A DNA stretch of 64,000 bases, taken from a virus. Below are positions 1 to 64,000 of this stretch, one piece after another. The translations under genes were made by a program, and so were the position numbers. Numbering within the stretch: the stretch's first letter is position 1; each line of letters starts with the position of its first letter. The notes beneath the pieces are model-generated. The model did not search any database. It was given only the letters and a program-made list of their open reading frames with translations, and was not told the DNA's origin. The DNA is taken from UHGV virus genome UHGV-1370141; one strand, written 5' to 3'.

Positions 1-167
1 GGTATGGGAGACGAACTCTTTTGAGTCTGGGGAGCTTCGGCTCCCCCTACGACCCCTTATGCGTCCCGAAAAGCAAAAAAAAAACAGAAGGCTTATTAAT
101 TATGAACGGAAGATAACTACTGAACTAAGTAGGGGGTGTCGCCGCACCCCCTTTATTAGTTAGTAAC

Positions 168-383
168 TTACCTCCTTACAGGCGGTTGGTGAACATTGTG
201 GTTGTTAACCGTTTTCGGTGCCGCAACGAGGCCGAGACGAACATATTCGTCCATGCGTTGGTTAAACTGAATTTGTTTTTCACGATTTCGCATCGCGGTA
301 TTGAACAGCTGTATTTGATAATCGTTCATTTTCATTACCTTTCGTAATGTTGTAAAAACGTCAACAACTTTATGTGTTGACAC
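168..383 (-). CDS. hypothetical protein (71 aa)
   Basis: ORF track; followed by GC hairpin ~132-151. Confidence 0.4.
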   Translation of the reverse strand: MSTHKVVDVFTTLRKVMKMNDYQIQLFNTAMRNREKQIQFNQRMDEYVRLGLVAAPKTVNNHNVHQPPVRR

Positions 384-685
384 CGTACAGTAGAGACTGG
401 CGAAACAGTCTCTACTGCTTTAACTTCTCTTTGGAAAAGTTAAAGCTATGATAAGGGGTGTGTCACCACCCCTTGTTTTTTATCAGTTACTTCTCCTTTC
501 AACTATCAACTGGGTGTTTCTTGGATAAGCAACTTTGGGCTGAGTTAACGTTGGTTGCGCTATTTCACTAACCCTTCGTTGAAATTCGAGCTGTTTTACG
601 GACAACTCGTTTAACCTTTGAAACAACTGTTCATGTTTCATGAACTTTTCTCCTATGTTGAAGTTGCGAAAATAAATAAAGTGTA

Positions 686-711
686 CCCCTAATCCTTTTC
701 GGGATTAGGGG
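686..711 (-). terminator. rho-independent-type terminator hairpin
   Basis: CCCCTAATCC-TTTTC-GGGATTAGGG stem-loop just downstream of the 718 stop; A-run on plus side (T-run on transcribed strand). Confidence 0.5.
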
Positions 712-717
712 TTGCTT

Positions 718-1533
718 TTATTTAGTCGCTACGTATTGAACATGACCACATCCCTTACATTGCACATTGGCTTGCGGGAATGTTAGGCCGGTTAAAGGAA
801 CACGGATTTGATACTGTGCTCCACATTCTTCACAAACAAAATCGTGTTCTGGATAAACACGACCTTTCAATTTCTCATCCTTCCTTAACGTTTCAGCCAG
901 GAAATGCATGGCTCCTAACGCTTCATTAATCTGCTGTTCCCATTCACCGTCTAACGGATATGCGAAAGCACGAATCAACGTTTCCACCATCTCTGGCTTA
1001 TTGCTCACGTAGACGTGTTTCAATTCAAACTCTACACGTTGTAGACCGAACAGCACACGTGCAGTTACCGTTACATTATCTAACGTTTGTGAGAACACAC
1101 CGGTGTTGTCGTCTGCCTGTAATACAAATTCGGAGGCACGCTCGTAGTCAATATCACTCCACTCCACCAACCGTACGTTTTGTATTGCTTCTGCGACTTT
1201 AGGGTTACCGTAAATAGGATGTAGCAGAAAACCCAGGATAACTTCATTCATTGCTTTTAATCGCTCTAAGCGTACTACTGGGTCAGTATTAACCACGAGC
1301 AAGCGTAAAAGCCTGGACTTCAGCCAGCTAAGGCCGCAAGAAACGTTTACAGCAACCGTACAGACACTTACTTCTTTAGGCTCGAGGAGAATGAAACTCG
1401 GTTTACCTCCTACATTAGTTAGGTAAATAACAAACTCACCGCTATTAGACTTACTGATGATTTCCATCGAATCCGCTGGTACGAAATGGTCACTACTGAT
1501 GCCGGTCGGAAAATAGTCTTTGATAGTTTTCAT
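718..1533 (-). CDS. hypothetical protein with C-terminal CxxC...CxxC zinc-ribbon
   Basis: 271-aa ORF; C-terminal CEECG...CKGCG. Confidence 0.6.
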   Translation of the reverse strand: MKTIKDYFPTGISSDHFVPADSMEIISKSNSGEFVIYLTNVGGKPSFILLEPKEVSVCTVAVNVSCGLSWLKSRLLRLLVVNTDPVVRLERLKAMNEVILGFLLHPIYGNPKVAEAIQNVRLVEWSDIDYERASEFVLQADDNTGVFSQTLDNVTVTARVLFGLQRVEFELKHVYVSNKPEMVETLIRAFAYPLDGEWEQQINEALGAMHFLAETLRKDEKLKGRVYPEHDFVCEECGAQYQIRVPLTGLTFPQANVQCKGCGHVQYVATK

Positions 1534-1550
1534 TTAAAAATACTCCGATA

Positions 1551-1582
1551 GATAAAAAATTAAGGGCACCCGAAGGTGCCTT
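1551..1582 (-). terminator. terminator hairpin after lipoprotein gene
   Basis: plus-strand A-run then AAGGCACC-CGAA-GGTGCCTT. Confidence 0.5.
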
Positions 1583-1587
1583 ATACA

Positions 1588-1731
1588 TTAACCACGACCA
1601 GTGCACTGCGCAACGGAGTTACCGTTGTCGATGCAAGTGTCGTAGCCTTTATCGATATCCAGGTACAGGCAACCCAGAACAACAGCGATAACAACAGCGA
1701 AGATAGCTTTTTTGTGTTTTACAGAAATCAT
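1588..1731 (-). CDS. small lipoprotein (47 aa), not in ORF track
   Basis: MISVKHKKAIFAVVIAVVLGC...: signal peptide ending in lipobox L-G-C, two further Cys; RBS TAGGAG 7 nt upstream of ATG. Confidence 0.5.
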   Translation of the reverse strand: MISVKHKKAIFAVVIAVVLGCLYLDIDKGYDTCIDNGNSVAQCTGRG

Positions 1732-1779
1732 GATATAGCTCCTAATTAGGTATTCGATAAATGAGTATTACGTAATTCT

Positions 1780-1803
1780 CTCACCTAAGTAATATATATC
1801 TGA
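1780..1803 (-). promoter_or_regulatory. AT-rich promoter-like motif (class 1)
   Basis: transcribed strand TCAGATATATATTACTTAGGTGAG ~50 nt upstream of lipoprotein ATG; near-identical copy at 9569-9593. Confidence 0.45.
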
Positions 1804-1967
1804 AAATATTTTAATTAAAACACCCTCTAAAACGCGCTGTATCGCATTCTGACGACCTTTTATTTTTTAAACACCATTAATCGTCTTAAGGTGTAAAACA
1901 GCGTCTAAGACGCGTTTACGAGTAAATAAAAGGACATCCCGTTACCCACGAAGGTAACGGGATAATT

Positions 1968-2774
1968 TTACATCACTTGCATTTTGTTCACGACCGCAAG
2001 TTCTTCATCAGCAATACCGCTTTTCGATGAGATCGTAAAACGTTTATCGTTGATGACTTCTACGGCGTCACGAATATGCAGACCTTTCTCTTCAGTAATC
2101 GGGAGGATAGAATCGTTATCCTGCGGGCCGATTAACTGACAAGTAAACGGTACGTACGCGTTAAACGTGATATACGGACCTAGTTGCATAACCGGGAACA
2201 CTTCGTTGAAGTTGCTTGCCATTCCGCTGTCAGACGAAATTACTGCGTAACGAACAACAGCACGTAACGCAATGGTGTTTTCAGGATCGCGTGCTTCGCC
2301 AATCATCGTGAAACGGAAAGCATTGAACTCATAGTCGTCAGACTCAGCAAAATGCGTCGGAAGCAAACGTTCGATATACTTCGGATACGTTTCTGGTTCT
2401 CCTGGAACTACCGCATTCGCCAACTTCTGTGCGTAGAAATAGCAATACGCGAAACCGTACTGCGCTTCCAGTGCTCCCGTCACTACCGCAGTCGTGATTG
2501 CGTGCAAGAACAACAAATTACCCAAAGAACCTTTTTCTTCAATCGGTAATAAGCGATGGCCCTGTACTCCGTCAACCGTGTAGATAACAGAGACCGTTTT
2601 GTCAGCAGAAGACGCCATGACGAAATCTAGCTGACAATGCTCGCCGCCTGGAATAACCTTTAAGCAACGTTCTAACAGTTTGGACGGTTTAGCGAAATGT
2701 TCTTTTTCGTACTCGTCAATCTGCATTAACGTTTGACCAGACATGCGGAAAGTAAGTAAATTGCTCATTAACAA
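1968..2774 (-). CDS. hypothetical protein (268 aa)
   Basis: ORF track; RBS context AACCTAAAGGA before ATG. Confidence 0.6.
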   Translation of the reverse strand: MLMSNLLTFRMSGQTLMQIDEYEKEHFAKPSKLLERCLKVIPGGEHCQLDFVMASSADKTVSVIYTVDGVQGHRLLPIEEKGSLGNLLFLHAITTAVVTGALEAQYGFAYCYFYAQKLANAVVPGEPETYPKYIERLLPTHFAESDDYEFNAFRFTMIGEARDPENTIALRAVVRYAVISSDSGMASNFNEVFPVMQLGPYITFNAYVPFTCQLIGPQDNDSILPITEEKGLHIRDAVEVINDKRFTISSKSGIADEELAVVNKMQVM

Positions 2775-2800
2775 ATCCTTTAGGTTGCTGTCGACATAAC

Positions 2801-4120
2801 TTACGTTGTGGATGTAAAATTTTCATTAGTCAGCCACAACGTCAACTGACTAATGGTATTAAACCGTGGTGATGCCGCTGAACCACCATCAATTGCACCT
2901 TGGAAAACTTCTGCAACTAATGTTCCGTAACGCGTGTATACACCATAGTTATTCGCATAAATGTATTTTACTGCCATCCCAGGACGGAGTAAGCCGTACG
3001 TTGATGCGTTCCAGGTTGTTGCTGTTAGCGTCCCTTTCGCCGCCGCCAACTTAGACCGTTGCGGTTTATCTGTGTCCGAGAAGTGTTGGTTCGGGTCTAT
3101 TGGTGCGTTAACTACCCCACCTGGATATTGCGTCGGATCAGCCGCTGACACGAACGAATCTGACGTTGTAGCAGAAACATCGCCTGACGAGAAAGAAGAC
3201 GCACGGCCATCCAACGCACGGATAGACCCCACACGATAACCGGTACCTTGGTTTAGTGCTAGGGAGTCTTTATCTTCGAAGGTGTGGACATCACCACCAC
3301 ATATCAGGTAAATCACGTCACCGTCAATGTGGCAGGTCTTATTCAGATACGCTGCTTTCTCTTTCGGTAGGTTTATAATCACCAGCTTATTCTTCGCTGA
3401 TGAAAACTTCTTAGAGTCCCAAGGTTGGAAAATATACCAACGGTGTTTGTAGAGGAACACCCCCAGCCCTTGGCTATAAACCCCGTAACGATTCTGAAGG
3501 TAATCGAACACAGACAGGAAACTTTCCGAGTCAGGAATCAAAATATCCCGATAGGGCTGTTGCTCCTCTTCCTCGTACTCCACACCCACCAACTGACCTT
3601 CTGGCGCATCACCAGTAGGTAACGTATCTGCCAACAGTGCACGAACAACACTAAGGCCATCTGTCTCGTGATAAATCCCACCGACTTGACGGCAACGTAA
3701 GAACCACATCGACTCGTCCATCAACTCCAGGGTGACGACCGCTAACGCTTTCTGGTCAGACTCACCTAAGAACATCGTGGGCGATTCCATATCGGGATCG
3801 TGGTTGTTCACGACGATACCCCGATAGTCGAGTTTCGCAACGGTTTTCTTGTTCATTGTCCGCATTAGAATTTTCACAGACAAATCCCCGTCTGCGGAAG
3901 ACGTTAACACACGCTGTTGGCTTAACGGTATCATCACGGTAAGATGGGTGATAGTCGTTAAGTCCTGTGCGAAGTTACTGGCATGGATTATCGACAACGT
4001 TTTAAATACGCTGATAACTGTCCCACGTACCGTAATGATAGGTACGTATTCGATGGCCGGTAATCCCGCCGCTTGTGCAATATGCACGTTTGCTATGTTC
4101 TGTAACCGACCAAACGACAT
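2801..4120 (-). CDS. hypothetical protein (439 aa)
   Basis: ORF track, tightly packed in operon. Confidence 0.6.
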   Translation of the reverse strand: MSFGRLQNIANVHIAQAAGLPAIEYVPIITVRGTVISVFKTLSIIHASNFAQDLTTITHLTVMIPLSQQRVLTSSADGDLSVKILMRTMNKKTVAKLDYRGIVVNNHDPDMESPTMFLGESDQKALAVVTLELMDESMWFLRCRQVGGIYHETDGLSVVRALLADTLPTGDAPEGQLVGVEYEEEEQQPYRDILIPDSESFLSVFDYLQNRYGVYSQGLGVFLYKHRWYIFQPWDSKKFSSAKNKLVIINLPKEKAAYLNKTCHIDGDVIYLICGGDVHTFEDKDSLALNQGTGYRVGSIRALDGRASSFSSGDVSATTSDSFVSAADPTQYPGGVVNAPIDPNQHFSDTDKPQRSKLAAAKGTLTATTWNASTYGLLRPGMAVKYIYANNYGVYTRYGTLVAEVFQGAIDGGSAASPRFNTISQLTLWLTNENFTSTT

Positions 4121-4659
4121 TACAGTATACCTCCCCTTTTACGATAAATCGCTTCTATACGTCGCATTATCGTATCGTTAAAACGGTGTTGCTGCGTTTC
4201 TAAACGCACCTCTCCAAATAACGCTTGTACCGACGTCGCCATCGTCACTTCCGGTTTCTTAAAATAACCGTATCGGTTAGCAACGGGAAAGAGTTTACAT
4301 GCTAAGGCGTTGAACTGTCGGAGTCCTTCTATCGGCACTTTACGCGTCGTCAGATGAGGCTCTTGCATGTAATGTAACCAATCTGCTAGGTGTTCCATGA
4401 TATACCCGTAAACGATAATACCATCTTTCGGATCGTGAACATCTAACGCAGCACCGGTCTCTGCATACACCGCCACTTCAAATGGCCGCATATACACCGT
4501 TTTCTTGTTCAACAAAATCGCTCGTGCTTTCTTTTCGTCATCCGGCAAGAACAATCCGTGTTCTTGCGACATATACTGGGTAATGGTTGTCCATTCAGGA
4601 ACCCGCCATGCTACCCACTTATGGAACAGCATAAATGCTGCACTACGTTTCACTGACAC
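4120..4659 (-). CDS. hypothetical protein (179 aa)
   Basis: ORF track; abuts neighbours. Confidence 0.55.
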   Translation of the reverse strand: MSVKRSAAFMLFHKWVAWRVPEWTTITQYMSQEHGLFLPDDEKKARAILLNKKTVYMRPFEVAVYAETGAALDVHDPKDGIIVYGYIMEHLADWLHYMQEPHLTTRKVPIEGLRQFNALACKLFPVANRYGYFKKPEVTMATSVQALFGEVRLETQQHRFNDTIMRRIEAIYRKRGGIL

Positions 4660-4660
4660 A

Positions 4661-6031
4661 TTAATCCCTCGAATATCTTAAAAGCAGATACACCATCGGA
4701 ATGTAATAGAACTGTGCGTCTTTCGGGAGCTTATAAACTTCCTCAAACAGTTTTAACGCAATTACCGACGGTAGCGGACGTTTATGCAGGTACAAGTACA
4801 AGCCGTATTCCAACAACGAACTGTAAGAACCGTCGTAGAACGTCTCGCTTAGCAAATACGGTTTAAAGGACAGCGGTAGGAAGGCCGGAATAGACTCCCC
4901 TTCGTTCCCACGATAGTTTTCAACTTCAACCGGTTCAAACGGTTTCCATTCTGGCCACTGACCGGGGAAACGTTGCGCCATCCCGTAACCTGGCTTTAAC
5001 TCTTCCGTAAAGAACCGGGTATCAGAGATCAACGACCACGTTACCGAGTTACGATGTTGCATCGTACGGAAAGTTTTCGTTTGCCACACCGTGCTGTCAC
5101 GTTTGTAATCTGCTAAGAACGTTGGCGACTGTTGCATCAGCGCTGTCCACACCGTTTCAATGTCTTCCACGTTCATCGGTGGATGCGGATAAATCTGAAT
5201 ATCCTTACCTACGGTACGTAACCCCAGCGCGCGCACAAACAGCGCTAAGAACACGTCGTAGTAAGCACGGCTACGCAAACCGTCGCTGTGACGATCGTGT
5301 GGGAACAACAGCGTGGCCGTTTCACCGTCGTAGAAACGTTTCACATACGTCTGTTCAATGTCTTCAATCGCGTCAACGACTTCCAGGAACGCACGGTACT
5401 CTTTCGGTGTGAGAAGTGTATCACCACCTGTCCAGGCACGCTCTGCAACGTAGTAGTATTCACGTACGGTACAACGACGAATCGTTTCTGCGGTTTCTGG
5501 GTCAACTTCGAAGAGTAACGTGTATTCGATGTTGTACGTCGCGACTTTGTTATTCGACATACGCACAACGTTGGTAACGTTAAACAACGCGAAACGACCG
5601 TCACCGATAGGGGCGATGAAAAAGCAACCCTCGTTAGGGATAATCGAATTTGCAATTGTTGCAGCGCCTGACATGCTGAACGTTTTGTTCGTGGTGTCTT
5701 GGCTTCGGTCGAGCGGTGTCGTTACACGCAGCTCCAACCCGATAATTTTCTCCACCTGTTGGTCAGGTGTAAGCACTTTCGAATCGAAAAACTTCTTGGC
5801 GTCGTTTCTTCCTTTCAGGAAGTTAAAGAAGTCCACCGTCCACGCTGACCCTTCCAGATACTTCATTAAGTATTGCTTTGGAATACGGTCTAAATCAGTA
5901 ACGGTTGTACGTGTGGGTTGCGTAACGATATTGGTGGTTTCTTTTACACCGTCCTGTGGTTTATTTAATTCGGGGATAGGCCGGTCTACGGGTTCAAATG
6001 TTGACGGCTTATCACGCTTCGCTTTGAGCAT
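4661..6031 (-). CDS. hypothetical protein (456 aa)
   Basis: ORF track. Confidence 0.6.
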   Translation of the reverse strand: MLKAKRDKPSTFEPVDRPIPELNKPQDGVKETTNIVTQPTRTTVTDLDRIPKQYLMKYLEGSAWTVDFFNFLKGRNDAKKFFDSKVLTPDQQVEKIIGLELRVTTPLDRSQDTTNKTFSMSGAATIANSIIPNEGCFFIAPIGDGRFALFNVTNVVRMSNNKVATYNIEYTLLFEVDPETAETIRRCTVREYYYVAERAWTGGDTLLTPKEYRAFLEVVDAIEDIEQTYVKRFYDGETATLLFPHDRHSDGLRSRAYYDVFLALFVRALGLRTVGKDIQIYPHPPMNVEDIETVWTALMQQSPTFLADYKRDSTVWQTKTFRTMQHRNSVTWSLISDTRFFTEELKPGYGMAQRFPGQWPEWKPFEPVEVENYRGNEGESIPAFLPLSFKPYLLSETFYDGSYSSLLEYGLYLYLHKRPLPSVIALKLFEEVYKLPKDAQFYYIPMVYLLLRYSRD

Positions 6032-7520
6032 TCTCTGTCCCTCGCATGGTAATCACAGTCGAGTTCAGCACCGTCAGCAAGACGCGGGCTTCTACGTTAG
6101 GAATCAGTTTATTAATGTCGTCGACAACACTGGGCGGTAATACGGGTTTATCCCACCACCAGTCCGGTACATCCCATTTCGGGAATAACCATTCTATCAA
6201 CACCTTCGCGGCTTTAGGATAAAGCTGAAGTGGCCACAGGTTCATCCCTCGCCAGTCGAACATCACCGATTCGGTTAGGTAGTAACTCTTGTTAACTTTT
6301 AAATCACGTCCTTTCAAAAAGAAGGTATTGTCTTCCCAATGATAGAAACGCGGTTCGATGATTTGGCCTTCTTCGAACAGCTCCACACGGAAGACGCCTG
6401 TCTGCCCGGTAGGGTCTATTGCACGACAGTGTTCGATATACGGCAACAAATCTGGATTCCACTCGTACGGTAAATCCTCCACAGATAACACTTTCGGTGA
6501 GCTCATGTTGTCTTCATCGAATACAACGTCTGTTCCGAAAACGTGTAAGAGTTTATCTTTTAACGGGGAATGTGTACGGTGGAACTGTTCTGTCGGTGAC
6601 AGTAGATACGGTAAACGAATATACTGACGGGTTTCGTTAATCCACCACGTCGAATCGAGATTCTTTTGTTGCGGATGACGATACACCAGTTCTTCGTTAG
6701 ACACCCACGGTGGATCTATCTCTGGCCAGTATTCATCAGGAAGCGGTGTCTGGTTGATGATATACGGATACGAAACCACAATCTCTTCGGGACGTTGATA
6801 AGAGAAACGCACGACGAATGTAGCTTCCCAGTGGTTCTCGTCTTTATCCCAGGCAGGTGTCTGTACGTCGTATACAGTCTCTAAGCGAGTAGGTGCATAG
6901 CGAACCGCAATAGATTCCTGTCCACCGGCAACGTTAGCAGCGCGAAACACGTCGGGTGTAAAGTACGCCTTGAGATAGGCTTTAAAATCATCAAACGTCG
7001 GTACACGAGTCCCTGCGGCGACATAACAGGCATTCAACAGTTTCAGTGCTGGCTTCGGAATATAATAAAACGCTTCTGACTCGGTCATTGTCGAATAGCG
7101 ACCCATGTCCACTAACGAGTCTAAACGGTTTGTCCAGCGCAATAACTCATCGCGAGAAGCACTGGTACGTCGTAACGTCACCGTTACGTTATACATCGTT
7201 CTAACGGGCCAGGCACGCACCTGATCGACGGAGTTTTCAAAAAAGTACGGTTCGGCTTGCTGACCAACCTGGCGATTGATTCTAGCCCACTCATCGCGTT
7301 CTTCTTCTACTTCAACATACACCTTTTCAGGCGAGCTGTACTCAACTTCTGTACCGTCGCCTAACGTGGAATCGGGTTGATGTGCGCTATTGAATTCATC
7401 AAGGAAAACAACCGCTGCTTTATCAATACCTGATTCATTAAGTACACGTTGTATAACGCCATCGATTATCGGTTTGCGAATGGTCGCGTCTAACGACGGA
7501 ATTTCAAAATACTGTTGCAT
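6012..7520 (-). CDS. hypothetical protein (502 aa)
   Basis: ORF track. Confidence 0.6.
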   Translation of the reverse strand: MQQYFEIPSLDATIRKPIIDGVIQRVLNESGIDKAAVVFLDEFNSAHQPDSTLGDGTEVEYSSPEKVYVEVEEERDEWARINRQVGQQAEPYFFENSVDQVRAWPVRTMYNVTVTLRRTSASRDELLRWTNRLDSLVDMGRYSTMTESEAFYYIPKPALKLLNACYVAAGTRVPTFDDFKAYLKAYFTPDVFRAANVAGGQESIAVRYAPTRLETVYDVQTPAWDKDENHWEATFVVRFSYQRPEEIVVSYPYIINQTPLPDEYWPEIDPPWVSNEELVYRHPQQKNLDSTWWINETRQYIRLPYLLSPTEQFHRTHSPLKDKLLHVFGTDVVFDEDNMSSPKVLSVEDLPYEWNPDLLPYIEHCRAIDPTGQTGVFRVELFEEGQIIEPRFYHWEDNTFFLKGRDLKVNKSYYLTESVMFDWRGMNLWPLQLYPKAAKVLIEWLFPKWDVPDWWWDKPVLPPSVVDDINKLIPNVEARVLLTVLNSTVITMRGTENAQSEA

Positions 7521-7609
7521 TGGCTTGTTCCTTCGTTATAGTCATATCACAGGCGCGAAATGAAAAAAAAATAAAAGGGAACCGAAGTCCCCTTTTATGT
7601 TTATCTGTG

Positions 7610-7945
7610 CTATAACAGATAAGGTATACCCTCAAAGATAACCTCATCGTTAGCAAAGCCAACAGACGCTTCTTCACCGCCAGATGTGGTCGCCCAGATC
7701 TCCGCCGCAAAACGATGATTATTAATCAACAATCCGCGTTTGTTTTCGAACAACACGACCAAGACCAGCTTGATGCTTTTCTCGTAGTGTAAACGACGTA
7801 GAAACGCGTATTTTACGGGAGTACGGTTCCAAGTGAAACTGGCTATCTTCCCTTTCGCGACGCTGCCTAAAAAGAGTTTTTCTAAGGTTACAAACTCAGT
7901 TCCCATCTCTTTTCCAAATCTGATAATGCCAACGCGGAATACCAC
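7610..7945 (-). CDS. hypothetical protein (start probably internal, ~7906)
   Basis: ORF track; 5' end overlaps the DHFR gene end, internal Met likely true start. Confidence 0.4.
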   Translation of the reverse strand: MVFRVGIIRFGKEMGTEFVTLEKLFLGSVAKGKIASFTWNRTPVKYAFLRRLHYEKSIKLVLVVLFENKRGLLINNHRFAAEIWATTSGGEEASVGFANDEVIFEGIPYLL

Positions 7946-8432
7946 TTTCGGGTTTCGAATAATGTGTCAGGTTGTAATTCAGTCTGAAGACATCGCGATC
8001 GATTTCAGGGAAGAACGCATCCGCACCCTCTACCTTAACCTCAACACGAGACAAGTAAATCTTATCCGCATAAGGCATCGCCTGTTGGTAAATCTCTGCG
8101 CCGCCAATAATAAAGATTTCTTTCGGGTAATCTTTCTCCACGACCTCTTTCTTGAGAAACTCAATAACCGACCCCATGTCACCTTTAAGGTTCAACACAC
8201 CGTCGATGTCAGGAACACCTCCTTGTTTTCGTGTTAAGATAACATGGTGACGGTTCGGTAAAGGTTTATACCCCAACGATTCCCACGTCTTACGTCCCAT
8301 CACGATAACCTTACCTGACGTAAGTGCTTTGAAGTTCTTCAAGTCATCGGGAATATGCCAAGGGAGTTTATTGTCTTTCCCTATTTCATTATTAAGTCCC
8401 GCTGCTGCAATCAACGATACAGTAACTGTCAT
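7896..8432 (-). CDS. folA: dihydrofolate reductase
   Basis: SLIAAAGLNNEIGKDNKLPWHIPDDL...VIVMGRKTWESLG matches the DHFR N-terminal signature (recalled E. coli FolA / T4 Frd pattern). Confidence 0.85.
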   Translation of the reverse strand: MTVTVSLIAAAGLNNEIGKDNKLPWHIPDDLKNFKALTSGKVIVMGRKTWESLGYKPLPNRHHVILTRKQGGVPDIDGVLNLKGDMGSVIEFLKKEVVEKDYPKEIFIIGGAEIYQQAMPYADKIYLSRVEVKVEGADAFFPEIDRDVFRLNYNLTHYSKPESGIPRWHYQIWKRDGN

Positions 8433-8734
8433 TTCACAACTCCCATCGACTCTCTTAATTTCCGAATAAATGCTTTACGTGTAAGCTGACTGGTTTTGTA
8501 ACCGTCAGCAAGATGCCAAACGGTTACTTTTCGTCCAGCCGCCTCTAAATGAAGATAATTAATCTCACCTGTCCCCGTTTTGATTGGTTCGGCAAGCGGT
8601 ACCATCAACTCACCGTTCCACTCAGGCTCGTTTAGCTTAGGGATAACTAAACGTAATTCGATACGTTTAACCTGGTACTCGGTTTCACACTCTTCAAAAC
8701 GTATCACGTCTATTCGGTCGGCTCTCGGATTCAT
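8429..8734 (-). CDS. hypothetical protein (101 aa)
   Basis: ORF track; overlaps neighbours by 4 nt. Confidence 0.5.
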   Translation of the reverse strand: MNPRADRIDVIRFEECETEYQVKRIELRLVIPKLNEPEWNGELMVPLAEPIKTGTGEINYLHLEAAGRKVTVWHLADGYKTSQLTRKAFIRKLRESMGVVK

Positions 8735-8735
8735 C

Positions 8736-9287
8736 TTAACCTTCCATGTATTGTCTTATTCCGTACTCTGGTTCAATGTTTGAAACAGTTGAAGAAGGCA
8801 CCACGGACAACTGGTTATAGATTTTCAGTAAGTCGTCACGCAGCAGTTTTTGTTCGATATCCAGTTTGTAGGAAGCCAATTCTTTCGTTAACGGCGCAGT
8901 TAACACAACACGGGTCTGGTATCCGTCGAACGGTTGCGGGACACGGAGACCACGAGCACGATAGAAAGATTCTAACTTCGAGTAGTCGCGAATATAAGTT
9001 TTGGTTAGAATCGAATACCCTGCATCAAGCATGAACTTATAGAACGGTTTAAGTTCAATAAAACGGTTATACTCGAGGTGTTCTGGAATATAGAACTGAT
9101 AGTTACCGTACTCAAGAACTGACAACGCCGAACCGTTGCAATGGCTGTTGTTAACGAATATCGCTAAGCCAATCATAACTGGACGCGGAATATTCAGAAC
9201 TTTCTCACCGAACTGAACACGAAAGATTTCTTGCTGAATAGAAGACTCGGATACAACTTTAGCGTCTAAGATATTAAATTTGTTCAT
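8736..9287 (-). CDS. hypothetical protein (183 aa)
   Basis: ORF track; RBS CCTTTAGGAGAATAGAA-ATG; no ThyA/ThyX motifs seen. Confidence 0.55.
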   Translation of the reverse strand: MNKFNILDAKVVSESSIQQEIFRVQFGEKVLNIPRPVMIGLAIFVNNSHCNGSALSVLEYGNYQFYIPEHLEYNRFIELKPFYKFMLDAGYSILTKTYIRDYSKLESFYRARGLRVPQPFDGYQTRVVLTAPLTKELASYKLDIEQKLLRDDLLKIYNQLSVVPSSTVSNIEPEYGIRQYMEG

Positions 9288-9341
9288 TTCTATTCTCCTA
9301 AAGGTCGAAAAAATAAACGCCCTCTAGAGAGGGCCAATCAG

Positions 9342-9545
9342 TTATAGCGCTTTAATAAAACGTTTTACTGCCTGAACCTCTGGGCACTGAGAAACTTCTT
9401 TTCGCTTGTGCGCTATGATGGGTGTCACTAAGCAAACGACATCAGCGGTTGGTGTTTCCACAGTGACCACCATATCTTCGGTTGTCTGGAATTCTTTCTT
9501 GGATTGGAAGCGGTTCATGATAATTCTCCTAAACGTAATAAACAT
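9342..9545 (-). CDS. hypothetical protein (67 aa)
   Basis: ORF track; 5' leader hairpin GAGATTAC-ACA-GTAATCTC directly upstream, no obvious SD. Confidence 0.45.
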   Translation of the reverse strand: MFITFRRIIMNRFQSKKEFQTTEDMVVTVETPTADVVCLVTPIIAHKRKEVSQCPEVQAVKRFIKAL

Positions 9546-9568
9546 GTCGTAAGAGATTACTGTGTAAT

Positions 9569-9593
9569 CTCACTAAGGTAATATATATCTGAG
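9569..9593 (-). promoter_or_regulatory. AT-rich promoter-like motif (class 1)
   Basis: CTCAGATATATATTACCTTAGTGAG on transcribed strand, ~25 nt upstream of 9545 start. Confidence 0.45.
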
Positions 9594-9606
9594 TTTATTT
9601 TTAATC

Positions 9607-9655
9607 GAAAAAAAAAAGAAAAGGGAGAACCACCCCATTACAGGGTGGTTCTCTT
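9607..9655 (-). terminator. terminator hairpin
   Basis: A-run then GAGAACCACC-loop-GGTGGTTCTC, downstream of 9672 stop. Confidence 0.55.
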
Positions 9656-9671
9656 ACTAAACAATCAGAGA

Positions 9672-10937
9672 TTATTTAGATTTTTCGTAAGCAGCGATAC
9701 CTGCGGAGATATAACCGTTCAGACCGCCAGCCAGGTGTTTCTGAGTAGAAGCAATAGCTTTCTCTTGCAGAGACAGAGCCTGGTTAATACTGGTGATGTA
9801 ACGACGCGCGGTACGCACGTTTTCGGTCAGTTCCGGTTTTTCATCGATCTTGACTTTGTCGATTTCTTTCAGCAGCTTATCGATGCTGTCTTCGAAAGAC
9901 TTACGTGCGCTTTCAACTTTACGATAATCCTGAACGTTCTTCTCAATCTGTTTACCCACTTCGTTGAAGAAGGCATTGATTTTAGCCAGTTCGCCAACAG
10001 ACGGAGTTTTCACGCTGGTTTCAACGCTGTTTTCAGATTCGACGAAAGTAGAGGAGAAACCGCCTTCGTTATCGTACTCGGTCTTCACAGCCATGTTGCC
10101 GAGTTTGAAGTTCTTAAGATTGTCTTGTTTAGCCAGTTCGCTGAAATCAGCTTTCAGGCTGTCAATCTTAGCACCGTTACCTTTAGTAACATCTTCAACC
10201 AGGCCAGCGGCTTTAGAGGCCATAGAAGGCACTTTAGAGCTGTAGAAAGAGGAAACTTGGCTCAGGATGCCTTTCAGTTTCGCGACGTCGTCACCAACGA
10301 ATTTACCGTCGATGGACAGAGATTTAATGAAACCGCCAGAGATTTCATCTTTCTTCTGTTTGCCCAGCTTACGGATGATCGCGTCGTTTTTCTTCGCACG
10401 TGCCTGGATAGATTTACCCTGGTTGTGGAATTTCAGCCAACGATCTTTGATCTTACGACCCTGTTCTTTCAGCCAATCAAGGATACGTTTCATGAAGGCT
10501 TTAATGTCTTCCCACAGGGATTCACGAGCAACCTGACGGCGGTTACGAGAACCGTAGGATTCGTGAGCAACGGAAGAACGGTGTTCGAAGTTCCAGCGAG
10601 AACGGATGGATTCCTGAGCAACGTCCAGCGCTTTAGCAGCGTCGTCCGGCATGTCTTCTTCAGCGTCCATCGGCTCTTCGCCGTCTTCACCGGCATCTTC
10701 GCCGTCAGCAGCAGCCTGAGCTTCGTCCAGGACTTCCAGCTGAGCATCGGTTTCGTCGCCGTCTTCGGCCAGCAGCTCTGCGTCTGCGTCCATCGCTTCG
10801 ATCGGTTTGGTGTCATGCTCGATATCGGCCAGAGTACCTTCTACAGATTCTGCTGGCAGTTCGATGCCGTCTGGAACTACAGTAGAAGTAGACTCCATAG
10901 ACTCACGAGCAATTTTGTTTTTGTAGAAATTCGCCAT
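9672..10937 (-). CDS. acidic protein, paralog A (421 aa)
   Basis: conserved termini shared with 11020..12291 (MANF.K...ARESME / GKQKKDEISGGFI / NGY..AGI.AYEKSK); D/E-rich N-terminal third. Confidence 0.7.
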   Translation of the reverse strand: MANFYKNKIARESMESTSTVVPDGIELPAESVEGTLADIEHDTKPIEAMDADAELLAEDGDETDAQLEVLDEAQAAADGEDAGEDGEEPMDAEEDMPDDAAKALDVAQESIRSRWNFEHRSSVAHESYGSRNRRQVARESLWEDIKAFMKRILDWLKEQGRKIKDRWLKFHNQGKSIQARAKKNDAIIRKLGKQKKDEISGGFIKSLSIDGKFVGDDVAKLKGILSQVSSFYSSKVPSMASKAAGLVEDVTKGNGAKIDSLKADFSELAKQDNLKNFKLGNMAVKTEYDNEGGFSSTFVESENSVETSVKTPSVGELAKINAFFNEVGKQIEKNVQDYRKVESARKSFEDSIDKLLKEIDKVKIDEKPELTENVRTARRYITSINQALSLQEKAIASTQKHLAGGLNGYISAGIAAYEKSK

Positions 10938-11019
10938 TTTAAGCTTTTCCTCTAAGGGGAACGCGTTGTTCCCCTGATGATTTATTTCAAGAACTGTACG
11001 GAACTACGAATCTAAATGA

Positions 11020-12291
11020 TTATTTAGATTTTTCGTAAGCACCGATACCAGCACCCAGGTAGCCGTTCAGACCGCTAATAACGGTGTTAGCAACGTAGCT
11101 AACGGCGCGGTTCAGGGTCTGGTAGTTCTTCACAGACCAATCAGCAGCTTGACGTGCATTACGCAGGCCATCCCACTTGCTCTGGTCTTTTTCGGTATTC
11201 AGTGCGGTAGCAGCTTTCTCAGCAGCCTGTTGCAGCTTCACGATTTCAGCGTCATAAGCACGGAAATCTTTCAGTACAGCTTCGAAGCCTTTACCGATTG
11301 CTTCCAGAGCAGAAGCAGCGCCAGCCATTTCAGAAACGGACGGAGTTTTCACGTCTTTATCTTCAGACGCGTCACCGGTGCTCATGAATGCAATTGCAGT
11401 GAACTTGTGGCCGCCAGCCAGTTCTTTAGTACCAGACTGAACGTATGCGTTGCCCGGCAGAGCCAGCAGTTTGGACGCATCACCTTTTTCAAAGTTCGGC
11501 AGAGTGTGCAGTTTAGAAGCCGCCTTACCAAACAGTTCTACCGGCTGATCGCCACGCATTGCTTTGAATGCGTCGTCGTCACCTTTGCTCACAGCGGTCA
11601 CAGCTTCACCAGCTTGTTTTTCCAGAACACTGATGGAACCTTTAGCTTTGCCAGCGGTAACTTCTTTCGCGATAGCGATAGAGCCAGCAGCATCGAATTT
11701 ACCTTCGATAGACAGCTTGGTGATAAAGCCACCAGAGATTTCATCTTTCTTCTGTTTGCCCAGCTTACGCAGCATTTCCTGATATTTCTTCGCACGTTTC
11801 TGTGCGGTCTTACCGACGTTGAAATATTTCAGTTTCAGGTCTTTGATCTTCGCAATCACTTCTTTACAGAACTGAATGAAACGATCGTAAAGATCTTTCA
11901 GGGTTTCTTTCCAGCCTTCCTGCGCAGCAGCAGTCATGCCACGGCCACGGCGATAGGATTCACGAGCCAGTTTGGTACGTTCCAGGCACCAACGACGTGC
12001 GATGGATTCCTGGGCCACTTCGTGCAGGGCAACCGCTTCTTCCGGCATTTCTTCACCGTTAGCAACGGCTTCTTCCGCCTGATCGATAGCGTCTTCAGTA
12101 CGCTCAGTATCGGCGGCCAGAGTTTCACCGTCAGTTTCCAGCTGATCCAGTTCGCCATCCATAGAGGCTACTTCTGCAAGCTGGACGTCCAGGTTCTCTT
12201 CTGCCGGTTCAACGTTGCTGATACCGTCGATTACTTCATCGGCCGCTTCCATTGATTCACGAGCGGCGCGAGTTTTTGCGAAATTTGCCAT
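11020..12291 (-). CDS. acidic protein, paralog B (423 aa)
   Basis: tandem paralog of 9672..10937. Confidence 0.7.
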   Translation of the reverse strand: MANFAKTRAARESMEAADEVIDGISNVEPAEENLDVQLAEVASMDGELDQLETDGETLAADTERTEDAIDQAEEAVANGEEMPEEAVALHEVAQESIARRWCLERTKLARESYRRGRGMTAAAQEGWKETLKDLYDRFIQFCKEVIAKIKDLKLKYFNVGKTAQKRAKKYQEMLRKLGKQKKDEISGGFITKLSIEGKFDAAGSIAIAKEVTAGKAKGSISVLEKQAGEAVTAVSKGDDDAFKAMRGDQPVELFGKAASKLHTLPNFEKGDASKLLALPGNAYVQSGTKELAGGHKFTAIAFMSTGDASEDKDVKTPSVSEMAGAASALEAIGKGFEAVLKDFRAYDAEIVKLQQAAEKAATALNTEKDQSKWDGLRNARQAADWSVKNYQTLNRAVSYVANTVISGLNGYLGAGIGAYEKSK

Positions 12292-12350
12292 TTCGTTTAT
12301 TTCCTTTGGTTATATAACCCAATTACACGCCCCTAGAATGAGGGGCCCCC

Positions 12351-12911
12351 TTAGGGACGTGCGATTTTCAAAAACACTGCTAACGACGAGATCATGTCGG
12401 ACAACCCGTTCGGGCGTGTCATCCAGCGTGCCAGCAGTTCATGGTCTGCATAAGATAAAAGACGTTTGCTACACTCAACAGACTGGTGAGCGGAACCCAT
12501 ATTACGTACAGTACCCCGGCGACCAAACGCAGCAGCAAGAAGACGTGCACCCAATGAGCCCGTCTGTTCAACGTTCTTCGTATTGCGAACATCATTCATG
12601 TACGACGACAGCAATACGGACCACTGTCCTAACGTCACGGTGCGTCGTTTACCATCAAGCAGGAAGGCTACGCTTTCGTTATAAAACGTATTAAAGGTAA
12701 ATCCGACCTGCGGATATTCGTCATATAATACCTGCTGCACAGAGTCAGCAGCTAACAGACGAAAGTACGGCAATACAACCGCACACGCTTCCAGCGTTTT
12801 GTGAATAAGCTCGTCATCGTGTGTGTCGATTGGGTTTTTTGATAAAATCGACATATAGGTTTTAATGCGCTCTACGGCCACATTAAAATCGGGACTATCG
12901 TGCTCAAACAT
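12351..12911 (-). CDS. hypothetical protein (186 aa)
   Basis: ORF track. Confidence 0.55.
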   Translation of the reverse strand: MFEHDSPDFNVAVERIKTYMSILSKNPIDTHDDELIHKTLEACAVVLPYFRLLAADSVQQVLYDEYPQVGFTFNTFYNESVAFLLDGKRRTVTLGQWSVLLSSYMNDVRNTKNVEQTGSLGARLLAAAFGRRGTVRNMGSAHQSVECSKRLLSYADHELLARWMTRPNGLSDMISSLAVFLKIARP

Positions 12912-12928
12912 GAGGCTCTCCTAACGGT

Positions 12929-13864
12929 TTACACTAAACCGTATTTCTTCTCAAGACGCTCACGCTTATGCTTGAGTTCCAACAGATGCTTTTCACTTAG
13001 CTCGATGAGTTTTTCGATGTGCGCATCTCCCTTACCTTCCGCTAATTGCTTTTTGTAAAGCAGGATACGCAACTCCGCAGCTTTCGCTGCTTCTACGCAC
13101 TCGTCGTATTTATCCATCTGCCTTTCAGCAATATTCAAACGAACGCGAAGTACCAGTGAGATTGGGAACGGTACACTGCTCATTCCCAGCGGGTCAGTCG
13201 AGCCCGAACCGAACTGCTGAACCAACTCACCGTAAGTTTCGTCATTGAAAATCGCTTCTGGGATTTCGGCATAATCCGCTTTCAGTTTATTTACCGGCGT
13301 TGCCAAAACACGGATGGCGATGCAGTAAGAGACCGAACGAGTATTGAGGTATTGAAGGTCATTCGGACCGATGCCCTTCACTTCAATATTCGAACCTTCG
13401 ACAGCGGCAATCTCTTCTGCGGTAACGTAGTTAAGTAAAGTAGCACTGTAACCTGTGAAGAAATCAATCAGGTCAAGCAGTCTGAGCACCGTTAATTTAT
13501 TAAACGTCATTGAAGACGTGACTAACGATTTACCAATGTCACGCGCAATACATTGGTCTAAGAAAGAACGCAACTGCAACACGTTTTCCATCGAGGAAAC
13601 GATGTACTCTAACATCGATGGATTGCGGAGACCTTTGGCTTCCAGACCGGAAGTCCGCAGGTAGTTAACCACTTCATCGGATATTTCTTGTACCGTTTTC
13701 GATTTAAACGGTTTGCCTTCTTTCGACGCTACCAGTTCTTGTAAAGACTGGAAACGTGGTAAAAGTTGTTCGCCAATTGCATCACAGTTGGACGAAAGCT
13801 GATTTTTCAAGTTTGTTGCTTCAAAGCTCGGCAACAACATAGCGAGCATATTCGGGAATGCCAT
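12929..13864 (-). CDS. hypothetical protein (311 aa)
   Basis: ORF track. Confidence 0.6.
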   Translation of the reverse strand: MAFPNMLAMLLPSFEATNLKNQLSSNCDAIGEQLLPRFQSLQELVASKEGKPFKSKTVQEISDEVVNYLRTSGLEAKGLRNPSMLEYIVSSMENVLQLRSFLDQCIARDIGKSLVTSSMTFNKLTVLRLLDLIDFFTGYSATLLNYVTAEEIAAVEGSNIEVKGIGPNDLQYLNTRSVSYCIAIRVLATPVNKLKADYAEIPEAIFNDETYGELVQQFGSGSTDPLGMSSVPFPISLVLRVRLNIAERQMDKYDECVEAAKAAELRILLYKKQLAEGKGDAHIEKLIELSEKHLLELKHKRERLEKKYGLV

Positions 13865-13874
13865 GCCTTACCCC

Positions 13875-14981
13875 TTAAAGAACTGGCTGTGCGCCAGAGC
13901 GATACGCTTCAATGATTTTGTTCACATCGGCGCTACCGGACTTCGCTTTGCTGAAATCGGATTTATCAAGTTCCTGAGAACCGTTCTGACCGCGAGTATA
14001 AATAGTAACGCGGTTCCACGCGGTGTCCACTACCACGTAATAGACGGTTAAGGTGTCTTTAAAGACACGCTGACGAATATTGAAATCGTCAAACTCACCG
14101 CCTAGCTGGGCAGTCAGGCCGTCGATAGTGTCTTGAGAAACCACCATAACAGAAGAAGCGTTATTAATAGACGGTGCCAGCGTCAGCAAACCAGACAGCC
14201 AGTTGCCGTTTTTCTTCTCCATCATCTTACGATAGTAACCTGACTTATCGCGATAACGGTTCTTACGGTATTCTTCTACCAGGTCGTTACAGAACGCAAT
14301 GTCTTTAACATAGCTCAGTGCACCTACACGCGCACGCAGCCAACGCTCCCAGAACGTTTTCGTCTGGTCGCTGAATGCAATCAGTGTTTCAATCTGGTCG
14401 GTCGGAAGAGACTTAACGTCCAAACGTAAACGCATTGGAAGTTCGACTTTATTACCGTCACGTTCAAACGTTACAGAGAACATTTTCCCGTTAGACAGCC
14501 CTTCCTGATCGAACAGTTGTTTAATCGGGTCTGCTTTACCACCAGTAACGGAACCTTTGGATTCCTGTGCGACACGGCGGGTGGATTCGCCCACAGCAAT
14601 GGCGATTTTATCGTATGATGGTAATCCTAGGCGGGAAGATTCGCCGACTGCCAGTGCTGCTAAGCGTGAGCCGCTACGCACTGCGTTATCGAGTGCGCTA
14701 CGACGGGTACTTACTTGATCCAGCGTACCGATAATATCAACGTCAGGCACACCCGTTAACAGGGAGATTGCGGTAAGTTGGTTTCCTGCCAGCAAAACTT
14801 GGATTTTCTCCAGAATTCCCGGAAGGTAATCTAAACCCAGCAGGCTTTGTTCGACTAAGGTAATGTGCTCGTTATAGAGCACTGAGTTAAATTCCTCCGT
14901 CGACTCCGCACGCGAACGAAACAGCATGGGAAGTCTGGAGAGGAAAGAGACAACGCTTGTCTCAAACGTTTTTTCTAACAT
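13875..14981 (-). CDS. hypothetical protein (368 aa)
   Basis: ORF track; GGAG RBS inside palindrome shared with divergent gene. Confidence 0.6.
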   Translation of the reverse strand: MLEKTFETSVVSFLSRLPMLFRSRAESTEEFNSVLYNEHITLVEQSLLGLDYLPGILEKIQVLLAGNQLTAISLLTGVPDVDIIGTLDQVSTRRSALDNAVRSGSRLAALAVGESSRLGLPSYDKIAIAVGESTRRVAQESKGSVTGGKADPIKQLFDQEGLSNGKMFSVTFERDGNKVELPMRLRLDVKSLPTDQIETLIAFSDQTKTFWERWLRARVGALSYVKDIAFCNDLVEEYRKNRYRDKSGYYRKMMEKKNGNWLSGLLTLAPSINNASSVMVVSQDTIDGLTAQLGGEFDDFNIRQRVFKDTLTVYYVVVDTAWNRVTIYTRGQNGSQELDKSDFSKAKSGSADVNKIIEAYRSGAQPVL

Positions 14982-15007
14982 TTTCCTAATGAACTCCGGA
15001 GTTAAAG

Positions 15008-16312
15008 ATGAGTGACGAGACAGATAAGAACGATCCGGGGTATGACCCGAATACTGATTACGACGATTCTCTCCACAATCCGAATAACGCAGATGCGGTG
15101 CCTTCTGTTGCCGGGTATTTTAATAACCGACTCAGCAACAACAATCCGGCAACACCTTACGATGCAAACACCGAACTTACGGCATGGAACGATCGTATCC
15201 GCCTTACTGTAGGTTTGGGTCTTGCTGCGCAGCGTTTGACCAACCCCTACATGGGGTTCAACCATATGATGGCGTCTAACCCCACGCCAATCAACCGAGA
15301 ATACGGTGGTCTAACATTTATTACCCGGCCCGATTTCAACCTGTGCTACGACAACATTGCCAAGTCGCGTAAAATGTCAAACATGGCATTGCAGCCGAAG
15401 GACTCTTTAGATTATTCGATACTTGCTGCTCTCGACCCTGATTTCGAATTAGGGTTTTCGGACTCACCTGTTGAGAGCAAAACGGGGATACGAAGAAACC
15501 GCTTAGGTACTCCGTTTATGCCGCAGGTAAGATTCGATAATCTACAAGCGTTCATACCAATACTCAGTACACAGCTGATCAGTTTAAGCGGAACACCCGA
15601 TCAGTCCGTCGATAACTGGATGGCCAGTGAAGGTTTGATGCGTGAACAATGGGGTATGGTTGATTCTACGCACGAAATCAACAACGCGTTCTCTGTGTCG
15701 ATGTCCTTAAACAACCCTTACGGTGACCCATTAATGAGAATGATGGGCGTGTGGTTGGAGTATATGGCGGGTGTTAAGATGGGTAAGTTCCGTCCGAAGA
15801 TGCGCAACTCCATCCAACGACGCATTGATTACCAGTCACGTATCTACGGTCTACGTTACGATGCGTTAGGGAATATCACCCGTTTCTGGACAATTTGTGT
15901 AGCCTGGCCGATGAACGATAACGCGGGTCAAATGGCGAACGTCGATAACTCAAAACCGCAGTTAAACGACGACGTGACGATTAACATCAACTGGCAAGCA
16001 ATCGGGGCACGGTTTAACGATCCACTTTACATGGAGATGTTCAATAAAACTGTTGGGATGTTTAACCCTGATATGCTCCCGCAGCCCGGCTCAGTCGCTT
16101 CGGGGAATTTTATCCCGATGGCCAGCAGCCAACTTGTTCCTATCGCGCCACAGTTATTGCCTTTATTTAACTATTACGGTTATCCACATATCGATTCCGT
16201 ACGGCGCAAGCTTACCTGGTATGTCTACCAAGCAGACTATCAATATATTCTCAAGAAAGCAGGATTACTTGACAGTGTCAATGGTCTTGTTACAGAGGCA
16301 GGTACTAACTGA
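15008..16312 (+). CDS. hypothetical protein (434 aa), D/N/P-rich N-terminus
   Basis: ORF track; RBS GGAG 8 nt upstream. Confidence 0.65.
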   Translation: MSDETDKNDPGYDPNTDYDDSLHNPNNADAVPSVAGYFNNRLSNNNPATPYDANTELTAWNDRIRLTVGLGLAAQRLTNPYMGFNHMMASNPTPINREYGGLTFITRPDFNLCYDNIAKSRKMSNMALQPKDSLDYSILAALDPDFELGFSDSPVESKTGIRRNRLGTPFMPQVRFDNLQAFIPILSTQLISLSGTPDQSVDNWMASEGLMREQWGMVDSTHEINNAFSVSMSLNNPYGDPLMRMMGVWLEYMAGVKMGKFRPKMRNSIQRRIDYQSRIYGLRYDALGNITRFWTICVAWPMNDNAGQMANVDNSKPQLNDDVTININWQAIGARFNDPLYMEMFNKTVGMFNPDMLPQPGSVASGNFIPMASSQLVPIAPQLLPLFNYYGYPHIDSVRRKLTWYVYQADYQYILKKAGLLDSVNGLVTEAGTN

Positions 16313-19266
16313 TGAGTTCAACAACTTACGATACTTTGGCAAAGAAACTTCTGCTGTTCGCACACAACCCTGCGGCGATGCAGACAATGCTGCTAAACCA
16401 GCTTCAAGATGTTGAAGATGCCGATGGTCAGATTTATCTCCGTGACCCTACCGACCCTGTCGTTTATTTGGCAGAAATGGGAACGATGATGGGACACGCG
16501 ACGTTGATGGGGCTCCAGGAATCTATTCCTAAAACGTTCCCGTCAATGGCGCAGACTTACGATGACCTGTTCCGACACATGTCAGACGTGGATTACGTTG
16601 ACGTCTTTGCGCAGCCTGCTACTACAGAACTGTTACTGTTAATTGACGTTGACAGCTTAATCTCGAAAGCGTATCCGTTGCAAATCGCGGGGGTTCGTAA
16701 AGTCGTTATCCCACGTGACACGGTCTTTACGGTTTCTGGTTACACGTTTGCTATTCAATATCCAATTGAAATCCGCGTGCTTCCATACGGAACGAACGAG
16801 AACCCGGCTTTCCAGGTACTGTGGATTACTGAAACACAATCACCGATTTCACCGGTTTCCACGAACGCACTGGAATGGGAACTAACGTCCACTAACACAA
16901 CGTCGTCACAGCTGCTGGCTATTCATATCCCGGTTATGCAGTATGCAGTGAAAGAAGAAAGTAACACCGTCGAAGGTAACAACACTTTCGTCATGACCCG
17001 TGCTTACACTAACAAGTTCTTCTACGTTCGTGTTTGGATGAAAGCAACGGGCAGCAACAAGTGGGTAGAGATTCAGCACACCCACAGTCGCGATGTTTAC
17101 GACCCGAACACACCAACGGCGTTGATTCAGGTGGGTAACGGTAACATCCGTTGTACGATTCCGTCTATTTACATGGCGAAGAATCTCGTCAGTGGGACTA
17201 TCAGGATGGACGTCTATACGACCTTAGGGCCGTTGGAGTTAGACATCTCTGCATACCCGTCTGATGAGTATAGCTTCAGTCTACGTGACTTAAACGAAGA
17301 GTACGACGCGAACTATATCAACCCGATTAAAGCATTCTCTATTAAACAGCTTGCAGCAAAAGCTGGGAAGATGCTGTCGGGTGGTCGCAGTCAGCTCTCG
17401 TTCAGTGACTTACGTACTCGCGTTGTTAATAACGCTGTGGGTGCACGTAAACTGCCTGTGACGGAAAAGCAGCTCGAAGCTACGGTTTCCGATTACGGTC
17501 TTACGCTGTCTAAACCTAATGACTACGTGACCAGTCGTACGTACTTCATGACAGCACCGATGTTGGAATCGACGATTGCTAACGTCAGCTCACCGATTGG
17601 TACGATTACTGCGCCGTTCTATTTCTCCTGGAACGAGCTGGTTAATCTCCCGACAGTGAAAGTCAACGGTAATCGCCTGACCATTCTTCCTGACACACTC
17701 TATCGTTTTACGGATACCAGTCTGACTGTGGATGCCGAAATGACGGTGTTAGCGAAGACCATGCGTAAGGAAGACCTGATTAACGCAGCAAACACCAACC
17801 GTTATTTGTTTACACCGTTCCATTACGTTGTTGACATTAACAACAAAGCGATTGACGTGCGTATTTACCAGTTGGATAAACCGCTATTAAACTCCAAACG
17901 CTTTATTGCGACCAACGTCTCGACGGAGCTCAGCGTCGTTACTGCTGACTACACTATCGAGAAAACGGAAGCAGGTTATGTGTTGCGTACGATTACGAAG
18001 TCAGAGGCACCTTACCAGGCACTGACTGATGATCAAGTTTTTGCGCAGCTGTCTTTCCGTCCTCGTAATTCCGATAACACCTTGGCGTACATTAACGGTA
18101 CGTTAGTCGGTAAGCAGGGCAGTGAACGTGTTTGGGAGTTCTTGCTGGAAACTAACCTGGACGTTGACCGTAACGACGAACTGGTACTGACCAACACCCG
18201 TATTAACGGAAGTAACCCAACGGAAACCCCTGTCGCACTGCTGACAGATTTTAACCTGTTCTACGGTTGCACGGGTTATTACCCTGGGAACTACGAACGT
18301 GTAGAGATGGATACGTTAATCACAGCGCCTTCACGTGACGCTATCGGTATTACCCACGAGATATTCAAAATCGAACTGGGTAAAGCGATGACGTACTATT
18401 GGCGTAAAGCTCGTGCTGTTACTGACAGCATCAATTACGAGTATTACGACAAAGACGTGTTAGCGACGTGGGAAATTGACGTGGTGAAACGTGATGAGAA
18501 TGGGGTTCCGGTTTACACGTACGACGCAGGCCGTACACCACCGCTACAAATCACTTACGAACACCGTAAAGGCGATCCTAAGCTTGACGAAACCGGCCAG
18601 CAGATTATCCTACACCGCGAAGGGGACTTAGTAAAAGACGAGTACGGTAATCCTAAGATTGCGAAATCTCGTTCTATTAAGTTCCGTAGTGAAATGGCGG
18701 TCTTCGACGCACGTTATAAATTCGCTACCACAGCGTCTGCGAAATCCTATCTGAACGCAGTTATTGAGAATATCGTTAACTACGTGACCGTGGTTCTACC
18801 GACGTTAAAACCGATGTTGTTAGAACGTACGGAAGGGTATTTCGTTCCTATCACCACGATGGGTTATATCGATGCACGTACCGAAGACGGGGTGGTTACG
18901 CCGATACCGGCTGAAAACCAGTTTACCGTTCGTTATTACCTGACTGCGGCTAACCGTAGCAACAGCGATCTGTTAACGCAGATTCGTAAGAAAACGTCCC
19001 AAGTTATCAACGACTACTTGGGTTCACATCTTACTATCTCGGCAACAGAGATTGGTAATAAGCTCAGCGAAACGCTTGACACGTCGATTATCGGCGTTGA
19101 GTTGGATGCGATGGGGCCAGACAAAGACATGCGTCTGTTTACTGTGGTATCCGAAGCTGCGCGTGCAACGATTGGTAAGAGACTGGATATTGAAGCCAGT
19201 GGTGACATCGGTCTGAAAGACGATGTTGTTATCGTTTACAACCGTCACGACACCACCGCAGACTAA
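16312..19266 (+). CDS. hypothetical large protein (984 aa), possibly structural
   Basis: ORF track; start overlaps upstream stop (TGATG). Confidence 0.7.
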   Translation: MSSTTYDTLAKKLLLFAHNPAAMQTMLLNQLQDVEDADGQIYLRDPTDPVVYLAEMGTMMGHATLMGLQESIPKTFPSMAQTYDDLFRHMSDVDYVDVFAQPATTELLLLIDVDSLISKAYPLQIAGVRKVVIPRDTVFTVSGYTFAIQYPIEIRVLPYGTNENPAFQVLWITETQSPISPVSTNALEWELTSTNTTSSQLLAIHIPVMQYAVKEESNTVEGNNTFVMTRAYTNKFFYVRVWMKATGSNKWVEIQHTHSRDVYDPNTPTALIQVGNGNIRCTIPSIYMAKNLVSGTIRMDVYTTLGPLELDISAYPSDEYSFSLRDLNEEYDANYINPIKAFSIKQLAAKAGKMLSGGRSQLSFSDLRTRVVNNAVGARKLPVTEKQLEATVSDYGLTLSKPNDYVTSRTYFMTAPMLESTIANVSSPIGTITAPFYFSWNELVNLPTVKVNGNRLTILPDTLYRFTDTSLTVDAEMTVLAKTMRKEDLINAANTNRYLFTPFHYVVDINNKAIDVRIYQLDKPLLNSKRFIATNVSTELSVVTADYTIEKTEAGYVLRTITKSEAPYQALTDDQVFAQLSFRPRNSDNTLAYINGTLVGKQGSERVWEFLLETNLDVDRNDELVLTNTRINGSNPTETPVALLTDFNLFYGCTGYYPGNYERVEMDTLITAPSRDAIGITHEIFKIELGKAMTYYWRKARAVTDSINYEYYDKDVLATWEIDVVKRDENGVPVYTYDAGRTPPLQITYEHRKGDPKLDETGQQIILHREGDLVKDEYGNPKIAKSRSIKFRSEMAVFDARYKFATTASAKSYLNAVIENIVNYVTVVLPTLKPMLLERTEGYFVPITTMGYIDARTEDGVVTPIPAENQFTVRYYLTAANRSNSDLLTQIRKKTSQVINDYLGSHLTISATEIGNKLSETLDTSIIGVELDAMGPDKDMRLFTVVSEAARATIGKRLDIEASGDIGLKDDVVIVYNRHDTTAD

Positions 19267-19318
19267 AAAAAAATAAAAGCTACCCTACTCCCGAAAAGGA
19301 GTAGGGTACTTCTTTTTT
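19265..19318. terminator. bidirectional terminator between convergent genes
   Basis: A-run, TACCCTACTCC-loop-GGAGTAGGGTA, T-run. Confidence 0.6.
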
Positions 19319-20990
19319 AGTCGACGAGTTTATTAAACTTCCCACCTTTTACCAGTGGGTTGTTCTTAGCCCGTTTCAGAATCGTCGCCAGCGCACCGGC
19401 GGCAGTTGTCCAGGACTTAATCAGTTCCGTCGTAAACGCAACAGAATCCCACACGTTTCGGTCTGGGTCCATCACGGTCATCGTCGTCAATTCACGACCG
19501 ATACCCAATTCGTACAGATCTGAACGTTGTGCTTCGTCACGGAACGCTTGTTCCATCATCTGCCAAGCTTTGCTGTTCATACCAGAACGCGATTGGCGAG
19601 ACATGTCTTTCAACTGGCTAACCACTTTCTCGATCTGTTTCTCTACCACTTTGAAACGGTCAAGAGACGTATCGGCTGGCCCTTTGGTAATACCGCTACG
19701 GACTAACGTAATCAGACACGCTAACAGTTCACGAGAATCACCGCTGGTAAAGCTCAGCTCCTGGCGCATAATTTCCATGTTAGCCGCAGAACCGAAATAC
19801 GAGTTAACCCCCGCAGAAGCGATAATGAAACCATTACCGAACTCACGAGATGAATAGCCGATTAAGTCACGATCGGATTTCACCATTATCGTCGGTAACG
19901 GTGCGCCACGGCACGATGCAAAATCAGTTAACGCTATTTCAATTTCACCGTTAAGTAACGCCAGTGCTTGAACAATGCCCGTTGCGCTAATACGGTTTTC
20001 TTGATCCGTACCCAGCGTGCGGTCACCCGAGAAGTAATAGGTCTTGAGGTCTTTTAACGACTGTTCTAAACGTTTTAACCCTGCGGAGAAGCTCTCCAGG
20101 TTTCTTCCCATCTGGCGGTAGAACGCTTCGTTAGGAATGTTGACACCTGCTTTACGAACGTCCGCCGGTAAACCTTTGTACACTTCGTCACAAACCTGCT
20201 GACTGAATACTGCACAACCGACATTAGTACGCAGCAACGTATCGAGGATATCGTGGATAACCTGCTGTTCATTCTGACGACGTTTCGTGTAGTCTTTAAA
20301 CATCCCTACGAACGGAGAACGTCCCAGAGCTGCGCTAAGCTTATTCAACAGGTCTTCTGCGTTCATGTTCGTCAGGACTTCATCGGCCATCAGAATAGCC
20401 AATTCCAGGTTATTCAGTTCACCGTCTTTCAGTCCCTTCGACGCGTCCATATACGCTTCTTTCAGCGCGGTGATTTTCAGACGTTCAATGAAAGGAACCG
20501 CATCGATCTTCTCTAAGAGTTTGTCACGATACTCGTCCCCATCTACGTCAGCAGCCCCTGCAAACGGTACAGCGTTACTGATAATCCAGTTCAGGATTTT
20601 CATAATCCCCATCATTACCATCACGATAAGACTGATCTTACCGAAGTTCGCGTAAGACTCTAGCGCGATGACGGTTTCTTTCTGATGAGTACGGCTGTAG
20701 TTCGACGTCAGGATGCTCTGCACCGCTTTCGGAATGGTACCTGGACGCAAAGATTCCGTCGCTACGGCAACGTCACGGTTTAGACCCGCTTTACGAACTT
20801 CACGAAGAATCGCTTCAATCTGCGCGATAATACGTGAACCGTAAATCAAATCGGCTTCGTTACGCTGCATGTAGAGGTTGAGCTGGCTGACAGAATCGAT
20901 ACGTTCTTCCATTCGCTGTTCGATAATAGTTGGAAGTTCGTCGAGTTTCCATTGCGGTTGTGCAATGTTTGCTGTCATTTCCATACTCAT
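19317..20990 (-). CDS. hypothetical protein (557 aa) with one hydrophobic segment
   Basis: ORF track; ISLIVMVMMGIMKILNWIISNAV looks transmembrane. Confidence 0.6.
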   Translation of the reverse strand: MSMEMTANIAQPQWKLDELPTIIEQRMEERIDSVSQLNLYMQRNEADLIYGSRIIAQIEAILREVRKAGLNRDVAVATESLRPGTIPKAVQSILTSNYSRTHQKETVIALESYANFGKISLIVMVMMGIMKILNWIISNAVPFAGAADVDGDEYRDKLLEKIDAVPFIERLKITALKEAYMDASKGLKDGELNNLELAILMADEVLTNMNAEDLLNKLSAALGRSPFVGMFKDYTKRRQNEQQVIHDILDTLLRTNVGCAVFSQQVCDEVYKGLPADVRKAGVNIPNEAFYRQMGRNLESFSAGLKRLEQSLKDLKTYYFSGDRTLGTDQENRISATGIVQALALLNGEIEIALTDFASCRGAPLPTIMVKSDRDLIGYSSREFGNGFIIASAGVNSYFGSAANMEIMRQELSFTSGDSRELLACLITLVRSGITKGPADTSLDRFKVVEKQIEKVVSQLKDMSRQSRSGMNSKAWQMMEQAFRDEAQRSDLYELGIGRELTTMTVMDPDRNVWDSVAFTTELIKSWTTAAGALATILKRAKNNPLVKGGKFNKLVD

Positions 20991-21430
20991 GATAATTTGC
21001 CTCGCGTTTCATCCATGTAGAATTTCACTGCGTCGACAAAACGTTCCAGCCACAAGTTGATAGTGTTCCAAACATCATCACCTAAGGCTTCGTTGAAAAT
21101 CTCACGTACGGAGAAGTTTTCAATTGCACGACGTCCGCCCCAGGCGCTGTCGTAACGATTACAGAACAACGCAACGGTCAGGTCTTCGACAGTGCCTAAG
21201 TCAACGCAGTAAAGTTCGTTAACGTCGGATACCACGTTTTTCATCAGTGGACGAAGTTTGATTTGTGAAACTTCGTTAGAACCATACGGTCCGTTGTCTG
21301 GCATATCAGCATTATACGCCAGCGAGAATGCAACCAGGCCAGTCAGGGCACGCTGCGCCTGAACACCTTTACCTTCGTTAGCGCGTTTAAAATCCAGAAC
21401 TAACGAATTCAGAGAAACTTTATGCGTCAT
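20987..21430 (-). CDS. hypothetical protein (147 aa)
   Basis: ORF track. Confidence 0.55.
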   Translation of the reverse strand: MTHKVSLNSLVLDFKRANEGKGVQAQRALTGLVAFSLAYNADMPDNGPYGSNEVSQIKLRPLMKNVVSDVNELYCVDLGTVEDLTVALFCNRYDSAWGGRRAIENFSVREIFNEALGDDVWNTINLWLERFVDAVKFYMDETRGKLS

Positions 21431-21444
21431 GGTTTTACCTTTAC

Positions 21445-22779
21445 TTAATCGACGTTAAACATGGCAGAAGCGATACGGAGGTCATTCGACATATACTTCC
21501 CGATAGCGCGCTGATAATCCACCGCAGCACGGTCACGACGCCCTTTCGGTGTCAGCGTCTTCCAGATAAACTGATACAGGTTATCTTTGTCTTTAACCGT
21601 AAGTAGAATTCGATCAATTACCGCGATACCATCCAGAATGCGTTTACGTTGCTCGTTAGCCGCTTTCGTGTTTTTGTCTTTGATGGTATTCAGTTCTTCT
21701 ACCAGCGTACGGCGCATCGCTTCAAAACGTTCCTGCGGCGGATCGTAGATGGTGTTATCTGGGTCGTTCAGAATCATGCCAAACGTAACAGAGATAACCG
21801 GAAGAATCGGAATGGCAGCTTGGGCAATCAGCGCAGTCACACGGAACAACTCAATCGTCAGGTGAACACCCATGTTCATATACGACGAGTTACGCAGCAG
21901 ATAGAACGGGCTGGTTTCCATTTTGTACAGCGCAGAAGCTAAGTACGGGGCCGCACCAAAGCGGGCAGCGAAGTCGTCAGCAGCACGTTCCCAGGTACGG
22001 TTTGCAAAGCCTTGACTACCGCTAATGAACGGACGGTCTAACAGCAAATCTGTTACCAGGTGCATGTAGACGTTTTCTTTCTTGTACTCAGTGCAGATGG
22101 TCTCTGGCTGATTCACTTTCGTGTTCAGCATTCGTTCAACGTCTTTAACCACACGTAAACGAACAGCTGGGTCTTCGCTTTCCATGATACGGTTAGCCGC
22201 AGCGTCTGCCAGTAAATCCGTTACCACGGTACGCATCAGCGTACGGAAGTAATAATAAATGTGACCGACTTCATGAAGGATTACCGCAGCAACCTCCAAA
22301 TCGGTGAGCTCCAGTTTCTCCAACAGCACCGGGGTCAGGTAAAGCGGGGAACTGACTTTGCTCAAGTCGCCGCTGATTTTCGCACTGGAATCGTCAATGG
22401 TGCTGTTCAGTTCGTTTTCTTTAATGAACTTACTGTACATGTCCAGGTCTTTATTACCTGCGTACAGTGCGCGCGCCATTGACGCAATTACCGGACTGTT
22501 CGCGTCCAGTTTAGGCGGTTCTACACCTGCAAAGGCAACGTCGAATAAACCGAGTTCGCTACCGTTCTTAAAGTTAATGCTAATACCGTTGGTTTTAAAT
22601 ACCCAATCAGAAACACCAGAACTCTCGTAACCGGCCGGACTAAAGTCTCCGGCTGCACGAAATTTAGCAATAATGTCTGCCAGTTCTGCGAGTTTCTTTT
22701 TATCTTGGAATTTAATCGATTCTGCGGCTACAACCTTTGCATCCGCAACTGATGCAATGTGATTTTGCCAGTATCCCAT
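21445..22779 (-). CDS. putative zinc metallopeptidase-like protein (HExxH)
   Basis: HEVGH motif; start moved to internal ATG with RBS AAGGAAA (track start 22812 is GTG without SD). Confidence 0.5.
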   Translation of the reverse strand: MGYWQNHIASVADAKVVAAESIKFQDKKKLAELADIIAKFRAAGDFSPAGYESSGVSDWVFKTNGISINFKNGSELGLFDVAFAGVEPPKLDANSPVIASMARALYAGNKDLDMYSKFIKENELNSTIDDSSAKISGDLSKVSSPLYLTPVLLEKLELTDLEVAAVILHEVGHIYYYFRTLMRTVVTDLLADAAANRIMESEDPAVRLRVVKDVERMLNTKVNQPETICTEYKKENVYMHLVTDLLLDRPFISGSQGFANRTWERAADDFAARFGAAPYLASALYKMETSPFYLLRNSSYMNMGVHLTIELFRVTALIAQAAIPILPVISVTFGMILNDPDNTIYDPPQERFEAMRRTLVEELNTIKDKNTKAANEQRKRILDGIAVIDRILLTVKDKDNLYQFIWKTLTPKGRRDRAAVDYQRAIGKYMSNDLRIASAMFNVD

Positions 22780-22850
22780 TTGTGTTTCCTTTTGAGAAAT
22801 TACATTACCCACAAATCAGTATAGCAGCCGCTAGATTTGAGAGTGAAAAC

Positions 22851-24632
22851 ATGAATAACTATTACGCACCGGAAGACGTTGTTGCCAAAGAGTGCAAATT
22901 TGTTTCGTACGCAACCGATCAGCAGAAAGAAAACGACTTCGTGCTCATAAAGGAGGTCGTCCATACTAAAGATGGCAGATTCATCCCGCGTATCGTCATG
23001 CGTGAAAATCTGAAACGGCCTATCTACATTACTTTACCGCAACACCGTAACCATCAAGAAAAGAAAGAATACGAAGAACGCAGTAAGTGTCAGGAATACA
23101 TGACCACGGATGTGATGATGTCGCAAACTATCCAGATGGGTCTAGGGGCAAGATTTCCTGACAAAAAACGTTCATTACGTCAAGTCTGTACCTCTCCGTA
23201 CGTTTACTGGGCTGACTTACCCATCACCAGCTGGATTAAAGAAAGATATATAAAGAAATGGCCTAACGCCGTTTCACCTAATCGTATTTGCGTATACGAC
23301 GTGGAAACTCGAGAAGAAGACAAATCTCGAGATCCTTGGATTATGAGTTTTGTTTTGGATGACGAAATTCATTTCTTCGCAACGAAAGACTACGTTACAC
23401 GTTGTGGTCGTGAGAACTTCGAAACGCGACTAATTAAACGTGCTCAGGAGTTACTTTCTAAAATTGCTTTTCGTGGCAAAGACAAAGAAGGCAATTCTAA
23501 GACCGAAATCAAGGACGTTATCGCTGGATATAAAATCTTCGTTTACGAATGCTTAAACTCTGGCTGCTGTATTCAACGCATGTTTGAAGAGATTCACCCT
23601 CGTCTACCTGACTTATTAGTTGCATGGAACCACGAGTTCGATATTTCACGCATGTTAGAAGCACTAGAAGCCGCAGGGATTCCACCGGAAGACGTCTTTT
23701 GTCATCCTGATGTACCGAAACAATACCGTCGTGTTTACTTCAAGAAAGACGAAGCATCGAAGAAAACGGAATCGAAATCACTGACCAAAGCGCCTTCACA
23801 ACAGTGGCACGTACTTTATTGTACCGCATCGTTCTACTGTGTGGATGCAATGTGTCTATTTCGTTCACTGCGGGTTCACGAAGGTCAACGTCCTTCTTAC
23901 AAACTTAACGCTATTCTGGAAACCGAACTGGGCTTAAACAAGTTAGACTTGCCAGAGCTGCCTTACGAGGAGAAACTGGAATGGCACTTAAAAGCACAGA
24001 AAGAATTCCCGCTCGAATACTGCGTTTATAACATCTTCGATAACCTGATGATTGTGTTGTTGGATAAAAAGACGAACGACCTGTCTTCGGCAATTTCCGT
24101 ACTGGCAGGTTATTCGATGTACGATATCTTCCCTTCGTTACCGAAACGTATTTGTATTGCTTACACCTATTACCTTTATGAACAAGGGTTGGTTATCGGT
24201 TGTGTAGGTAGTGCAATGCGTAATGATTTCGATGAAGAGGTTATCGGTACGGACGGTTGGATTGTTACGTTAACTGCGTGTATGAACGCGGAAAACGGTC
24301 TGCGAGGAATCATTAAAGAGTTTGATGATTTCTACACTGCATTCCGTGGGCAAACCGCAGATGCGGACTTAACCCAGGCGTATCCTTCTGCAACGAACAT
24401 GATGAACCAGTCTCGTGAAACAACGTTAATCGAGTTACTGAGCATTCACGGTGTTCCTGAAGAAGTACGACGTCGTGTAGGGATTAACCTTACCGCAGGG
24501 CGTGTTAATGCAATGGAAATCGCAACAGACTTCTTCTTACTGCCAGATAAGAACGTTGTTTTAGAAGCATTCTTACGCCGTCAAGGTGAGGCTATTACCG
24601 ATCCGTTTGAATACATCAAAACCACTCACTAA
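22851..24632 (+). CDS. DEDDy-type 3'-5' exonuclease domain protein (possible N-terminal part of a split family-B DNA polymerase)
   Basis: Exo I VYDVETRE, Exo II WNHEFDISRM, Exo III YNIFD in the correct order and spacing; start moved to ATG at 22851. Confidence 0.55.
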   Translation: MNNYYAPEDVVAKECKFVSYATDQQKENDFVLIKEVVHTKDGRFIPRIVMRENLKRPIYITLPQHRNHQEKKEYEERSKCQEYMTTDVMMSQTIQMGLGARFPDKKRSLRQVCTSPYVYWADLPITSWIKERYIKKWPNAVSPNRICVYDVETREEDKSRDPWIMSFVLDDEIHFFATKDYVTRCGRENFETRLIKRAQELLSKIAFRGKDKEGNSKTEIKDVIAGYKIFVYECLNSGCCIQRMFEEIHPRLPDLLVAWNHEFDISRMLEALEAAGIPPEDVFCHPDVPKQYRRVYFKKDEASKKTESKSLTKAPSQQWHVLYCTASFYCVDAMCLFRSLRVHEGQRPSYKLNAILETELGLNKLDLPELPYEEKLEWHLKAQKEFPLEYCVYNIFDNLMIVLLDKKTNDLSSAISVLAGYSMYDIFPSLPKRICIAYTYYLYEQGLVIGCVGSAMRNDFDEEVIGTDGWIVTLTACMNAENGLRGIIKEFDDFYTAFRGQTADADLTQAYPSATNMMNQSRETTLIELLSIHGVPEEVRRRVGINLTAGRVNAMEIATDFFLLPDKNVVLEAFLRRQGEAITDPFEYIKTTH

Positions 24633-24673
24633 GAAAAAATAAAAGCTACCCTACTCCTCTCGGGAGTAGGGTA
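24633..24673. terminator. terminator between convergent genes
   Basis: A-run, TACCCTACTCC-TCTCG-GGAGTAGGGTA; stem identical to the 19281 hairpin. Confidence 0.55.
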
Positions 24674-24680
24674 ATGCTTA

Positions 24681-25190
24681 TTAAGCCGCGTTGAAGCAGT
24701 ACGCCAGCAGCTGTTGTAGCTCTGGGTCAGCTACGCGTTGCAGCAGACGGTTAACGTTGTCACGTTGTGCGAAGTTTGCTTTATCTTGAGAGTTAGCAAA
24801 ACGTACCAGCATGTTGATAAACACCACGTAAGTTTCACGTTCAGCAGAATCGTGGAACCAATCCAGGTGGTAGTTCACATTCGGGTAATAGAAGATGCTA
24901 CGCTTGTGTTTAATCGCAGCAGCAACGAAAACGTTAAAAGCGTCGATAAACGCTTGACCACGCAGTTCAAACAGGCTACGGAAAGACTGATGCAGTTTAC
25001 GGAAAGCGTCGTCTGCTTCCGACGTGTTTTTCGGTTTGTTGGTACCGATGGTATTCCCTGCTTCGTCTAACTGCGCAGCAATAAGGTTTACCTGATAAGA
25101 GTCATCTTGGCTATAAGCTACTGCCGCTTCTGCGGAGCGCTTAACAGCAGCGGGACGAGCATCTTGGGTAGAAATGTCTTTGGTTGCCAT
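24681..25190 (-). CDS. hypothetical protein (169 aa)
   Basis: ORF track. Confidence 0.55.
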   Translation of the reverse strand: MATKDISTQDARPAAVKRSAEAAVAYSQDDSYQVNLIAAQLDEAGNTIGTNKPKNTSEADDAFRKLHQSFRSLFELRGQAFIDAFNVFVAAAIKHKRSIFYYPNVNYHLDWFHDSAERETYVVFINMLVRFANSQDKANFAQRDNVNRLLQRVADPELQQLLAYCFNAA

Positions 25191-25202
25191 TACTAATAAT
25201 CC

Positions 25203-26504
25203 TTAGGTGATATGGATCAACGGATCGTATTCTTGAACGACGGTTTCTTTACCGTGCATTGCGGCCATTGCCACGGACATAACGTTAGAGAACGCTGACG
25301 AAATATCCGCCGCGATAGCGCGAGGTTCTTCACCTTTCGCTTCGGAGGAGCACGCAGTACAGCAGTCGATGTGGCCGTATTGACATAAGATGGGTCGGCG
25401 TAGGCGCACAACTTTCCCTAGCTGACTATTCAAAAACTCTTCCGTCAGGGAGGTTAACTTCCCATTAACCATCGCATTCATCCCAACGTAACGTTTTACG
25501 TTGTCTTTCGTGATAACCACAGGGTGCGTGAGTTTCGTCCCACAGTCACCTGCAACGATTCGGTGGTTCTGGAAAATCATCTGGATGATACGTACCTGTT
25601 CCCCACCCTTCGCGGTTTCTGCACCACGCGAGAACGAACCTTCACGAATAGAGTTAAATTTCGCGACCAGGTTATCCATTCCCGCCTTATCAACTTCCAC
25701 CAGTGCGTTAGGAATTAACGTATAGTTACCCCCTTCCTGGAAAGACGATTCAATCCCGTACATCAGCATCAACTTTCGACGACGCATTCGTGATTTCGGC
25801 GAGTTATAGAACTCGATAGATTGGTCACCCGACAACCACTGTTTATCCAGTTCGTCCAGTGCTTTTTCTATCTTAACGATCACTGCTGGGTCGTCTAACT
25901 CGTCCTTATGCTTTAACAGCAACGCATCACGTATTTTATACGCATCAGGATGCACTGTAAGGCTTCTAAGTGTACCTGTTGGTGCAATACCAGCGGTTAA
26001 CGGTGCAAGTTCGTGTAAGCCGCTTACAAAGCGTTCTATCATGCTCGGACGAATAGCACCTTCGTTCTCAGGTTCATCGGTCTCGTGATCCAAACAACGG
26101 CGGTGCATCTCTTTTCGGTACTCTAATGGGTTTTGTGAAACGCCCATATACGGTAAACGTGTGCCAAACGCATACCAGATAACAACCCAGTTAAAGATAT
26201 AACGTCCTACGGTAGTAGGAATCGGTCCTTCTAATCCTGGGTAGTCATCGACTTTCAATTCGAACTGTTCTTCGGGAATAAACAGTTCTTGGTCTTTCAC
26301 GCCATCAGTAATGGGCTGCCAATCGCCTTTCCCATCTTCTACCGCGTAATAGTGCGGCATTCCGTCAATATACGTAATATCAAACGCTTCAGGTTCTTCA
26401 CGATTCGACGGGAACACTGACATGTTGAATATTGCAATACGCCACACTAAACGACGCCAGGCTTCAGCTTTACAAGCCGCCACCAGAAACTCAAATCTCG
26501 TCAT
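25203..26504 (-). CDS. hypothetical protein (433 aa), C-terminal Cys cluster
   Basis: ORF track; CQYGHIDCCTAC. Confidence 0.6.
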   Translation of the reverse strand: MTRFEFLVAACKAEAWRRLVWRIAIFNMSVFPSNREEPEAFDITYIDGMPHYYAVEDGKGDWQPITDGVKDQELFIPEEQFELKVDDYPGLEGPIPTTVGRYIFNWVVIWYAFGTRLPYMGVSQNPLEYRKEMHRRCLDHETDEPENEGAIRPSMIERFVSGLHELAPLTAGIAPTGTLRSLTVHPDAYKIRDALLLKHKDELDDPAVIVKIEKALDELDKQWLSGDQSIEFYNSPKSRMRRRKLMLMYGIESSFQEGGNYTLIPNALVEVDKAGMDNLVAKFNSIREGSFSRGAETAKGGEQVRIIQMIFQNHRIVAGDCGTKLTHPVVITKDNVKRYVGMNAMVNGKLTSLTEEFLNSQLGKVVRLRRPILCQYGHIDCCTACSSEAKGEEPRAIAADISSAFSNVMSVAMAAMHGKETVVQEYDPLIHIT

Positions 26505-27378
26505 TGTCTTCCTCCGCTACCTTATAAATCTCCTTCAAGCTTTCCAGAGCAGGTTGCAAGATAGGAATAGGTTTTAACCCTTCGTTGTTGAGCTTCTCCA
26601 AGTTCTCTGATAACGCAGCATACGCATCTTCGTAATCCTCGTTATCGATAATCGATAAGCCCACTGCATACATTTCCAACAGCTCGGCTTCCGTGTAGTC
26701 TTCAACATCGAAGACCAGCGACTGCTGAACCACGGTCAAATCAGGCAGGTCTGGTAAGTTAAGGAATACGAACGCTGATGGGTTTTGAGGATATAAACGA
26801 AGGTAATCAGCGATACGTGACAAACGTCTGTCGTTACCTGCCGCTAATTGTTCGTCTACGGTCACAGAAGACAGGTAATTCCTCATCACGGTCATTACAC
26901 GAGGTGACACCCGAACAACCAAATCTTCGAAATGGATATTGTCATCGCCGTAAACGTAACGACAGATACTTTCCAGAATGTATTCCGGCGTCTCGCCCGA
27001 CATCACAATACCATAAAGCGTATCGGTGTCTTCAAACTCTTCAAACTTGGAAGTAATACCGTCCAGAATACGTACGGTTTCTTTGGGTTTATGGTAAACT
27101 TCCTGGGGATTTAACGCTATCCCTAGACGGTTACCTAACGCTACCGCACACTTAACGATAATGCCTTCTAATCGAACCGTTTCGTCTGCCGGGTCAGAAG
27201 ACGGTTGCCAGTACACATCACTTAACGCAACGTCGTATCCGTAGTCCATGCAAAGCGTGACTAAATCCAGAAACGGTGCAGCACGTTCCTCCGAACGATT
27301 GACGGTAAGAACGGCGGCGTAATCTGTATAAATGTCAATCATAGCCTTTTCCAATACAAGGGGTTCATACCAAAGCAA
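26491..27378 (-). CDS. hypothetical protein (295 aa)
   Basis: ORF track. Confidence 0.6.
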   Translation of the reverse strand: MLWYEPLVLEKAMIDIYTDYAAVLTVNRSEERAAPFLDLVTLCMDYGYDVALSDVYWQPSSDPADETVRLEGIIVKCAVALGNRLGIALNPQEVYHKPKETVRILDGITSKFEEFEDTDTLYGIVMSGETPEYILESICRYVYGDDNIHFEDLVVRVSPRVMTVMRNYLSSVTVDEQLAAGNDRRLSRIADYLRLYPQNPSAFVFLNLPDLPDLTVVQQSLVFDVEDYTEAELLEMYAVGLSIIDNEDYEDAYAALSENLEKLNNEGLKPIPILQPALESLKEIYKVAEEDNDEI

Positions 27379-27420
27379 AAAAAAAGAAAAAGCTAAGGGA
27401 GTCTATTAAGACTCCCTTAA
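27377..27420 (-). terminator. terminator hairpin
   Basis: A-run then AAGGGAGTC-TATTAA-GACTCCCTT. Confidence 0.55.
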
Positions 27421-27422
27421 AT

Positions 27423-27731
27423 TCAACCTTTCAACTTAAGCTCTTTCTCAAGATTTTGCAGTTCTGGGTCACTGCCAGCAACATCGTTCATGATTTTCTT
27501 AATCGACGCTTTACGACGATTAAGCACACGTAACATCATCATAATCTCCCAACGAGGACGATTAAGCCACTCGTCAAATGAGAGTCGATAATGTTCATTT
27601 ATCTGCTCACGCAAATAAACTTCCATCCAGATTTCGTGTAAGCTCCCGTATTCCGGGTTTTCGAAATCTGACAAGCCGACGTGCTTTGAACCGGTGTCCA
27701 GCCCTATCGACAAATCGTAAGCACCTAACAA
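27423..27731 (-). CDS. hypothetical protein (102 aa)
   Basis: ORF track. Confidence 0.45.
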   Translation of the reverse strand: MLGAYDLSIGLDTGSKHVGLSDFENPEYGSLHEIWMEVYLREQINEHYRLSFDEWLNRPRWEIMMMLRVLNRRKASIKKIMNDVAGSDPELQNLEKELKLKG

Positions 27732-27844
27732 TTCGTCATGCGCTTCTTGATAAGTGATAGGGCGGGTGCTGCGTTGCTTGAATAAAGAGGTGGTGTCTAA
27801 CTTAAGCGTGTTAATGACGTGGTCTGAAGGAATCTCTCTCGGGT

Positions 27845-29803
27845 CTAGCCAGTAACGCCGAATTGATCCCTCATAAACCGCTGAATCTCGAACACCACTC
27901 GAGATAGCTCGAAAAAAACGCGGTCCGGGGAAATCGTTACGATACCACGATACACGCCTTCTTTCTCGCCTTCATCGGCTTTACCACACGCTGGGCAACG
28001 TTGACCCATATACCCGAACACCGCCAGACGGCTACGGTCGTTGTACGTCGCAATAGCGCCTTCGAAGTTAGCCACGTATTTACGATCGGACGACAGTTCT
28101 TCCAGCATCTGGACGATCTTATCGTAATCTTTCTCTACGATAGGTTCTTCGTGGGATTCTTCACCGTCGTAGATTTCTTCCATAACGGTGATAGATTCAA
28201 CCATGTGCGCATAACGGGTTAGACGACGAGCTTCGGCGGTTAAGCGTAAGTGGTCTTCACGCTCACGTTCTGTGCCCTTCTCTGCCAACGCAGAGGTCGT
28301 GGCAGCGTTAGTTTCTTCAATCCAACGTTCGGTGTTGTCGAAGAATTTACCCAAAGTAGAACGACCGAACTTAACGATAATACCGTCTTGTTCGAAAATC
28401 GCTGATGGGTCTTTGATGTGTTCTTCAACGAACTTACGCTGGTCAGCACGGGTGATCGTCGCGTCGTCTTTACCGCGTTGAAGTGCCCACAGATTACGCT
28501 GAATGTCCGTATACAGAGAAGTCCCCATACGGATACAGCGTGCCAGGTTCAGACGAACGTCTTCCTGATGACCGCAACCTTCGTGACCACAAATCAGCGT
28601 CCACGGTAAACCACCTGGGAACTTCGCTTGCATAACGCCGATTAACAGTAACCAGTAGTCAGCAATGTCGATGGTATCCATCAGTACGGTCTTCATGTCG
28701 TTACCTTCGCAGTCTAAGCTGCAATCGGTAACAAACCGTAAAGCGAATTCGATCATGTGACTTAAGTACACACCAGAAGAAGCAGAGAGCATCAGACCGT
28801 AAGTCTGCATCCCAATCTTCGCGGTTTCTAACGCCAGTTCAATATCGAAGTCACAAATCTCGCGCTCCAACGGTGCACGGAAGCCGACGAAGATGCCCGT
28901 GGCAGGCAACCATACCCAGTTAGGAATACCGGATTTACGACGACGGCGCAGGGCTGCAATTGCACCTGTCTGCTGATTGAGACGGGTACTGATCAGACCT
29001 ACCGGTTTATTCATCCCCGGCAACTGTACTCGCTGCTCCCACGCTGTGTCGTCACGCGACAGGGCCACATCGAACGCTTGCAGGTTATTCTGCAAACGCG
29101 GTGGGGACATGTTCAGGGCACGATACAGACGTTCGTACAAATCGCGCTGTTCTTCGGACTTGAACAACATGCGCCCGTCTTTGCTTTTCGGAATACTTGA
29201 GAAGAATTTCTTCAGATCGTTTCCAACCAGGTTCGGGTCCTGGCAAAGACCGATAAGCGTGCCGAAGCTTGCCATTACACTGGCTTCTGAATCCTCTTCC
29301 ATTTCCGAGAACTCTTCGTGAACGGGCTGATCGCCGAAGTTGATACGATCAGTAGAAGCTTTCTCTTTTACTGCGGGTGTCGCTTCTGGTTCGTGATCCG
29401 CCGCTGGTGCATGAGGCTCAGGAGCCGGTGGAACATATTCTTCCCGCGTTTTCTCCGCTACCAGGACAGGTTCCGGTTTACGTTCTTCAACGACCACTTC
29501 TTTACGCTCTACAACTTCAGCAATGACAGGTTGTCCTGTCAGTTCGGTCTGTAGAGATTCAGGAAGGGGTTCTTCTTCGAACGTAGGCGGTTGAAGAATA
29601 GGTTCTTCTTTCACCACGTTCAGTCCTTTGTACGCTTCTTCAGCTTCTGCAAAGGACAGTTGTGGGTTGGCACGTTTAATGGCCATAATCCCATCGTCCG
29701 CTGACATAGTGCTGTAGTCGAGCTCAGGGATGTGAACCTGTACAGGTTCCGTCTGTAGACGACGGCGTCCATTGCCAGGACGTTGGTCTAATGAATCAGA
29801 CAT
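27845..29803 (-). CDS. hypothetical protein (652 aa), E/P-rich low-complexity N-terminal third
   Basis: ORF track. Confidence 0.6.
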   Translation of the reverse strand: MSDSLDQRPGNGRRRLQTEPVQVHIPELDYSTMSADDGIMAIKRANPQLSFAEAEEAYKGLNVVKEEPILQPPTFEEEPLPESLQTELTGQPVIAEVVERKEVVVEERKPEPVLVAEKTREEYVPPAPEPHAPAADHEPEATPAVKEKASTDRINFGDQPVHEEFSEMEEDSEASVMASFGTLIGLCQDPNLVGNDLKKFFSSIPKSKDGRMLFKSEEQRDLYERLYRALNMSPPRLQNNLQAFDVALSRDDTAWEQRVQLPGMNKPVGLISTRLNQQTGAIAALRRRRKSGIPNWVWLPATGIFVGFRAPLEREICDFDIELALETAKIGMQTYGLMLSASSGVYLSHMIEFALRFVTDCSLDCEGNDMKTVLMDTIDIADYWLLLIGVMQAKFPGGLPWTLICGHEGCGHQEDVRLNLARCIRMGTSLYTDIQRNLWALQRGKDDATITRADQRKFVEEHIKDPSAIFEQDGIIVKFGRSTLGKFFDNTERWIEETNAATTSALAEKGTEREREDHLRLTAEARRLTRYAHMVESITVMEEIYDGEESHEEPIVEKDYDKIVQMLEELSSDRKYVANFEGAIATYNDRSRLAVFGYMGQRCPACGKADEGEKEGVYRGIVTISPDRVFFELSRVVFEIQRFMRDQFGVTG

Positions 29804-29805
29804 CT

Positions 29806-30378
29806 TTATACCTCGGTAACGACTTCAGTGTCGGGTTGTTTTACTGCGGCTTCAGCTTGTTGAAGCAGATCGTAGGCTTCTGCGAAGGTGTGGCCCTGGT
29901 GCATCGCACGTTTTACAAAATCAGCGCGGCCGTTATACAACGACAGGATTTCAATGGCAGCACCCTGGATATCTTTACCCAGCCACACAGCTTCGGTCTC
30001 TAACGTGGTTACGTTCATGCTTTCCACGCTAAACTCGTCTTTCACAGACGCCCAGCTGTTGTTTTCCAGCATGGTTTTTGCATTGGTCGCAACCTTATCG
30101 ATCTCAATAAGTTTTGCACCCAGTTTTTCTTTCCCTTCTGCCATCAGGCCAACAAACGCAGCTTTGGCTTCGTCCAACGCTTTAATAGCAAAGGCTTTGT
30201 ATTCTGGCTCCTCCAGAGCTTCCAAGACTTCACGTTCTTTGTCGATACGCTCCGCCAGAATCTTCATCTGTTCTTCAAAGATAACCAGTAGTTTATACAC
30301 TGATTTCACGCTATCGCGAAGTTCTTTTTTCGCCAGAGTACGCGGGTTATAAGCGGGTTTCTTCTTACGACGTGACAT
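29806..30378 (-). CDS. hypothetical protein (190 aa), basic N-terminus
   Basis: ORF track. Confidence 0.55.
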   Translation of the reverse strand: MSRRKKKPAYNPRTLAKKELRDSVKSVYKLLVIFEEQMKILAERIDKEREVLEALEEPEYKAFAIKALDEAKAAFVGLMAEGKEKLGAKLIEIDKVATNAKTMLENNSWASVKDEFSVESMNVTTLETEAVWLGKDIQGAAIEILSLYNGRADFVKRAMHQGHTFAEAYDLLQQAEAAVKQPDTEVVTEV

Positions 30379-30439
30379 TTTAATATTCCTTTAACAAAAA
30401 AAGAAAGGGTGTACACAATATACACCCGTTCTGTACTTT

Positions 30440-30823
30440 TTAATTGCTATCGTGAGGAACAGCTACCCAACTGTGCCATTTCTCAGAGTATAGTCGATAA
30501 GCCACCTTCGGGTTTTCATCAATATTGCCCGCAGGGTTTTCAGACCACAGCACCCAACTGTAAAGCTCGTAGGACGAGGTATTGCGGATACTGGAGTTAC
30601 GCGTAATGTAATAACATTTACCACGTTGGAAAATCTGCATACCGGCGAAGTGTTCCGTTACCATATAGTAGTGGAACGCTACGGACAATGTTGGATCGGT
30701 ACAGAGTTTATCGACGACGTTTTCGACGTCTGGGTATGCCTTTAAAACCTTTTCGAGAAAACTTGCTAAGTTCAGCCCGGCATACGGTGCTGTTGGCTCG
30801 GTCGGCTGCGGCGGTAGTAACAT
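30440..30823 (-). CDS. hypothetical protein (127 aa)
   Basis: ORF track; 5' part overlaps helicase gene end, true start uncertain. Confidence 0.4.
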   Translation of the reverse strand: MLLPPQPTEPTAPYAGLNLASFLEKVLKAYPDVENVVDKLCTDPTLSVAFHYYMVTEHFAGMQIFQRGKCYYITRNSSIRNTSSYELYSWVLWSENPAGNIDENPKVAYRLYSEKWHSWVAVPHDSN

Positions 30824-32417
30824 TGGTTTTCCTTACAACATACGGTGAAGAGGCTATCTTAAACGACAACACGGAATCACTCAGCGACTTCTGACGCGCA
30901 TTCAAGTAATTGCAGTGTTTCCCTATCGAGAGTGAATGGAATAACCACACAACGGGATCGAGTTCACCCCAATCGTTGTGAAGTATCTTACGCGGACGAC
31001 CGGCCATCTGACGGTTTAACTGCTGGTCTTCCACAGGGGTGGTAATGTACATGTGGACCAACCCCGGTTTGTCAACCGCAGTGCCTGCTTTCCCTGGTGT
31101 TGAAATCGAGAAATCCGCTTGAATAAAGTCGTCATACGAATCCCCCGCGTTGTATTTCGCAACCATCAGCGCGTGGAACTTATCAGACTGTGCCAGTTTC
31201 TCTCGCACGTACTCTGTAAAGAACTCACACATCGCAACGGTTGCAAACAGCACCAACACTTTCTGACCAGGCTGGTAACTCGCCAGATATGTTCGCTCGA
31301 TGACGTCCCACACCATATCCGCGTAAGATAAGTGCATGTTCTCACTTATTAACTTACCTTCGAATAGCTTGTGGTTATACGGCGTCATCTTATTCGCCCA
31401 CCACGCAAACCGTTTATTCTCAATGCTGTAGTACAACGCTTTAACGTGTACAGCAGGAATAATCGGAATGAATATACGTGACTCTTGTGGAAAACGCTCT
31501 CGATACCGTTCGGCTAAAAACGCTTTTGATTCACCCGGCTGTAACGTCGCAGACATCTCAACAGACGGTGGTGGGTTGAGCATTATCCCTGCCATGTATA
31601 CCAGATGAAAATGCACATGCACTTCATCCATTGACAAGAACCCAACGCCTAAAGTGTTGTAGAAATCGTCAATGTTCACTGGGTTAGTTGCGGCAGTGTT
31701 AATGTACTCTTTAAGGAATCGTTGCAACGTTACCGTCGAGATAATGATAACCTTAATCCCACGTTTGTCTAATTCGCCTGATTCCCCCATTTCTAACGCT
31801 TCGTAGATAGCCTGAACGCCTTGGATAACCAAAACGTCGTCTTTCGACTCACGTAAGCCCGTTGGGTCTTCAGTTAAATCAAACATCCATTTTGAGATGT
31901 ACGTCGGACGGTGAATCAGTAGCGTCCTGACACCCTTACGTACCATTACTTTCATGTTCGTTTTCGACTTACCCATCCCTGTACCAATTTCAAAGATGGT
32001 TTGAAAACGATTTGGTTCGCAAGCCGTTTCAACCACAGCGTTCTGGTAAAAGAAACGTGATTTCTCATCGTCCTCTACCATCTTAAAGCCGTAGTTTTCA
32101 AACTTACACCGATAAGGTGTTCCCTGCGTTAAGTAATGCTCGTAAAGCTTATACTCAATGCCAAATTCGGTGGCCGTACGATTAATAATAATGCGTAAAC
32201 GCTCAGAAAAGTTCCTGTGGAAGATAAACGAGCGGAGAGAAGGTATATGCGCGTAATACGGATCGCCACGTTCAGTGAATATACGACCGTAATGCTTGCC
32301 CATCTTAGGAGCGTGCATATGTTCTTCTGCCCACTTAAGTATCGCCGACTCTATCTGTCGGCACGGGACTTCAACCCTCACCCCCATGCTGGTAAAGGTC
32401 ATGTGGAATTCGTACAT
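30708..32417 (-). CDS. SF2 (DEAD/DEAH-box-type) helicase
   Basis: Walker A GTGMGKS, motif II DEVH, motif III SAT, in canonical order. Confidence 0.7.
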   Translation of the reverse strand: MYEFHMTFTSMGVRVEVPCRQIESAILKWAEEHMHAPKMGKHYGRIFTERGDPYYAHIPSLRSFIFHRNFSERLRIIINRTATEFGIEYKLYEHYLTQGTPYRCKFENYGFKMVEDDEKSRFFYQNAVVETACEPNRFQTIFEIGTGMGKSKTNMKVMVRKGVRTLLIHRPTYISKWMFDLTEDPTGLRESKDDVLVIQGVQAIYEALEMGESGELDKRGIKVIIISTVTLQRFLKEYINTAATNPVNIDDFYNTLGVGFLSMDEVHVHFHLVYMAGIMLNPPPSVEMSATLQPGESKAFLAERYRERFPQESRIFIPIIPAVHVKALYYSIENKRFAWWANKMTPYNHKLFEGKLISENMHLSYADMVWDVIERTYLASYQPGQKVLVLFATVAMCEFFTEYVREKLAQSDKFHALMVAKYNAGDSYDDFIQADFSISTPGKAGTAVDKPGLVHMYITTPVEDQQLNRQMAGRPRKILHNDWGELDPVVWLFHSLSIGKHCNYLNARQKSLSDSVLSFKIASSPYVVRKTNVTTAAADRANSTVCRAELSKFSRKGFKGIPRRRKRRR

Positions 32418-32459
32418 GCTCCCCTCTTACAAAAAAAGAGGGGCGCAGGCCCCTCTCGT

Positions 32460-34559
32460 TTACTCAATAATCGTTGCTGCGACAGAATTGTCGTACAACG
32501 AAGCAGGACGTTTACGTGACGTATAGAAACGTACGTTGTCCAAGTTCTTCTGCTGTCCCTCAAACAACAACATCGGGATTGCAGAACGCATCGCAATCAG
32601 TGTATTGTGATCTTCGAAGCGTTTTCCTTCTGCGGCATCGGCATCCTCACTGTCAAACCCTACTGCCGGGAATGGGTTAGTAGGTGACTCAACACGAGAG
32701 ATTGCCAACATAATCGCGATGTGCGTCATCGGAATCCCTTTGAGCTTACGTTGGATATATTTGAACACGTAGAACAACGCATGAGTACATTGTTTTTCCG
32801 TGGCACCACGCATCTGAACGAGGGTAATCGGTTTAACCTTACCACTCTTCTTGCTCAAACGCATTGACTCGTCCGAGAACTGTTCGAAGTTATCTGACTT
32901 GTCCGATGCTACCGAACGTAAAATCAATTCCAACCCTGCTACAAACTCCGCCATAGATTCAGACCGATTCGTATAAATTAGGATCGGCCAGGACGGTTTC
33001 CATCCTTTTAGCGGAACACGCACCGTTTTCTTGCTGGGGAATACGAGCTTATCACGATTCTTCAAGAAGAAGCGAAGGAACGACTTAGAGAAGTTACCGC
33101 AGACGCCCATTCGAACGTCAATCGGATCTTCTGCCAGGATGTTCCCTTCTGCATCTAAACGAACAAACGTAAGGTCATTAATTTCCGGGAGTGCCGTTTC
33201 ATCAATATCGTCCAGGTCTTCATGATACGCAATCTGGCTAATCTCTGAATAGACTTCATCCGAAATTACCAGTTGGTATTCATCCCAGGTACCGTATTGC
33301 GGCTTCTCCAGTAAACTAATCCCTTTAACGGAGTTGTGCTTATACTCCGTGAGATAATCACGCATTCTTGGCGACAAGACCAAGTTCAGCAGATAACGCA
33401 GGAAGTCAAGGTGTTTCGTCGACAGAATACCTTGAGTGCCCTTTTCTGAAATTGCGGTTGACGCAAGGTGACCCGGTGATGTGCCAGGTGACAGGTTATA
33501 AATCAAGTCACCCATACACGTTGCACAGATAGTCTGTCGTGACATCCCTTTGCAACACATCGCGGTACGGAACTCGATAGGTTTGTTCAAGACTTTCTCA
33601 AACTCACCGTCTTCGAATCGTAACCACGGACCACCAGTACCTTCGAAGCGATAACGCATTCCTTTCATCGCTTTGAATTTCGCTTCTTCCAACGGCGAAT
33701 TCGTAAAGGTGTGTCTGTGTACGTGATGTGTACCACAGTCTTCGTAATCGAAGAACATCAGCACGTTAGCCGCTAACTGCAACTTACGCGATGCGTACTC
33801 TGCGTCTGCAATCTTGTCGGTATTATACAGGTGAGAACGCGATGTCGCACCTGCTTCTTTCAGTCGACTGATAACAGAATGCAAGCCGGTGAAGAAACCT
33901 TCCCATACCTGGTTAGAGTACACACGGGAGTCAATCTCTGAAGTCTTACCACGAATGTAAGCCTGGAGAATCTGATCCATTTTCAGTGTGCGGTCTAACA
34001 CAGACATGACAACTGGGTTGTTTGAGAGTCTCGGATCTTTAAAGATTTTCTCAATGAGTTGATAGGCTTCTTCTACCTTATCGTTACCTTCCTCATCGTA
34101 ACCCGTCGGATAGAGTTTAGACCATTCGATAATCAGCTTGAAGTTTTCATGCTGATAAATCTCCATCATCGTATCGTAGTCAATGGTAACACAATACGAC
34201 AACAGGTTTTTCACCGTCAGGTTAAACGCGTTTGCATAAACGTGCTGCGATAACAGGTAACGGGTATCGGCCAGATCCACTCCGGCCTTACGTGCTGCTA
34301 CAGCTGCCAACGACATAAAGCGCAGATGCGCATCGTCAGTTGCCGTGTCGCCATGCTTATACGCCATGTTCGACGAGATTGGCACTTGGGGATAAAACTG
34401 GGTTAATCCCCAATACGGCCAGCTCAACTTAATGTGTCGACCAGACATTCTCAACGTGACCCCATCGTCGAAGGACACGTCGTAAACGCCCCGAAGTAGC
34501 CACACCTGATCCGAATTCAACTTGCACAAGTCTCTTACGTGAACCGGAGTCGCCTTCAT
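32460..34559 (-). CDS. RNA polymerase beta'-like subunit, C-terminal module
   Basis: CATCMGDL ... ASTAISEKGTQGILSTKH resembles bacterial RpoC CAHCYGRDL ... AAQSIGEPGTQLTMRTFH (recalled). Confidence 0.7.
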   Translation of the reverse strand: MKATPVHVRDLCKLNSDQVWLLRGVYDVSFDDGVTLRMSGRHIKLSWPYWGLTQFYPQVPISSNMAYKHGDTATDDAHLRFMSLAAVAARKAGVDLADTRYLLSQHVYANAFNLTVKNLLSYCVTIDYDTMMEIYQHENFKLIIEWSKLYPTGYDEEGNDKVEEAYQLIEKIFKDPRLSNNPVVMSVLDRTLKMDQILQAYIRGKTSEIDSRVYSNQVWEGFFTGLHSVISRLKEAGATSRSHLYNTDKIADAEYASRKLQLAANVLMFFDYEDCGTHHVHRHTFTNSPLEEAKFKAMKGMRYRFEGTGGPWLRFEDGEFEKVLNKPIEFRTAMCCKGMSRQTICATCMGDLIYNLSPGTSPGHLASTAISEKGTQGILSTKHLDFLRYLLNLVLSPRMRDYLTEYKHNSVKGISLLEKPQYGTWDEYQLVISDEVYSEISQIAYHEDLDDIDETALPEINDLTFVRLDAEGNILAEDPIDVRMGVCGNFSKSFLRFFLKNRDKLVFPSKKTVRVPLKGWKPSWPILIYTNRSESMAEFVAGLELILRSVASDKSDNFEQFSDESMRLSKKSGKVKPITLVQMRGATEKQCTHALFYVFKYIQRKLKGIPMTHIAIMLAISRVESPTNPFPAVGFDSEDADAAEGKRFEDHNTLIAMRSAIPMLLFEGQQKNLDNVRFYTSRKRPASLYDNSVAATIIE

Positions 34560-36799
34560 TATTCTTCGCCCCTTTTCATTTTCACCAATTCAAACCCTTC
34601 ACAGCTGTGAATGTTTTTCATCATTCTGTCAATCTGCGAATCTCCTAATGGGAGCTTATTCCGGTCTACCAGTACGCCCGGATTGGAAGGAGTTTGAGAT
34701 CGGTACAGCCCTACTAAAATCTCTCGATGCACAGCAGGGTTATTTGCCCTATCGTGAACCTCTTCGTAGTTACCTGGACCATAACCCGCTAATAGTCGTT
34801 CTTCCGAAGGACCAGCCCATTTCAGCGTTTTATAGTTTACCGGATACGAACCACGTCCTTGGTTAGACGCATCAATCGTGCCCAGGTAGTTCAGGTACAT
34901 CGACGAAATACTTGAGAATTCACGTCCCGTTTTATCAAGCCGTAATGTTTCTACACCACCCACGTAAAACTCGTCTTTTGTCCATTCCTGTTTACCATCG
35001 TAATTGGTAATAAGCAGTTTCGACTTACGGGGTTTAAACTCACCTAAACGTTCACTGATTTCCACCGGAGTGTCATCAAGTTCGTGAGGTAAGTAAATGC
35101 GGATGGTGAAATCGTAAATCTCTTTAAAGAGTTCTCGCTGCAAATCCTCCGTAGGATGCGTAGCCTGTAACGTGTTCGCCCATTCTGGATTATAGCGTGA
35201 AAGGTAGTCCATCAGGATTTCCCAACACTCGCCAATACGCCCTTCATCCAGCATCGGTTTAAGACGCATCTTCAGTTGTTCAGATGCTGCTGACCAATAC
35301 ATGTGGAACAGCGCGGCGTAAGTAGAACGACGAATTACGGCGTTCATTGAACGTAGTACGTGAACACGTTCGCCGAACTCGTTAATTGGCATCTGTTCAA
35401 CTGGCAGTACACGACCCACAATCCCTTTCGTACCCGAACGGTCGGTAATCTTAGAAGACACCGTCACCGGGATCGGATAACGTACCGCGATACGAATTGT
35501 GTACGTGTTGATAGGATCGCTTAATCCACGCTGAACAGGTGAAGTCAGTTTAGAGATAATCTGTTGACTTACGTTCTCTTTACCGTATTCGCCGCGACGA
35601 ATTGCATCTTCAATCACTCCGCGAATTTCTTCACGAAACTCTGCGTAGACTTCGTACGTTTCAGATGCGAAAGCTTTCTCCAGCAACACACACGCTTTGG
35701 GAGACCAGATAACGTTTTTATCTCTCGACACGGAGAAATAGAAGCGAACAATCGCATTGTAGTAGTCCTTTAACGCCAATGCGTATTTGTCAAGCTCACG
35801 TTTGTTCTCTTCAGTACAGTTAATGTTATTCGTTCCATTACCGCATGACGTTTCATCACGCCAAACCTGAATATCAACAATGCGTGTTCCGCTACGTTCC
35901 ATCAGTTCGTGGTTGTTTTCCAAACGTGCTTTATAGTGTATCGGATCGGCATCCACGTAATCACAGTTATCGAAGAACGGAGAAACGTGTTGGGTTTCTC
36001 CTAAGGTTGCATCGATCGCTGCGTACAGGTCATCGAAACGACGAGAAGCGATAACTAACCCGTCATCACGAATCGCTTCACCCACGTCTGGGAAATAGCG
36101 CGGTACACGATTCCCCTCGGGATCGTTATAGCCGTAGGTATCCAGCAAGAATTCATCTTCACGTAAGGTTTTCTCAATAACTTTCAACCCATACCCGTGA
36201 AGCTTCTGTGCCGCTTCTTCGGAAATCGTGTAGGAATCTTCGATAATGTCTGGATGTGAAATGGTAACCGTTGGCAGCACCGCACTGTCTGCGAATTCAC
36301 CATCCACCATGCACGGCATTGTCGTCAGGATTTCATCCTTTTCTAACTGGTCGGTTTCACCACGTAACAAACTGCGCAGTTTTGGCGATTCCCATTTCTC
36401 GGAAGAGAACACGTTATCGTGATTAGTATAAAAGTTAATCTCGATAACATCTATCATTGTTTTGCCCGGAATACGGCATTCTGCACGACGGAAGAATATC
36501 GCGTGTTCCAGCGCACGGGAATCCCCACGACGGCCATAACGGGTAAACGTTGCGCGACGTTGTCTACCTTCCTTAGTTGTGTAATGACAGATGCTCCCAC
36601 TGTCTTCCACAATATCGTTAAACAGAAAATCGTGGTAATTGGTATCTGCTCCCGTAAAGTGAGGTGACGGCTCAGGATGATCAATCGGCACCGAGGACTT
36701 CATATGGTTACCTACCATCGATGCCCTTGCACCTGACACCTGTGCGATATTAACTTCACGGTCAGCGACGCTGCTCAATAGCTCAACTGGCGTTTTCAT
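34559..36799 (-). CDS. RNA polymerase beta-like subunit, C-terminal module
   Basis: SKITDRSGTKGIVGRVLPVEQMP resembles RpoB [24 protein letters not shown] (recalled); RBS AACCTAAAGGAG. Confidence 0.7.
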   Translation of the reverse strand: MKTPVELLSSVADREVNIAQVSGARASMVGNHMKSSVPIDHPEPSPHFTGADTNYHDFLFNDIVEDSGSICHYTTKEGRQRRATFTRYGRRGDSRALEHAIFFRRAECRIPGKTMIDVIEINFYTNHDNVFSSEKWESPKLRSLLRGETDQLEKDEILTTMPCMVDGEFADSAVLPTVTISHPDIIEDSYTISEEAAQKLHGYGLKVIEKTLREDEFLLDTYGYNDPEGNRVPRYFPDVGEAIRDDGLVIASRRFDDLYAAIDATLGETQHVSPFFDNCDYVDADPIHYKARLENNHELMERSGTRIVDIQVWRDETSCGNGTNNINCTEENKRELDKYALALKDYYNAIVRFYFSVSRDKNVIWSPKACVLLEKAFASETYEVYAEFREEIRGVIEDAIRRGEYGKENVSQQIISKLTSPVQRGLSDPINTYTIRIAVRYPIPVTVSSKITDRSGTKGIVGRVLPVEQMPINEFGERVHVLRSMNAVIRRSTYAALFHMYWSAASEQLKMRLKPMLDEGRIGECWEILMDYLSRYNPEWANTLQATHPTEDLQRELFKEIYDFTIRIYLPHELDDTPVEISERLGEFKPRKSKLLITNYDGKQEWTKDEFYVGGVETLRLDKTGREFSSISSMYLNYLGTIDASNQGRGSYPVNYKTLKWAGPSEERLLAGYGPGNYEEVHDRANNPAVHREILVGLYRSQTPSNPGVLVDRNKLPLGDSQIDRMMKNIHSCEGFELVKMKRGEE

Positions 36800-36828
36800 T
36801 TTAATGCTCCTTTAGGTTGATTCGGTAG

Positions 36829-36844
36829 GATAATATCTATCTCA
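36829..36844 (-). promoter_or_regulatory. AT-rich promoter-like motif (class 2)
   Basis: plus-strand ATAATATCTATCTC ~30 nt upstream of the 36799 start; same core at 58186, 60572, 50513. Confidence 0.4.
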
Positions 36845-36862
36845 CTTAATTTAGGAACAACT

Positions 36863-37186
36863 ATGCTTGAAGATTTTATTACCCTAAAAGAAATCATACC
36901 TGCGCCCTATACCAGCACCTGGAAAGTGCTGCACGATTACACAGATTTTCTGCGTAAACACCCACAAACTAAAGTAGAAACTGTAGACCCACGATTCAGT
37001 TATCCTGAGATTCACAATTTCTACGCTTATTGCAAACTGAAAGGTTATGCCGAAAACATCATCTACCCGATGATGCTACTCAATAACTTGGAAGACCCTA
37101 TGAACTTCACCCCTGAGATTACAGAGCTGATAGTTCCAGATGCCGGGGTCGTCGCCAGTATTCTTAGCACCATCGTAGACGATTAA
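36863..37186 (+). CDS. hypothetical protein (107 aa)
   Basis: ORF track; followed by bidirectional terminator. Confidence 0.5.
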   Translation: MLEDFITLKEIIPAPYTSTWKVLHDYTDFLRKHPQTKVETVDPRFSYPEIHNFYAYCKLKGYAENIIYPMMLLNNLEDPMNFTPEITELIVPDAGVVASILSTIVDD

Positions 37187-37215
37187 AAAAAGAAGGGACA
37201 CTGTCCCTTCTTTTT
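37184..37215. terminator. bidirectional terminator
   Basis: A-run, GAAGGGAC-ACT-GTCCCTTC, T-run. Confidence 0.6.
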
Positions 37216-37221
37216 ACTACC

Positions 37222-38601
37222 CTAGTACGAGCTCTTAAACGGACTCGTAGAAGCACTAGCAAATGGGTTGCTTGTACTACTACCAAATCCGCTAGACGAA
37301 CCAAACTGAGGCTGGCTGCCGAAAGAGCTGCCTCCGAATGATGAACCCCCGCCAAAAGAGTGCCCGCCACCAAACGTATTCGACAGCGAGTTCGGTTGAC
37401 CGAATCCACCTACGTCACCAAAACCGCTGTTCTTACGCTCGCCACCGAAAGCATCTACTACAGAAATCCGTCCTACCATTCCTGTACCAGCCAGGTTAGT
37501 TGTGTTGTGTTCTTCCACAAAACGCTGCATTGCTGGAGAAAGATTACCGAAGCTGTTCGTTGGAGTCATCCGTTGCTTACGCGCACGGAAGAACTCTACC
37601 GGATCGTCCAGGTTCGGCTTATCCGCATCAGACGCCTTCTTCGTCGGGATCTGTTCCGTTGCCGACGATCTGTCAATTCTGAACTCACGGGCACTGGTAT
37701 CACGCTCAGGATTGTCTGAACGTGGACCGGTGTTATACGGTAAGGTCTGGATGACATTATCGTAAATCTCCATGTTGTCCAGCTGTGAAATCCATTCATC
37801 GTCCAACGGGCGCAGTGGTGTGTGGTCACGTAGCCCTTTCACTACGTTATTGTAGTTTACCACGTACTGTGCCCAACCGCGTGCTAACGACCCGAAGTAC
37901 GGACGGGAATCGTTAGAACCGGTGACACTTGGATACCAACCGAACACAGTAGTCAGCAGGCGATGAATAATCACCTTATCCTGTTTACGTTGAAGCTTCA
38001 CCGAGAAGTACATTGCAGTACCGTCTAAGGATTCTTCTTCGAACATATGGCGATAATTAGCCACACGGTTAAACTTCACACCGTCGATAACTAAATCAGA
38101 TGCAATAAAGAGCTGGGTAACTTTGTGCTTTTTATCGCGCTCCAATAAGCCATAAACGTATTGTTTAACTGCTTCCCAGGATTTTACCAAACGATCGTCA
38201 AACGTCGGATCTTTCATCCCTTCACAAATCTGTTCCGTTAAGAACTTCTTGTACGCCGCAGAACGAATTGCTTTACCACTGGCAGCCGTTTCCAGAATAG
38301 CGTCAATCAACGCAAAGGAACGAATGAACAAATTCGCATTGATAGATTTCTTCAAGAAACGGATGGTGCCCGATTCACCGGCCAGCACAGATTCACAGAG
38401 AGGATGGAATGCCTGACATTCACGTCCATCGTCATCTTCCATTCCTTTCTTAATCATTGCCGACGTTGGAAGCGCCAGGCGGCGCTTCACTTTGTTGTAG
38501 GTAAATTCTGCTGGCTCACCGTCATCACGGGTAAGCAAATCGTTCTCGAAATCGAATCCTTGTGATTTAAGAAACGATTTATAGAATTCAATAATTTTCA
38601 T
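37222..38601 (-). CDS. hypothetical protein with ~90-aa C-terminal FG/SFG-repeat tail
   Basis: C-terminus GFGDVGGFGQ...FGGGHSFGGGSSFGGSSFGSQPQFGSSSGFGSS. Confidence 0.65.
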   Translation of the reverse strand: MKIIEFYKSFLKSQGFDFENDLLTRDDGEPAEFTYNKVKRRLALPTSAMIKKGMEDDDGRECQAFHPLCESVLAGESGTIRFLKKSINANLFIRSFALIDAILETAASGKAIRSAAYKKFLTEQICEGMKDPTFDDRLVKSWEAVKQYVYGLLERDKKHKVTQLFIASDLVIDGVKFNRVANYRHMFEEESLDGTAMYFSVKLQRKQDKVIIHRLLTTVFGWYPSVTGSNDSRPYFGSLARGWAQYVVNYNNVVKGLRDHTPLRPLDDEWISQLDNMEIYDNVIQTLPYNTGPRSDNPERDTSAREFRIDRSSATEQIPTKKASDADKPNLDDPVEFFRARKQRMTPTNSFGNLSPAMQRFVEEHNTTNLAGTGMVGRISVVDAFGGERKNSGFGDVGGFGQPNSLSNTFGGGHSFGGGSSFGGSSFGSQPQFGSSSGFGSSTSNPFASASTSPFKSSY

Positions 38602-38622
38602 TTATTAATCCTTGATATTTTT

Positions 38623-40326
38623 TTACTCGCCGAAAGCGCCGAATACACCGCCTGCGGTGGAAATGTTGTCAGGAGCACCAAAGCTACCGAAAGAACCGAA
38701 GCTATTGGTAGGCGCAGCCGCTGCCGTAGGAATGTTGGACAGGATATTAGTCCGGTTTTGTCCACGGTTGAATTCCTGATAACCTTCTTCTACTTTGTTC
38801 ATCAGCTGTGCCGTTTCAACAGCCAACTGATTGGTGTAGTTAAGGTCAGTTGTCACCCCACTGTGGATACGCGCTTTCATGAACGATGCGAAAGTGTAAT
38901 ACTCAGGCATCTCACCATCGAGTTCAATCTCAATGCGCGTTACCACACCAACGATACAAGTTACTGTCATGCAGCAACGGATACGGTTGTGTTTGGTCAC
39001 TTGTAGCATCAAACCTTGGAGATCGCTCATGAAACGACGTGCTAATACATCCGGCAAACCTTCGTCTGTTAATGCACCGAGAGTGTGGTGAGCAACTTGC
39101 AGCATCGGTTGTGTGGAAATATCCGCCATGCGGTTATCGTAGAAGAAGGTAATCTCACCAATCAAGTTACGGGACACGATTGGGCCGAGTACCATCGCCA
39201 AATCAAACGCAACCAGAGAACCTTGGGTAGAATAGTTATTACGTCCTACCCAATCGTCGGTACGTTCAATCTCACCGAAACCACGGCGGTCAGCTACCGC
39301 TAGAGATTGCGAAATCGCAATATCCAAATCTTGCGGGTTCATGATTGCGTTACGCAAATCAGCTAACTTAAACGCTGCGCGGTTGACTGCGTTCCAACCA
39401 CCAGACACATCCGACGTCGCGTTCGTTAACGCGGCACGGAAAGCACGGATCAGTTCGTAGTTATTGAAATTGCGCATTACCCCGATTTGGTTCAGCTCAG
39501 ATTCCACGCCAAGAGAATGGTCACCTGCAAAGAAGCTGTCTACCGTGCTCAGCTCTGTTTCAATCCCCATCGTGTTGATGAAAGAATTCGCAATCGCTGT
39601 AACAAAAGACTCAGGACGAGTCAGTTGACCAGACATCAGCTGCGGCGCGGATTGACAGTTCGCAGAGATAACCGTTTGGTCATCGTAAGTGAACTTCTCA
39701 CCTGCGTTAATCAGATTACGAATCGTGGATGCTGCTTTTGCAGTAGAGATTGCATCGATGGTGTGTTCACTGTAGCTATCTACTGTCAGAGTTTTAGACA
39801 GCACGTAGTTATCAACCAGACGGAAAGAATCTGGGTTGATACGACGTCCCCCGAACGCATCGGTAATGTACGTACACTGCAAGCCGTAGATTTCATTGAT
39901 GTATAACACCATGTCATCTGGCAGGTGGTTAAATACGGAACGCTCTGCCTGGGAGGTATAACCCGAGACGACATAACGGGTTTCCTGCGTACGACTTTCG
40001 TTAATCACGTTACCTACGATAATCGCAACGAAGTTATACACGCCAGTGTCACGGGAATTATACTGGAATTGTACCGGACGAGATTCATCATCGCTTACGT
40101 TAATCAGCGGAGTTTCAACGCCGGTCGGAGTATTATCAAACCCTACAATCTGCCCTAACGCTTCTTGATAATCTCGAGTCTTGGTCGCATTCTCGCCGTG
40201 TTGCGCCACAACGTTTACGAGTTCATCTAAAGCGTACTTAGATTCAAAGAACCCAATACGACGACGAATCTGTTTAGGAATTTCGTACACTGGGTTGATT
40301 TGAAGCTTTAGAAGTTTCATTGCCAT
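38623..40326 (-). CDS. hypothetical protein with C-terminal SFG-repeat tail
   Basis: C-terminus SFGSFGSFGAPDNISTAGGVFGAFGE; RBS CTAAAGGAGTATTTA. Confidence 0.65.
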   Translation of the reverse strand: MAMKLLKLQINPVYEIPKQIRRRIGFFESKYALDELVNVVAQHGENATKTRDYQEALGQIVGFDNTPTGVETPLINVSDDESRPVQFQYNSRDTGVYNFVAIIVGNVINESRTQETRYVVSGYTSQAERSVFNHLPDDMVLYINEIYGLQCTYITDAFGGRRINPDSFRLVDNYVLSKTLTVDSYSEHTIDAISTAKAASTIRNLINAGEKFTYDDQTVISANCQSAPQLMSGQLTRPESFVTAIANSFINTMGIETELSTVDSFFAGDHSLGVESELNQIGVMRNFNNYELIRAFRAALTNATSDVSGGWNAVNRAAFKLADLRNAIMNPQDLDIAISQSLAVADRRGFGEIERTDDWVGRNNYSTQGSLVAFDLAMVLGPIVSRNLIGEITFFYDNRMADISTQPMLQVAHHTLGALTDEGLPDVLARRFMSDLQGLMLQVTKHNRIRCCMTVTCIVGVVTRIEIELDGEMPEYYTFASFMKARIHSGVTTDLNYTNQLAVETAQLMNKVEEGYQEFNRGQNRTNILSNIPTAAAAPTNSFGSFGSFGAPDNISTAGGVFGAFGE

Positions 40327-40359
40327 TTTGTAAATACTCCTTTAGGTTATGCCGATAAA

Positions 40360-42021
40360 TTACTGATTAAACCACGCCACTTCTTCACATTTCTTCCTGT
40401 TCTGAATTAACAGGAATTCTGCTAACATGTTCTGAAGTCGTGGGTGTGGTGTGTAGCCTAACATCACTTCTCCACTCCGAAGCATTCTTGCTGCTTCAGG
40501 TGTTGCCCTGAGATTGAAGTTAAACGGCGCAATATGTTCACGTACCAACAACGTCAAAGACGTCTTCAATGTTGACTGTTCGTAGATATTGCGATTGGTA
40601 CGGTATGCCTGAGGATAAAATCTATCCGATTTTATTTTGATCTCATTATCAATAGGTTCGATTGGATAACCCCCATTGTTGGGATCTAAAACCATTTCAC
40701 AGCTTAGCAACTGTGCAATCTCATGCATTCCGTAGTAGATATAAATCGCTTGTGCGATCCCCATTGCATTCTTAAACGCAGCAGCGTCAATGTCCTTATA
40801 GGTTCTGCGGTCAGCAAAGCGATGCAGTGCGGCTGCAACCAACCACTCGTACAGTTCGTAGAACGGATATTGATGATTCAGGTGAATAGAATCAATCAGT
40901 ACCTTAGCATCCGCAGGAGCGATATCGATCCCTAAGGAACGAACCACACGACGATAATCGTTGAAAAACTCTTGGGTACGAACAAACTCTTTCATCGGCG
41001 CTTTAGAGCGCGCTTGAACCAAGTCTATCGCACAAGTTTTCCCTTTCTCACCGTTAAACATAATCTTTTCAGGATGCGCTTTTAAGATGACGTTCTGTGA
41101 CGAAATCTTTCCTGCAAATCCTGTTTCGATTTCCTGCTTGATATTAAAGTACATCCCTGCAACGATGTTGTTCTCCACCATCGTACCTGGAGGTAACTCT
41201 GCGCCGATGAGTTTCATGGCGATTAAGCGAATCACCGCGAATGCCATGATGTACTCTTCCACCATATCCGTACCGTAACCACAGATAGAGGCCAGCACCG
41301 TTAAGTTCGCACTGTTCGGTCCTTTATTGCCACCGTCCTGTACTTTCGAAATCACCGACACTAAGAAGTCCCGCAATTTACTGATTGCAGGTAGTTGTGC
41401 TATCTCGGTGTCGTAAAGCAATTCCATGCAATGGGTTAAGTTATAAACGCTTTTCCGCTTGGAGTCCACAGCGGCGCGTGTTGTTGGGAAAGCATCCATG
41501 ACCAAGAATACCGGAATGAACGGTTTTACCATCAACGACAGTATGACCAGTTCGTAGTAGTCTTGTACGATATACGTCATCTCTTTCGGATAGTTAGATG
41601 ACATTTCTTCGTAAGTTTCGTGGACGTTTTGAGGAATCCACACGGAGCTTTGTGGATAGAGTTGGCGGAATCTGTCCGCGTGGTGGAATTTGGCAATTTG
41701 TGCAACAATCTCTGGCGCATGTTTACGAATCGTTTCGGGTTCTTCATTACCCAGCATTTCTAACTCTTCGTACGCCGAGAATAATTCTTCCTTTTCCTCC
41801 GACGTTAACGTTGACCAATAACGTTCGATTTCCATGAACATAATTTTGTCATGGGTAACCACTTTGCCGGAGCTATCGCGTACGTCTGGCACATTCGCAT
41901 CTTTGCGTCCATTACGGAATCCGTTAAACCCTACTTCCTTATCACCGTAACTAATAATGAGACGGTCGCGATTTTTCTCAATACGCATTTTAAAATCTCC
42001 AGGGATAACATAGTCGACCAC
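40360..42021 (-). CDS. hypothetical protein (553 aa)
   Basis: ORF track; GTG start. Confidence 0.6.
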   Translation of the reverse strand: MVDYVIPGDFKMRIEKNRDRLIISYGDKEVGFNGFRNGRKDANVPDVRDSSGKVVTHDKIMFMEIERYWSTLTSEEKEELFSAYEELEMLGNEEPETIRKHAPEIVAQIAKFHHADRFRQLYPQSSVWIPQNVHETYEEMSSNYPKEMTYIVQDYYELVILSLMVKPFIPVFLVMDAFPTTRAAVDSKRKSVYNLTHCMELLYDTEIAQLPAISKLRDFLVSVISKVQDGGNKGPNSANLTVLASICGYGTDMVEEYIMAFAVIRLIAMKLIGAELPPGTMVENNIVAGMYFNIKQEIETGFAGKISSQNVILKAHPEKIMFNGEKGKTCAIDLVQARSKAPMKEFVRTQEFFNDYRRVVRSLGIDIAPADAKVLIDSIHLNHQYPFYELYEWLVAAALHRFADRRTYKDIDAAAFKNAMGIAQAIYIYYGMHEIAQLLSCEMVLDPNNGGYPIEPIDNEIKIKSDRFYPQAYRTNRNIYEQSTLKTSLTLLVREHIAPFNFNLRATPEAARMLRSGEVMLGYTPHPRLQNMLAEFLLIQNRKKCEEVAWFNQ

Positions 42022-42121
42022 AAAGATAAAATCTATCTAAGATAACTTCGACTGTGTTCTGCACACATACACGATAAGAAGCCCCAGGATTCCCTGGGGC
42101 TGAATTATTGTTTTACGTTAA

Positions 42122-42763
42122 TTAGATAATGTCGTCAAAACTGCTGTCTGGTGCGGGTGCTTTTGTTGCCTGTTGGTTGTAACCACCGCCGTTATTGTTG
42201 CTATTATAGCCGCCACGACCGTAGCTACCGCCACCAGTGTTGTTGAACTCGCGAGGTTTATAGTTGTCACGGAAATCTTCCAGGAAGATATCAGCATTCT
42301 TAATAAACGCACGCAGAGTACGTTCTGCCAGTTCTAAATCAGAAACCTGTTGGCCATTACGGAAAACACGATAACCTTTCGGATAGGTGAAGTAGAATTT
42401 CTTCTGGCGTGCGCCAGCTCCTGGGATCTCACCACTGATAGCCATGAACGGCGTCAGGTTTTCATCGCGGCCTACGTGCAAGCTAACTGGCGATTTCTTC
42501 CCTTTAGCATCTTCCCATTTGTGAACGATTTTCTCTGCCTTAACCAACACGGTGCGCAGCGTTTCGAAAATGTCCACACAAACGGTATAGCCAGCAGTAA
42601 AATACAAACCTTCGCCTTTACCGAAAGAATAGCTGAACTTCATCAGCTCAACGTCACCGTTGAATTCGTTAAGCTCGATACCCAGTTTACGGGTACGTCC
42701 CTGCTGATCTGGTTCGGTTTGCGGGTAAAGATATTTTTCTTTAAAGAAGTTTTTGTTAACCAT
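42122..42763 (-). CDS. SSB-like protein candidate
   Basis: Gly/Asn-rich linker followed by acidic C-terminal tip ...PAPDSSFDDII, reminiscent of the SSB C-terminal tail; N-terminal fold not verified. Confidence 0.4.
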   Translation of the reverse strand: MVNKNFFKEKYLYPQTEPDQQGRTRKLGIELNEFNGDVELMKFSYSFGKGEGLYFTAGYTVCVDIFETLRTVLVKAEKIVHKWEDAKGKKSPVSLHVGRDENLTPFMAISGEIPGAGARQKKFYFTYPKGYRVFRNGQQVSDLELAERTLRAFIKNADIFLEDFRDNYKPREFNNTGGGSYGRGGYNSNNNGGGYNQQATKAPAPDSSFDDII

Positions 42764-42821
42764 TTACTTTATCCTATTCTACATTTTCGGAGTGCTCAAA
42801 CTAACAAAACGTTCTGTAAAA

Positions 42822-43658
42822 TTAGCGAGCCAGTCTGTGAAGGAACTCAATTACGAAAGGTTCGTTTACCAACTTCAAGCAACTGTAGATACGATCCATC
42901 GTCGTGTCTTGTCGCCAGTGATATTTTTCAGCGGTCTTTAACACCACTTTACGAACTTTTCTGTCCAGGGGAGCGAACATATACCCGTCGCCAAATAACG
43001 TCAGGAACGCTTTGTTAAACGGGATCTGTTCGGGTTTACCGTTAAGTTTCGTGTACCATTCTAATCGACCTTTAATCTTACCCGTGTGTGACTCTAAGAG
43101 ATTCAGTAACGGGAAATCTTTGTAGGCCAATAAGTCGGCAGGGTAATGGGTTAAAATCAGCGTATCGTGCTGCCCTTTCGGGTATACATCAAAGCTTTCG
43201 AACTTCTCAGCATATTTTTCACCGTACAACTTTAACGTGTCATGTTCTAACGCGTTATAGTGTAACTGGTTGGGCGTCATCTTTTCCTGCCCACCTGCGA
43301 TAGTACGGAACGACGCTTCGGGAAAGATTCTGTTCGCACTTTTGTACGTACAGAGATAAGGGACACATAGCACCGAAGGCGCTACCGCTTTCGCGGTAGC
43401 GTAGATAGTATTGATATCTTCTTCAATCGATGCCAGCATCACTTCAGGCGTTAATCTTTCACGATTTGTCTCAAACGCGTAAAACGCGTTACGGAACAGC
43501 GTCCGTACATTCAGGTAAATTTCCTGATACTTGTGGATAGGGATCGGTCCCTTCCAGTCGGCATACTCTCCTTCATGGAGGAGCCCTTCAAAAGCCAACG
43601 ATGTGGCAATTGACATCTGATAAAACCCAAACGTGCGATCAACACTGATTGGGGTCAT
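42822..43658 (-). CDS. hypothetical protein (278 aa)
   Basis: ORF track. Confidence 0.55.
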   Translation of the reverse strand: MTPISVDRTFGFYQMSIATSLAFEGLLHEGEYADWKGPIPIHKYQEIYLNVRTLFRNAFYAFETNRERLTPEVMLASIEEDINTIYATAKAVAPSVLCVPYLCTYKSANRIFPEASFRTIAGGQEKMTPNQLHYNALEHDTLKLYGEKYAEKFESFDVYPKGQHDTLILTHYPADLLAYKDFPLLNLLESHTGKIKGRLEWYTKLNGKPEQIPFNKAFLTLFGDGYMFAPLDRKVRKVVLKTAEKYHWRQDTTMDRIYSCLKLVNEPFVIEFLHRLAR

Positions 43659-44803
43659 TTAATACTCCTGATAATGTCAGTAACAATTTGTGTATCGTAT
43701 TTAAACGGCACAAGTGCTTCTAACATAATCGACTCAACATTCTCTTCAGAGATAGTTTCTTCGACTTCAGCGTCGAGAGCGAAACCTGCTGCGAGAACTT
43801 GCTCTTCTTCAGGCGTACGAATACGCGTGCCTGAAATATGGAAAGAATATTGCGACTTCCATTTAGTAATGGCCTCGGCCAATGGAGAATCAGGATAATA
43901 TTCAATTTCCAACCGCCCTATCTCGTAGGACGGATGAGTATCAATATACTCTAACGCCTTGAGACACTTCGCATACTGCGATTCGTAGTCTTCTTCTGCC
44001 GCAATTTTTATTTGCGGGCAAGCGCGTTCGTTAACCAGGAAATAATCCCTGGCCAACTCAGGAGTGAAATCGACAATAGCAAAGCCTTTGTCCTCTTCTT
44101 CACCCATTACCAGACGATCGGGACTGCCTGGTACACGAATCTTACCCAACTGTTTTCGACGATGATCGTGGTGAATGATAATCAAATGCTTGACTAACGG
44201 TTCCCAAAAATCAGTGTGGAAAAAACGGGTAGACTCAACAGGAACTTGAAACTGAAAACAGCCATGCATAAAGCAGAAGTCCATCTGCTCTATACCGCGC
44301 GTGGCTAAAAGCTCAGCCATTTCCTTTTCCGTTGCGGTGGCGTCAATTGTCTCCGACCCTAGGGCTTTATACTCGTCCTGAACCCACCCAATCGTGGCAT
44401 CAAGTGCCTCGTCGTAGAAAACACCAATCTTATCCAGATACAAACAATCTGCGCCAACGGCTGAATTCAGCTCCTCGACAATTTTTGACTGTTTATGATC
44501 GTGGGACGGTGTTCCCTCCAGGACACGGATTGCCGTATTGGTGCTTTTAGCCCAGAACAACAACCAAGTTAAAAACCCTATGGCTTCTTGAGAATCTTCC
44601 TGCCGCAAGTGCCGGGAATCATCAAATAGATCACCAGCTATATAAATAGCGTCAATCGTGTTTTCAAACTTCACCAACGTCTCTTTCAACACATTAACAA
44701 TGTGCCACGTCGGTACACGGCGATGCAAGAGATGTACATCGCCTGTTGAAAAGATACGTTTAACGCCCGCAGGTTTCGGCGGAGGATTAGTAATCGTAAT
44801 CAT
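43655..44803 (-). CDS. calcineurin-like metallophosphoesterase (SbcD/Mre11-type nuclease candidate)
   Basis: ordered motifs GDVH, GDLFDD, GTPSHD, HHDH. Confidence 0.55.
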   Translation of the reverse strand: MITITNPPPKPAGVKRIFSTGDVHLLHRRVPTWHIVNVLKETLVKFENTIDAIYIAGDLFDDSRHLRQEDSQEAIGFLTWLLFWAKSTNTAIRVLEGTPSHDHKQSKIVEELNSAVGADCLYLDKIGVFYDEALDATIGWVQDEYKALGSETIDATATEKEMAELLATRGIEQMDFCFMHGCFQFQVPVESTRFFHTDFWEPLVKHLIIIHHDHRRKQLGKIRVPGSPDRLVMGEEEDKGFAIVDFTPELARDYFLVNERACPQIKIAAEEDYESQYAKCLKALEYIDTHPSYEIGRLEIEYYPDSPLAEAITKWKSQYSFHISGTRIRTPEEEQVLAAGFALDAEVEETISEENVESIMLEALVPFKYDTQIVTDIIRSIK

Positions 44804-45449
44804 CGAAACGTCTTGTTTTAACGGGTTCGGGTTTCTTCTCTACAACCTGGGCGGGTTTACTTTTACCTTCAATCTGATTGCAAAGTTCTTCCAACCCTTC
44901 TGGATAAGGAAGTTGACCGTTAACTTGATAGCGACGGAAAATCCAGTTTAAGAGATCGATGACTTTTTTTGCCCGCAGTGCATTTTCTTCGTACGACAGT
45001 CTCTCGATACCGTCTAACGTGTAATCGATCATCTGGTGCAACTGCTGCTCACCCACTTCGGAGATAATATCAGCAGTCTGCCGAATAGCTTCCGTCTCCT
45101 CCGTTAATGAGGGTTGACCTTCAACGTGTTGAAGAGAACGACCGGTATTCAGCAACGGTGGGATAGTGAATAACAGTTTAGAATGGTCAGCATCCGAAAC
45201 AATCTGTAACGGAACAAACGCGCTACCGACGTAATCTACCCAAGTGTCTTCGTTAAACGTACCGTCTAACATCCCTGACAACAAAGGTAAGCCCTGACGA
45301 CGGAACATCGATTCTGTAAAAACACTGCACACATTCTGGCCTTGCTGGAGTACGCTCTCCATTTCCAGAAGTTTATCGTATTCGAATTTAGCGCGGCCAG
45401 AAAGTTCATTAATAGGAACCCCATTAAATTTTCCTGGTTCTTGACTCAT
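44787..45449 (-). CDS. hypothetical protein (220 aa)
   Basis: ORF track. Confidence 0.5.
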   Translation of the reverse strand: MSQEPGKFNGVPINELSGRAKFEYDKLLEMESVLQQGQNVCSVFTESMFRRQGLPLLSGMLDGTFNEDTWVDYVGSAFVPLQIVSDADHSKLLFTIPPLLNTGRSLQHVEGQPSLTEETEAIRQTADIISEVGEQQLHQMIDYTLDGIERLSYEENALRAKKVIDLLNWIFRRYQVNGQLPYPEGLEELCNQIEGKSKPAQVVEKKPEPVKTRRFDDYDY

Positions 45450-45451
45450 CT

Positions 45452-45835
45452 TTATTCGTCCTCAATACGTGAAGTTTCAGTTTCGACATACCGTTCAACA
45501 TCGTACCAAATCCCGCCCGATTTCGCACGAGCTTGAATAATGATACGATAACGAACATCAGTATCGGGGAGATACTCCCATTTCGTTTCGACCTCAACGC
45601 CCTCAGGGAAGATATTCCCGTAAATAGCAGTCAGGTCAGATTTGACTTTGGAAGCAAGACCGTCGGGATCTTGTGCATACATTTGCTGTGCTTTTGCTAA
45701 TGAACGCACATTCCCTTGATAAATCTGCGATTGGCTATACCCTGCTTCTGTATAGTGATTCATTGCCTCACGAATACGTTCGCGGGGAGTTCTGGCCCAA
45801 CCGCGAGTAGAAACTGTTCCTACTGCAATAGCCAT
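45452..45835 (-). CDS. hypothetical protein (127 aa)
   Basis: ORF track. Confidence 0.5.
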   Translation of the reverse strand: MAIAVGTVSTRGWARTPRERIREAMNHYTEAGYSQSQIYQGNVRSLAKAQQMYAQDPDGLASKVKSDLTAIYGNIFPEGVEVETKWEYLPDTDVRYRIIIQARAKSGGIWYDVERYVETETSRIEDE

Positions 45836-45904
45836 CTTACTCTCCTATCACATTGATAGCTCGAGCTGTAATTAAGAAAAAATAAGGGGCCGAAGCCCCT
45901 CACT

Positions 45905-46492
45905 TTAGCAGGACGCACCAAGTTCTGAACAGGGATCTTCATCTTCCCAGTCAAAACTTCGCATACGTGCCCAGTTAATCTGCATGTCAACTTGCTGAAC
46001 GCGAGTAAGTCGATTGGAGCGATCTTCGTTGGATACCCAGTTCCAGATACGATCCTCGTCGTACTCCGTTGACATACCTGACGTAACTTCACGATAGTTA
46101 TCGTCAGTGTGCATGTACGCCGAGCCTCGGAATCGGTCTACCTTAGAGTAACCGTTCTCAAAGCCCGTCGCCATGTTATTGTTGTAGAGCTGTCGGTATT
46201 CCGGCATTGCAATTAAGAACGGTTGTAACGCCTCATTCGCAAACTGGAATTGCCCGATAGTTTCAAGTTGTCTTACTACATTCGTTGCATCGCTATTTTG
46301 AACCTTACGCGCAGCTGCGTACATTTCGCGGAAACGTTGCAATGAGATCAGTTCATTACACTTCTGCTTCACGCGCTCAACCATATCCGGTGCGAAACTA
46401 GACAGGTTAAAGTTCTCTTTGAAATAACGATACATACCGCTATTTTCGTCTTGACGCTGCCAAATAGACCCGCCTAGATTCCACATGCCCAT
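45905..46492 (-). CDS. hypothetical protein (195 aa)
   Basis: ORF track; terminator hairpin GGGGC-CGAA-GCCCC downstream. Confidence 0.55.
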   Translation of the reverse strand: MGMWNLGGSIWQRQDENSGMYRYFKENFNLSSFAPDMVERVKQKCNELISLQRFREMYAAARKVQNSDATNVVRQLETIGQFQFANEALQPFLIAMPEYRQLYNNNMATGFENGYSKVDRFRGSAYMHTDDNYREVTSGMSTEYDEDRIWNWVSNEDRSNRLTRVQQVDMQINWARMRSFDWEDEDPCSELGASC

Positions 46493-46498
46493 GTTTTA

Positions 46499-48456
46499 CT
46501 ACCCCGCCATTAAGATTAATTCTGAGTCGATGGCGATACCCGCCTCCAGATCTTCTTCGGTATCGCGTAAGAAACGGTTTTCCATGCTGATAAGCTCATT
46601 GTGTAACACCATGCTGCTAGACACTTCGTCTACGTTTGTGCTGGACATAAATCCGTTATCTGGGCGATAAGCCAGCGCCAAATCCATCTCCGTGGTATCG
46701 ACTAAAAGTCTAACCTGTAATTGGTCGCCGTCGAAATCCTGTTTGTCCACTCCATTCCTTTTGGAGCAGGTGTGCAATGACACCCTCCCATGTTTTCACA
46801 TGGGCACAGACTATATCATAACCGTAGGTATTGCTACCCGTAGGTCTCCCCCACTTCGCCGCTAAACTAAGCAGCTACTCTACTCGGTTTTACCCTTTCG
46901 ATAGTCGTTGAACGATTTTCATCGCTGCTGGTTATCCATTATCACAACCCTTAGCATTATTGGTTAGCATAGGCTATCTTACGAATTGTTTCTGACTTTC
47001 GCCACCCTGTCGGGATCGTAAGCTTTAGGAGTTTCCAGCAATTCGAGGGATACGCACTAGAGGTTTCCCGTCTAGTGGGCCAAATTTTAGCATTCGGAGC
47101 TTTGATGACGCGATCGGAGATACGTAACGAACACTGTGTAACATCAGGGTTAACAGCTGAGATAAATAATGTCTGAATAGACAACTGTACAAGCGTCGGG
47201 TTTCGTAGCGCTGATATCATCAGGCCGTAACCGCCACGAGACTCCTTAATAAGTTCGTTGATAATTTCATGAACCAACGGTACGTACTGCATTGATGCAA
47301 ATGCAATAACACGTTCACACTGCCGTGGTGTGAAGTTCCGTCGACCGAGTTTGTTTTCAATAGCTACAGATTCTAACGTCACTAGCCAACGCCAAGGTGC
47401 AATAACCTTCATAGCGTCATGCGGTTCTGAGATTGGAGAGATTGTTACACGACCACCCCACGGGATGTGTGTTGAACCTAACTTGGCACGATAGAATCCA
47501 GGTTTACCTTCCATCACCTCCTGACGATGGTCAATATAGAAGTACGCTAACTGGCGATTTGCTTTTAATGCGCGACTAATAATGAAATGGGTTGGGATGC
47601 GTCGTGCATTAGTATAAAGTAACGCGATGTTCTTAACCGCGTCTATTGCACCGGTATAAACAGGATCGATAAAGATACCCTGACGTCGTTCCTCCGTAAC
47701 GATCAGTTTGGGTGAAATGATTGGAAGATGAACCGGAAAGAAAGTGTGTGATTGTTCTTCGAAGAACTTTTTCCACTCTAAGCGAGTACGTTCGCTCTCA
47801 TATCGGTTATTTTTCGTTGGTGGATAAATTTCTTTCCAGACTTCAGGAGAAGTTAAGATATTGAATATTGTTCGATGGTGGTCAATAAAATTCCTAATGC
47901 CGCGTGGAACTTGATACTCGCTAAAGATACGTTTGATTATTCGGGATCGAGTACCTTCGTCTTTATCAGGTTTATAGCACGGATCTAACATCCACATCAA
48001 TAAATCAGAACCACGTTCTACGGTCACTTTGTTTCGGTTAAACTTCTTAAGTTTAGAACCGAAGAAAGCGTTAAACATCGACCAGAATCGTGGGTTAATA
48101 AAGTTGCCTATTTCCTCCGGGGCACGAATCCAGACTTCTGAAACAATACGATGTTCTGTCACTACATAGCCGCAGGTAGGACATCGCATACCGAGATTAT
48201 ATCGATGAACGATAGGTGCTTCACAATCAATACTACAAATGGGTGCCGAATTTAGCGTCTCGTCGACTGTCCGGTTCTGTAAGATTCGGTTAATCAACTC
48301 TGACGTCTCAATGGTGTCTTTATATTTCGCAACATCATTGATAATCATCGGCGGTTTATAGCCCTTTTCCTCCGCCTCTTTGAAAGCGTCACGTAACATT
48401 TTATCGTGACTGATTAATCGCCCTGATACACCGAAGTATTGTAATCTGTCTTTCAC
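46499..48456 (-). CDS. RNA polymerase beta'-like subunit, N-terminal module; intron-interrupted (exon 1 ~47150..48456, exon 2 46499..~46783)
   Basis: exon 1: Zn finger CSIDC...CPTCG, GKPGFYRAKLG...GGRVTISP, ISALRNPTLVQLSIQTLF; exon 2: HTCSKRNGVDKQDFDGDQ ... FMSSTNV. Confidence 0.65.
46784..47150 (-). other. group I self-splicing intron (no internal ORF)
   Basis: minus-strand GTTCAACGACTA (R-like) and GATATAGTCTG (S-like) P7 elements, P9-like hairpin before exon 2, frame change between exons, no RBS; boundaries approximate. Confidence 0.65.
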
Positions 48457-48470
48457 GCCAAATCCTCAAC

Positions 48471-48512
48471 AAAAAAAGAGAGGGAAGGGACAGGGGGTTT
48501 TTCCCCTGTCCC
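48471..48512 (-). terminator. intercistronic terminator/attenuator hairpin
   Basis: A-run then GGGACAGGGG-loop-CCCCTGTCCC between the 612-aa gene and the RNAP gene. Confidence 0.55.
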
Positions 48513-48544
48513 TAATTACTACCAATTACGCACTACTACATCTG

Positions 48545-50383
48545 TCAGACAGGGCTGTAGTTACCGGAAGCGAATGACATGTTGTAGTCACTGCCGAAGG
48601 AGTTCGGGCCGTTACCAGACAGAGTGAAGTTTTCACCGCCGTTGTTGAAGAACAACGTATTAGCCAGGCTATTGACTGCGGTAACACCATTCACTTGGAA
48701 GATGCAGTTATCACGCACGTAGTCCAGCAGCGCTTTGGCGAATTTCGGGTTGATTGCCAAATCGGTGGACTCGCCAGTTACGACCGGCTGTTTGCTGCCG
48801 AACAGGGAAGCGGCCAGCTTCAGCAGGTACAAACGCTGTTCAGTCGCGTTGAACTGACGGTGTGAGTAAGATTGCGCGTACAGGTAAGTGTAGGCATCGT
48901 GTTGGTTATCACCAACTTTGCTCAGAACAGACACCAGGTCCTGATCCTGGAAGCTACGTTTCTGGCTGTTGCTGAAATACTGACCGGAAACAGTCGGTAC
49001 GCCAGCGATAACAACGTGGTTGCAGGTGATGGTATTAACTTTCAGCATTTCAGCGAAACGCTGCGTGAACACCGTAGCACCTTTCGGAGCCATGTTGTCC
49101 AGGATGGTCAGGATGTTAGACAGTGTACCAGTGTTACCCTGGGAAACTTCACTGAACATCGTGGAGAGACCACCGATACCGTTACCAGCACGATGGTTCA
49201 CAACCAGCGCAGCTTCTGGGTAGGCGAACATGTTCAGGCACTCTTCGATAGCTTCGCGGTTGCCATCGATTTTGCTCAGGTCCGGACGTTTGTCACCCCA
49301 CTCTACGTATTCCATAACGCGGGAGAAACGACGATCGGTTTTGTTGAGAGAGTGCATGAAGCGTTCACGCCAGCCACCGATAGCGGCGATTTCTGCAAAG
49401 GCGGCCAGTTCAATCAGCTGACGTTCGATTGGTACCATAGCCCCGGAAGACTGAGAGTCCATCAGAGAAACAACAACTTCTGCTTGCAGCTGTTTGTAAT
49501 CCTGTACGCCATTTTCAGGTGCACGGCGGCCAGTGTAACGCAGGTTGATGTAACCCACACCCGCAACGCTCGGATAACCCTGAACACGTTCAGAGGACAT
49601 CAGCGTCGGGTTAGTATCGAAGCTACCGGTCTGAGTGTGTTCAACCTGAACCATCAGGTCAGCACGTTGTGCAGAGCCGTTAACGTCAGTCAGAGAACCT
49701 TCGTCTACCGCAGTTACCTGTGCAACGAAGCGATCGCCACGAGTCAGTTTCAGCTGACCCAGGTAGCCCGGAATACGGCCAAAGATACCCAGAGTCAGCT
49801 GACCCATCAGCTGGATAGCCCACTCTTCGGTCAGCGTTTTACCCAGGTCTGGAATGCAGTTCATTACCATGAATTGCACAGACGACAGGTTCTGCTGTTC
49901 GCAGATTTGTTTGGTGATGGAATCCATTACGCCAGCCTGACCGAACAGAGATGCCAGGGTGTAATAAGTTTCTTTACCGTTGATTTCACGGAAGCGTACA
50001 GACTGACCGTGTTCGAAGAACAGGATACCGTACATCCAGTGGCTGCCGTTTTCATCTGCTGGCGCAGCAACGTATGCCGCAGAACCCATTTCTGGATTCA
50101 CACCATCGATAACACCGCAGCGGAATTTGCTCAGGTACGGGTTACGTTCAACCATCTTCGCAATCAGCGCGGTGAAATGTGAAGCGGCAGAAACGTAGGA
50201 CATATAGCCGAACGCTTTATCGAAAGTGGAGATATTCTTAGACATACCACCGAAAGCATTTGCTGCGTGGGTGTTATCCACACTGCCTGCACCAGCACCT
50301 ACACCACCAAAAGACGGAGCCGGGTCTACACCAGCAGCGCCAGCATTTACGTTGTTAGGAATTTCGTTAAACTCTTTAGCCAT
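48545..50383 (-). CDS. chmA: 612-aa protein with Gly/Ala/Ser-rich terminal extensions; chimallin-like nuclear-shell candidate (alternative: structural protein)
   Basis: flexible N- and C-terminal segments, strong RBS, own terminator, immediately upstream of the RNAP beta' gene; identity inferred from context only. Confidence 0.45.
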   Translation of the reverse strand: MAKEFNEIPNNVNAGAAGVDPAPSFGGVGAGAGSVDNTHAANAFGGMSKNISTFDKAFGYMSYVSAASHFTALIAKMVERNPYLSKFRCGVIDGVNPEMGSAAYVAAPADENGSHWMYGILFFEHGQSVRFREINGKETYYTLASLFGQAGVMDSITKQICEQQNLSSVQFMVMNCIPDLGKTLTEEWAIQLMGQLTLGIFGRIPGYLGQLKLTRGDRFVAQVTAVDEGSLTDVNGSAQRADLMVQVEHTQTGSFDTNPTLMSSERVQGYPSVAGVGYINLRYTGRRAPENGVQDYKQLQAEVVVSLMDSQSSGAMVPIERQLIELAAFAEIAAIGGWRERFMHSLNKTDRRFSRVMEYVEWGDKRPDLSKIDGNREAIEECLNMFAYPEAALVVNHRAGNGIGGLSTMFSEVSQGNTGTLSNILTILDNMAPKGATVFTQRFAEMLKVNTITCNHVVIAGVPTVSGQYFSNSQKRSFQDQDLVSVLSKVGDNQHDAYTYLYAQSYSHRQFNATEQRLYLLKLAASLFGSKQPVVTGESTDLAINPKFAKALLDYVRDNCIFQVNGVTAVNSLANTLFFNNGGENFTLSGNGPNSFGSDYNMSFASGNYSPV

Positions 50384-50430
50384 TTTATTTATCCTTTAAA
50401 GGTTTAATACAATTGTAGTGTTGGTTCACG

Positions 50431-50546
50431 TAGATAACATATACCTGAGATATTTTAGAATGCGTCTAGAACACACATAACTCAAAATAGTTAACCACCG
50501 AACCATCACATAGATAATATCATTCTCAGATATTTTTCAATGTGAG
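50431..50546 (+). promoter_or_regulatory. two tandem ~35-bp promoter-like direct repeats in a divergent intergenic region
   Basis: TAGATAACATATACCTGAGATATTTTAGAATGCG and TAGATAATATCATTCTCAGATATTTTTCAATGTGAG. Confidence 0.4.
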
Positions 50547-50589
50547 TAGAATGTGACCGTTTCCTATGTGTAACCCCAAGGAGTCAGTC

Positions 50590-51651
50590 ATGTTCAGTCA
50601 AGCCGAGTTAAACCAAGCAGTCATAAAGGGGCGCTACGAAGACCCTTCTGCTATACAATTGGTCAATGCCGTAAAAAATAATAACCAGCGCATTCGCAAC
50701 TATTTAGAATCGATTCAAACCAGCGTTGGTTCTGGTCATCTCGTCCTAAAAATCTTAGCAGCTATCGGCTATGCCGGTGAACCCACGTACGAAGAAATCG
50801 AATGGGCTTGTCGTCGAAAGCTGTCAGATATCGGCAACGCTCTACGCTTAACTTCTGTGGGGGAGTATGGTCAAGTTTTTAACGGCGCTTTTATAGAAGG
50901 TCAGGATGAAATCATCTCGTTAGTTGCGAGACCTGTCGATCCTAATCTTTCTTTCCGTGACTACACACCGGCGGTTTACCTTTATCACGAATACACGAAT
51001 CTTAACTGGACGCTCGGTAACGGAAAACCCCGAGGGATCAGCATTATCGAGATAAATCTGGTTGCACTACTGTGGCAATATGTTCTTGCTGAACAATACT
51101 ACCGAACACAACCAGAACCCATCACGCGCTTGGTATACGCGCAGCGACACATCATTTACAGGATGTTACCCAGTTACATGGATATCGCTTTATTAAATAT
51201 TCATCGTGCGATTGCCTTCGGTAAAGAGATAGAAGAAGAAAACCCGTTACGAGTTATTCCGACTCCGCCTCTACGCGATTTAGCAATCCGTCACGCGAAA
51301 GCGATTTCAAAATCGTTACGTGCTGGTAAACCTCTACCTGCGGTTGTCATGGCTCACATACCTCAGATTTTCGAAGACCCGAATAAACCGTCCACGGCGT
51401 TGGATCGAATTCTGTTTAAAGAACCCGGTTCGACAATTCAAGGCAGTTGGCATCGAAATATCGTCAACTGGTATTGGGCATTGTTCTGCCTGCAATACGA
51501 CAACACGAGCATGGGTAAATACAAATCTAATCTGATGGTAAGGATTGCCCGTTTCGAGGATGCAAAGATTCTGGAGAAACTTACACGTTCGGCAAGAAAC
51601 TACTACCGACACGAGTTAATTCTGCCATTATACAGTGCGCTCGAAAAATAA
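50590..51651 (+). CDS. hypothetical protein (~353 aa)
   Basis: start moved to second ATG, which has RBS AAGGAG 6 nt upstream. Confidence 0.6.
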   Translation: MFSQAELNQAVIKGRYEDPSAIQLVNAVKNNNQRIRNYLESIQTSVGSGHLVLKILAAIGYAGEPTYEEIEWACRRKLSDIGNALRLTSVGEYGQVFNGAFIEGQDEIISLVARPVDPNLSFRDYTPAVYLYHEYTNLNWTLGNGKPRGISIIEINLVALLWQYVLAEQYYRTQPEPITRLVYAQRHIIYRMLPSYMDIALLNIHRAIAFGKEIEEENPLRVIPTPPLRDLAIRHAKAISKSLRAGKPLPAVVMAHIPQIFEDPNKPSTALDRILFKEPGSTIQGSWHRNIVNWYWALFCLQYDNTSMGKYKSNLMVRIARFEDAKILEKLTRSARNYYRHELILPLYSALEK

Positions 51652-51773
51652 GACTTACTCTCCCCCGCTGAGGACTCTTTCGAATCCTCATATAATAGAG
51701 TAATAACGTTGCACAAGTGTGCAACGTTACCTCTTTATTTTATCGCAAAACGTTAGGGGCTAACGTTGAACGG

Positions 51774-54071
51774 TTACTCCTCATCGAATGTTTCTTCTTC
51801 ATCTTCCTCCTCATCATCCTCACCTGCCCTTTCTGATTTCTTGACATACTGTACTTCCGCAAGCTCTTTATACAATCCTTCGTCTTCAGCGGTTTTATCG
51901 TAGAAATCCGACAGTAAACGCATACGGTTTTTATCCATCATGAACACACCTAAGCATTCAAGGATGTGATAGTACGGTTCTACGGTGGAGAACGCCGTGC
52001 GACGAATGTCCGCAATTTCGATCAATTCTTTAGGAATACCGTAGTTCTCTACTAAGTGCTCTGGCAGAATCAACGTTTTGTATTTACGGAAATTGTTTTC
52101 CTCAAACCACGCGGTTGCACCGTTTCGGATAATCGGATCTTCGATGCTGTCCAACCACTCTTTAATCTTGGTTTTGTTTTCTAAAACCACCGGTAGTTTT
52201 ACAGCGTCGTAAGGCGGTTCTTCCAAATGGCCAAACTTCGGACCAAAGATGGCGTTGTACATTCGATGATAGTGATAGTTTTTCTCGTCCTTCTCGTTAT
52301 AAGCGCTACGTTCCTTAATGTTCGTTGTTTTCAGATAGCCCGGATTACCCGAACGAATGGAATCCATAATGGTGTGTTCAATCTGCGCAACCTTTTCCAG
52401 TAACGGAATGATTTCAATCTGGTCACCACGTGCGACGACTTCACACAGTCCTTTAATAGTATTCTTAAACTCCTTCATGATAATCGGTGGAATGTTCGAG
52501 GTACGTAAAGACACCCCTTTTACTTCCAGCTCGGGATCTTTTTTCAACTGACCTTCCTGACCGGTAATCAGTGAGAAGTAGTGTTTTGCTTTAGTCGTTA
52601 ATGCAAACGAATCGAACTTAAATTCGTTCTTCATCGCGTACAAGAACAGACGTTCTTTCGCTACACCGATATTCGCAGACATACTCGCCATCAGGTGACG
52701 GAGGTGTTGCGTTGCAATATAAATCATTGCATTGGATACACGAGTTGCTTCTTCACCGTAATGCTTACCAGTATACCAAACCGCCCACCATTGTGCAGTC
52801 ATCATTGTAGAGTCGGTATCTGAAACCACACCTACCCGACGAACCACATCCGGCATTCTTGCGATATTAATCGGTAAGTTTTTAGTGGTCAGGATATTGC
52901 GAATTAAAAGTGCGTACTTACCGATGGTTTTCTGTAAGAACAGTGCGGAACGAATCAGCTCCTTATAGTCGTCCTGCTGATCCCACGGTAATGGCTTTTT
53001 CTTATCGTCGAGTTTCTTAACGTGGCTGAACGCTTTGCCCATCGGCACCACGTCAGTACGGAACTGGGAGATGATGATCTGCATGTCACCATCAATGGTT
53101 TTTTCCGCAGCATCCCAGTCTTCGACTTCGTCAATCATCTCACGAGAAATCAACGCGGTAATAAAACCACGCATGAACTGATCGTTGTACTTCGCAAGAT
53201 GATAAAAATCACCCATGTAAACAAATGCCGCGCGAGTGAGCGGAGAAACATTTGATACATAGTGCTCAACAAACTCCATCCCCTCTTCGTTCTTGAAATA
53301 AAAGTCCGCAGAGTAATGAATCACGTCCATCACTTCTTCTACGGTCGGATAATGAAGCTCGTACGTATCCATACATTTCTTGAAGCTATTCCAATCGGTT
53401 AACGTGCCGATGGACAAGAAATGATCGATGATACGTGACGGTGTGTCGTAATGACGATTACCGCCTAATAAACGTTCGTTACCTGCGTTACCGAATGAGG
53501 TTGCAGTACGGCAGGTTGATGTTAAAACAGAGTGTGAAGACTGGTTAAAGATGATCGTGTACGGAGAAGAGAATGCGCCCGACATCCCGTTGTTCAGAGT
53601 CTTGACTGCGTTCTGTTCATTCTTTTTGTTAATCTGTAAAACTCTATTACCTGCTGCTTCGGCAGCAAACATCTCTTTTTTCACCGCTGCACGTTTAGCT
53701 ACGTTAGCGGCAGTGAATTCTGATAGCTTGGAACGTTTGATGTGTTCTGGGATATAAAACGTTAACGACGGTGCGGAGATAATCTGTTTATCGATTACGG
53801 TTTTAAACAGTTTATCAACAGTTGTGTATTTCTCTTCACGGTCTCCTGTTTTCTGATTACGCACCCACATCTTACACAGCGGTGATTCGGTTGATAACTC
53901 ACCGCCAGGTGCCAACATCTCGTCAACTTCTTTACGACATAATTCCAAAGGGTATTTTTGTGCGGTTACGTTGTGAATGTATAGCGCAACCTGTTCACGA
54001 TAAGCATCGTTAATATCGATATCACGATGGTACTCGTCTACCGATAAACGAAAAGGAGAATTGTATTCCAC
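51774..54071 (-). CDS. hypothetical large protein (765 aa) with DTDS motif and acidic C-terminus; polymerase-like?
   Basis: VVSDTDSTMM resembles family-B polymerase motif C and a K-H-Y lies ~60 aa later, but motifs A and B were not found. Confidence 0.6.
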   Translation of the reverse strand: MEYNSPFRLSVDEYHRDIDINDAYREQVALYIHNVTAQKYPLELCRKEVDEMLAPGGELSTESPLCKMWVRNQKTGDREEKYTTVDKLFKTVIDKQIISAPSLTFYIPEHIKRSKLSEFTAANVAKRAAVKKEMFAAEAAGNRVLQINKKNEQNAVKTLNNGMSGAFSSPYTIIFNQSSHSVLTSTCRTATSFGNAGNERLLGGNRHYDTPSRIIDHFLSIGTLTDWNSFKKCMDTYELHYPTVEEVMDVIHYSADFYFKNEEGMEFVEHYVSNVSPLTRAAFVYMGDFYHLAKYNDQFMRGFITALISREMIDEVEDWDAAEKTIDGDMQIIISQFRTDVVPMGKAFSHVKKLDDKKKPLPWDQQDDYKELIRSALFLQKTIGKYALLIRNILTTKNLPINIARMPDVVRRVGVVSDTDSTMMTAQWWAVWYTGKHYGEEATRVSNAMIYIATQHLRHLMASMSANIGVAKERLFLYAMKNEFKFDSFALTTKAKHYFSLITGQEGQLKKDPELEVKGVSLRTSNIPPIIMKEFKNTIKGLCEVVARGDQIEIIPLLEKVAQIEHTIMDSIRSGNPGYLKTTNIKERSAYNEKDEKNYHYHRMYNAIFGPKFGHLEEPPYDAVKLPVVLENKTKIKEWLDSIEDPIIRNGATAWFEENNFRKYKTLILPEHLVENYGIPKELIEIADIRRTAFSTVEPYYHILECLGVFMMDKNRMRLLSDFYDKTAEDEGLYKELAEVQYVKKSERAGEDDEEEDEEETFDEE

Positions 54072-54125
54072 GGCTGTCCCCGAAAAAGGCAGTTTAACTC
54101 GGCTATAAGGATGGCAGGTAACGTG

Positions 54126-54165
54126 AAAAAAGAAAAAAAAAATAAACCCTCTCCGAAGAGAGGGT
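54126..54165 (-). terminator. terminator hairpin
   Basis: long A-run then ACCCTCTC-CGAA-GAGAGGGT. Confidence 0.55.
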
Positions 54166-54172
54166 CTTAACT

Positions 54173-54586
54173 TTAACCGGCTTCGTTTTCAATGATTTCG
54201 ATTTCGACGTCATTGAATCCGCGTGCGTTGAGCGCTGCTACCAGATCGTCTTTTTCTTGTTTGTTGTCCAACTGAACCACAAACCGTGCAGTGAGGCTTT
54301 TCACCACACGAACTTCACGTACCCACGCATCCGCAGTGACGCCGATGCGGTTACTGGAGTCCTTAAACAACATGTAGTTGTACGCGGTCAAATCGTTAAC
54401 CGGTTGTCCAACCAAAGACGAGTAAATGTTTTTCTGGATAGCGGCTAAATCTTCACCTGAGTTTTTAGCGAGCTCATAACCCACCTTTGACGCGAGTACA
54501 CGGACTCGCGTTTCGTTACCACGTAACGGGGTATCGTAAACGATGTTTACAATTGAACCCGGTTCGATGTTACTGAAGTCGTACAT
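54173..54586 (-). CDS. hypothetical small protein (137 aa), operon member
   Basis: ORF track; last gene of nine-gene cluster. Confidence 0.55.
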   Translation of the reverse strand: MYDFSNIEPGSIVNIVYDTPLRGNETRVRVLASKVGYELAKNSGEDLAAIQKNIYSSLVGQPVNDLTAYNYMLFKDSSNRIGVTADAWVREVRVVKSLTARFVVQLDNKQEKDDLVAALNARGFNDVEIEIIENEAG

Positions 54587-54589
54587 TTT

Positions 54590-55192
54590 TCACCCTTTCA
54601 TTTTAATCAAGAATGTAAATGACAAGAACAAACTACCCTGACCATAACCCGGATTATAGACTTTAATAGCAAGTTCCAGTCCAGAGACTTTTCCCTTATG
54701 CGCTGTACGAAACAGTTCTAAAGCAGGTCGACATTTCTCGTCAAACATTCTGACCAGCTCCTCACGAAACGTCTCAACAGCGTGCTCACGAAGAACATCC
54801 CAAGAGGAATCGCCTTGCAATTTACAGAACTCGTAAATTTCCAAAAGTGGTTTCATGTCATCGAGAACTGCGTCTGTATAACAGGTCTCCATCATTGACA
54901 TGAAATTCCACTGTCGATATTCCTTATTCAACCCTTTTAGGTATTTATCGAGTTTGGCTAACTCATTCTTGTTACCAGGAAACTTAATCGTACCGGAACG
55001 CTCGTTCAAGCATTTGTTGAAAATGCGCGTGACGTCATCGGGATTTTCAATATCCGTAGGTAATGAAATCGTTAGCTGGTCAAACAAATTCATCGATTTT
55101 ATCAGTAACTCTTTATAGAAGTCACCGCCGGAAACATATTCCAGTAAACCTAAATTCGGCTGAACAAAGTGATCGCCACGCACTTTATACAT
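54590..55192 (-). CDS. hypothetical small protein (200 aa), operon member
   Basis: ORF track. Confidence 0.55.
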   Translation of the reverse strand: MYKVRGDHFVQPNLGLLEYVSGGDFYKELLIKSMNLFDQLTISLPTDIENPDDVTRIFNKCLNERSGTIKFPGNKNELAKLDKYLKGLNKEYRQWNFMSMMETCYTDAVLDDMKPLLEIYEFCKLQGDSSWDVLREHAVETFREELVRMFDEKCRPALELFRTAHKGKVSGLELAIKVYNPGYGQGSLFLSFTFLIKMKG

Positions 55193-55624
55193 TCAAACCT
55201 CTACTCGAATAAAACCTTTTCCCATCTCTTTCATAAACAAAGAGACTCTCGACCTTTTTGATCCTTCCTCTGCGGTATAGCCGCTTTCTCGCCACAAACT
55301 CTCCACCAACAAACGTATACGATGGTAGTCGATGCCTTTATCAATCTCTTCCCACATTAAAGAATGCGAAAAGATAATAACCTCATCTTCAGGATACATT
55401 TGTGACAACTGGGTGAGAATAAAATAGCGGTTGGGCGGGATGAACGTCAAAAACGTTTCACCCTCGCCCATCCGTTTAACGATAGAGCGTACCGATTCCT
55501 CAGCATACTTCGCCAGAAACAGATACGCCAAATCAGGTTTCACTTTACATTGATCCGCCATTTTAACTCGCGAAAGCAGTTGGTCCCGAAAGAACACTTC
55601 CGAAACTTCCATATAGAGTATCAT
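55193..55624 (-). CDS. hypothetical small protein (143 aa), operon member
   Basis: ORF track. Confidence 0.5.
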   Translation of the reverse strand: MILYMEVSEVFFRDQLLSRVKMADQCKVKPDLAYLFLAKYAEESVRSIVKRMGEGETFLTFIPPNRYFILTQLSQMYPEDEVIIFSHSLMWEEIDKGIDYHRIRLLVESLWRESGYTAEEGSKRSRVSLFMKEMGKGFIRVEV

Positions 55625-56069
55625 AACAGATAATCACCAATTCGCTAAAAGACTCACCTGACCAGTTTTCTAACTGACCTGGGAACATAGAGTTAATAAG
55701 TCCGGCTAACCCTGTTTGTGTTTCCAATTCACGAATGAGAATATCGGCAGCGGTTCCGATTGCGAGAATATGTTGGTCCTCAGTACCCTGCGTGGAAAGG
55801 AAGCTAATACTTTCTACCGTAGTACCTGGGATGGTATTCTCATCATACGCAACGGACATCACCATTTCTTTAAACAGTTCAGGATTACGGCTTTTCACAC
55901 CGATAATGTACGCAGTTGCAAAGTCCTCATAGAGTCGACGTATATCGTACTCTGATACGGACAACCTGCTTGTTTCGAGAACCTGCACTAAAACTTCGCG
56001 CACGGCGTCGTAGAACTTCAACCTGCCGTAATCAAGTACATGTTGTGCTACGTGAAAGTAGTATCTCAT
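55563..56069 (-). CDS. hypothetical small protein (168 aa), operon member
   Basis: ORF track. Confidence 0.5.
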   Translation of the reverse strand: MRYYFHVAQHVLDYGRLKFYDAVREVLVQVLETSRLSVSEYDIRRLYEDFATAYIIGVKSRNPELFKEMVMSVAYDENTIPGTTVESISFLSTQGTEDQHILAIGTAADILIRELETQTGLAGLINSMFPGQLENWSGESFSELVIICYDTLYGSFGSVLSGPTAFAS

Positions 56070-56578
56070 TAGAGCATCTTCCCTGCCAAGTTACCGAGCA
56101 ATAACTCAACAACGCTGAGGAGTCCAACCGACATCGTTTGAATAGCCTCAGGGTTCTCGAATTCGGGGTATTTTACCTGTTCGTAACGAACCAGAAACTC
56201 CACAGCACCAGGCTTATTGGTACAATAACGCGCACCTACCCATGTACCAAAACGGGTGAACCAATGCGGGTGACTAGAGACCGCGAGTAAGTACGCTTTG
56301 GCCACATCTTGAACGGCTTTCACATAAGTGAGCGCTCTTTCACCCTCAATGATATACCCCTGGGCATTTAACTCGCGAGAGATAAATTCAATGGTACCCT
56401 GTATCGCAAAACGATCCAGCTTAGGAAACTCCCCAGTTATTCCATACTGAATCGCATAGTTTAACACTTCGTTAAGATCGGTATTGATTTCTCGCAATAT
56501 CGAGTTGGGATCGAATTCGGTTAATGGACCACAAATGAATTGATAGTCCGGGATAATAAAGTAGCTCTCACGCACCAT
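56069..56578 (-). CDS. hypothetical small protein (169 aa), operon member
   Basis: ORF track. Confidence 0.5.
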   Translation of the reverse strand: MVRESYFIIPDYQFICGPLTEFDPNSILREINTDLNEVLNYAIQYGITGEFPKLDRFAIQGTIEFISRELNAQGYIIEGERALTYVKAVQDVAKAYLLAVSSHPHWFTRFGTWVGARYCTNKPGAVEFLVRYEQVKYPEFENPEAIQTMSVGLLSVVELLLGNLAGKML

Positions 56579-56972
56579 AAATCACTCCTGTAGTATACAT
56601 TCGCCATACACCACCACCTACATGAAACAGAAGAAAATCTGATTTCGGTAAGAATGGGACTTCTTCCTCTAAGCGTGCCCATAACGACTTAGAGGCTAAC
56701 AGCTCGGTTTCAATAACATGATTAAGGCAGTAACTGTTCGGTTTCTCCAACTCAACGATGGGATACCGCTTCATTATATCTAAGAACAACTCTTGAACTG
56801 TCCGCTTATCGATTTGGAACTTCCGTCGCATCACTTCCAGTCTTACTAACTGTTCGACATAATAGTCCACAGTATCCGCCACATCGAGGTACTGAAGAAA
56901 CGCTGTCCGTTTAACTACTTTTAGAATCTCTGCGGTTGTCCACGGAAACTCAATAAAGATCGTCATAGGCAT
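56568..56972 (-). CDS. hypothetical small protein (134 aa), operon member
   Basis: ORF track. Confidence 0.5.
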   Translation of the reverse strand: MPMTIFIEFPWTTAEILKVVKRTAFLQYLDVADTVDYYVEQLVRLEVMRRKFQIDKRTVQELFLDIMKRYPIVELEKPNSYCLNHVIETELLASKSLWARLEEEVPFLPKSDFLLFHVGGGVWRMYTTGVIYGA

Positions 56973-57384
56973 CAGTTACCTTCTTTGGAATAAATCGGAG
57001 GAAGTGTCCGTCTAAACGAAAGTAGAAACGCCAGCCGCGTGGAGGAATGCCCATTTCCTCGCACAACGCGTTTCGTACATAACTCGTTATCAAACGAACA
57101 TCTTCTTCCGTTGATTTCGGTCTAAACGACCTGACTATCGTGGTCACACAATGAGTATCCCATAAACCGGTCTCTGTAAAGTTCGGTATGAGATACTCAA
57201 GTAATGACAGAATCACGTACTTCAGTTGTTCCGCATCTGTACCAGAATACGACGACAACCTATCGTCCGCGAGTATGCGTTGGTACGCTTTATACGTCAC
57301 GTGTTCGAGTAGGGTGATTCGGATCGTATCTTTTTTCTGGGAAACAGTTGCGGTAGTGGACAAATCGGATATCTTCTCCAACAC
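56950..57384 (-). CDS. hypothetical small protein (144 aa), operon member
   Basis: ORF track; 5' end overlaps upstream gene, true start may be internal. Confidence 0.45.
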   Translation of the reverse strand: MLEKISDLSTTATVSQKKDTIRITLLEHVTYKAYQRILADDRLSSYSGTDAEQLKYVILSLLEYLIPNFTETGLWDTHCVTTIVRSFRPKSTEEDVRLITSYVRNALCEEMGIPPRGWRFYFRLDGHFLRFIPKKVTDAYDDLY

Positions 57385-57919
57385 GAAGCTCCATCATTGC
57401 AATCTGGCCACGTGGTGTTAAGTGGGGTTCTATCTCAACCGTAAGGTAAGGATTAAACGGTTGGTTTACCGCCTCGAACCCTTGCTTTACTAATTGCTCA
57501 ACCTCACACAACAACACATCGTAACAATCATCAAAAGCCAATCCCAATAGATACGACTTTGGACGTAAAACACAAACTTCACGCTGTTCAAACCCTACGG
57601 GTGTTTCGCCAAACACGGTCTGTTCAATACGTAACCGACGCGTTTGGATCGTTTTCGGTGGGCTCATTTTGCCACTGTTCACCAGAAGGTTCGTCAATAC
57701 AAAAGAATCTGTGTAGTCTTCTAAAAAGTCCGGTAATCGTGTATTAGGCATTCGCGGAATAGAATAAAAAATGTCCTCCAATGCAGTGTGTATCAGTTGT
57801 ACAGTAACGGCCTGTTTCTCCTTTACGGTCATCCGCAAAGCGGGAGCGTAGGTTGTTTCTTCCACCGCTGCCCAGAAGTTATGATAAACTGTAGCTGGAT
57901 TGAAGTGTATTTTGACCAC
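57290..57919 (-). CDS. hypothetical small protein, operon member
   Basis: ORF track; probable internal start near 57832 overlapping upstream stop. Confidence 0.45.
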   Translation of the reverse strand: MVKIHFNPATVYHNFWAAVEETTYAPALRMTVKEKQAVTVQLIHTALEDIFYSIPRMPNTRLPDFLEDYTDSFVLTNLLVNSGKMSPPKTIQTRRLRIEQTVFGETPVGFEQREVCVLRPKSYLLGLAFDDCYDVLLCEVEQLVKQGFEAVNQPFNPYLTVEIEPHLTPRGQIAMMELRVGEDIRFVHYRNCFPEKRYDPNHPTRTRDV

Positions 57920-58152
57920 GTTTGCACAACTCCGTTTTTGTAAGAAAATGGACTGGAATGGTCACGACCTAAAGCACCAATCATAAACCAAGCGTCCGAA
58001 CCAAAATATCTTTCTGCAATCTTTAAGCAATCGCTGGGTAGGTTGTGTATCCCAGGATAAATCAGTTCCTGCATCGCTGTTAGAATTTCCTCAGGACGAT
58101 AGCGAACTGAATGGCTAGAGTCTGGCAGAAAACCAAAAAGTACGCGCGACAT
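57829..58152 (-). CDS. hypothetical small protein (107 aa), first gene of operon
   Basis: start moved to MSRVLF ATG preceded by AAAGGAGTATTTAAAGTTA; the track's longer N-terminus would cover the promoter-like motif. Confidence 0.5.
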   Translation of the reverse strand: MSRVLFGFLPDSSHSVRYRPEEILTAMQELIYPGIHNLPSDCLKIAERYFGSDAWFMIGALGRDHSSPFSYKNGVVQTWSKYTSIQLQFIITSGQRWKKQPTLPLCG

Positions 58153-58185
58153 TAACTTTAAATACTCCTTTAAGGGAACATCACA

Positions 58186-58200
58186 GAGATAATATCTATA
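58186..58200 (-). promoter_or_regulatory. AT-rich promoter-like motif (class 2 variant)
   Basis: plus-strand GAGATAATATCTATA ~35 nt upstream of the corrected start. Confidence 0.4.
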
Positions 58201-58318
58201 CGAAAAAAGTTCGAGTATAGTGCGCACAGGAAGGGCATAGAGTGTATTTTTTAGTAGTGGTGTAGTTACCCATTACCCGATCCTATGAACCGTTTTACAG
58301 AGCTAACAGGAGCACACA

Positions 58319-59131
58319 ATGAGTGTCATCGACTACTGTCTACGGAGAATACGTCGAGAGATTCCAGAACCGATTCTTCGCGCTGCGTTTGTACCCAAAA
58401 ATCTTCGCTATTACGGTGTTGCGTCTTCCTTAGATAACGAGATTACTGAAAAGGTATTTAAAGAATACCTTATCCCAGAAGTTTCCCGTCTAGGTCAATA
58501 CACCGAAATCGACCTCCAAGGTTTACCTTTTGAGAACGACACCCAGGATTACTACTCACGTATCTATTACCTGGATGACATTAAGACCGGGGGTAGACCG
58601 ATACTGGACGTCCACATTGCCGTAACGCCGGTGGCAGGGCAAGCGTACACCTTACCCCCAGCAGGATCTTATTTAGACGGGGCAACTTCAGGGGTGCTGG
58701 CCTCCACGCAACAAGTAGTGGATAGTCAATCTGCAATGCCGCGTATCTCCTCACCCGAAGTTAAGAAACTTGGGCCGAACACCATCAAAATCAAAGACCC
58801 AGGAATGTTCGTCTACGCAACTAAGCTTCAAGTTAAGTTTGCAATGTCTGATGACTTAAACGAAATCAAACCGGCCTTCTATCCGGTAGTTGCAGATATG
58901 GCACTGTACGCCACTAAGCAGGTCATCTACAACAAAATGATTTTCGATATGGATTCAGGTCATCTTGAAAACGGTATGGAGTTCGGGGCGTTTAAAAACG
59001 TTATCGAAGGCTATTCCGACGCCGGGGAAATGTTCAACGACAACCTACCACGCCTACAGCGTGCGATGGTTCACAACGACGACGCAGGCAACCGTTACAA
59101 CTACATGTCTGGCGGTCGTTTCAAATCTTAA
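58319..59131 (+). CDS. hypothetical protein (270 aa)
   Basis: ORF track; RBS AGGAG. Confidence 0.6.
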   Translation: MSVIDYCLRRIRREIPEPILRAAFVPKNLRYYGVASSLDNEITEKVFKEYLIPEVSRLGQYTEIDLQGLPFENDTQDYYSRIYYLDDIKTGGRPILDVHIAVTPVAGQAYTLPPAGSYLDGATSGVLASTQQVVDSQSAMPRISSPEVKKLGPNTIKIKDPGMFVYATKLQVKFAMSDDLNEIKPAFYPVVADMALYATKQVIYNKMIFDMDSGHLENGMEFGAFKNVIEGYSDAGEMFNDNLPRLQRAMVHNDDAGNRYNYMSGGRFKS

Positions 59132-59174
59132 CAAAAAAAGAAAACCTACCCACTACTCCGTTCGAGTAGTGGGT
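59132..59174. terminator. bidirectional terminator
   Basis: A-run then ACCCACTACTC-CGTTC-GAGTAGTGGGT. Confidence 0.55.
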
Positions 59175-59184
59175 CTTATCGTTT

Positions 59185-59565
59185 TCACTGCAACATATTT
59201 TTTAAATGACATGCGGTTCCTGTTGTCCATGCCACACCGTTGCGAATGTTTTCAGGTTGGGCATTCACAAGTCGACGTAAAGAAATGATATTCTCCGCAG
59301 GGCCAGCAATCGGTAAGCTGTACGGAACCGTCATCTCTGCCATATATTGCACGACATCATCGTAACCCTCAGGTACACCCCAGTCGATGACTGAACCTTC
59401 AGCAATATCGCTGTAGCGTGTATTTTTGTATTCGTCAGGATGTAATACAAACCCCCACTCTAAAGACGAGATAAGTTTTTTGTCTAACTCGCACCGTAGA
59501 GTAATTTTACTCAATGCGTCCGGGTGCACCAAAATCACGTCCAGCGGACGCAGTGTAGTATTCAT
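59185..59565 (-). CDS. hypothetical protein (126 aa)
   Basis: ORF track. Confidence 0.5.
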   Translation of the reverse strand: MNTTLRPLDVILVHPDALSKITLRCELDKKLISSLEWGFVLHPDEYKNTRYSDIAEGSVIDWGVPEGYDDVVQYMAEMTVPYSLPIAGPAENIISLRRLVNAQPENIRNGVAWTTGTACHLKNMLQ

Positions 59566-59584
59566 TTTTCTCTCCCACTATAAC

Positions 59585-59986
59585 TCAATGGACATTAGAC
59601 AGCTTATTGGTTGCCTGGTACTGGAAACTACAGATTGCATCCAATAACACAGAGAAAGCTTCCATAACGGTAATCTGTTGGTTTATAACAGCATGACTGA
59701 TTTCAACCATAAACGACTGTACAAACTTTGATGTTGTAGCACAGACTTCGTTTCGGGTAATGTGATAATTCGTCCTGATAACAGGGACATCTTCATGCAT
59801 TAAAACAGAAGACACATCTTCAGACTCCATGCTATCAAACCATTCTTTAAAAGCAGGGTATTCAGTAATAATCGGCATTAGCATGTAGATAACATGAAAC
59901 CCCAATCGACTACGAATTGCAACTTCGTTCGGAAAACGCTTTTGTTCTAGTAAACTATAAAAATCGTATTGTGGTTGTTCGTTCAC
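59585..59986 (-). CDS. hypothetical protein (133 aa)
   Basis: ORF track. Confidence 0.5.
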   Translation of the reverse strand: MNEQPQYDFYSLLEQKRFPNEVAIRSRLGFHVIYMLMPIITEYPAFKEWFDSMESEDVSSVLMHEDVPVIRTNYHITRNEVCATTSKFVQSFMVEISHAVINQQITVMEAFSVLLDAICSFQYQATNKLSNVH

Positions 59987-60079
59987 GGTACCACCTCCTA
60001 TAAATACATACCAGTACCGTAAAAATCAAAAAAAATGGGGACACGCAGTCCCCAAACACCCTCTATAGCTGATTTATAG

Positions 60080-60520
60080 TTATACTAATTCGGCAACGTG
60101 TCGTTCGTGGTAGAGCTCTGCTAACTGCTTCGTTTTAATACGTAACTCACCTCTGTCGTAAACTAATACCCGACCTGCCCCGTTTGTTCCTAACTCGGTA
60201 TAAATCGCTAAACCGTACCGTCTTACAAATTCAATTGCCGGGAACGTAAATTCTTCACCGTCACAACGAAACACCAACATACACCACGGATTAGGGTTTA
60301 GGTGCTTACGCTCTTTCCCGTCCGCCCACCGTAAACTAAATTCATTCCGATTACGATTCAACACACGTTCAACGAATCGCTCTACTAACTTACCGGTTGG
60401 CCCATCTTCAGGTAACGCTTGCCACACGGAGAAATGTCGTGACAGAAACGGACGAATAACCGCCGCTTCTTCGAATGAATAACCCATACCCATTAATCCT
60501 TCAATCGCATCTAATTTCAT
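60080..60520 (-). CDS. hypothetical protein (146 aa)
   Basis: ORF track. Confidence 0.55.
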   Translation of the reverse strand: MKLDAIEGLMGMGYSFEEAAVIRPFLSRHFSVWQALPEDGPTGKLVERFVERVLNRNRNEFSLRWADGKERKHLNPNPWCMLVFRCDGEEFTFPAIEFVRRYGLAIYTELGTNGAGRVLVYDRGELRIKTKQLAELYHERHVAELV

Positions 60521-60563
60521 TTTATCAGTTCCTAAAAAGTCGAAGTAAACGTTTCACGCGAAC

Positions 60564-60588
60564 ACTCACTAAAATAATATCTATCTCT
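60564..60588 (-). promoter_or_regulatory. AT-rich promoter-like motif (class 2)
   Basis: plus-strand ACTCACTAAAATAATATCTATCTCT ~45 nt upstream of 60520 start. Confidence 0.4.
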
Positions 60589-60601
60589 AAAATTTTGCGA
60601 T

Positions 60602-60638
60602 AAAAAAGAATATACCTACCTCCTTTCGGAGGTAGGTA
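60602..60638 (-). terminator. terminator hairpin
   Basis: A-run then TACCTACCTCC-TTTC-GGAGGTAGGTA. Confidence 0.55.
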
Positions 60639-60740
60639 CGTTCCCTGGCATCGGCATGAAACTACAGGATTAAACCCTTCAGGGCATGAGAATGGGCATT
60701 CTCGAAGGGCGGGCTTTAGCTTTCGGCAGAGCTAAACTGG

Positions 60741-61388
60741 TTATCTCAGGTTATCGATGGTTTTACCTTCACTGTTCATGATGTAAACCGCATCACCTGG
60801 ATAGAAAAATTCGTAAGCATCGTCGACATGTAACACGCCGATAGCCTCGTCAACAGAGTGCTTACCGCTACGGAGCTGATTCTGATAGAAAGTATCACCG
60901 TCTTCGTTGATCAACTCGCGGACTAATTCGACTTCTTGAGATGGAATTGCAAAAGACATCTCTTCTAGGGTAAACCCTACAAAACGGCACACAAAGTCGA
61001 CTGTTACCCCAGGAACATAAATTTCATCGACGGACGTTTCTCCGGTATCCGGATTAAACGGTCGAATAAAAACGACACGTCCAGATGGTGAGGTAGCTTT
61101 CTGTCCTGGAAATGCCCAGGCCCAACCGTCGGTGTTTTTCAGAAATGGGTAAATGGCAGTCAACGTTGACGCTATAAGCAGAGGATCTAACCCTATCAGG
61201 GTCTCATACTCAATCCGAGTGGGTTTTCTCGGCAAATCGATGGCGCTGTTAAAACATAATTCGTTATTTTCGCCGTTAACGACTTTAAGTGCTTCTTTGT
61301 AAACACGGGACATTTTGTCACCTAAACGTACACGTTCGTGTACAGTGATGACTCGATCACCGTTAATGATACGTTTAACTGTAAGCAT
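60741..61388 (-). CDS. hypothetical protein (215 aa)
   Basis: ORF track. Confidence 0.55.
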   Translation of the reverse strand: MLTVKRIINGDRVITVHERVRLGDKMSRVYKEALKVVNGENNELCFNSAIDLPRKPTRIEYETLIGLDPLLIASTLTAIYPFLKNTDGWAWAFPGQKATSPSGRVVFIRPFNPDTGETSVDEIYVPGVTVDFVCRFVGFTLEEMSFAIPSQEVELVRELINEDGDTFYQNQLRSGKHSVDEAIGVLHVDDAYEFFYPGDAVYIMNSEGKTIDNLR

Positions 61389-62041
61389 TTCTGTTACCTC
61401 GTTCTGTTACTACTACTCGTTCTGTTGTACGTCGCTATACCCCGACGTGTGGGTTAATGGGACGCGTTGAACGTCTGTTGAGGCGCAGCAGGCAGTGGCA
61501 GCAATGACAGCAAGGGCAGCAATGGTACAAACGCCAACGCGAATAAAAAACGCTACTGTCACTGAACACAGCTTCAGAATACTGACAATAACGCAAAAAG
61601 GGTGTCGCTAACGGGTGTCGAGCCCCAGCCTCGGTGTGTAGCCACGTCACCAGGCATAGCGACAAAGTTCGGTACTGGTCAAACACAGCATGACATGGGA
61701 CGATGAAGGTTTACAGGTGATCATCGACCAGTACCGTCGAGTTAACACGTAACTCTCAATTCACATTACAGGGTATTCACGTTACACTTAGGGGAAATAC
61801 CCAATAATTAAATTCTTGGTGGGTGCAGGTGGGAGGTTTTATCCTCCCACCGTACAACCGTTTAGGTGGTCTAACCACCAGGGTCTCACGACCCTAACGT
61901 AAGTCCGAACTTAATCGGTAGGTGTTTACACGTTTTTAAGGAGCTTTCTACCCGTGAGCAAGAGCAGAAGTTATCAGAACAACCGACGCTCAGTTGAAGG
62001 CTGACGAGTTTGTAACTCTTGTTCGATTGCTCTAATCTGGG

Positions 62042-62114
62042 CGACCAATGGCAGGATTCGAACCTGCGAAATAACCGATTATTAGTCGGGTGTTAATTCC
62101 TCTAACTTCAATGG
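62042..62114 (-). tRNA. tRNA-like gene, possibly degenerate (anticodon loop reads as AAU)
   Basis: hand-folded cloverleaf: T-arm GCAGG-TTCGAAT-CCTGC, D-arm GTTA/TAAC with GG loop; but A at position 8, a U-U acceptor mismatch and a C-U anticodon-stem mismatch. Confidence 0.4.
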
Positions 62115-62124
62115 TCTAAATCCA

Positions 62125-62625
62125 TCAAAACAGCTTAAGTGATTGCGTTTGTCCGCCGCTGTACAGGTCGTAACGTTTCGCCACTTCCACCGCAGTGGGG
62201 GCGTCAACGCCAGCGCCTAATGCACCCAGGGCATAGTGAGCACCTGAGCCTATCGCATACGGTGGCTCTACAAACACGTAACTGGCGTATTTGTTGTCTT
62301 TGCACTTCGAGGCATCAATAACACGCCCGTCTGTCAAAACAGCAAGTACGATAAATTCAATCTGTTCGGGATACGTCGTTTCAAAACGAACCCCACCCCG
62401 TTCGATACCGCCGAAACGTTCAAGCGTGAGTTCTTGACGCACGGATTGCAATGCGGCGACATCACCTGCCAAACCAATCGCTTTCACGTCCTCACCCAAA
62501 AGCTTCCACGTCGTACCCTCAGGCGGCGTGTGAATCTTACGGTATTGCGTAGCAGCGCTTCGCTCTTCCACGGTGACTTGGCCATCGCAAGCTAACGTCT
62601 TTCCGTCAAAAACAATCGTGGTCAT
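62125..62625 (-). CDS. hslV: HslV-like Ntn-hydrolase peptidase (proteasome beta-type)
   Basis: MTTIVFDG...ACDGQVT...GLAGDVAA...AIGSGAHYALGA matches HslV MTTIV...AGDGQ...GFAGG...AIGSGG pattern (recalled); start overlaps upstream stop (TAATG). Confidence 0.65.
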   Translation of the reverse strand: MTTIVFDGKTLACDGQVTVEERSAATQYRKIHTPPEGTTWKLLGEDVKAIGLAGDVAALQSVRQELTLERFGGIERGGVRFETTYPEQIEFIVLAVLTDGRVIDASKCKDNKYASYVFVEPPYAIGSGAHYALGALGAGVDAPTAVEVAKRYDLYSGGQTQSLKLF

Positions 62626-62969
62626 TATGGCGAACCCCAATCCATGATGAACGTAGCCATGCACTGCTCGGCGTGTTTCATGATAGCTTTGTGCAAGCAT
62701 CTCTGAACCGCTGAGAACAGGTAAGGCCGATAACACACATGCGACTCCTTGGGAGACGGGGTGTGAGTAACCAACTGACCATCGGTGAGTTTAACACAAA
62801 CCGTAACAAGCTCTGTGTTTCGCCAATGGTTCACTGACACTGTCTCGATGCAGTTTAGCAGCGACGAATCATAACAACCCCAATTCTCGGGCGCTTTTAG
62901 CAGCCTGCCCAATTCATCGAGTCGGTACGGGACATTCGAACCGATGTTCGGAACGTCTTTGGAATCCAT
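62625..62969 (-). CDS. hypothetical protein, translationally coupled to hslV-like gene
   Basis: start moved to MDSKDV ATG preceded by GGAG; track start 63065 lies in ORF-poor sequence. Confidence 0.4.
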   Translation of the reverse strand: MDSKDVPNIGSNVPYRLDELGRLLKAPENWGCYDSSLLNCIETVSVNHWRNTELVTVCVKLTDGQLVTHTPSPKESHVCYRPYLFSAVQRCLHKAIMKHAEQCMATFIMDWGSP

Positions 62970-63649
62970 ATTAAAATCTCCTGCCGTGGTTTGTGTCACA
63001 CCAACAGGAAACTCTGTAAAAAATAATTCAGCTGCGTACCGGCGTTTCTCAACGGGAGTACGCACCCCTCTCGTCTTTGCGAGCCGTCAAGCTAGAGGAC
63101 ATCACACTGCCAGCGCTACCTGGAGCAGGGTTGTTTCGACGCAACGTCGTAATTCGGATTCTGGCCGCACCTCTGGGAGCGCATCCCACCGTCGGCTGCC
63201 CGCAGGTAAGTTCTACGGACCTCTCGCCAACGTCGCCCCCAGAGGCTGCCACGGTTCACTCGGATTTTCTCATGTCGGCCACGCGTCGCTGATAGCGCGG
63301 CTTCCCCCAAACTTCGTAAGTCGCGGGAACGGTACCGAGCACCTGAATTCGTGGGGTTTACCAACCCCTGAGGTTTTTATCCGAAGTCACGGAAACCCCA
63401 TAGTAAAACAAACCGCCAGTGTTAGGCCGAACGTTTTGTTTTTCCCAGCACACGGTGAACTAAAATCCATGCACTTGAAAAAACACCCCTGGCCAATAAC
63501 CAACCAGGGGGTTCGAGCTCTGCTGAATCATCGCAGACAGTAATCGTGTTGAGCTGTGAGCAGTAATACCTGAACTCCGAAAAATCTTCGTGGTTGTAAA
63601 TCAACCCCACGCAAATCCTCCGAACATACCATAGGGTTTTAACGTTCGG

Positions 63650-63858
63650 AAAAGGGGAATGGGGGTTTACCCCTTGGGTCAGGTGTTCAGGATCTCCCCG
63701 GAAGGGTAACCCCTACCCGATCCCCCAGGTGGGGATTTTACCCTGGCGAATTACCCCGGGTACGATTTTCGGTTTTTCCGGAAAATACCGCTCACCGATC
63801 CCCACCCCCTCACCGGGGGTCAGAGCGAGATCAGATCTCATAATAAGGATCGCGCGCG
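63650..63858. repeat. GC-rich cluster of short palindromes and G/C tracts
   Basis: GGGGAATGGGGG, CCCCAGGTGGGG, TTTTCCGGAAAA (perfect 12-bp palindrome), CCCCACCCCCTCACCGGGGG, GATCGCGCGCG; no credible ORF. Confidence 0.45.
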
Positions 63859-63977
63859 TTTTATATATATTTATATATAATATATATTATATATAATAAT
63901 TATATTATTAATATATTTATTTAATATATTTATATTTATTAAAATAAATATATATTAAAATATATAATTAAATAATA
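63859..63977. repeat. 119-bp tract of pure A+T
   Basis: no G or C between ~63859 and ~63977; TATATA/ATTAT-type low complexity. Confidence 0.7.
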
Positions 63978-64000
63978 CCAAAAGGTATTATTATTTTGAT

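Follow-up and report, generated by a model that had tools for sequence, protein, structure and literature searches.

The spacer that separates a minus-strand 612-aa ORF from a divergent plus-strand gene in the virus genome UHGV-1370141 (positions 50384-50589 of the window, the whole stretch of 64,000 nucleotides that was analysed) carries a direct repeat, which raises the question of what its two copies do and which of the two genes they serve. A repeat search recovered a single family of two copies, each of 46 nt, identical at 34 of the 46 positions (74%) and set 80 nt apart from start to start. With 1000 dinucleotide-preserving shuffles of the 206-nt spacer as the null model, the best ungapped 46-nt repeat had 23.4 matches on average and never more than 30, and none of the shuffles (0/1000) reached the observed 34. 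The tandem repeats reported for this divergent region by the first-pass annotation, made from the sequence alone, are thus present and longer than the 35 bp noted there, and its consensus was right except for one dropped column; as searched, one base too long, it gave zero matches in the window. The corrected degenerate pattern, built from the two copies, reads TAGATAAyATnnnyCTsAGATATTTT on the plus strand and finds no further match in the window even at three mismatches. The CAGATAT core ascribed to each copy occurs on the plus strand only in the second, the first having GAGATAT instead, and the plain word AGATATTTT, with at most one mismatch allowed, is no commoner in the window than expected (19 matches versus 19.3). 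The (C/G)AGATAT words on the plus strand are reverse-complementary to the upstream A/T-rich part, AAAATATCTs (AAAATATCT(G/C)), of a promoter motif on the other strand, and this part together with the following sAGrTAT/sAGAAT stretch forms an imperfect inverted repeat.

The identity of the two flanking genes was established from their relatives. The phage of the window is a jumbo phage related to the Erwinia phages Asesino, phiEaH2 and Stratton and to the Salmonella phage SPN3US, to which its DNA shows similarity, at about 73%, only within part of one gene, and a near-identical uncultured contig exists in IMG/VR. The 612-aa protein has 54.8% identity, across 92% of its length, with SPN3US gp244 (YP_009153316.1), and is 55-58% identical to the Asesino and SPN3US homologues; YP_009153316.1 was named as the SPN3US chimallin (ChmA) by Laughlin et al. 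2022 and Enustun et al. 2023 (PMC9365700, PMC10643120). By its homology to gp244 and this literature, the 612-aa gene is the chimallin gene. Searches of the protein against the solved PDB chimallins and phiKZ gp54 with phmmer, a six-homologue profile, BLASTP and hhalign gave no match, which is to be expected because an identity of only about 10% is reported between the SPN3US and 201phi2-1 chimallins (PMC9365700). The gene order is that of phiKZ, with a DNA polymerase, an opposite-strand gp52-like gene, the shell protein and a gp55-like RNA polymerase (RNAP) subunit, so that the synteny covers phiKZ gp52, gp54 and gp55. The divergent gene encodes a distant homologue of phiKZ gp52, annotated as 'structural head protein' (BLASTP E = 2e-7), and its start agrees with the annotated starts in relatives. 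The coordinates of all these features are collected in Table 1.

Table 1. Features of the chimallin / gp52-like spacer, its neighbours and the further motif sites of the window.
Feature	Position	Strand	Remarks
P2, distal copy of the putative early promoter	50503..50540	-	minus strand TTGAAAAATATCTGAGAATGATATTATCTATGTGATGG; -10-like core ATATTAT at 50514-50520
P1, proximal copy of the putative early promoter	50423..50460	-	minus strand TTCTAAAATATCTCAGGTATATGTTATCTACGTGAACC; core ATGTTAT at 50434-50440
Repeat copy 1	50426..50471		P1 plus ~10 nt of common upstream sequence
Repeat copy 2	50506..50551		P2 plus common upstream sequence
Same motif	36819..36856	-	upstream of adjacent RNAP beta-like genes 34559-36799 and 32460-34559, homologues of phiKZ non-virion RNAP genes
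Same motif	42015..42052	-	upstream of 542-aa gene 40360-41988, positional homologue of SPN3US gp236 / phiKZ gp68, non-virion RNAP subunit
Same motif	58178..58215	-	upstream of 107-aa gene 57829-58152
Same motif	60563..60600	-	upstream of 146-aa gene 60080-60520
Same motif, subtype CAGATATATATTAC	9567..9604	-	directly after a terminator hairpin, upstream of 67-aa gene 9342-9545
Same motif, subtype CAGATATATATTAC	1778..1815	-	upstream of a small unannotated minus-strand ORF starting near 1743
Chimallin (ChmA, nuclear-shell protein) gene, 612 aa	48545..50383	-	RBS AAGGA at 50392-50396; faced by P1 and P2
Terminator-like 11-bp G+C-rich hairpin	48486..48513	-	just past the chimallin stop, followed by a pyrimidine/T7 tail
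Divergent gene, 353 aa	50590..51651	+	likely ATG 50590, RBS AAGGAG 50578-50583; phrog_3938
TTCCTATGT box	50561..50569	+	22 nt before ATG 50590; invariant in all 13 aligned sequences

When all non-coding stretches of the window were listed, it came to light that the repeated unit recurs. Read on the minus strand, an A/T-rich block, (C/G)AG, AGATA(G/T)ATATTA(T/C)CT and nnGTGA follow one another at six further sites besides P1 and P2. A position weight matrix trained on these six sites (anchors 1801, 9590, 36842, 42038, 58201 and 60586), with P1 and P2 left out, gives 33.6 bits to P2 and 28.5 bits to P1, against a maximum of 16.0 bits in 100 shuffled windows; membership of the motif, strand and position of both copies are matters of direct observation. 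All eight strong matches lie on the minus strand, each upstream of a minus-strand gene, and four of the six training sites are situated between two minus-strand genes and, therefore, can serve only a minus-strand gene. The core GATATTAT occurs six times on the minus strand of the window and never on the plus strand.

Two subtypes of the motif can be distinguished. Subtype A, CAGATATATATTACyTAGGTGAG, is very uniform and precedes small genes of unknown function; it has seven sites in SPN3US, counting the one at 4413, whose core is ATAGATATTAC, and it probably represents the 'class 1' promoters of the first-pass annotation. Subtype B, AGATAGATATTATCTnnGTGA (the AGATAGATATTATCT type), is less uniform and precedes chimallin and the non-virion RNAP genes. 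The two subtypes may constitute distinct timing classes. A weaker copy of the motif is located at 40604-40641 on the minus strand (16.0 bits), within the 3' part of the gene in the gp68 position and about 260-280 nt before the next gene; its position is kept in SPN3US, where the counterpart at 25212-25249 (+) scores 20.4 bits, and it may be an internal promoter. Among the other features of the window are a tRNA-Ile gene (anticodon AAT) at 62040-62116 on the minus strand, in the long non-coding stretch 61389-62124, and the region 63544-64000, G+C-rich with repeated GGGG...CCCC blocks and then, for about 150 nt up to the window end, low-complexity sequence made almost entirely of A/T, which may be a genome-end or replication-related region.

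The window-trained matrix was also applied, with a cut-off of 16 bits, to the complete 240-kb genome of the relative SPN3US (NC_027402). It returned 23 matches above the cut-off, 22 of them on the main coding strand, and the sole opposite-strand match overlaps a same-strand one. All 22 of these precede an annotated gene on their own strand; the leaders deduced for them measure 26-135 nt at 19 sites and 233-261 nt at the remaining three. The core GATATTAT has 16 occurrences on the main coding strand but a single one on the opposite strand, and in an unsupervised count of 7-mers in the SPN3US upstream regions, pieces of the motif are top-ranked, alongside ribosome-binding sites and terminator tails. 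Two copies before one gene are found in SPN3US only at chimallin (93 nt apart) and at gp190 (198 nt apart). The gp190 pair, at 72472-72509 and 72670-72707 of NC_027402, is flanked by the major head protein gene and gp190.

The motif belongs to a class described from the phiKZ-like jumbo phages (Chimalliviridae). According to reviews and transcript-mapping papers, motifs of this class can be recognised computationally before the early operons of every such phage; transcript mapping, wherever it was carried out, has identified them as early promoters whose AT-rich core is centred near -10, and the polymerase credited with reading them is the virion RNA polymerase, which is brought into the cell together with the DNA (PMC7598289, PMC11512511, PMC13282480, PMC8244752). 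The predicted early-promoter consensus sequences of N1M2, OBP, 201phi2-1, EL and phiKZ have been tabulated in the paper on the Klebsiella phage N1M2, the OBP/N1M2 consensus being TBYAWWWWWTTTCARRYAKATATTATYWAAGTGWA (PMC7058600). The N1M2 consensus, itself drawn from predicted promoters, is matched by P1 at 32 of 35 positions, the best value in the whole window, and by P2 at 28 of 35; for the OBP consensus the values are 30/33 and 28/33, respectively. As few as 9-10 positions of the window reach 26 matches (9 of ~128,000 for the N1M2 consensus). Sites read directly from the phiKZ genome, such as aaaaaaatttgagatTTATATTACtaaattg, have the same layout. Common to all are the A/T-rich block, T(T/C)(C/G)AG, the core (K)ATATTA(Y) and, after about 4 nt, GTG, as well as the placement at operon starts on the gene's own strand, including the non-virion RNAP genes and chimallin. 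The phiKZ motif is TATATTAC, whereas the consensus of the SPN3US-like clade prefers AGATAGATATTATCT, and, unlike other phiKZ-like early promoters, the motif stands before chimallin here in two full tandem copies, 80 nt apart.

The non-virion RNAP genes are transcribed by the virion polymerase from early promoters (PMC7598289, PMC13282480). In the window the motif precedes the homologues of these genes, as recognised by homology and synteny with phiKZ, and since they are needed before the polymerase that they encode exists, this supports the assignment of the motif to early transcription by the virion polymerase. For P1 and P2 themselves, the labels 'early' and 'virion RNA polymerase' are by analogy with phiKZ, 201phi2-1 and AR9. 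The repeats are members of an already well-known promoter class and reveal no new mechanism. The preferred reading, held with good though incomplete confidence, is that they are two same-orientation copies of an early promoter, read by the injected virion RNA polymerase and both facing the minus-strand chimallin gene. The duplicate promoters that the first-pass annotation had put forward as one possibility are supported, in that both copies match the early-promoter motif and are placed to control chimallin, an early gene in the phiKZ model.

The published rule by which the AT-rich element is centred near -10 (PMC7598289) puts the presumed start sites close to the last G of GTG, near 50507 for P2 and near 50427 for P1, with leaders of about 124 nt and about 44 nt, respectively, and their SPN3US counterparts at about 15633 and 15726; the timing and the activity of both copies are, like the polymerase, deduced. 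The core of P1, ATGTTAT, is one base off the otherwise invariant consensus ATATTAT, and two more changes are found nearby in comparison with the relatives at 72% identity. The ATGTTAT variant, which is also present at three SPN3US sites, is probably tolerated, and, judging by its sequence, P1 in this window may be weaker through it. A difference of another kind concerns base 50522 in the distal copy, where the window has GAGAATGAT versus GAGAAAGAT in the otherwise 99%-identical contig IMGVR_UViG_3300045988_095954 (L006/L007); this one base cuts the motif score of the distal copy from 38.1 to 33.6 bits.

Lack of conservation in related phages was named by the first-pass annotation as part of what would refute its proposal, but the repeats are retained in all of those compared. 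The comparison covered 17 related loci with 12 distinct upstream sequences, whose chimallins are 46-99% identical to that of the window, from Erskinevirus, Seoulvirus, Machinavirus and uncultured contigs (including Asesino, phiEaH2, SPN3US, pEa_SNUABM_29, ChrisDB, Huxley and several IMG/VR contigs). Each of the 17 loci has exactly two matches on the chimallin strand, one 51 to 55 nt and the other 134 to 147 nt before the ATG of that gene, and the opposite strand has none; the core-to-core spacing is 80 nt in the subgroup of the window and 89-93 nt in the others. In an alignment of 13 sequences the columns without variation are concentrated in four places, namely both cores, the GTGA/GAAC segments, the ribosome-binding site and the box by the divergent gene, and the spacer between the copies shows indels and little identity. 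Each copy has its own conserved flank, GTGAnnGTTC at P2 and GTGAAC at P1. Orthologous copies from different phages (0.79 alike for P2 and 0.72 for P1) are more alike than the two copies within one phage (0.62), and, therefore, the doubling is older than the divergence of these genera, and the two copies have been maintained separately. In one IMG/VR contig whose chimallin is 72% identical to that of the window (L008), the distal copy reads CTTAGCTAGA, the same as its own proximal copy, and in the otherwise near-identical L009 it reads CTGAGAAAGA; these four clustered changes look, from the sequences, like gene conversion between the two copies.

Beyond this clade, the chimallin genes of phiKZ, 201phi2-1, PA1C, Goslar, RAY and Noxifer are preceded, when inspected by eye, by one clear early-type core 70-90 nt upstream, and this likeness of a single early promoter before chimallin is shared by phiKZ, 201phi2-1, RAY and Goslar. 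By the same inspection, a second early-type copy is not evident before chimallin in phiKZ, 201phi2-1, PA1C, Goslar and Noxifer, and is possible in RAY. A literature search returned nothing on the promoters of SPN3US-like phages or on tandem chimallin promoters, and the conserved doubling of the promoter before chimallin appears to be unreported in the literature that was searched.

The closest parallel is provided by phiKZ itself, in which differential RNA-seq identified two start sites for the chimallin gene PHIKZ054, the early motif being found at the primary one and a middle motif at the secondary one (Wicke et al. 2020, PMC8244752); the middle-type element consists of an A-rich repeat and TACT near -22, without the early -10 core (PMC8244752). 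In both cases one gene has two promoter elements, about 80-93 nt apart in the SPN3US-like clade and, by reading of the sequence, about 89 nt in phiKZ. However, in phiKZ the second element is a middle-type one without the TATATTAC core, whereas both are complete early-type motifs in 17/17 SPN3US-like loci. At 5455-5500 of phiKZ, about 89 nt upstream of the chimallin early core, the sequence aaaaataaataaTACTcagattgtaataatatgtagtgaac represents the upstream half of an early promoter, the TATATTAC core being absent, and probably corresponds to the published middle-type promoter of the secondary start site, in the same relative position as the distal copy of the SPN3US-like clade.

In an unlikely reading, the doubled promoter might be a conserved two-input control of chimallin instead of plain redundancy, with the copies used at different times or places. 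One copy could, for example, be read by the virion polymerase inside the early infection vesicle, with the other acting later, in parallel to, and perhaps with common ancestry with, the early and middle start sites of phiKZ chimallin, and a structure in the P2 leader may stabilise or regulate the longer mRNA. The predicted P2 leader (50427-50507, minus strand) folds into an extended hairpin (-31.5 kcal/mol, z = -2.3), in which the 5' end of the leader and the start region of P1 are paired. What stays invariant among the relatives is limited to the GUUC/GAAC base of this stem; one pair covaries and the RNAalifold energy is -5.6 kcal/mol, which points weakly to a conserved structure; no known RNA family was found in 50200-50800 at E <= 1.

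A plain temporal division would make only one copy a true early promoter of the virion polymerase; the second would come into use later, through the non-virion polymerase or with a different factor, or be a decaying relic. The early primary and middle secondary start sites of PHIKZ054 (PMC8244752) are in its favour, as are the A-rich...TACTCAGATTG element about 89 nt upstream of the phiKZ early core, in the relative position of P2, the separate conserved flanks of the two copies, and the variant core of P1 in the window. However, both copies score as full early motifs, -10 core included, in every relative, in contrast to the core-less middle element of phiKZ, and both are under constraint, which speaks against a relic; the division is considered unlikely.

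Much less probable is it that the repeats are not promoters and serve as operators, binding sites for a phage or host regulator of the divergent gene pair. Two direct repeats in a divergent spacer are the classic layout of operators, and each copy contains the imperfect inverted repeat ATATCT s AGrTAT. However, the motif exceeds 30 nt and occurs genome-wide with one copy per operon start, chimallin and SPN3US gp190 excepted; its strand is without exception that of the gene downstream, its distance from that gene is promoter-like, in many cases a terminator comes directly before it, and it matches motifs with mapped start sites in phiKZ and 201phi2-1.

The orientation that the first-pass annotation had given to the duplicate promoters, toward the plus-strand gene at 50590, has to be reversed, and that reading is now hardly tenable. 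It had in its support the CAGATAT and GAGATAT words on the plus strand of the copies, to which three weak sigma-70-like matches (9/12) on the same strand could be added; however, these matches are within noise (1.1 +/- 1.1 expected) and out of register with the repeat. The best plus-strand matrix score within 50364-50609 is 2.3 bits, versus the 33.6 and 28.5 bits of P2 and P1 on the minus strand, and all the other strong sites of the window face minus-strand genes. The supposed target is, besides, a homologue of a virion head protein with an invariant TATG box of its own before the ATG. The phiKZ late promoters have the consensus T(-3)ATG(+1), with the start at G (PMC7598289), and by analogy the TTCCTATGT box with its TATG, which lies in the block ACATAGGAA, invariant in the 13-sequence alignment, may be a late-type promoter of the gp52-like gene. 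The eight-base word CCTATGTG is rare in the SPN3US genome, with one occurrence per strand, and no extended late-promoter motif was found around it there. The longer start proposed by the ORF finder, ATG 50566, coincides with the same TATG and is probably not a real start.

Host sigma-70 promoters for chimallin are just as hard to credit: P2 does contain TTGAAA and TATTAT on the minus strand, but with a spacing of 15 nt, the conserved CAG, AGATA and GTGA are not sigma-70 elements, a scan of the minus strand in 50300-50700 for -35 TTGACA and -10 TATAAT at 16-18 nt found no sigma-70-like site, and the development of phiKZ-like phages proceeds independently of the host RNA polymerase (PMC13282480).

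With the two copies taken as early promoters that face chimallin, transcription from P1 and P2 would start near 50427 and 50507, respectively, and yield nested chimallin mRNAs from the first moments of infection, and the predicted effect of the doubling is that it likely raises, or makes robust, the very early supply of chimallin mRNA. The P1/P2 pairs of bacterial rRNA are likewise two same-direction promoters before one highly expressed gene and produce nested transcripts; this is a functional analogy only, the polymerase and the promoter grammar being unrelated. Downstream of chimallin, the hairpin just past the stop folds at -28.2 kcal/mol (z = -3.5), and it was missed by a simple terminator scan because the T run begins 9 nt past the stem. 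The matrix scan of the window found no early motif before the following gp55-like RNAP beta-like gene (46957-48456). This gene, with a strong hairpin before it and no early motif of its own, is therefore probably fed by read-through of the hairpin, a step that would set a high ratio of chimallin to polymerase subunit.

As a result, the direction of the element has been corrected, it has been assigned to a known promoter class, and predicted start sites have been given. The clade-specific doubling is a modest refinement of that class and not a new kind of system. The set of sites provides a promoter model for annotating early operons in a poorly annotated clade, and P1 and P2 are two compact predicted early promoters usable in phage engineering. 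The SPN3US / Erskinevirus / Machinavirus group as a whole retains two probable early promoters before chimallin, a protein needed very fast after infection for the protein shell that shields the phage DNA, and thus the control of its supply bears on the escape of these phages from host defences.

Follow-up and report, generated by a model that had tools for sequence, protein, structure and literature searches.

The window, a 64,000-nucleotide stretch of virus genome UHGV-1370141, carries on its minus strand a run of nine consecutive ORFs (g1–g9; 54173–58152), bounded by an AT-rich promoter element upstream of g1 and an intrinsic terminator downstream of g9. A divergent portal-adaptor gene flanks the run on one side and a DNA polymerase gene on the other.

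58319–59131, plus strand: portal-adaptor gene, phiKZ gp42-type, divergent neighbour of g1
58187–58199, minus strand: AT-rich promoter element, exact match to ATAGATATTATCT
57829–58152, minus strand: g1, 107 aa, basic (pI 9.0); SPN3US gp9 orthologue; phrog_9874 over its full length (E = 3.6e-42)
57829–57919, minus strand: g1/g2 dual-coding overlap, 91 nt
57290–57919, minus strand: g2, 209 aa, GTG start; SPN3US gp10 orthologue; phrog_8359 (E = 2.7e-63)
57290–57384, minus strand: g2/g3 dual-coding overlap, 95 nt
56950–57384, minus strand: g3, 144 aa, GTG start or TTG one codon later; SPN3US gp11 orthologue; phrog_8134 (E = 1.1e-43)
56568–56972, minus strand: g4, 134 aa; SPN3US gp12 orthologue; phrog_9510 (E = 1.5e-41)
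56069–56578, minus strand: g5, 169 aa; SPN3US gp13 orthologue
55563–56069, minus strand: g6, 168 aa, acidic; SPN3US gp14 orthologue; phrog_8126 in two stretches (E = 3.2e-39)
55563–55624, minus strand: g6/g7 dual-coding overlap, 62 nt
55193–55624, minus strand: g7, 143 aa; SPN3US gp15 orthologue; phrog_9694 (E = 8.4e-34)
54590–55192, minus strand: g8, 200 aa; SPN3US gp16 orthologue; phrog_8007 (E = 2.8e-36)
54173–54586, minus strand: g9, 137 aa; SH3-fold protein of the phiKZ gp49/SPN3US gp17 family
54126–54167, minus strand: intrinsic terminator (scan match), 10-bp GC-rich stem at 54167–54144, then a T-run to about 54126
51774–54071, minus strand: divergent family-B DNA polymerase gene, directly downstream of g9

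Gene starts, overlaps and transcription signals

From g1 to g9, successive neighbours overlap by 91, 95, 23, 11, 1 and 62 nt, then abut (0 nt) and finally lie 3 nt apart, and a Shine–Dalgarno-like motif is found at each of the nine starts. Shorter forms of g2 (ATG 57832) and g7 (ATG 55561) were tried first and rejected, as an alignment of stop-to-stop ORFs from 12 relatives showed the upstream start codon to be conserved in every genome aligned. The upstream start of g2 is kept in 13 genomes; the first 30 codons of g2 share sequence with the 3′ end of g1 in a different reading frame, and the amino-acid sequence of the N-terminal extension is likewise conserved. For g7, all relatives keep the upstream ATG, whereas the internal one is not conserved; the g3 start codon occupies the aligned position in all genera but Derbicusvirus. 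Because the upstream starts are kept in all genomes and the internal ATG of g2 is missing from the Caitlin and Kwan genomes, the long ORFs of the original prediction are correct. Nucleotide identity to one relative is 95.6%, 90.5% and 74.2% in the g1/g2, g2/g3 and g6/g7 overlaps, respectively, versus 64–83% in the flanking single-coding sequence. The way in which stops and starts overlap or abut, with three long out-of-frame overlaps among them, suggests that translation of the nine cistrons is coupled; the proteins would then be made in linked amounts. Public annotations have g2, g3 and g7 truncated or absent, and gene callers miss or truncate g3 in metagenome relatives.

Eleven relatives carry the promoter motif upstream of gene 1 as well. 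In the window it reads ATAGATATTAT-CTCTGT-G, and the G, which is invariant in the 11 relatives and always lies seven bases after ATATTAT, is the predicted transcription start (58182) and precedes the g1 ATG by 30 nt. Allowing up to three mismatches, ATAGATATTATCT has 40 matches in the window versus 15.4 ± 4.2 in shuffled sequence. Two further copies precede the chimallin gene at distances of 44 and 124 nt (predicted starts 50507 and 50427), and one lies 24 nt upstream of the RNA polymerase beta-subunit gene (predicted start 36823); SPN3US chimallin likewise has two copies. At the other end of the block, the terminator stem has 5 GC pairs in 10 bp and a GNRA-like 4-nt loop, and the intergenic region folds at −28 kcal/mol. 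A hairpin and T-run follow directly 3′ of the SH3-protein gene in 15 of 15 relatives, including phiKZ, PhiPA3, RAY, PCH45 and PhiEaH1. Inside the block, a search for a further promoter motif or a strong internal terminator found neither. The nine cistrons would thus be carried on one mRNA, initiated near 58182 and ended by the terminator (54167–54126).

This layout agrees with the original prediction in most respects. Nine head-to-tail ORFs of 107–209 aa between 54173 and 58152 are borne out in coordinates and length, with starts conserved across relatives, and the overlapping starts and stops it described include the out-of-frame overlaps listed above. Its class 2 motif at 58186 corresponds to the conserved promoter element, its strong terminator (54126–54165) is confirmed with a boundary at 54167 and an equivalent structure in 15 relatives, and the single-promoter, single-terminator architecture is supported by the conservation of both signals.

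Conservation of the block across Chimalliviridae

The region corresponds by orthology to the gp9–gp17 block of Salmonella phage SPN3US and lies in an SPN3US-like nucleus-forming jumbo phage (Chimalliviridae); its gene order is fixed. As in SPN3US genes 9–17 (SPN3US_0009–0017), nine families follow one another in the same order and orientation between gp8 (adaptor-type) and gp18 (polymerase). The same block occurs in the Erwinia phages Asesino/phiEaH2, Caitlin/Machina and Kwan/Wellington and in Cronobacter phage CR5/Phobos, and these SPN3US-like relatives have the promoter motif and terminator as in the window. By tblastn the entire block is present in 63 phage records; 10 annotated phages from five genera have a single copy of each family in unchanged order, as do metagenome relatives, always between the portal-adaptor and DNA polymerase genes. 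Each of the nine proteins matches a PHROG profile (about E = 1e-34 to 1e-67), with full-length HMM matches of g1–g8 to one family each (PHROGs 9874, 8359, 8134, 9510, 8024, 8126, 9694 and 8007). The window thus holds an ordinary member of an already known, uncharacterised gene block. Its divergence from SPN3US-like phages is nevertheless considerable, with 31–47% amino-acid identity across the block where the polymerase is 67–80% identical. No near DNA match to the window was found in the phage collection, which places it in a new species or genus, and only metagenomes hold closer relatives.

Substitution patterns indicate that the nine genes are real and all under purifying selection. Compared with a relative at 55–90% amino-acid identity, dN/dS is 0.05–0.16 for all nine (0.12 for g1, 0.06 for g3 and 0.11 for g4), and compared with a relative at 98–100% identity the changes are nearly all synonymous. 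Across the block, dN is 1.5–8 times that of the DNA polymerase. The fastest-evolving member, g8, is 55% identical to its counterpart in a relative whose polymerase is 92% identical; among g1–g8, g5 is the best conserved family across genera, and g1 has a match in every relative. Over the five SPN3US-like genera no gene gain, loss or swap was seen, with the possible exception of g7 divergence in Derbicusvirus, where g7 is undetectable and a same-size gene stands in its place.

The same genomic slot is occupied in other clades by phiKZ gp43–gp48 and their equivalents in PhiPA3, RAY, PCH45, SPLA10, PhiEaH1 and KpLz-2_45. In these phages the order is adaptor gene, PhuZ in some, 7–10 small same-strand genes, SH3 protein, terminator and polymerase. 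Gene number and sizes differ from those of the window, and homology to g1–g8 is unproven, neither sequence nor profile–profile comparison having detected similarity between g1–g8 and the slot genes of other clades.

A slot filled with small genes that lack detectable similarity between clades would fit an exchangeable accessory cassette, carrying anti-defence or host-takeover genes as in the variable regions of jumbo phages; the original prediction had raised such functions as a possibility. The proteins are indeed small, orphan and fast-evolving, and stand behind an early-type promoter. However, neither the number nor the order of the nine genes changes over five SPN3US-like genera, purifying selection acts on all of them, and at least one member (g9) belongs to a structural-protein family. 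The fold of g5 appears to recur in other clades, which argues for vertical descent over exchange. Strict synteny across the five genera does not fit a variable accessory cassette, and we consider this explanation very improbable.

g9 and the phiKZ gp49 baseplate family

The original prediction recognised no motif in any of the nine proteins, which holds for eight of them in PHROG and Pfam searches and fails for g9. Residues 7–125 of g9 align to profile positions 1–122 of 122 of the Pfam family PF20287 (SH3DP; E = 8.2e-29), at 100.2 bits, far above the cut-off of 25. An iterated search with jackhmmer starting from g9 reached phiKZ gp49 and counterparts in six other chimallivirus clades, and phmmer matched g9 to PDB chain 11lx_V, an ‘SH3 fold domain-containing protein’ (E = 2.2e-6). 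The g9 family profile also matches 9xqs_M (PHIKZ049), a match that is not independent, since the profile contains gp49. Like phiKZ gp49 (PHIKZ049; PDB 9xqs), g9 has the same length and lies directly upstream of the polymerase gene, with a terminator following; g9 ends at 54173 and the polymerase gene starts at 54071, an arrangement found in all relatives. Identity to SPN3US gp17 is 54%.

In cryo-EM, phiKZ gp49 forms the baseplate hexagonal ring HR1, in which 12 dimers are joined by a beta-sheet ‘handshake’ (PMC13250141), and SPN3US gp17 is tail-associated, being found in virions but missing from particles without tails. These matches identify g9, at the level of sequence, as a gp49-type SH3-fold protein and a member of the baseplate hexagonal-ring (HR1) family. 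The two proteins are only about 19% identical, and the ring itself is known for gp49.

The Pfam name SH3DP implies association with the polymerase, whereas the solved phiKZ gp49 structure and SPN3US proteomics point to a structural role. The name bears on a wider alternative, that the block encodes accessory replisome subunits of the downstream divergent family-B DNA polymerase, with the SH3 protein as a polymerase partner. Iyer et al. proposed the SH3 protein as a possible polymerase subunit from gene neighbourhood (PMC7824862), and a recognisable sliding clamp is lacking in these phages; the order of block then polymerase is kept in every chimallivirus clade examined, and an antisense-oligomer (ASO) screen paper describes phiKZ gp49 as a DNA polymerase interactor with a strong knock-down phenotype. 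Yet because gp49 sits in the baseplate (PMC13250141) and SPN3US gp17 in the tail fraction, the neighbourhood argument that gave SH3DP its name fails for the founding member. Moreover, all clades keep a terminator between the block and the polymerase gene, g1–g8 evolve far faster than the polymerase, and no nucleic-acid-enzyme or clamp-like signature was found in them. On these grounds a replisome role for the block appears quite unlikely, and we retain the baseplate-family assignment of g9.

Timing of the operon and the nature of g1–g8

Early promoters of the virion RNA polymerase (virion RNAP) in phiKZ-like phages and AR9 consist of an AT-rich element, six unspecified bases and a G at +1 (PMC5312081), with AAATATATATTAT-6N-G+1 in AR9 and a TATATTAC-type element in phiKZ. 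The window motif resembles them in its AT-rich core, (G/T)ATATTAT, in the G that follows seven bases further on, and in preceding the chimallin and non-virion RNA polymerase (nvRNAP) genes, which are known to be early in the family. Its flanking consensus (ATAGATATTATCT, partly palindromic) differs from those of AR9 and phiKZ, and its class is assigned by analogy. Given the architecture that the motif shares with early promoters of this kind, transcription of the operon most likely begins early. That an early operon should end in a gene of a baseplate family is surprising and counts against early onset; the motif may not be strictly early, or g9 could have a second, unrecognised promoter.

Evidence on the other eight proteins comes largely from orthologues and profile searches. 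SPN3US virion mass spectrometry (Table S4, one study) lists gp8, gp17 and gp21 and not gp9–gp16, and the 40-protein virion atlas of phiKZ does not include gp43–gp48. A match to a virion structural family, which the original prediction had named as evidence against its reading, was thus found for g9 (the phiKZ gp49 family), while the SPN3US orthologues of g1–g8 are absent from virions. Apart from one weak match of g6, g1–g8 match only PHROGs of unknown function, and searches of Pfam, NCBIfam, function-bearing PHROGs and PDB returned no similarity to anti-defence or takeover proteins. No hydrophobic segment was found. Together these features suggest that g1–g8 are soluble and mostly acidic, specific to their clade and left out of the virion.

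Assembly factors would also be missing from virions, and g1–g8 might therefore help to build the baseplate or neck, as chaperones, scaffolds or assembly factors that are not retained in the particle. Membership of g9 in a baseplate protein family and the phiKZ gp42-type adaptor gene next door accord with this, and tight translational coupling would suit stoichiometric assembly factors. Eight helpers are, however, too many for one small ring protein, and the remaining baseplate genes lie elsewhere in the genome. In addition, the operon promoter is of the chimallin/nvRNAP type and not the TATG-type motif found upstream of the adaptor gene, and the g9 homologue of PCH45 is non-essential by Tn-seq, though the block is strictly conserved. 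We regard helpers of this kind as fairly unlikely, albeit the most credible of the alternatives considered here.

The explanation that best covers the block, and one we hold with modest confidence, is that of an SPN3US-type block forming one early operon, in which g9 would be a baseplate ring protein and g1–g8 early intracellular, non-virion proteins. In this explanation g1–g8 would act in the infected cell during the set-up phase, in take-over or in establishment of the compartment or replication factory, possibly as partners of one another. An early intracellular role for g1–g8 is most likely, ahead of a place in the virion or the part of classical variable anti-defence genes, and it is the weakest step of the argument.

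Structure prediction and fold search, which the original prediction had proposed for every protein, were carried through for two of g1–g8. Neither AlphaFold model, one of them confident, had a PDB neighbour; they include the 180-aa core of g2 (pLDDT 72). The predicted fold of g5 comprises a three-stranded sheet and five helices, and structural comparison of this model with small proteins of other chimallivirus clades gave matches of weak to moderate strength in several of them. Finally, g6 has two conserved domains, one N-terminal and one C-terminal, with a linker between them that varies in length; relatives give two-domain matches, and g6 weakly matches phrog_17386, annotated ‘virion structural protein’ (E = 2.5e-4).

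The nine-gene block and its relatives

We confirmed the predicted head-to-tail block of nine ORFs, closed by a strong terminator as had also been proposed, at the following positions:

58152 to 54173, minus strand: nine consecutive ORFs of 107-209 aa, designated g1 (58152 end) to g9 (54173 end)
54167-54126: strong hairpin followed by a T-run

DNA searches of the phage collection returned only two matches to the region, both short and ~75% identical (SPAsTU, Salmonella; pEa_SNUABM_29, Erwinia). When the nine proteins were joined as one tblastn query, 63 phage records proved to contain the complete block, with Erwinia phage Asesino the best match (47% identity) and SPN3US at 42%. The ORF adjoining the block (51774-54071) encodes a divergent DNA polymerase of family B (80% identity to the Salmonella-phage counterparts), and the ORF at 48545-50383 is the counterpart of chimallin (SPN3US YP_009153316); in SPN3US numbering, the block corresponds to gp9-gp17, the polymerase to gp18 and chimallin to gp22. 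By its sequence, the window phage is an SPN3US-like jumbo phage. Each of the nine proteins matched one PHROG (9/9; E 1e-34 to 1e-67), every one of unknown function, and ten annotated phages from Seoulvirus, Erskinevirus, Machinavirus, Wellingtonvirus and Derbicusvirus carry a single homologue of each gene in the same order, the sole gap being g7 in Derbicusvirus, where a same-size gene takes its place. This nine-gene block is a new and diverged representative of one already known, though uncharacterised, and not a novel kind of system; dozens of sequenced jumbo phages carry it under hypothetical annotations.

Support is good for the operon architecture, the orthology and the identification of g9. 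The original prediction stood in part: for the operon architecture, but not for g9, which falls in a structural family. An exchangeable anti-defence cassette remains one alternative reading of the block, although the strict synteny seen in five genera speaks against it.

Gene starts and dual-coding overlaps

Two metagenome relatives were used for substitution comparison. Differences from the closer relative (98-100% aa identity) were almost all synonymous, and dN/dS against the other (55-90% aa identity) was 0.05-0.16 where dS was unsaturated, which points to purifying selection on all nine genes, including g3 (56950-57384), which gene callers had missed or cut short in the metagenome relatives. 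In the closer relative, g5 (5998-6507 vs window 56069-56578) carries 32 synonymous differences and the neighbouring genes 2-11, suggesting a recombination patch inside that operon at g5.

Start codons were compared in an alignment of stop-to-stop ORFs. Shorter starts for g2 (57832) and g7 (55561), which would avoid long overlaps, were rejected by start-codon conservation: the upstream g2 start is GTG or ATG in 13/13 genomes, the 29 residues that it adds show sequence conservation, and the Caitlin and Kwan g2 genes lack any internal ATG; for g7 (55193-55624), conservation holds for the upstream ATG but not for the internal one. An aligned GTG or TTG is likewise conserved at g3 in all genera except Derbicusvirus. 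The conserved starts of g2, g7 and g3 therefore uphold the originally predicted ORFs and their lengths.

Within the block are three conserved out-of-frame overlaps (91, 95 and 62 nt). At the nucleotide level, they are 95.6%, 90.5% and 74.2% identical to the more distant relative (single-coding flanks, 64-83%), a rise that would be expected for dual coding. The remaining junctions are overlaps of 23, 11 and 1 nt or gaps of 0 and 3 nt, and a Shine-Dalgarno-like sequence is present at every start. The SPN3US record (NC_027402/JN641803) annotates gp10 and gp11 from internal ATGs (180 and 99 aa), with gene 15 also concerned, and the annotated starts of gp10/gp11/gp15-type genes vary among relatives. 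Comparative start conservation indicates that genes 10, 11 and 15 encode longer proteins overlapping the preceding genes; public annotations are wrong or incomplete for three genes of the block because the conserved 62-95 nt out-of-frame overlaps were missed.

Promoter and terminator signals

A GC-rich hairpin and T-run follow the SH3-protein gene (g9 and its counterparts) in every chimallivirus examined (SPN3US-like phages, phiKZ, PhiPA3, RAY, PCH45 and PhiEaH1). From this conserved terminator, the block and the polymerase gene are predicted to be separate units throughout the family. Rfam returned no RNA family in the region.

Sigma-70-like promoters were not in excess in the region (10 found vs 15 expected). 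At 30-45 nt before the g1 ATG stands ATAGATATTATCT; this element, together with a G seven bases after ATATTAT, is kept across eleven relatives amid a variable surrounding spacer. Further window copies, defined as intergenic, in the gene's orientation and matching (A/T)ATATTA(T/C) with a G seven bases downstream, are:

50427-50524 (-): AT-rich element, two copies, upstream of chimallin (48545-50383)
36823-36840 (-): AT-rich element upstream of RNA polymerase beta-subunit genes (32460-36799; first gene 34559-36799)
60567-60584, 9571-9588 and 1782-1799 (-): AT-rich element upstream of three clusters of small unknown genes

The SPN3US chimallin gene also has the element in two copies, and the chimallin genes of phiKZ, RAY and PCH45 have related TATATTAC-like cores. 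In phiKZ-related phages, early promoters of the virion RNA polymerase (vRNAP) are extended and AT-rich, with the start site 6 nt downstream, as in AR9 AAATATATATTAT-6N-G (PMC5312081). By analogy with this published architecture, we infer that the motif belongs to the early promoter class.

The divergent neighbour of the block (58319-59131 (+), 270 aa, DUF7484) is a homologue of SPN3US gp8/phiKZ gp42, the latter a dodecameric portal-to-stopper adaptor by cryo-EM (PMC13250141). On the adaptor gene's own strand, ~34 nt upstream of its ATG, a conserved ...GAT(C/G)(C/G)TATGA... motif resembles the phiKZ TATG late promoters. Between the terminator and the polymerase start (window 54072-54125 (-)) lies an element, TTTTTTCACGT...CTTATAGC(C/T)GAG, that is conserved in SPN3US-like phages; an extended pattern search found no further copies in the window, and the element is a candidate promoter, of a third class, for the polymerase gene itself. 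The window showed no enrichment of extended versions of CTTATAGC, from ahead of the polymerase gene, or of GAT-NN-TATGA, from ahead of the adaptor gene, and neither pattern revealed an internal promoter in the cassette.

A baseplate-family protein and eight orphans

The original reading, which saw no recognisable motif in any block member and took a match to a known virion structural family as counting against it, fails for g9 (54173-54586 (-)), which falls in the gp49-type baseplate family. The Pfam hit of g9 (E 8e-29) is PF20287, "SH3 fold domain associated with phage DNA polymerases", and g9 is the only block member that iterated searches tie to other chimallivirus clades, phiKZ gp49 included. 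The family name derives from gene neighbourhood (PMC7824862), and an antisense-oligomer (ASO) knock-down screen called gp49 a polymerase interactor. In the SPN3US virion mass-spectrometry table, complete particles gave ~20 spectra of gp17, tailless ones none; phiKZ ORF049 is marked as a virion protein in Table S1 of that paper, and in the 2026 phiKZ cryo-EM atlas 12 gp49 dimers form HR1, a hexagonal ring in the inner peripheral part of the baseplate (PMC13250141). Searched alone, g9 matches a solved 137-residue "SH3 fold domain-containing protein" (28 chains in two entries); the g9 family profile matches PHIKZ049 in 9xqs, a hit that is not independent, gp49 being in the profile. By structure and proteomics, the PF20287 family is a baseplate ring protein, and neighbourhood-based function calls near the chimallivirus DNA polymerase need care. 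A baseplate gene ending an apparently early operon is the single awkward feature, and a structural gene that appears to be under the promoter type of chimallin and the non-virion RNA polymerase bears on the timing of gene expression.

For g1-g8, the noted lack of a recognised motif was borne out, with no matches in Pfam, NCBIfam or the PDB sequence library, and neither the searches nor the models pointed to a function. All-against-all hhalign gave no paralogy above 4% probability among the nine genes. None of g1-g8 has a hydrophobic segment, and 7/8 are acidic, g1 being basic. At least one has a confident predicted fold with no solved neighbour; the g2 model (57290-57919 (-)) is moderate (pLDDT 72) and without structural neighbour. 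Among 1.84 billion clustered proteins, the g5 family numbers only 17 representatives. A search of predicted viral structures with g5 returned its orthologues and, more weakly, uncharacterised small proteins from other chimalliviruses: one entry at TM 0.61-0.70 (E 2e-4), one of Mortimer (probability 0.95) and, at low scores, those of PhiEaH1, PDCC-1, Miami and Aphrodite1. Three further g5 matches (P0013, P0016 and P0017), each matching in several stretches, are scrambled fragment concatenations of SPN3US gp13; they look like mis-assembly or chimeric-read products and were left out of alignments.

In all chimallivirus clades, the adaptor-to-polymerase slot is occupied by 7-10 small genes. The slot genes of phiKZ, PhiPA3, RAY, PCH45, SPLA10, PhiEaH1 and KpLz gave no jackhmmer or hhalign signal against g1-g8, and the extended g5 family still did not reach other clades' slot genes. 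In RAY, PCH45, SPLA10, PhiEaH1 and KpLz-2_45 (L013-L017), a tubulin PhuZ gene separates the adaptor from the small-gene run, whereas SPN3US-like phages, the window included, have none there.

SPN3US gp9-gp16 are absent from the virion proteome by mass spectrometry, and phiKZ gp43-48 from the structural atlas (PMC13250141); the cassette proteins evolve 1.5-8x faster than the polymerase. With modest confidence, we regard g1-g8 as soluble, early, non-virion proteins acting inside the cell, possibly together. They could instead be baseplate or neck assembly factors, an alternative that remains and that has g9 and the adaptor as neighbours in its favour and the promoter class against it. A role as replisome accessories also remains and accords with their position, but the terminator and the SH3 protein's structural role both speak against it, as does the lack of a relevant signature.

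A less likely reading is that the whole run of small genes between the adaptor and the gp49-type gene is one ancient Chimalliviridae module; fold and order would then be conserved across all Chimalliviridae, with divergence past sequence recognition. On this reading, the products (here g1-g8) would assemble, early in infection, into a non-virion complex of several proteins in fixed stoichiometry, enforced by the conserved long dual-coding overlaps, and the complex could belong to the set-up machinery for the early vesicle, nucleus or replication factory. The eight conserved non-virion orphans make a target set for knock-down and localisation in SPN3US, where genetics are in place.

A g2 homologue (P0024, 73% identity) is deposited as a Shigella flexneri 2a hypothetical protein, which hints that the closest relatives of the window phage infect Shigella or Escherichia. 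ARAGORN predicts a tRNA-Ile with the unusual anticodon AAT at window 62040-62116 (-), and the equivalent SPAsTU region is a tRNA gene cluster.

Follow-up and report, generated by a model that had tools for sequence, protein, structure and literature searches.

The question raised by this locus is what occupies a gap of about 650 bp that lies between two phage genes and contains no conserved ORF. The locus belongs to the window, the whole stretch of 64,000 nucleotides analyzed here, which is part of the genome (~222 kb) of a jumbo phage. This phage of Enterobacteriaceae is a distant relative of Salmonella phage SPN3US, and the strains E. coli 98232 and Enterobacter ludwigii 51A:C carry it as a circular replicon of 222 kb. 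A sequence-only reading had listed an ORF-poor segment before an HslV-like gene, with a dubious Cys-rich ORF, short repeats, a strong hairpin and a tRNA-like element that might be diverged or decayed, and had proposed that other small RNAs could be encoded there. All of the listed features were present, and the gap was placed at 61389-62124; what had to be corrected was the strand, as the minus strand encodes both the tRNA and every flanking gene. We consider it probable that the segment carries a wobble-mutated tRNA of the Ile2 type, followed by a long structured 5′ leader of a gp262-family gene.

Organization of the locus

The minus strand led from an HslV-like gene through one tRNA, a non-coding RNA of ~620 nt and a 215-aa gene to a terminator. 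The gap extended from the 215-aa gene (61388..60741) to the stop codon of the HslV-family gene at 62125. The following features were assigned:

62125..62628, minus strand: HslV-family peptidase gene (ORF list; tblastn to HslV-family genes of SPN3US and Erwinia phages)
62040..62116, minus strand: atypical tRNA gene with the anticodon AAU at 62083..62081 (ARAGORN)
61389..62039, minus strand: non-coding structured region, the putative leader RNA, from the tRNA to the start codon of the 215-aa gene (651 nt)
61686..61435, minus strand: Cys-rich ORF of 83 aa, not a gene (start codons lost and frames shifted in relatives)
61562..61413, minus strand: hydrophobic ORF of 49 aa overlapping the Cys-rich ORF, not a gene
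60741..61388, minus strand: 215-aa gene homologous to SPN3US gp262, function unknown (PHROG 17697 and 1453)
60612..60639, minus strand: strong hairpin resembling an intrinsic terminator (12 bp and a U-run), closing the transcription unit

The HslV-family gene matched PHROG 1040 (E = 2e-35), and its start was set from 167-aa homologues in two relatives (L005 and L079). Its stop codon was found just 8 nt upstream of the tRNA, and the tRNA is thus most likely co-transcribed with it. In the 215-aa protein, the N- and C-terminal parts were conserved and the middle was mosaic. Relatives carried arrays of 10-17 tRNAs at the same locus. Obvious pseudo-tRNAs were also found in relatives, namely the SPN3US 'tRNA-OTHER', whose anticodon loop has only 3 nt, and an odd copy of 94 nt in phage Huxley. 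Cassette swaps and deletions were frequent at the locus, and the members of the clade were mostly 92-99% identical overall. SPN3US possessed further long CDS-free stretches in the same tRNA locus.

Coding by the 83-aa and 49-aa ORFs was rejected. The relatives L004, L083, L084 and L085 lacked the start codons, the frames were shifted by indels (17 nt and 1 nt), and the ORF boundaries varied between genomes; the earlier doubt about the Cys-rich ORF was therefore well placed. The PGAP annotation of NZ_CP173450.1 contained nothing in the spacer between the tRNA and the 215-aa gene.

Predicted structure of the spacer and the end of the probable leader

The 651-nt spacer folded on the sense strand with z = -3.94 relative to dinucleotide shuffles, whereas two coding segments of the same length, taken as controls, gave +0.39 and -1.13. 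Both strands folded better than their shuffles, and the consensus folding energy was -167.7 for the sense and -138.3 for the antisense strand. For a structure predicted only from the sequence of the window, varying pairs were kept canonical in 35/70 cases, compared with 87/307 in the coding controls (P = 7e-4), and pairs changed on both sides numbered 16 vs. 17 (P = 4e-5). On the antisense strand, 22/66 varying pairs were canonical and seven were changed on both sides (P = 0.06 for sense against antisense). Half of the varying MFE pairs were broken in some sequence. The number of compensatory pairs given by RNAalifold (15 pairs, with shuffle and slide controls) was rejected as a proof of structure, because coding alignments of the same genomes gave as many (22/237 and 18/216, against 10/148 in the spacer). 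The comparative set was small, with ~13 sequences (11 in alignment A4) and two main alleles, and many of the 'compensatory' cells are therefore single events. Taken as predictions, the fold and the pair statistics suggested that the spacer is probably one long structured region ending ~20 nt before the next start codon. Its parts, from the tRNA to the 215-aa gene, were as follows:

61973..62036, minus strand: 5′ domain, a 14-bp helix (62036-62023 with 61986-61973) around two small hairpins (RNAalifold, pair counts)
61896..61972, minus strand: near-invariant stretch of 77 nt, CUUCUGCUCUUGCUCACGGGUAGAAAGCUCCUUAAAAACGUGUAAACACCUACCGAUUAAGUUCGGACUUACG (alignment A4, columns 82-160)
61821..61895, minus strand: three consecutive hairpins (61895-61880, 61879-61865 and 61859-61821), the last being the GTGGGAGG hairpin
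61670..61736, minus strand: long-range helix of 12 bp (61736-61725 with 61681-61670)
61603..61664, minus strand: central branched domain, helices 14-17 (nhmmer split match; alignment A4)
61464..61540, minus strand: 14-bp helix whose loop has an 18-nt direct repeat (CAUUGCUGCC units)
61410..61452, minus strand: conserved leader element, consisting of the hairpin 61448-61429 (ACGUCG-GGGUAUAG-CGACGU) and then ACAACAGAA
61389..61428, minus strand: purine-rich leader, predicted to be unpaired, with three AACAGAA(C) repeats (GTTCTGTT on the plus strand)

The 5′ domain began 4-7 nt after the 3′ end of the tRNA. Three of its column pairs (25/72, 29/68 and 35/47) were changed on both sides between the two alleles, and A.C intermediates occurred at columns 22/75 and 26/71. 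The 77-nt stretch that follows was mostly unpaired or involved in weakly supported long-range helices, and the closing helices 4 and 5 showed almost no informative variation. In the three hairpins, both-sided changes were observed from U-A to C-G, from G-C to A-U and from A-U to G-C, together with G.U variants that are valid on the minus strand only. The strong hairpin noticed earlier, GGTGGGAGG-TTTTAT-CCTCCCACC at 61828-61851, proved to be the last of these three. An AT-rich palindromic segment was located at 61792-61814.

The long-range helix had undergone at least seven substitution events, of which one was disruptive. One of its pairs followed a two-step path, from U-A through U.G in L004 to C-G in L084 and L085, and stepwise compensatory paths via G.U were observed in helices 13 and 22. 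The central domain appeared dispensable, because it was absent together with its neighbors (~61560-61719, 160 nt) in the relative L086. The 14-bp helix at 61464..61540 showed C-G to U-A and G.U to A-U changes, and its loop carried indels of 17-18 nt among relatives. The short repeats listed in the first reading were each found twice: GTTCTGTT at 61401-61408 and 61419-61426, and GCAGCAATG, the plus-strand form of the CAUUGCUGCC units, at 61498-61506 and 61516-61524 with a period of 18 nt.

The terminal hairpin and the purine-rich leader were common to the SPN3US-type and Erwinia-type phages. All six pairs of the hairpin were changed on both sides (6/6) and 94% of the cells were paired (alignment A7), in clades whose proteins share only 25-38% identity. 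A small covariance model (R1) was composed of a 6-bp stem, an 8-nt loop GGGNNNNG and an ACAACA-rich purine tract, for an element defined as lying 20-60 nt from the start codon of the gp262 homologue. Built from nine sequences with that of the window among them, it scored 56.5 bits at 61452..61410, and the next best match in the window had 9.1 bits. In 16 related loci it gave a single match per genome, always just before the gp262 homologue. The Shine-Dalgarno sequence GAGG of the 215-aa gene was located at 61399-61396, and similar purine-rich leaders were found in SPN3US and pEa9. The SPN3US-type and Erwinia-type phages had covarying leader helices of their own at the same place. Searches of the spacer against their loci by blastn and nhmmer, with single-sequence and profile queries, returned nothing significant except the 3′ hairpin and leader, whose homology was recovered with the covariance model. 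A scan of genome contigs for an 18-mer of the spacer gave 25 chance matches and one true match (a mis-binned contig), and the matches in a 14-mer scan of viral contigs were mostly due to chance.

Here, the following mechanism was proposed. The 5′ end of the following RNA would arise as the tRNA is matured by RNase P and at its 3′ end. The leader would then fold into the 5′ stem domain, the hairpin series, the long-range helix and the dispensable central domain, and would end with the conserved hairpin (loop GGGNNNNG), after which an unpaired stretch rich in purines leads to the Shine-Dalgarno sequence and the AUG. It may stabilize the downstream mRNA, control its translation or both, and the conserved hairpin would probably serve as a recognition site for a protein or an RNase.

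Comparable arrangements exist in phage T4. In the leader of gene 32, a structured nucleation site precedes unstructured RNA that extends to the ribosome-binding site; the operator hairpin of gene 43 is a phage translational operator. The leader studied here likewise has a conserved hairpin and loop 40-60 nt upstream of the AUG, an unstructured purine-rich stretch and a Shine-Dalgarno sequence, and is likewise specific to one gene. However, it has no sequence relation to the T4 operators, is about ten times longer and is placed after a tRNA. The stable RNA species 1 and 2 of T4 (rnaC and rnaD) are discrete RNAs of ~120-140 nt in the T4 tRNA cluster. They resemble the spacer RNA as structured non-tRNA RNAs co-transcribed and co-processed with phage tRNAs, whereas the spacer RNA is ~620 nt long. 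A leader with a hairpin conserved over such distances points to gene-specific post-transcriptional control in jumbo phages, in which gene regulation is poorly understood. This RNA is also a candidate for the short list of large structured RNAs found beside phage tRNA islands.

Another explanation, which we regard as unlikely, is that the ~620 nt are a free-standing, trans-acting structured ncRNA of a new ROOL/GOLLD-like class, released by tRNA processing. ROOL and GOLLD themselves build assemblies that consist of RNA only. Like ROOL and GOLLD, the spacer would give an RNA of several hundred nucleotides (~560-620 nt) with many helices beside phage tRNA genes, a resemblance and nothing further, and both families are 'often near tRNA islands' in phages (PMC12286853). 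The position of the spacer directly 3′ of a phage tRNA, in a locus with up to 17 tRNAs in relatives, fits this explanation, as do its strong thermodynamic stability and the extra CDS-free stretches in the SPN3US locus. The near-invariant, mostly unpaired core of 77 nt is also what would be expected for tertiary or intermolecular contacts. However, the structure reaches to ~20 nt from the start codon, and its last hairpin is a gene-specific leader element that was kept with the gene in distant phages. The terminator scan detected no terminator between the structured RNA and the 215-aa gene. The family was limited to one narrow phage clade, its covariation support was far weaker than that of ROOL and GOLLD, and the 160-nt central part could be lost.

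Family searches also argued against it. Rfam at the gathering threshold found the tRNA as the sole match in the 64-kb window. In E-value mode, no ROOL, GOLLD, further tRNA-like or other family match was found in 61300-62200 at E ≤ 10, nor any ROOL, GOLLD or other family in L083, the most divergent homologue, at E ≤ 1, and the same mode applied to SPN3US returned tRNAs and nothing else. Models of riboswitches, T-boxes and r-protein leaders gave only sub-threshold chance matches (Fluoride, 11.5 bits vs. 34). Besides 'tRNA', neither the tRNA nor the spacer matched a described RNA family. Hidden or decayed tRNAs inside the spacer were also rejected, as the Rfam tRNA model found one tRNA at E ≤ 10. 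The suggestion of other small RNAs had to be modified: the stretch is non-coding and RNA-rich, but nothing pointed to a set of discrete small RNA genes.

An atypical tRNA with the anticodon AAU

ARAGORN and Rfam agreed on a tRNA with the anticodon AAU on the minus strand, and the tRNA-like element with a canonical T-arm and non-canonical features was thereby borne out. The RF00005 match (62115..62043, minus strand, model positions 1-71) scored 40.1 bits against a gathering score of 29, with E = 5e-5 over the whole 64-kb window, in which it was the only tRNA. PGAP called the copy in NZ_CP173450.1 tRNA-Ile. The acceptor helix comprised 8 bp, that is, G-1:C73 plus seven pairs including a U5.U68 mismatch. 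A8A9 replaced U8, 27.43 was unpaired and the variable loop had 6 nt. The T-arm was canonical (GCAGG-UUCGAAU-CCUGC). CCA was not encoded, the 3′ sequence being C-G-C-C, and the host CCA-adding enzyme would therefore have to complete the 3′ end of the tRNA. This tRNA departed from the canonical bacterial and phage elongators, which have U8, a 7-bp acceptor with unpaired -1/73 and an encoded CCA; the other tRNAs of the related phage clusters had U8 and an encoded CCA in 26/26 cases.

By sequence comparison, the AAU tRNA falls into an atypical, conserved family of tRNAs found in the SPN3US-like and Erwinia jumbo phages. The AAU anticodon was shared by nine assemblies of the clade (the window and eight others), and relatives outside this clade had CAU, which indicated a change of the wobble base from C34 to A34. 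Two of the CAU relatives were already annotated, the pEa_SNUABM_29 copy as tRNA-Ile2(cat) and the Proteus phage 7 copy as tRNA-Ile. The AAU tRNA was 85-92% identical to the Salmonella-phage copies. A long variable arm was found only in the copies of pEa9, ChrisDB and L071. Sister genomes had a tRNA-Trp instead and lacked the AAU tRNA; descent from the tRNA-Trp occupying the slot in relatives was rejected, as the alignment revealed no special similarity.

In an alignment of 15 distinct family sequences (A6), nine of the 22 cloverleaf pairs were changed on both sides, compared with 0-3 when the structure was slid, and 90.9% of the cells were paired. In the relative L004, one difference was found in the 74 nt of the tRNA, compared with 86/635 and 38/247 in its flanks (13-15%). 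The tRNA was therefore ~10-fold less diverged (Poisson P ~4e-4). Apart from one T-stem change in L004 (G-C to G.U), the AAU copies varied only at the never-paired position 43. Since the stems covary in the family and the divergence is far below that of both flanks, the tRNA looks selected. The same two observations contradicted the suggestion of a decayed tRNA, and on this comparative evidence we take it to be a genuine, selected gene of a phage-specific and structurally atypical family.

The phage tRNA-Ile2(CAU) was the closest known counterpart. It resembled the AAU tRNA in the D-arm, the anticodon stem, the G-1/A1-U72/C73 acceptor end and the absence of CCA, and its locus was also the same, with the HslV gene on one side and the gp262 homologue on the other. 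The AAU tRNA differed in having A and not C at the wobble position, and in being the sole tRNA, directly after the HslV gene. With A34 instead of C34, it is excluded as a substrate of TilS and as a specific reader of AUA. It would no longer need lysidine, nor could it receive it from the host TilS, and it would no longer be a CAU tRNA of the MetRS type. The homology to genes typed as Ile2 was clear from the family alignment, whereas the CAU anticodon with C34 was absent.

The rules applied for IleRS were the E. coli set, in which A1-U72 is a MetRS antideterminant and U12-A23 and C29-G41 are IleRS determinants (PMC9976931). A35, U36, A37, A38, U12-A23, C29-G41 and also A1-U72 were present and invariant in the family. 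Three positions deviated from the E. coli determinants, with C73 instead of A73, A4-U69 instead of C4-G69, and A34 instead of G34 or lysidine-34. The role of an isoleucine tRNA would be the most likely one, with Watson-Crick pairing to AUU. In the phage, AUU was the commonest Ile codon (31.2 per 1000), followed by AUC (24.5) and AUA (4.8), and the codon usage showed no special need for a reader of AUU or AUA.

AAU is the anticodon of eukaryotic tRNA-Ile genes, whose deaminated form reads AUU, AUC and AUA. The wobble A is encoded in the AAU tRNA as it is in the A34/I34 tRNAs, such as tRNA-Arg(ACG) and eukaryotic tRNA-Ile(IAU). The anticodon loop of tRNA-Arg2 is CUACGAA, and that of the AAU tRNA was CUAAUAA. 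Elsewhere in bacteria, A34 occurs only in tRNA-Arg (in some bacteria also in tRNA-Leu), the reported targets of TadA, which deaminates this base to inosine (PMC8266599). Deamination of the AAU tRNA is doubtful, because the enterobacterial TadA is reported to act on tRNA-Arg and the loop differs. A34 outside tRNA-Arg is almost absent from bacterial systems, and a selected tRNA(AAU) in an E. coli/Enterobacter phage would be a natural experiment. One mutation would have converted an AUA-reading, TilS-dependent tRNA, which raises the role of unmodified or deaminated A34 in the bacterial ribosome.

A quite improbable explanation is that the tRNA is not an ordinary Ile decoder. It might be charged by HisRS or another non-Ile synthetase and recode or poison translation, or it might be a non-translational mimic with a freely drifting anticodon loop, e.g., one that serves as a decoy for anticodon nucleases of the host. 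The acceptor end was a reason to consider it. Both G-1:C73 and A1-U72 were found in 15/15 family sequences, although the acceptor pairs neighboring G-1:C73 vary freely, and among the 26 other tRNAs of the same phage clusters G-1:C73 occurred only in tRNA-His. His identity in bacteria is determined by G-1 and C73, and a minihelix that receives the pair becomes a His acceptor; however, HisRS also uses the GUG anticodon (PMC9976931), which is absent here. Like tRNA-His, including that of the phages themselves, and bacterial tRNA-Sec, the family could form an acceptor helix of 8 bp stacked on a T stem of 5 bp. It differs from both in having AAU or CAU and not GUG or UCA, C73 followed by N-C-C, and no 6-bp D stem. 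The features U12-A23, C29-G41, A37, A38 and A1-U72 fit an Ile-type tRNA, the CAU member was typed as Ile2 by tRNAscan-SE-based annotation, and His at Met or Ile codons would harm the phage itself.

The mimic variant drew on the anticodon-loop variants within the family, which were CAU, AAU and, in phage Huxley, CCCAUAC. That loop changes in phage tRNAs permit escape from host tRNases is a published hypothesis (PMC10264068). No nuclease is known to target tRNA-Ile2, which counts against this variant. The invariant His-like acceptor end combined with the missing CCA makes the family a good test case for RNase P site choice and synthetase identity rules.

In its boldest form, the locus would hold either a new trans-acting RNA class, represented by the ~620-nt RNA and the SPN3US-like CDS-free stretches, or a tRNA family that is a deliberately non-standard adaptor. 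We regard this as doubtful. In the former case, the RNA would depend in its function on a link with the adjacent tRNA(s), would be released by tRNA processing and would act in trans, which is also suspected of ROOL and GOLLD. In the latter, the synthetase would be mismatched to the anticodon, or the tRNA would be used outside translation, and the change from CAU to AAU would retarget it. Either would, if true, amount to new jumbo-phage biology of translation or host takeover.

Remaining explanations and annotation

It is highly unlikely that the spacer is functionless debris of a larger tRNA array and deleted genes, with the tRNA(AAU) as a recent pseudogene. On this explanation, the spacer would still be rich in hairpins and similar among relatives only because the genomes are closely related. 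The 10-17-tRNA arrays and pseudo-tRNAs of relatives, the frequent cassette swaps and deletions, the 92-99% identity of most clade members and a RNAalifold covariation count no better than that of coding DNA are consistent with debris. However, no second tRNA-like match was found in the spacer at E ≤ 10, pairing was preserved significantly more than in the coding controls, with the sense strand ahead of the antisense strand, and the z-score was well below the controls. The terminal hairpin covaries fully across very distant phages, and the ~10-fold lower divergence of the tRNA also argues against decay.

It is scarcely credible that the region functions as DNA, be it as an origin of replication, a site of packaging or a cluster of promoters, with the hairpins as cruciforms or protein-binding inverted repeats: several public assemblies start 1.7-2.6 kb upstream of the 215-aa gene, the SPN3US numbering starts at this locus, both strands fold better than shuffles and the AT-rich palindrome is present, but the many G.U pairs and changes from G-C or A-U to G.U are C.A mismatches on the other strand and irrelevant to duplex DNA, the sense strand was favored in energy and pair conservation, and scans for sigma-70-like promoters and terminators were at chance level. 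The candidate for a repeated promoter-like motif, AATTTAATTATTGG, was rejected as it was unique in the window. In the CDS-free region farther upstream (63066-64000), the fold was stable (z -3.1), yet the substitution pattern was no better than that of coding DNA.

Even if the tRNA and the favored structured leader are ordinary, the annotation gains one tRNA and one leader element and loses two false ORFs. The tRNA family has been missed or mis-annotated in reference genomes: in the RefSeq record of SPN3US, the tRNA copy is unannotated, and its place is covered by a 'hypothetical protein' annotated on the other strand.

Relatives of the phage and organization of the locus

No near-identical match to the window was found among deposited phage genomes, and the window proteins shared 25–39% identity with their counterparts in Salmonella phage SPN3US and Erwinia jumbo phages. 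The close relatives (92–98% DNA identity to the window) were IMG/VR and metagenome contigs of 220–228 kb, a circular "plasmid" of the urine isolate E. coli 98232 (NZ_CP173450.1, 221,873 bp), a circular "plasmid" of an Enterobacter ludwigii gull isolate (NZ_CP134650.1, 222,441 bp) and a contig binned in a "Bacillota" MAG (JAEWFE010000254.1). The ~222-kb "plasmid" deposits and the "Bacillota" bin suggested carrier-state or pseudolysogenic persistence, or contamination, plus mis-binning.

The minus-strand gene order was a 146-aa ORF, an HslV-family gene, the tRNA, an ORF-poor stretch (the spacer), a 215-aa gene and a strong terminator. The sequence-only reading had listed a Cys-rich ORF, repeats, a hairpin and a tRNA-like cloverleaf in the ORF-poor segment, and all of them were found in the window sequence.

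Features of the locus
62628..62125, minus strand: HslV-family gene
62116..62040, minus strand: tRNA, anticodon AAT (ARAGORN)
61828-61851: 9-bp hairpin
61686..61435, minus strand: Cys-rich ORF
61388..60741, minus strand: 215-aa gene
60639..60612, minus strand: strong terminator
Present in the segment: GTTCTGTT and GCAGCAATG repeats

The tRNA was the only one that ARAGORN called across the whole window, and it scored 40.1 bits with the Rfam tRNA model (threshold 29). Its T-arm had rightly been called canonical, and was visible on the plus strand because the arm is nearly palindromic. The doubt cast on the Cys-rich ORF was also justified, as its GTG start was lost in several relatives, indels shifted the frame and the ORF boundaries varied. 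The tRNA and the ORF-poor segment are real features. The 215-aa gene was mosaic: clade members were near-identical over the initial ~55 and the final ~70 codons, the middle was replaced, their overall identity was 58–82%, and gp262 of SPN3US shared only the termini.

An atypical tRNA family and its AAU members

In SPN3US and Erwinia phage pEa_SNUABM_9, the HslV gene and the homologue of the 215-aa gene flank the slot that serves as the tRNA locus of the phage; it comprises a tRNA-Trp, an 80-aa gene and, beyond these, as many as 15 further tRNAs. BLAST against the fetched loci recovered a copy of the window tRNA in both phages; the SPN3US copy (about 2999–3075, 85% identical, anticodon CAU) scored 30.6 bits in Rfam at about 3001–3072. 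The SPN3US RefSeq record (NC_027402, 2929–3076) misses this tRNA(CAU) and annotates a "hypothetical protein", gp263, over it on the opposite strand; the neighboring "tRNA-OTHER", whose anticodon loop has 3 nt, is a pseudo-tRNA. With a pattern scan and additional loci, the number of distinct homologues reached 15. All those outside the window clade carried CAU; one was annotated as "tRNA-Ile2(cat)" and another as "tRNA-Ile", and ARAGORN called Met.

In the family alignment, 9 of 22 cloverleaf pairs had changed on both sides, vs. 0–3 when the partners were slid. This alignment places the window tRNA in a conserved but odd family with a well-supported cloverleaf. An invariant G-1 pairs with an invariant C73 above an invariant A1-U72, giving eight stacked acceptor pairs; U8 is replaced by AA or CU, positions 27 and 43 are unpaired throughout, and CCA is not encoded (C73 is followed by N-C-C). 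The 26 other tRNAs from two related clusters all had U8 and an encoded CCA, and the -1:73 pair occurred only in tRNA-His. Three Erwinia-phage-type copies, in pEa_SNUABM_9 (13461–13556), ChrisDB and an uncultured contig, had a long extra arm, a ~24-nt hairpin insertion, and were missed by ARAGORN. The copy of Erwinia phage Huxley (3571–3645) had the anticodon loop CCCAUAC, in which the near-universal U33 and A38 were both C.

Under published identity rules (PMC9976931), G-1/C73 marks a bacterial histidine tRNA, A1-U72 acts as an antideterminant for MetRS, and the IleRS determinants include U12-A23, C29-G41, A73 and C4-G69. The first two of these IleRS determinants were present in the window tRNA and the last two absent. 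The window tRNA descends from phage tRNA-Ile2 genes and is predicted to work like them. However, it has A34 in place of C34, the defining feature of tRNA-Ile2, and therefore should not be filed as such. Every structural test identified a tRNA, which is "Ile" by its anticodon only; the predicted gene looks functional, though unusual.

A34 was carried by the window and eight other assemblies. Between the window and the most divergent of these (L004), the tRNA differed at 1 of 74 nt, the HslV gene at 86 of 635 and the first 247 nt downstream at 38 (Poisson P ~4e-4 for tRNA conservation vs. the flanks). The only variable site among the AAU copies was the never-paired position 43, besides a G-C to G.U change in the T-stem of L004. 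The AAU state appears to be fixed and under selection in the window clade.

In four sister genomes (L005, L084, L085, and L086), the same slot was filled by a tRNA-Trp(CCA) and an 86-aa gene (L005 3949–4325; window slot 62040–62124), which belongs to PHROG 5444 and is a homologue of SPN3US gp264. Both cassettes join one leader at ...ATTAGA. Since the Trp cassette replaces tRNA(AAU) in these sisters and was not found in the E. coli-borne genome, the two cassettes are alternatives.

With C34A, the tRNA would no longer depend on TilS to form lysidine, would escape MetRS-type recognition and would read AUU by Watson-Crick pairing. As for deamination of A34, bacterial TadA is described as acting on tRNA-Arg, and in some species also on tRNA-Leu (PMC8266599). 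The window used AUU, AUC and AUA at 31.2, 24.5 and 4.8 per thousand codons, respectively, and no unusual demand was seen in its codon usage.

Structure of the 650-nt spacer

PGAP annotated nothing within the spacer, and Rfam gave no match besides the tRNA, even at E <= 10, nor any in the most divergent homologue. In an 11-sequence alignment, several relatives had lost the GTG start codons of the two notable ORFs, the frame was shifted by a 17-nt deletion and by a 1-nt insertion, and ORF boundaries varied between genomes on either strand. A coding reading was ruled out by these lost starts, frameshifts and shifting boundaries, and the 650 nt are non-coding.

The gene-sense strand folded at -218 kcal/mol (z = -3.94), the antisense strand had z = -3.33, and two coding stretches of equal length had z = +0.39 and -1.13. 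RNAalifold gave 164 pairs, 15 with both-sided changes, and shuffle and slide controls were strongly favorable. However, when coding alignments from these genomes were put through the pipeline, both-sided pairs numbered 22/237 and 18/216 vs. 10/148 for the spacer, so the RNAalifold count alone is no evidence. In a test not subject to this bias, the structure was predicted from the window sequence only, and substitutions in the relatives were scored against the predicted pairs.

Substitutions scored against the predicted pairs
Spacer, sense: varying pairs still canonical, 35/70; both-sided changes, 16
Spacer, antisense: varying pairs still canonical, 22/66; both-sided changes, 7
Two coding controls combined, sense: varying pairs still canonical, 87/307; both-sided changes, 17

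Fisher tests gave P = 7e-4 (canonical kept) and 4e-5 (both-sided), which are only indicative because pairs are not independent events. Helices 1, 2, 7, 8, 9, 13, 20, and 22 had the best support; helices 13 and 22 showed stepwise paths, with a G.U intermediate in one relative and completed compensation in others. Many variants were G-C to G.U or A-U to G.U, compatible only with a gene-sense RNA, and the consensus energy was -167.7 for sense vs. -138.3 for antisense. The long-range closing helices 4 and 5 held hardly any informative variation, a 77-nt stretch (61972..61896) was nearly invariant, and the relative L086 lacked ~160 nt of the spacer center. On the gene strand, the spacer very probably forms a structured RNA, whose complete architecture has been established only in part.

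A probable leader linked to the downstream gene

In SPN3US- and Erwinia-type phages, a separate CDS-free stretch of 240–490 nt runs from the last tRNA to the gp262 homologue and contains three helices rich in both-sided changes, the last being homologous to window helix 22. This element has a 6-bp stem, an 8-nt loop GGGNNNNG (GGGUAUAG in the window) and then ACAACA(G/A)(A/U)AGAA. Nine sequences drawn from both groups were aligned; each of the six pairs had both-sided changes, and 94% of cells were paired. At 61452..61410 the covariance model of this element scored 56.5 bits, against 9.1 bits for the second-best hit within the 64-kb window; each of 16 related loci gave exactly one match, always directly upstream of the homologous gene. 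The RNA 3′ of helix 22 is purine-rich and predicted to be unpaired as far as GAGG and AUG, and no terminator was found between the spacer and the 215-aa gene. Given the gene-linked hairpin, the unpaired purine-rich stretch and the missing terminator, the spacer is best described as a putative 5′ leader that is long and structured and carries a conserved operator-like hairpin; overall it is taken to be a leader or non-coding RNA, structured and conserved.

For the 5′ 560 nt of the spacer, no sequence homologue could be detected beyond the clade. SPN3US contains a further CDS-free stretch of ~780 nt (2154–2930), from gp264 to the pseudo-tRNA; where the clade leader follows the gp264-like gene in L005, it begins with sequence similar to the first ~25 nt of this stretch. 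The window leader may, on this likeness, be a fusion of parts from two ancestral non-coding regions.

The leader resembles ROOL and GOLLD RNAs in size and in its place beside phage tRNAs (PMC12286853), but fails both models. In layout it is like phage translational operators. The literature on SPN3US-like phages, as far as searchable, described neither the peculiarities of the tRNA family nor the leader. On present evidence nothing here is categorically new; two features stand out, a wobble A combined with a His-like acceptor end, and a large RNA next to a tRNA.

A stretch of ~1.7 kb that precedes the 146-aa ORF and the HslV gene (63066–64000, minus strand, continuing beyond the window end as NZ_CP173450.1 1405–3118) had no credible ORF and no PGAP annotation. 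It folded stably (z = -3.1), and its substitution pattern carried no structural signal above coding controls. Short segments of it matched the first 1.2 kb of SPN3US, which is CDS-free, at 72–86% identity, even though proteins of the two phages share just 25–39%. Elsewhere, Rfam detected a group I intron, matching the model over its full length with 63.7 bits against a threshold of 50, at 46787–47099 on the minus strand, within a minus-strand gene run and between or overlapping the long ORFs 45905–46492 and 46957–48399; this position suggests an intron-split phage gene.

Follow-up and report, generated by a model that had tools for sequence, protein, structure and literature searches.

Proteins of the PPH family, as defined by Fuchs et al. 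in 2021 (PMC8665760), have about 140 residues, carry no propeptide and lack helix H2, and they are classified into group I near BPH and HslV. They occur in Caudovirales and in the hosts and prophages of these viruses; their function is undescribed, and 324 sequences were reported at that time. According to the same study, subunits of the proteasome, HslV and BPH touch one another through helices H1, H3 and H4, and H2 provides half of the apical-helix surface that is contacted by HslU for HslV activation (established HslUV structures, as cited in PMC8665760). In connectase, which is a related ligase, neither H1 nor H2 is present (PMC8665760). PPH is the only branch of the proteasome family that is primarily viral, and it is a gene class already described, which corresponds to PHROG 1040 and to the RefSeq label 'peptidase HslV family'. 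Our literature search found no biochemical or functional study of any PPH member, and a 2026 jumbo-phage review makes no mention of these proteins.

Among the related systems, BPH (beta-proteobacterial proteasome homolog; PDB 5ovs, 5ovu) is a cellular protein of about 185-200 residues that keeps H2 and forms a double heptameric ring. HslV (ClpQ) forms a double hexameric ring, which is activated by the C-termini of HslU through the apical helices H1 and H2, and it has hslU as its operon partner. In addition, jumbo phages of the SPN3US, Machina and RAY types encode HslU-like ATPases; these make up a candidate class of partners, which co-occur with PPH in many relatives of the phage described here.

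The stretch of DNA analysed here, hereafter the window, comprises 64,000 nt of the virus genome UHGV-1370141. It carries phiKZ-type split RNA polymerase subunits in addition to a divergent DNA polymerase (51774-54071), which shares about 80% identity with the enzymes of SPN3US, SPAsTU and Asesino. Judged by sequence comparison, the phage belongs to the SPN3US-like (Seoulvirus-related) jumbo phages. Its PPH gene is syntenic with gp001 of SPN3US, both of them lying about 10 kb from the DNA polymerase gene with a tRNA gene after them, and the two proteins share only 34% identity. Close alleles were found in Salmonella assemblies (P0001, representing a cluster of 400 member sequences), on a 222,841-bp E. 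coli contig, in Logan assemblies and on three IMG/VR contigs of 151-225 kb; Megablast of positions 61000-64000 against the phage collection returned no near relative.

The PPH gene encodes a protein of 166 residues with the N-terminus MTTIVFDGKTLACDGQ and the C-terminus LKLF (Table 1). Its ATG (62625-62623) shares one base with the TAA of a 114-residue upstream ORF, giving TAATG at 62623-62627. The preliminary description had reported both the MTTIV start and this overlap, and both are seen in the sequence; the interval it assigned to the peptidase (62125-62969) contains the gene (62125-62625) but also takes in a second ORF (62625-62969). A longer in-frame reading from GTG 62736 is present in the window, and one gene caller placed the start of the Salmonella homolog P0001 further upstream in the same frame. 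In relatives from E. coli and IMG/VR, and in L001 and L014, MTTIV is preceded by a stop codon at a distance of five codons, and the ATG of MTTIV is therefore the conserved start. A loss of the N-terminus in the E. coli relative P0002 was rejected, since an intact MTTIVFDGKTLACDG can be read in its DNA, where the start codon had simply been mis-called. On the other side of the gene, a tRNA begins 8 nt past the PPH stop; it is called tRNA-Ile with the unusual anticodon AAT, and the same position is occupied by tRNA-Trp(CCA) in most relatives.

Table 1. Coordinates of the PPH gene and of the features around it in the window
Feature	Position	Strand	Basis or remark
tRNA gene	62040..62116	minus	ARAGORN; Rfam tRNA model, 40.1 bits
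PPH-family proteasome/HslV-like N-terminal-nucleophile threonine peptidase homolog	62125..62625	minus	166 aa + stop, MTTIV...KLF
Upstream small ORF, 114 aa, Cys/His-rich	62625..62969	minus	TAA overlaps the PPH ATG
Conserved structured RNA-like element (leader or independent ncRNA), about 500 nt	62970..63485	minus	conservation, covariation, fold z-score
Terminator-like hairpin, 11 pairs + U-run	63486..63510	minus	just 5' of the structured element
AT-rich block with palindrome AATAATACCTTT(T/A)GGTATTATT	63841..64000	no strand	conserved in SPN3US-like phages

Profile searches revealed that the window protein matches PHROG 1040 over residues 1-165 (E = 4.2e-35, 122.7 bits). A search of PDB sequences with a profile of eight sequences yielded HslV (1m4y, 1.2e-8) and BPH (2.5e-6), as well as 20S β subunits; the top matches of this search, to designer PPR proteins, were discarded as a repeat artefact, as no single stretch passes. 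Alignment of 85 relatives against E. coli HslV by hhalign gave a probability of 97.5% and an E-value of 6.5e-12 over 137 columns, in which MTTI is paired, D14 falls on D17 and K30 on K33, and the GSG motifs are superposed, with a gap spanning the H2 region of HslV (HslV residues about 64-95). Throughout the 85 diverse representatives, which have a mean column identity of 31%, no variation is seen at D14, K30, G54, G126, G128 and D153, while conservation reaches at least 90% at T2 and S127. Going by standard proteasome numbering, G54 would correspond to the oxyanion Gly47, G126-S127-G128 to Gly128-Ser129-Gly130, and D153 to Asp166. Both among the relatives and in the alignment to HslV, the positions of the catalytic Thr, Asp and Lys are kept, in line with the threonine peptidase first proposed for this gene.

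By contrast, the relationship is not visible to direct scans with curated models. A Pfam scan of the window protein gave no match at E <= 1, so that the gathering threshold of PF00227 was not reached, and the HslV equivalogs of NCBIfam scored far below their cut-offs (12.8 bits against 157.75 for TIGR03692, and 12.7 bits against 137 for NF003964). Thus, the HMM search with HslV and Proteasome models that the preliminary description had proposed returned no significant match for the window protein. BLASTP against E. coli HslV was insignificant, and neither a PADLOC scan nor a single-sequence search of PDB sequences found anything significant. Since the Pfam Proteasome model PF00227 is matched by 55 of the 85 relatives (E <= 0.01), the PPH family lies at the edge of this model. 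The relationship to HslV and the proteasome is therefore visible only by profile-profile and fold comparisons, and the initial assignment to an HslV/proteasome-β threonine peptidase holds at the superfamily level, where profiles and predicted fold agree with it, but not for HslV proper, whose curated models failed. The window protein is a member of the proteasome-β/HslV superfamily and of PPH, and not HslV proper.

The features of the published definition are found one by one in the window protein. Similar to PPH, it adopts a compact proteasome-β-like fold with a Thr directly after Met and no propeptide, lacks H2, and conserves the Thr1/Asp17/Lys33 triad together with the Gly47 oxyanion hole. 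Its chain ends 12 residues past the last conserved motif, so that it has no C-terminal extension, as in PPH and unlike RPC; moreover, it is encoded by a tailed phage, as are the PPH proteins of tailed phages and prophages of Proteobacteria. It differs from PPH in length, with 166 residues compared to about 140, owing to an insert of 13-14 residues (about residues 33-46) and a longer hypervariable loop at the site of H2. The published family has WP_042125023.1 / KEGG OC.1434257 as its reference sequence, and the window protein was assigned to it by these features. The best INPHARED phage match shares 39% identity at most. Compared to HslV, the N-terminus TTIV, which would be exposed by removal of Met, and Asp17, Lys33 and GSG all align, whereas the failed equivalog models, the insignificant pairwise similarity, the absence of H2 and the absence of an adjacent hslU set the window protein apart; the neighbours of its gene are a small ORF and a tRNA. 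From BPH it differs in lacking H2 and in being encoded by a phage.

An exhaustive profile search showed how large the family is, with 11,399 clusters at 50% identity for E <= 1e-3 and 7,259 for E <= 1e-10; the more than 7,000 clusters at the stricter threshold are far above the 324 sequences of 2021. Most of the clusters have 135-150 residues and match from residue 1. PPH matches were found in 65 phage records, ranging from jumbo phages down to phages of 40-49 kb. The window gene is thus an ordinary, though divergent, member of a known family and no surprise to a specialist. What the locus adds is a series of divergent alleles in which the catalytic core is under purifying selection and one loop changes rapidly, evidence on the partner question and a defined genomic setting (structured RNA, variable small ORF, PPH, tRNA), which together lead to testable predictions on expression and function.

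The AF2 model of the window protein (pLDDT 86, pTM 0.84) has only three helices, H1 (residues 56-66), H3 (129-137) and H4 (142-152), and structure comparison showed that the predicted fold resembles BPH, HslV and the 20S β subunits. H2 is absent; its place is taken by a poorly ordered, low-confidence loop at about residues 67-90, which is hypervariable among the alleles. As H1, H3 and H4 are kept, assembly into a ring is plausible, whereas the missing H2 makes canonical docking of HslU doubtful. Its loss could also mean that the protein forms no ring or has a role other than proteolysis. Residues 55-92, which comprise H1 and the loop in place of H2, hold 23 of 38 substitutions against the allele on L011 and 8 of 15 against that on L001, and they lie at the site of the pore-loop insertion discussed by Fuchs et al. 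(PMC8665760). The replacement loop is situated where the pore loop would be, and it probably decides which substrates gain access or which partner is chosen.

The same structural features bear on a non-proteolytic role, either as a connectase-like ligase or transpeptidase or as an amidohydrolase acting on a non-protein substrate. The loss of H2 recalls the loss of both H1 and H2 in connectase (PMC8665760), and the variable loop is situated near the substrate entrance. However, the closest structure and profile matches are by a wide margin to proteolytic enzymes (BPH, HslV and 20S β), the full proteasome-type set of residues is conserved, including GSG and the equivalent of Asp166, H1 is kept, and there is no connectase-type insertion. 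We therefore consider such a role improbable.

The ORF upstream of PPH gave no match to Pfam, PHROG, NCBIfam or PADLOC. Comparison of the alleles showed that this slot is filled by three unrelated types of ORF, the first in the window, L011 and L014, the second in L001 and L010, and the third in SPAsTU and pEa_SNUABM_29, and that SPN3US has no ORF upstream of PPH. The ORF was therefore rejected as a conserved partner or adaptor of PPH. Its stop codon overlaps the PPH start in the window, L001, L011 and pEa_SNUABM_29, that is, with all three types, and in SPAsTU a gap of 46 nt separates the two ORFs. Translational coupling is real, and the upstream ORF is a variable element. In L014, a PPH of the window type (98% identical) stands next to an upstream ORF of the L011 type, a mosaic that shows recombination inside the cassette.

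Among six alleles of the lineage, dN/dS ranges from 0.04 to 0.20, which indicates a functional gene under purifying selection. Together with the PHROG 1040 match and the size of the family, these values show that PPH is not a chance ORF. All catalytic positions are intact in the six alleles. The Logan contig L010 has lost Thr1, Asp and Lys through an in-frame deletion, which leaves the C-terminal half of PPH joined to the upstream ORF; if the assembly is correct, PPH is dispensable at least in this variant. PPH is an accessory, fast-evolving and occasionally lost gene. The deletion in L010 and the fast divergence of this accessory gene, 34% identity to SPN3US compared to 80% for the DNA polymerase, could also be read as signs that the ORF is a decaying remnant without function. 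Yet such decay is contradicted by the dN/dS values and by catalytic positions that are not only intact in the alleles but also conserved in the family, as well as by the stop/start overlap, which persists whichever of the three ORF types lies upstream, SPAsTU excepted. A functionless remnant is thus very improbable.

The preliminary description found no AAA+ HslU-like unfoldase in the window, and our searches bear this out: tblastn with E. coli HslU gave a best E-value of 0.68, the window ORFs of at least 90 residues contain no Walker A motif, and no P-loop ATPase was found in the 64 kb. Its suggestion that a phage partner might lie elsewhere applies to the relatives, in which such a protein is encoded about 100 kb away, but none was found on the near-complete contigs of the lineage itself. 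An HslU-like ATPase of 577-586 residues (PF07724 and PF00004) is present in MET_P1_082_240 (labelled 'hslU'), SPLA3, 1252, SPAsTU and pEa_SNUABM_29, and also in the Machina/Caitlin group (Caitlin gp127) and pSal-SNUABM-04; all of these phages encode PPH too. Where the matches allow coordinates to be compared, the distance between the two genes is 103 kb (SPLA3), 108 kb (pEa_SNUABM_29) or 105.6 kb (Caitlin). The ATPase of pSal-SNUABM-04 carries the annotation 'putative DnaA protein'. The absence of HslU from this related jumbo phage has already been remarked in print (PMC7823757), a statement that is contradicted by the ATPase found here.

The distribution of the two genes across phages shows that each can occur alone. 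Phages of the SPN3US species have deleted the HslU-like gene down to a 75-residue stump and have kept PPH. PPH without a Seoulvirus-type HslU-like gene was found in the SPN3US species, Erskinevirus, 40-49-kb phages such as Dewey, and the EL group, for which the absence refers to the Seoulvirus-type search alone. Conversely, Kwan, Wellington, the CR5 group and the RAY group have the ATPase and no PPH match. Judged from these gene distributions, the HslU-like ATPase of related jumbo phages appears to be neither linked to PPH nor needed for its retention, which is part of what this locus contributes.

In the lineage of the window, the syntenic position of the HslU-like gene would lie about 41 kb past the left end of the window. 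No protein from a lineage contig was among the best 120 of 341 HslU-like matches in a large protein collection. A scan of IMG/VR with two peptides that are invariant in 13 diverse phage HslU-like proteins retrieved nine jumbo-phage contigs and none of the three lineage contigs, which include contigs of 220.8 kb and 225.0 kb. A further scan of IMG/VR with F-L-D-E-I-D-K-L yielded 98 loci, with no lineage contig among the 80 listed and no unexplained strong HslU-like match, which is weak evidence as the motif missed known CR5-type genes. In addition, a protein search with the flanking Seoulvirus gene found no protein from a lineage contig but only a 54%-identical protein encoded on L009, an unlinked contig from Logan that has no AAA+ gene in the vicinity, and scans of IMG/VR for the flanking gene, a tail-associated protein and a W-rich peptide pattern retrieved only SPN3US or unrelated contigs. 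These peptide-pattern scans and the word-indexed protein search suggest that a phage partner of the HslU type is probably absent from the lineage.

These results weigh on the proposal that PPH pairs with a phage HslU-like AAA+ unfoldase encoded outside the window, forming a phage HslUV-type protease, which related jumbo phages may possess. SPLA3, pEa_SNUABM_29, Caitlin and other relatives have both genes, and the expected syntenic site lies beyond the window. Moreover, a protein of the HslUV family in RAY, gp116, is targeted to the phage nucleus (PMC10299810), and the gene numbering in close relatives makes it probable that this protein is the HslU-like ATPase of that phage. Nevertheless, PPH and HslU-like genes are never adjacent and each occurs alone, the two IMG/VR pattern scans and the protein search found no HslU-like gene on lineage contigs, and L009, which is Seoulvirus-related and of unconfirmed lineage, has small ORFs at the syntenic HslU site. 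A phage-encoded HslUV-type protease is accordingly quite unlikely in this lineage.

The partner might instead be supplied by the host, as the preliminary description had also envisaged, if PPH rings docked on the HslU of E. coli or Salmonella, or mixed with host HslV, and thereby redirected or poisoned the host protease. Both hosts encode HslU, the window and probably the lineage lack an HslU-like gene of their own, and PPH is also carried by small temperate-type phages that have no room for an unfoldase. The absence of H2, a part of the HslU contact surface, speaks against such docking, as does the insignificant pairwise similarity to E. coli HslV. Furthermore, the loop differs strongly between alleles of phages with the same hosts, which is unexpected for a surface that docks on a conserved host protein. 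We regard the use of host HslU or HslV as unlikely.

The best explanation, to which we assign a probability of roughly 0.6, is that the window gene encodes a PPH-family peptidase homolog that most likely needs no unfoldase of the HslU type dedicated to it by the phage. Removal of Met is permitted by Thr as the second residue, and E. coli HslV itself starts with (V)TTIV. Methionine aminopeptidase of the host would remove Met1, as in E. coli HslV, and expose the Thr nucleophile, which together with D14, K30, the oxyanion G54, G126-S127-G128 and D153 would hydrolyse peptide bonds. The retained H1, H3 and H4 would mediate the formation of an oligomer. With docking of HslU doubtful in the absence of H2, access or specificity would most plausibly be controlled by the replacement loop, and the protein of this lineage most likely acts as a self-assembling peptidase without an unfoldase. 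Its substrates may be peptides, unfolded proteins, or specific proteins of the host or of its defence. The accessory status, the fast divergence, the recombining cassette and the occasional loss of the gene would suit a role in host interaction or counter-defence.

In the genome, PPH is the distal, translationally coupled ORF of a small, freely recombining cassette between a structured leader RNA and a tRNA. The region beyond the cassette had been described as ORF-poor and terminal; positions 62970-64000 indeed contain no conserved ORF, but they are strongly conserved as DNA. Over positions 62970-63660, identity to L010 and L011 reaches 96-100%, compared to only 50-80% for the adjacent ORFs, and conserved islands of the region are present in SPN3US, SPAsTU, phiEaH2 and pEa_SNUABM_29. 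The structured element borders the cassette on its upstream side and shares the strand of PPH. An alignment of seven sequences over 62970-63460 contains 64 consensus pairs, 21 of which have compensatory double changes. Paired cells amount to 94%, compared to about 40% when the partners are slid, and none of 500 shuffles reached the observed values. The window sequence has a fold z-score of -3.61 on the minus strand, which is that of PPH, and of -0.04 on the plus strand. A search of Rfam 15 with the leader regions of the window and five relatives found only tRNAs and no match to the element. The covariation and the fold scores thus point to a previously undescribed structured RNA that appears to be conserved across the Seoulvirus and Erskinevirus jumbo phages. 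This upstream RNA is a more unusual feature than the PPH gene.

Considering the RNA and the loop together, one could imagine a stand-alone, diversifying 'mini-proteasome' for host takeover or counter-defence, in which the loop would set the choice of substrate and the upstream RNA would be tied to its function, be it by regulating the cassette from the leader or by acting as its RNA partner; we put this forward as a speculative and rather doubtful extension.

Structured RNA, PPH and tRNA genes follow one another in all six relatives examined. The terminator-like hairpin of the window has a counterpart at the equivalent place in SPN3US, where a hairpin and a U-run of different sequence are found. 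The contigs L002, L012 and L013 end 1.2-1.3 kb upstream of PPH, at the AT-rich block. The recurring order of this region is AT-rich block, structured RNA, optional small ORF, PPH and tRNA.

The region directly upstream of the phage mini-proteasome homolog (PPH) cassette contains a structured RNA-like element, bordered by a terminator-like hairpin and further off by an AT-rich block. The element is 96-100% identical to the corresponding segments of two relatives' contigs, L010 and L011, whereas the flanking ORFs diverge, and its conserved islands are shared by the phages SPN3US, SPAsTU, phiEaH2 and pEa_SNUABM_29. Compensatory changes were found in 21 of the 64 consensus pairs, and none of 500 shuffles matched the observed pairing values. 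In addition, the fold z-score is -3.61 on the minus strand, compared to -0.04 on the plus strand. A search of the element against Rfam 15 gave no match. It may represent either a new large phage non-coding RNA or a long regulatory leader.

Features around the PPH cassette in the window
Feature	Coordinates	Strand	Description
tRNA called tRNA-Ile, anticodon AAT	62040-62116	minus	after the PPH gene; Rfam score only 40 bits
Structured RNA-like element	62970-63485	minus	directly 5' of the PPH cassette; called on conservation, covariation and fold z-score
Terminator-like hairpin	63486-63510	minus (PPH strand)	strong; 11 pairs and a U-run
AT-rich low-complexity block	63841-64000		palindrome AATAATACCTTT(T/A)GGTATTATT; CGCGCG runs on the flanks

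At the position equivalent to the hairpin, SPN3US also has a hairpin with a U-run, of different sequence. These observations suggest a separate short transcript that runs from the AT-rich block to the terminator; the 5' half of this proposed transcript (63664-63836, within the region 63511-63840) varies in length among lineages. The AT-rich block itself is kept in SPN3US, SPAsTU, phiEaH2 and pEa_SNUABM_29, and the contigs of three independent assemblies (L002, L012 and L013) end inside or close to it. Possible readings of the block are a cluster of promoters, an origin or simply a breakpoint of assembly.

The PPH cassette, composed of an upstream small ORF and the PPH gene, varies among the relatives. 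In L014 (4640-5501, compared with 62125-62969 of the window), PPH is 98% identical to that of the window, and the upstream ORF is the L011 allele, which places recombination breakpoints between the two ORFs; judged from these sequences, the cassette is mosaic. Moreover, L010 (10001-10480; a Logan contig of SRR19505508) carries an in-frame deletion through which the upstream ORF, of type B, continues into the C-terminal half of PPH; the junction is a short ADG/TDG motif common to both ORFs. The deletion removes the Thr1, Asp and Lys of PPH, and the fusion is either a loss-of-function allele that occurs in nature or an artefact of the assembly. On the other side of the PPH gene, the position of the tRNA is occupied by tRNA-Trp(CCA) in L001, L010, L011, L014 and SPN3US, and among the relatives compared only L002 shares the Ile-like tRNA gene of the window. 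An AAT anticodon in tRNA-Ile is unusual among bacteria and phages.

No Walker A (P-loop) motif was found in ORFs of at least 90 aa across the window (1-64000), which is 64 kb of DNA from a jumbo phage. In phage pSal-SNUABM-04, the gene labelled "putative DnaA protein" (MT710307.1, 106144-107871) encodes a 577-aa HslU-like AAA+ ATPase, which shares 49% identity with the Seoulvirus HslU-like protein. This phage was published as having HslV without HslU (PMC7823757), an absence that appears to be an annotation miss. SPN3US-species phages retain only a 75-aa N-terminal stump (EC001, L008 3001-3228) of the 586-aa HslU-like gene seen in MET_P1_082_240 (L006 3001-4761), and the deletion also took two small downstream ORFs.

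P0001, the 99%-identical Salmonella homolog of the window PPH, represents a cluster of 400 member sequences, the one source name shown being Salmonella enterica serovar Chester (NCBI); an E. coli assembly also has relatives, in the form of a 222.8-kb contig. Together, these would suggest that a lytic-type jumbo phage travels in many bacterial isolate assemblies, as a carrier state or as contamination.

A second proteasome-like family of 210 aa (MTTIVGIQGDGFAVVCVDSRIS...) is abundant among viral contigs (IMG/VR loci L030-L053). It has only the C-terminal GSG-to-Asp region in common with PPH, and may represent another class of homologs, for instance AAH. In Pseudomonas phage EL (L076 2501-4518), the PPH gene gp015 comes after a 650-nt divergent intergenic region and lies directly 5' of the PhuZ tubulin gene.
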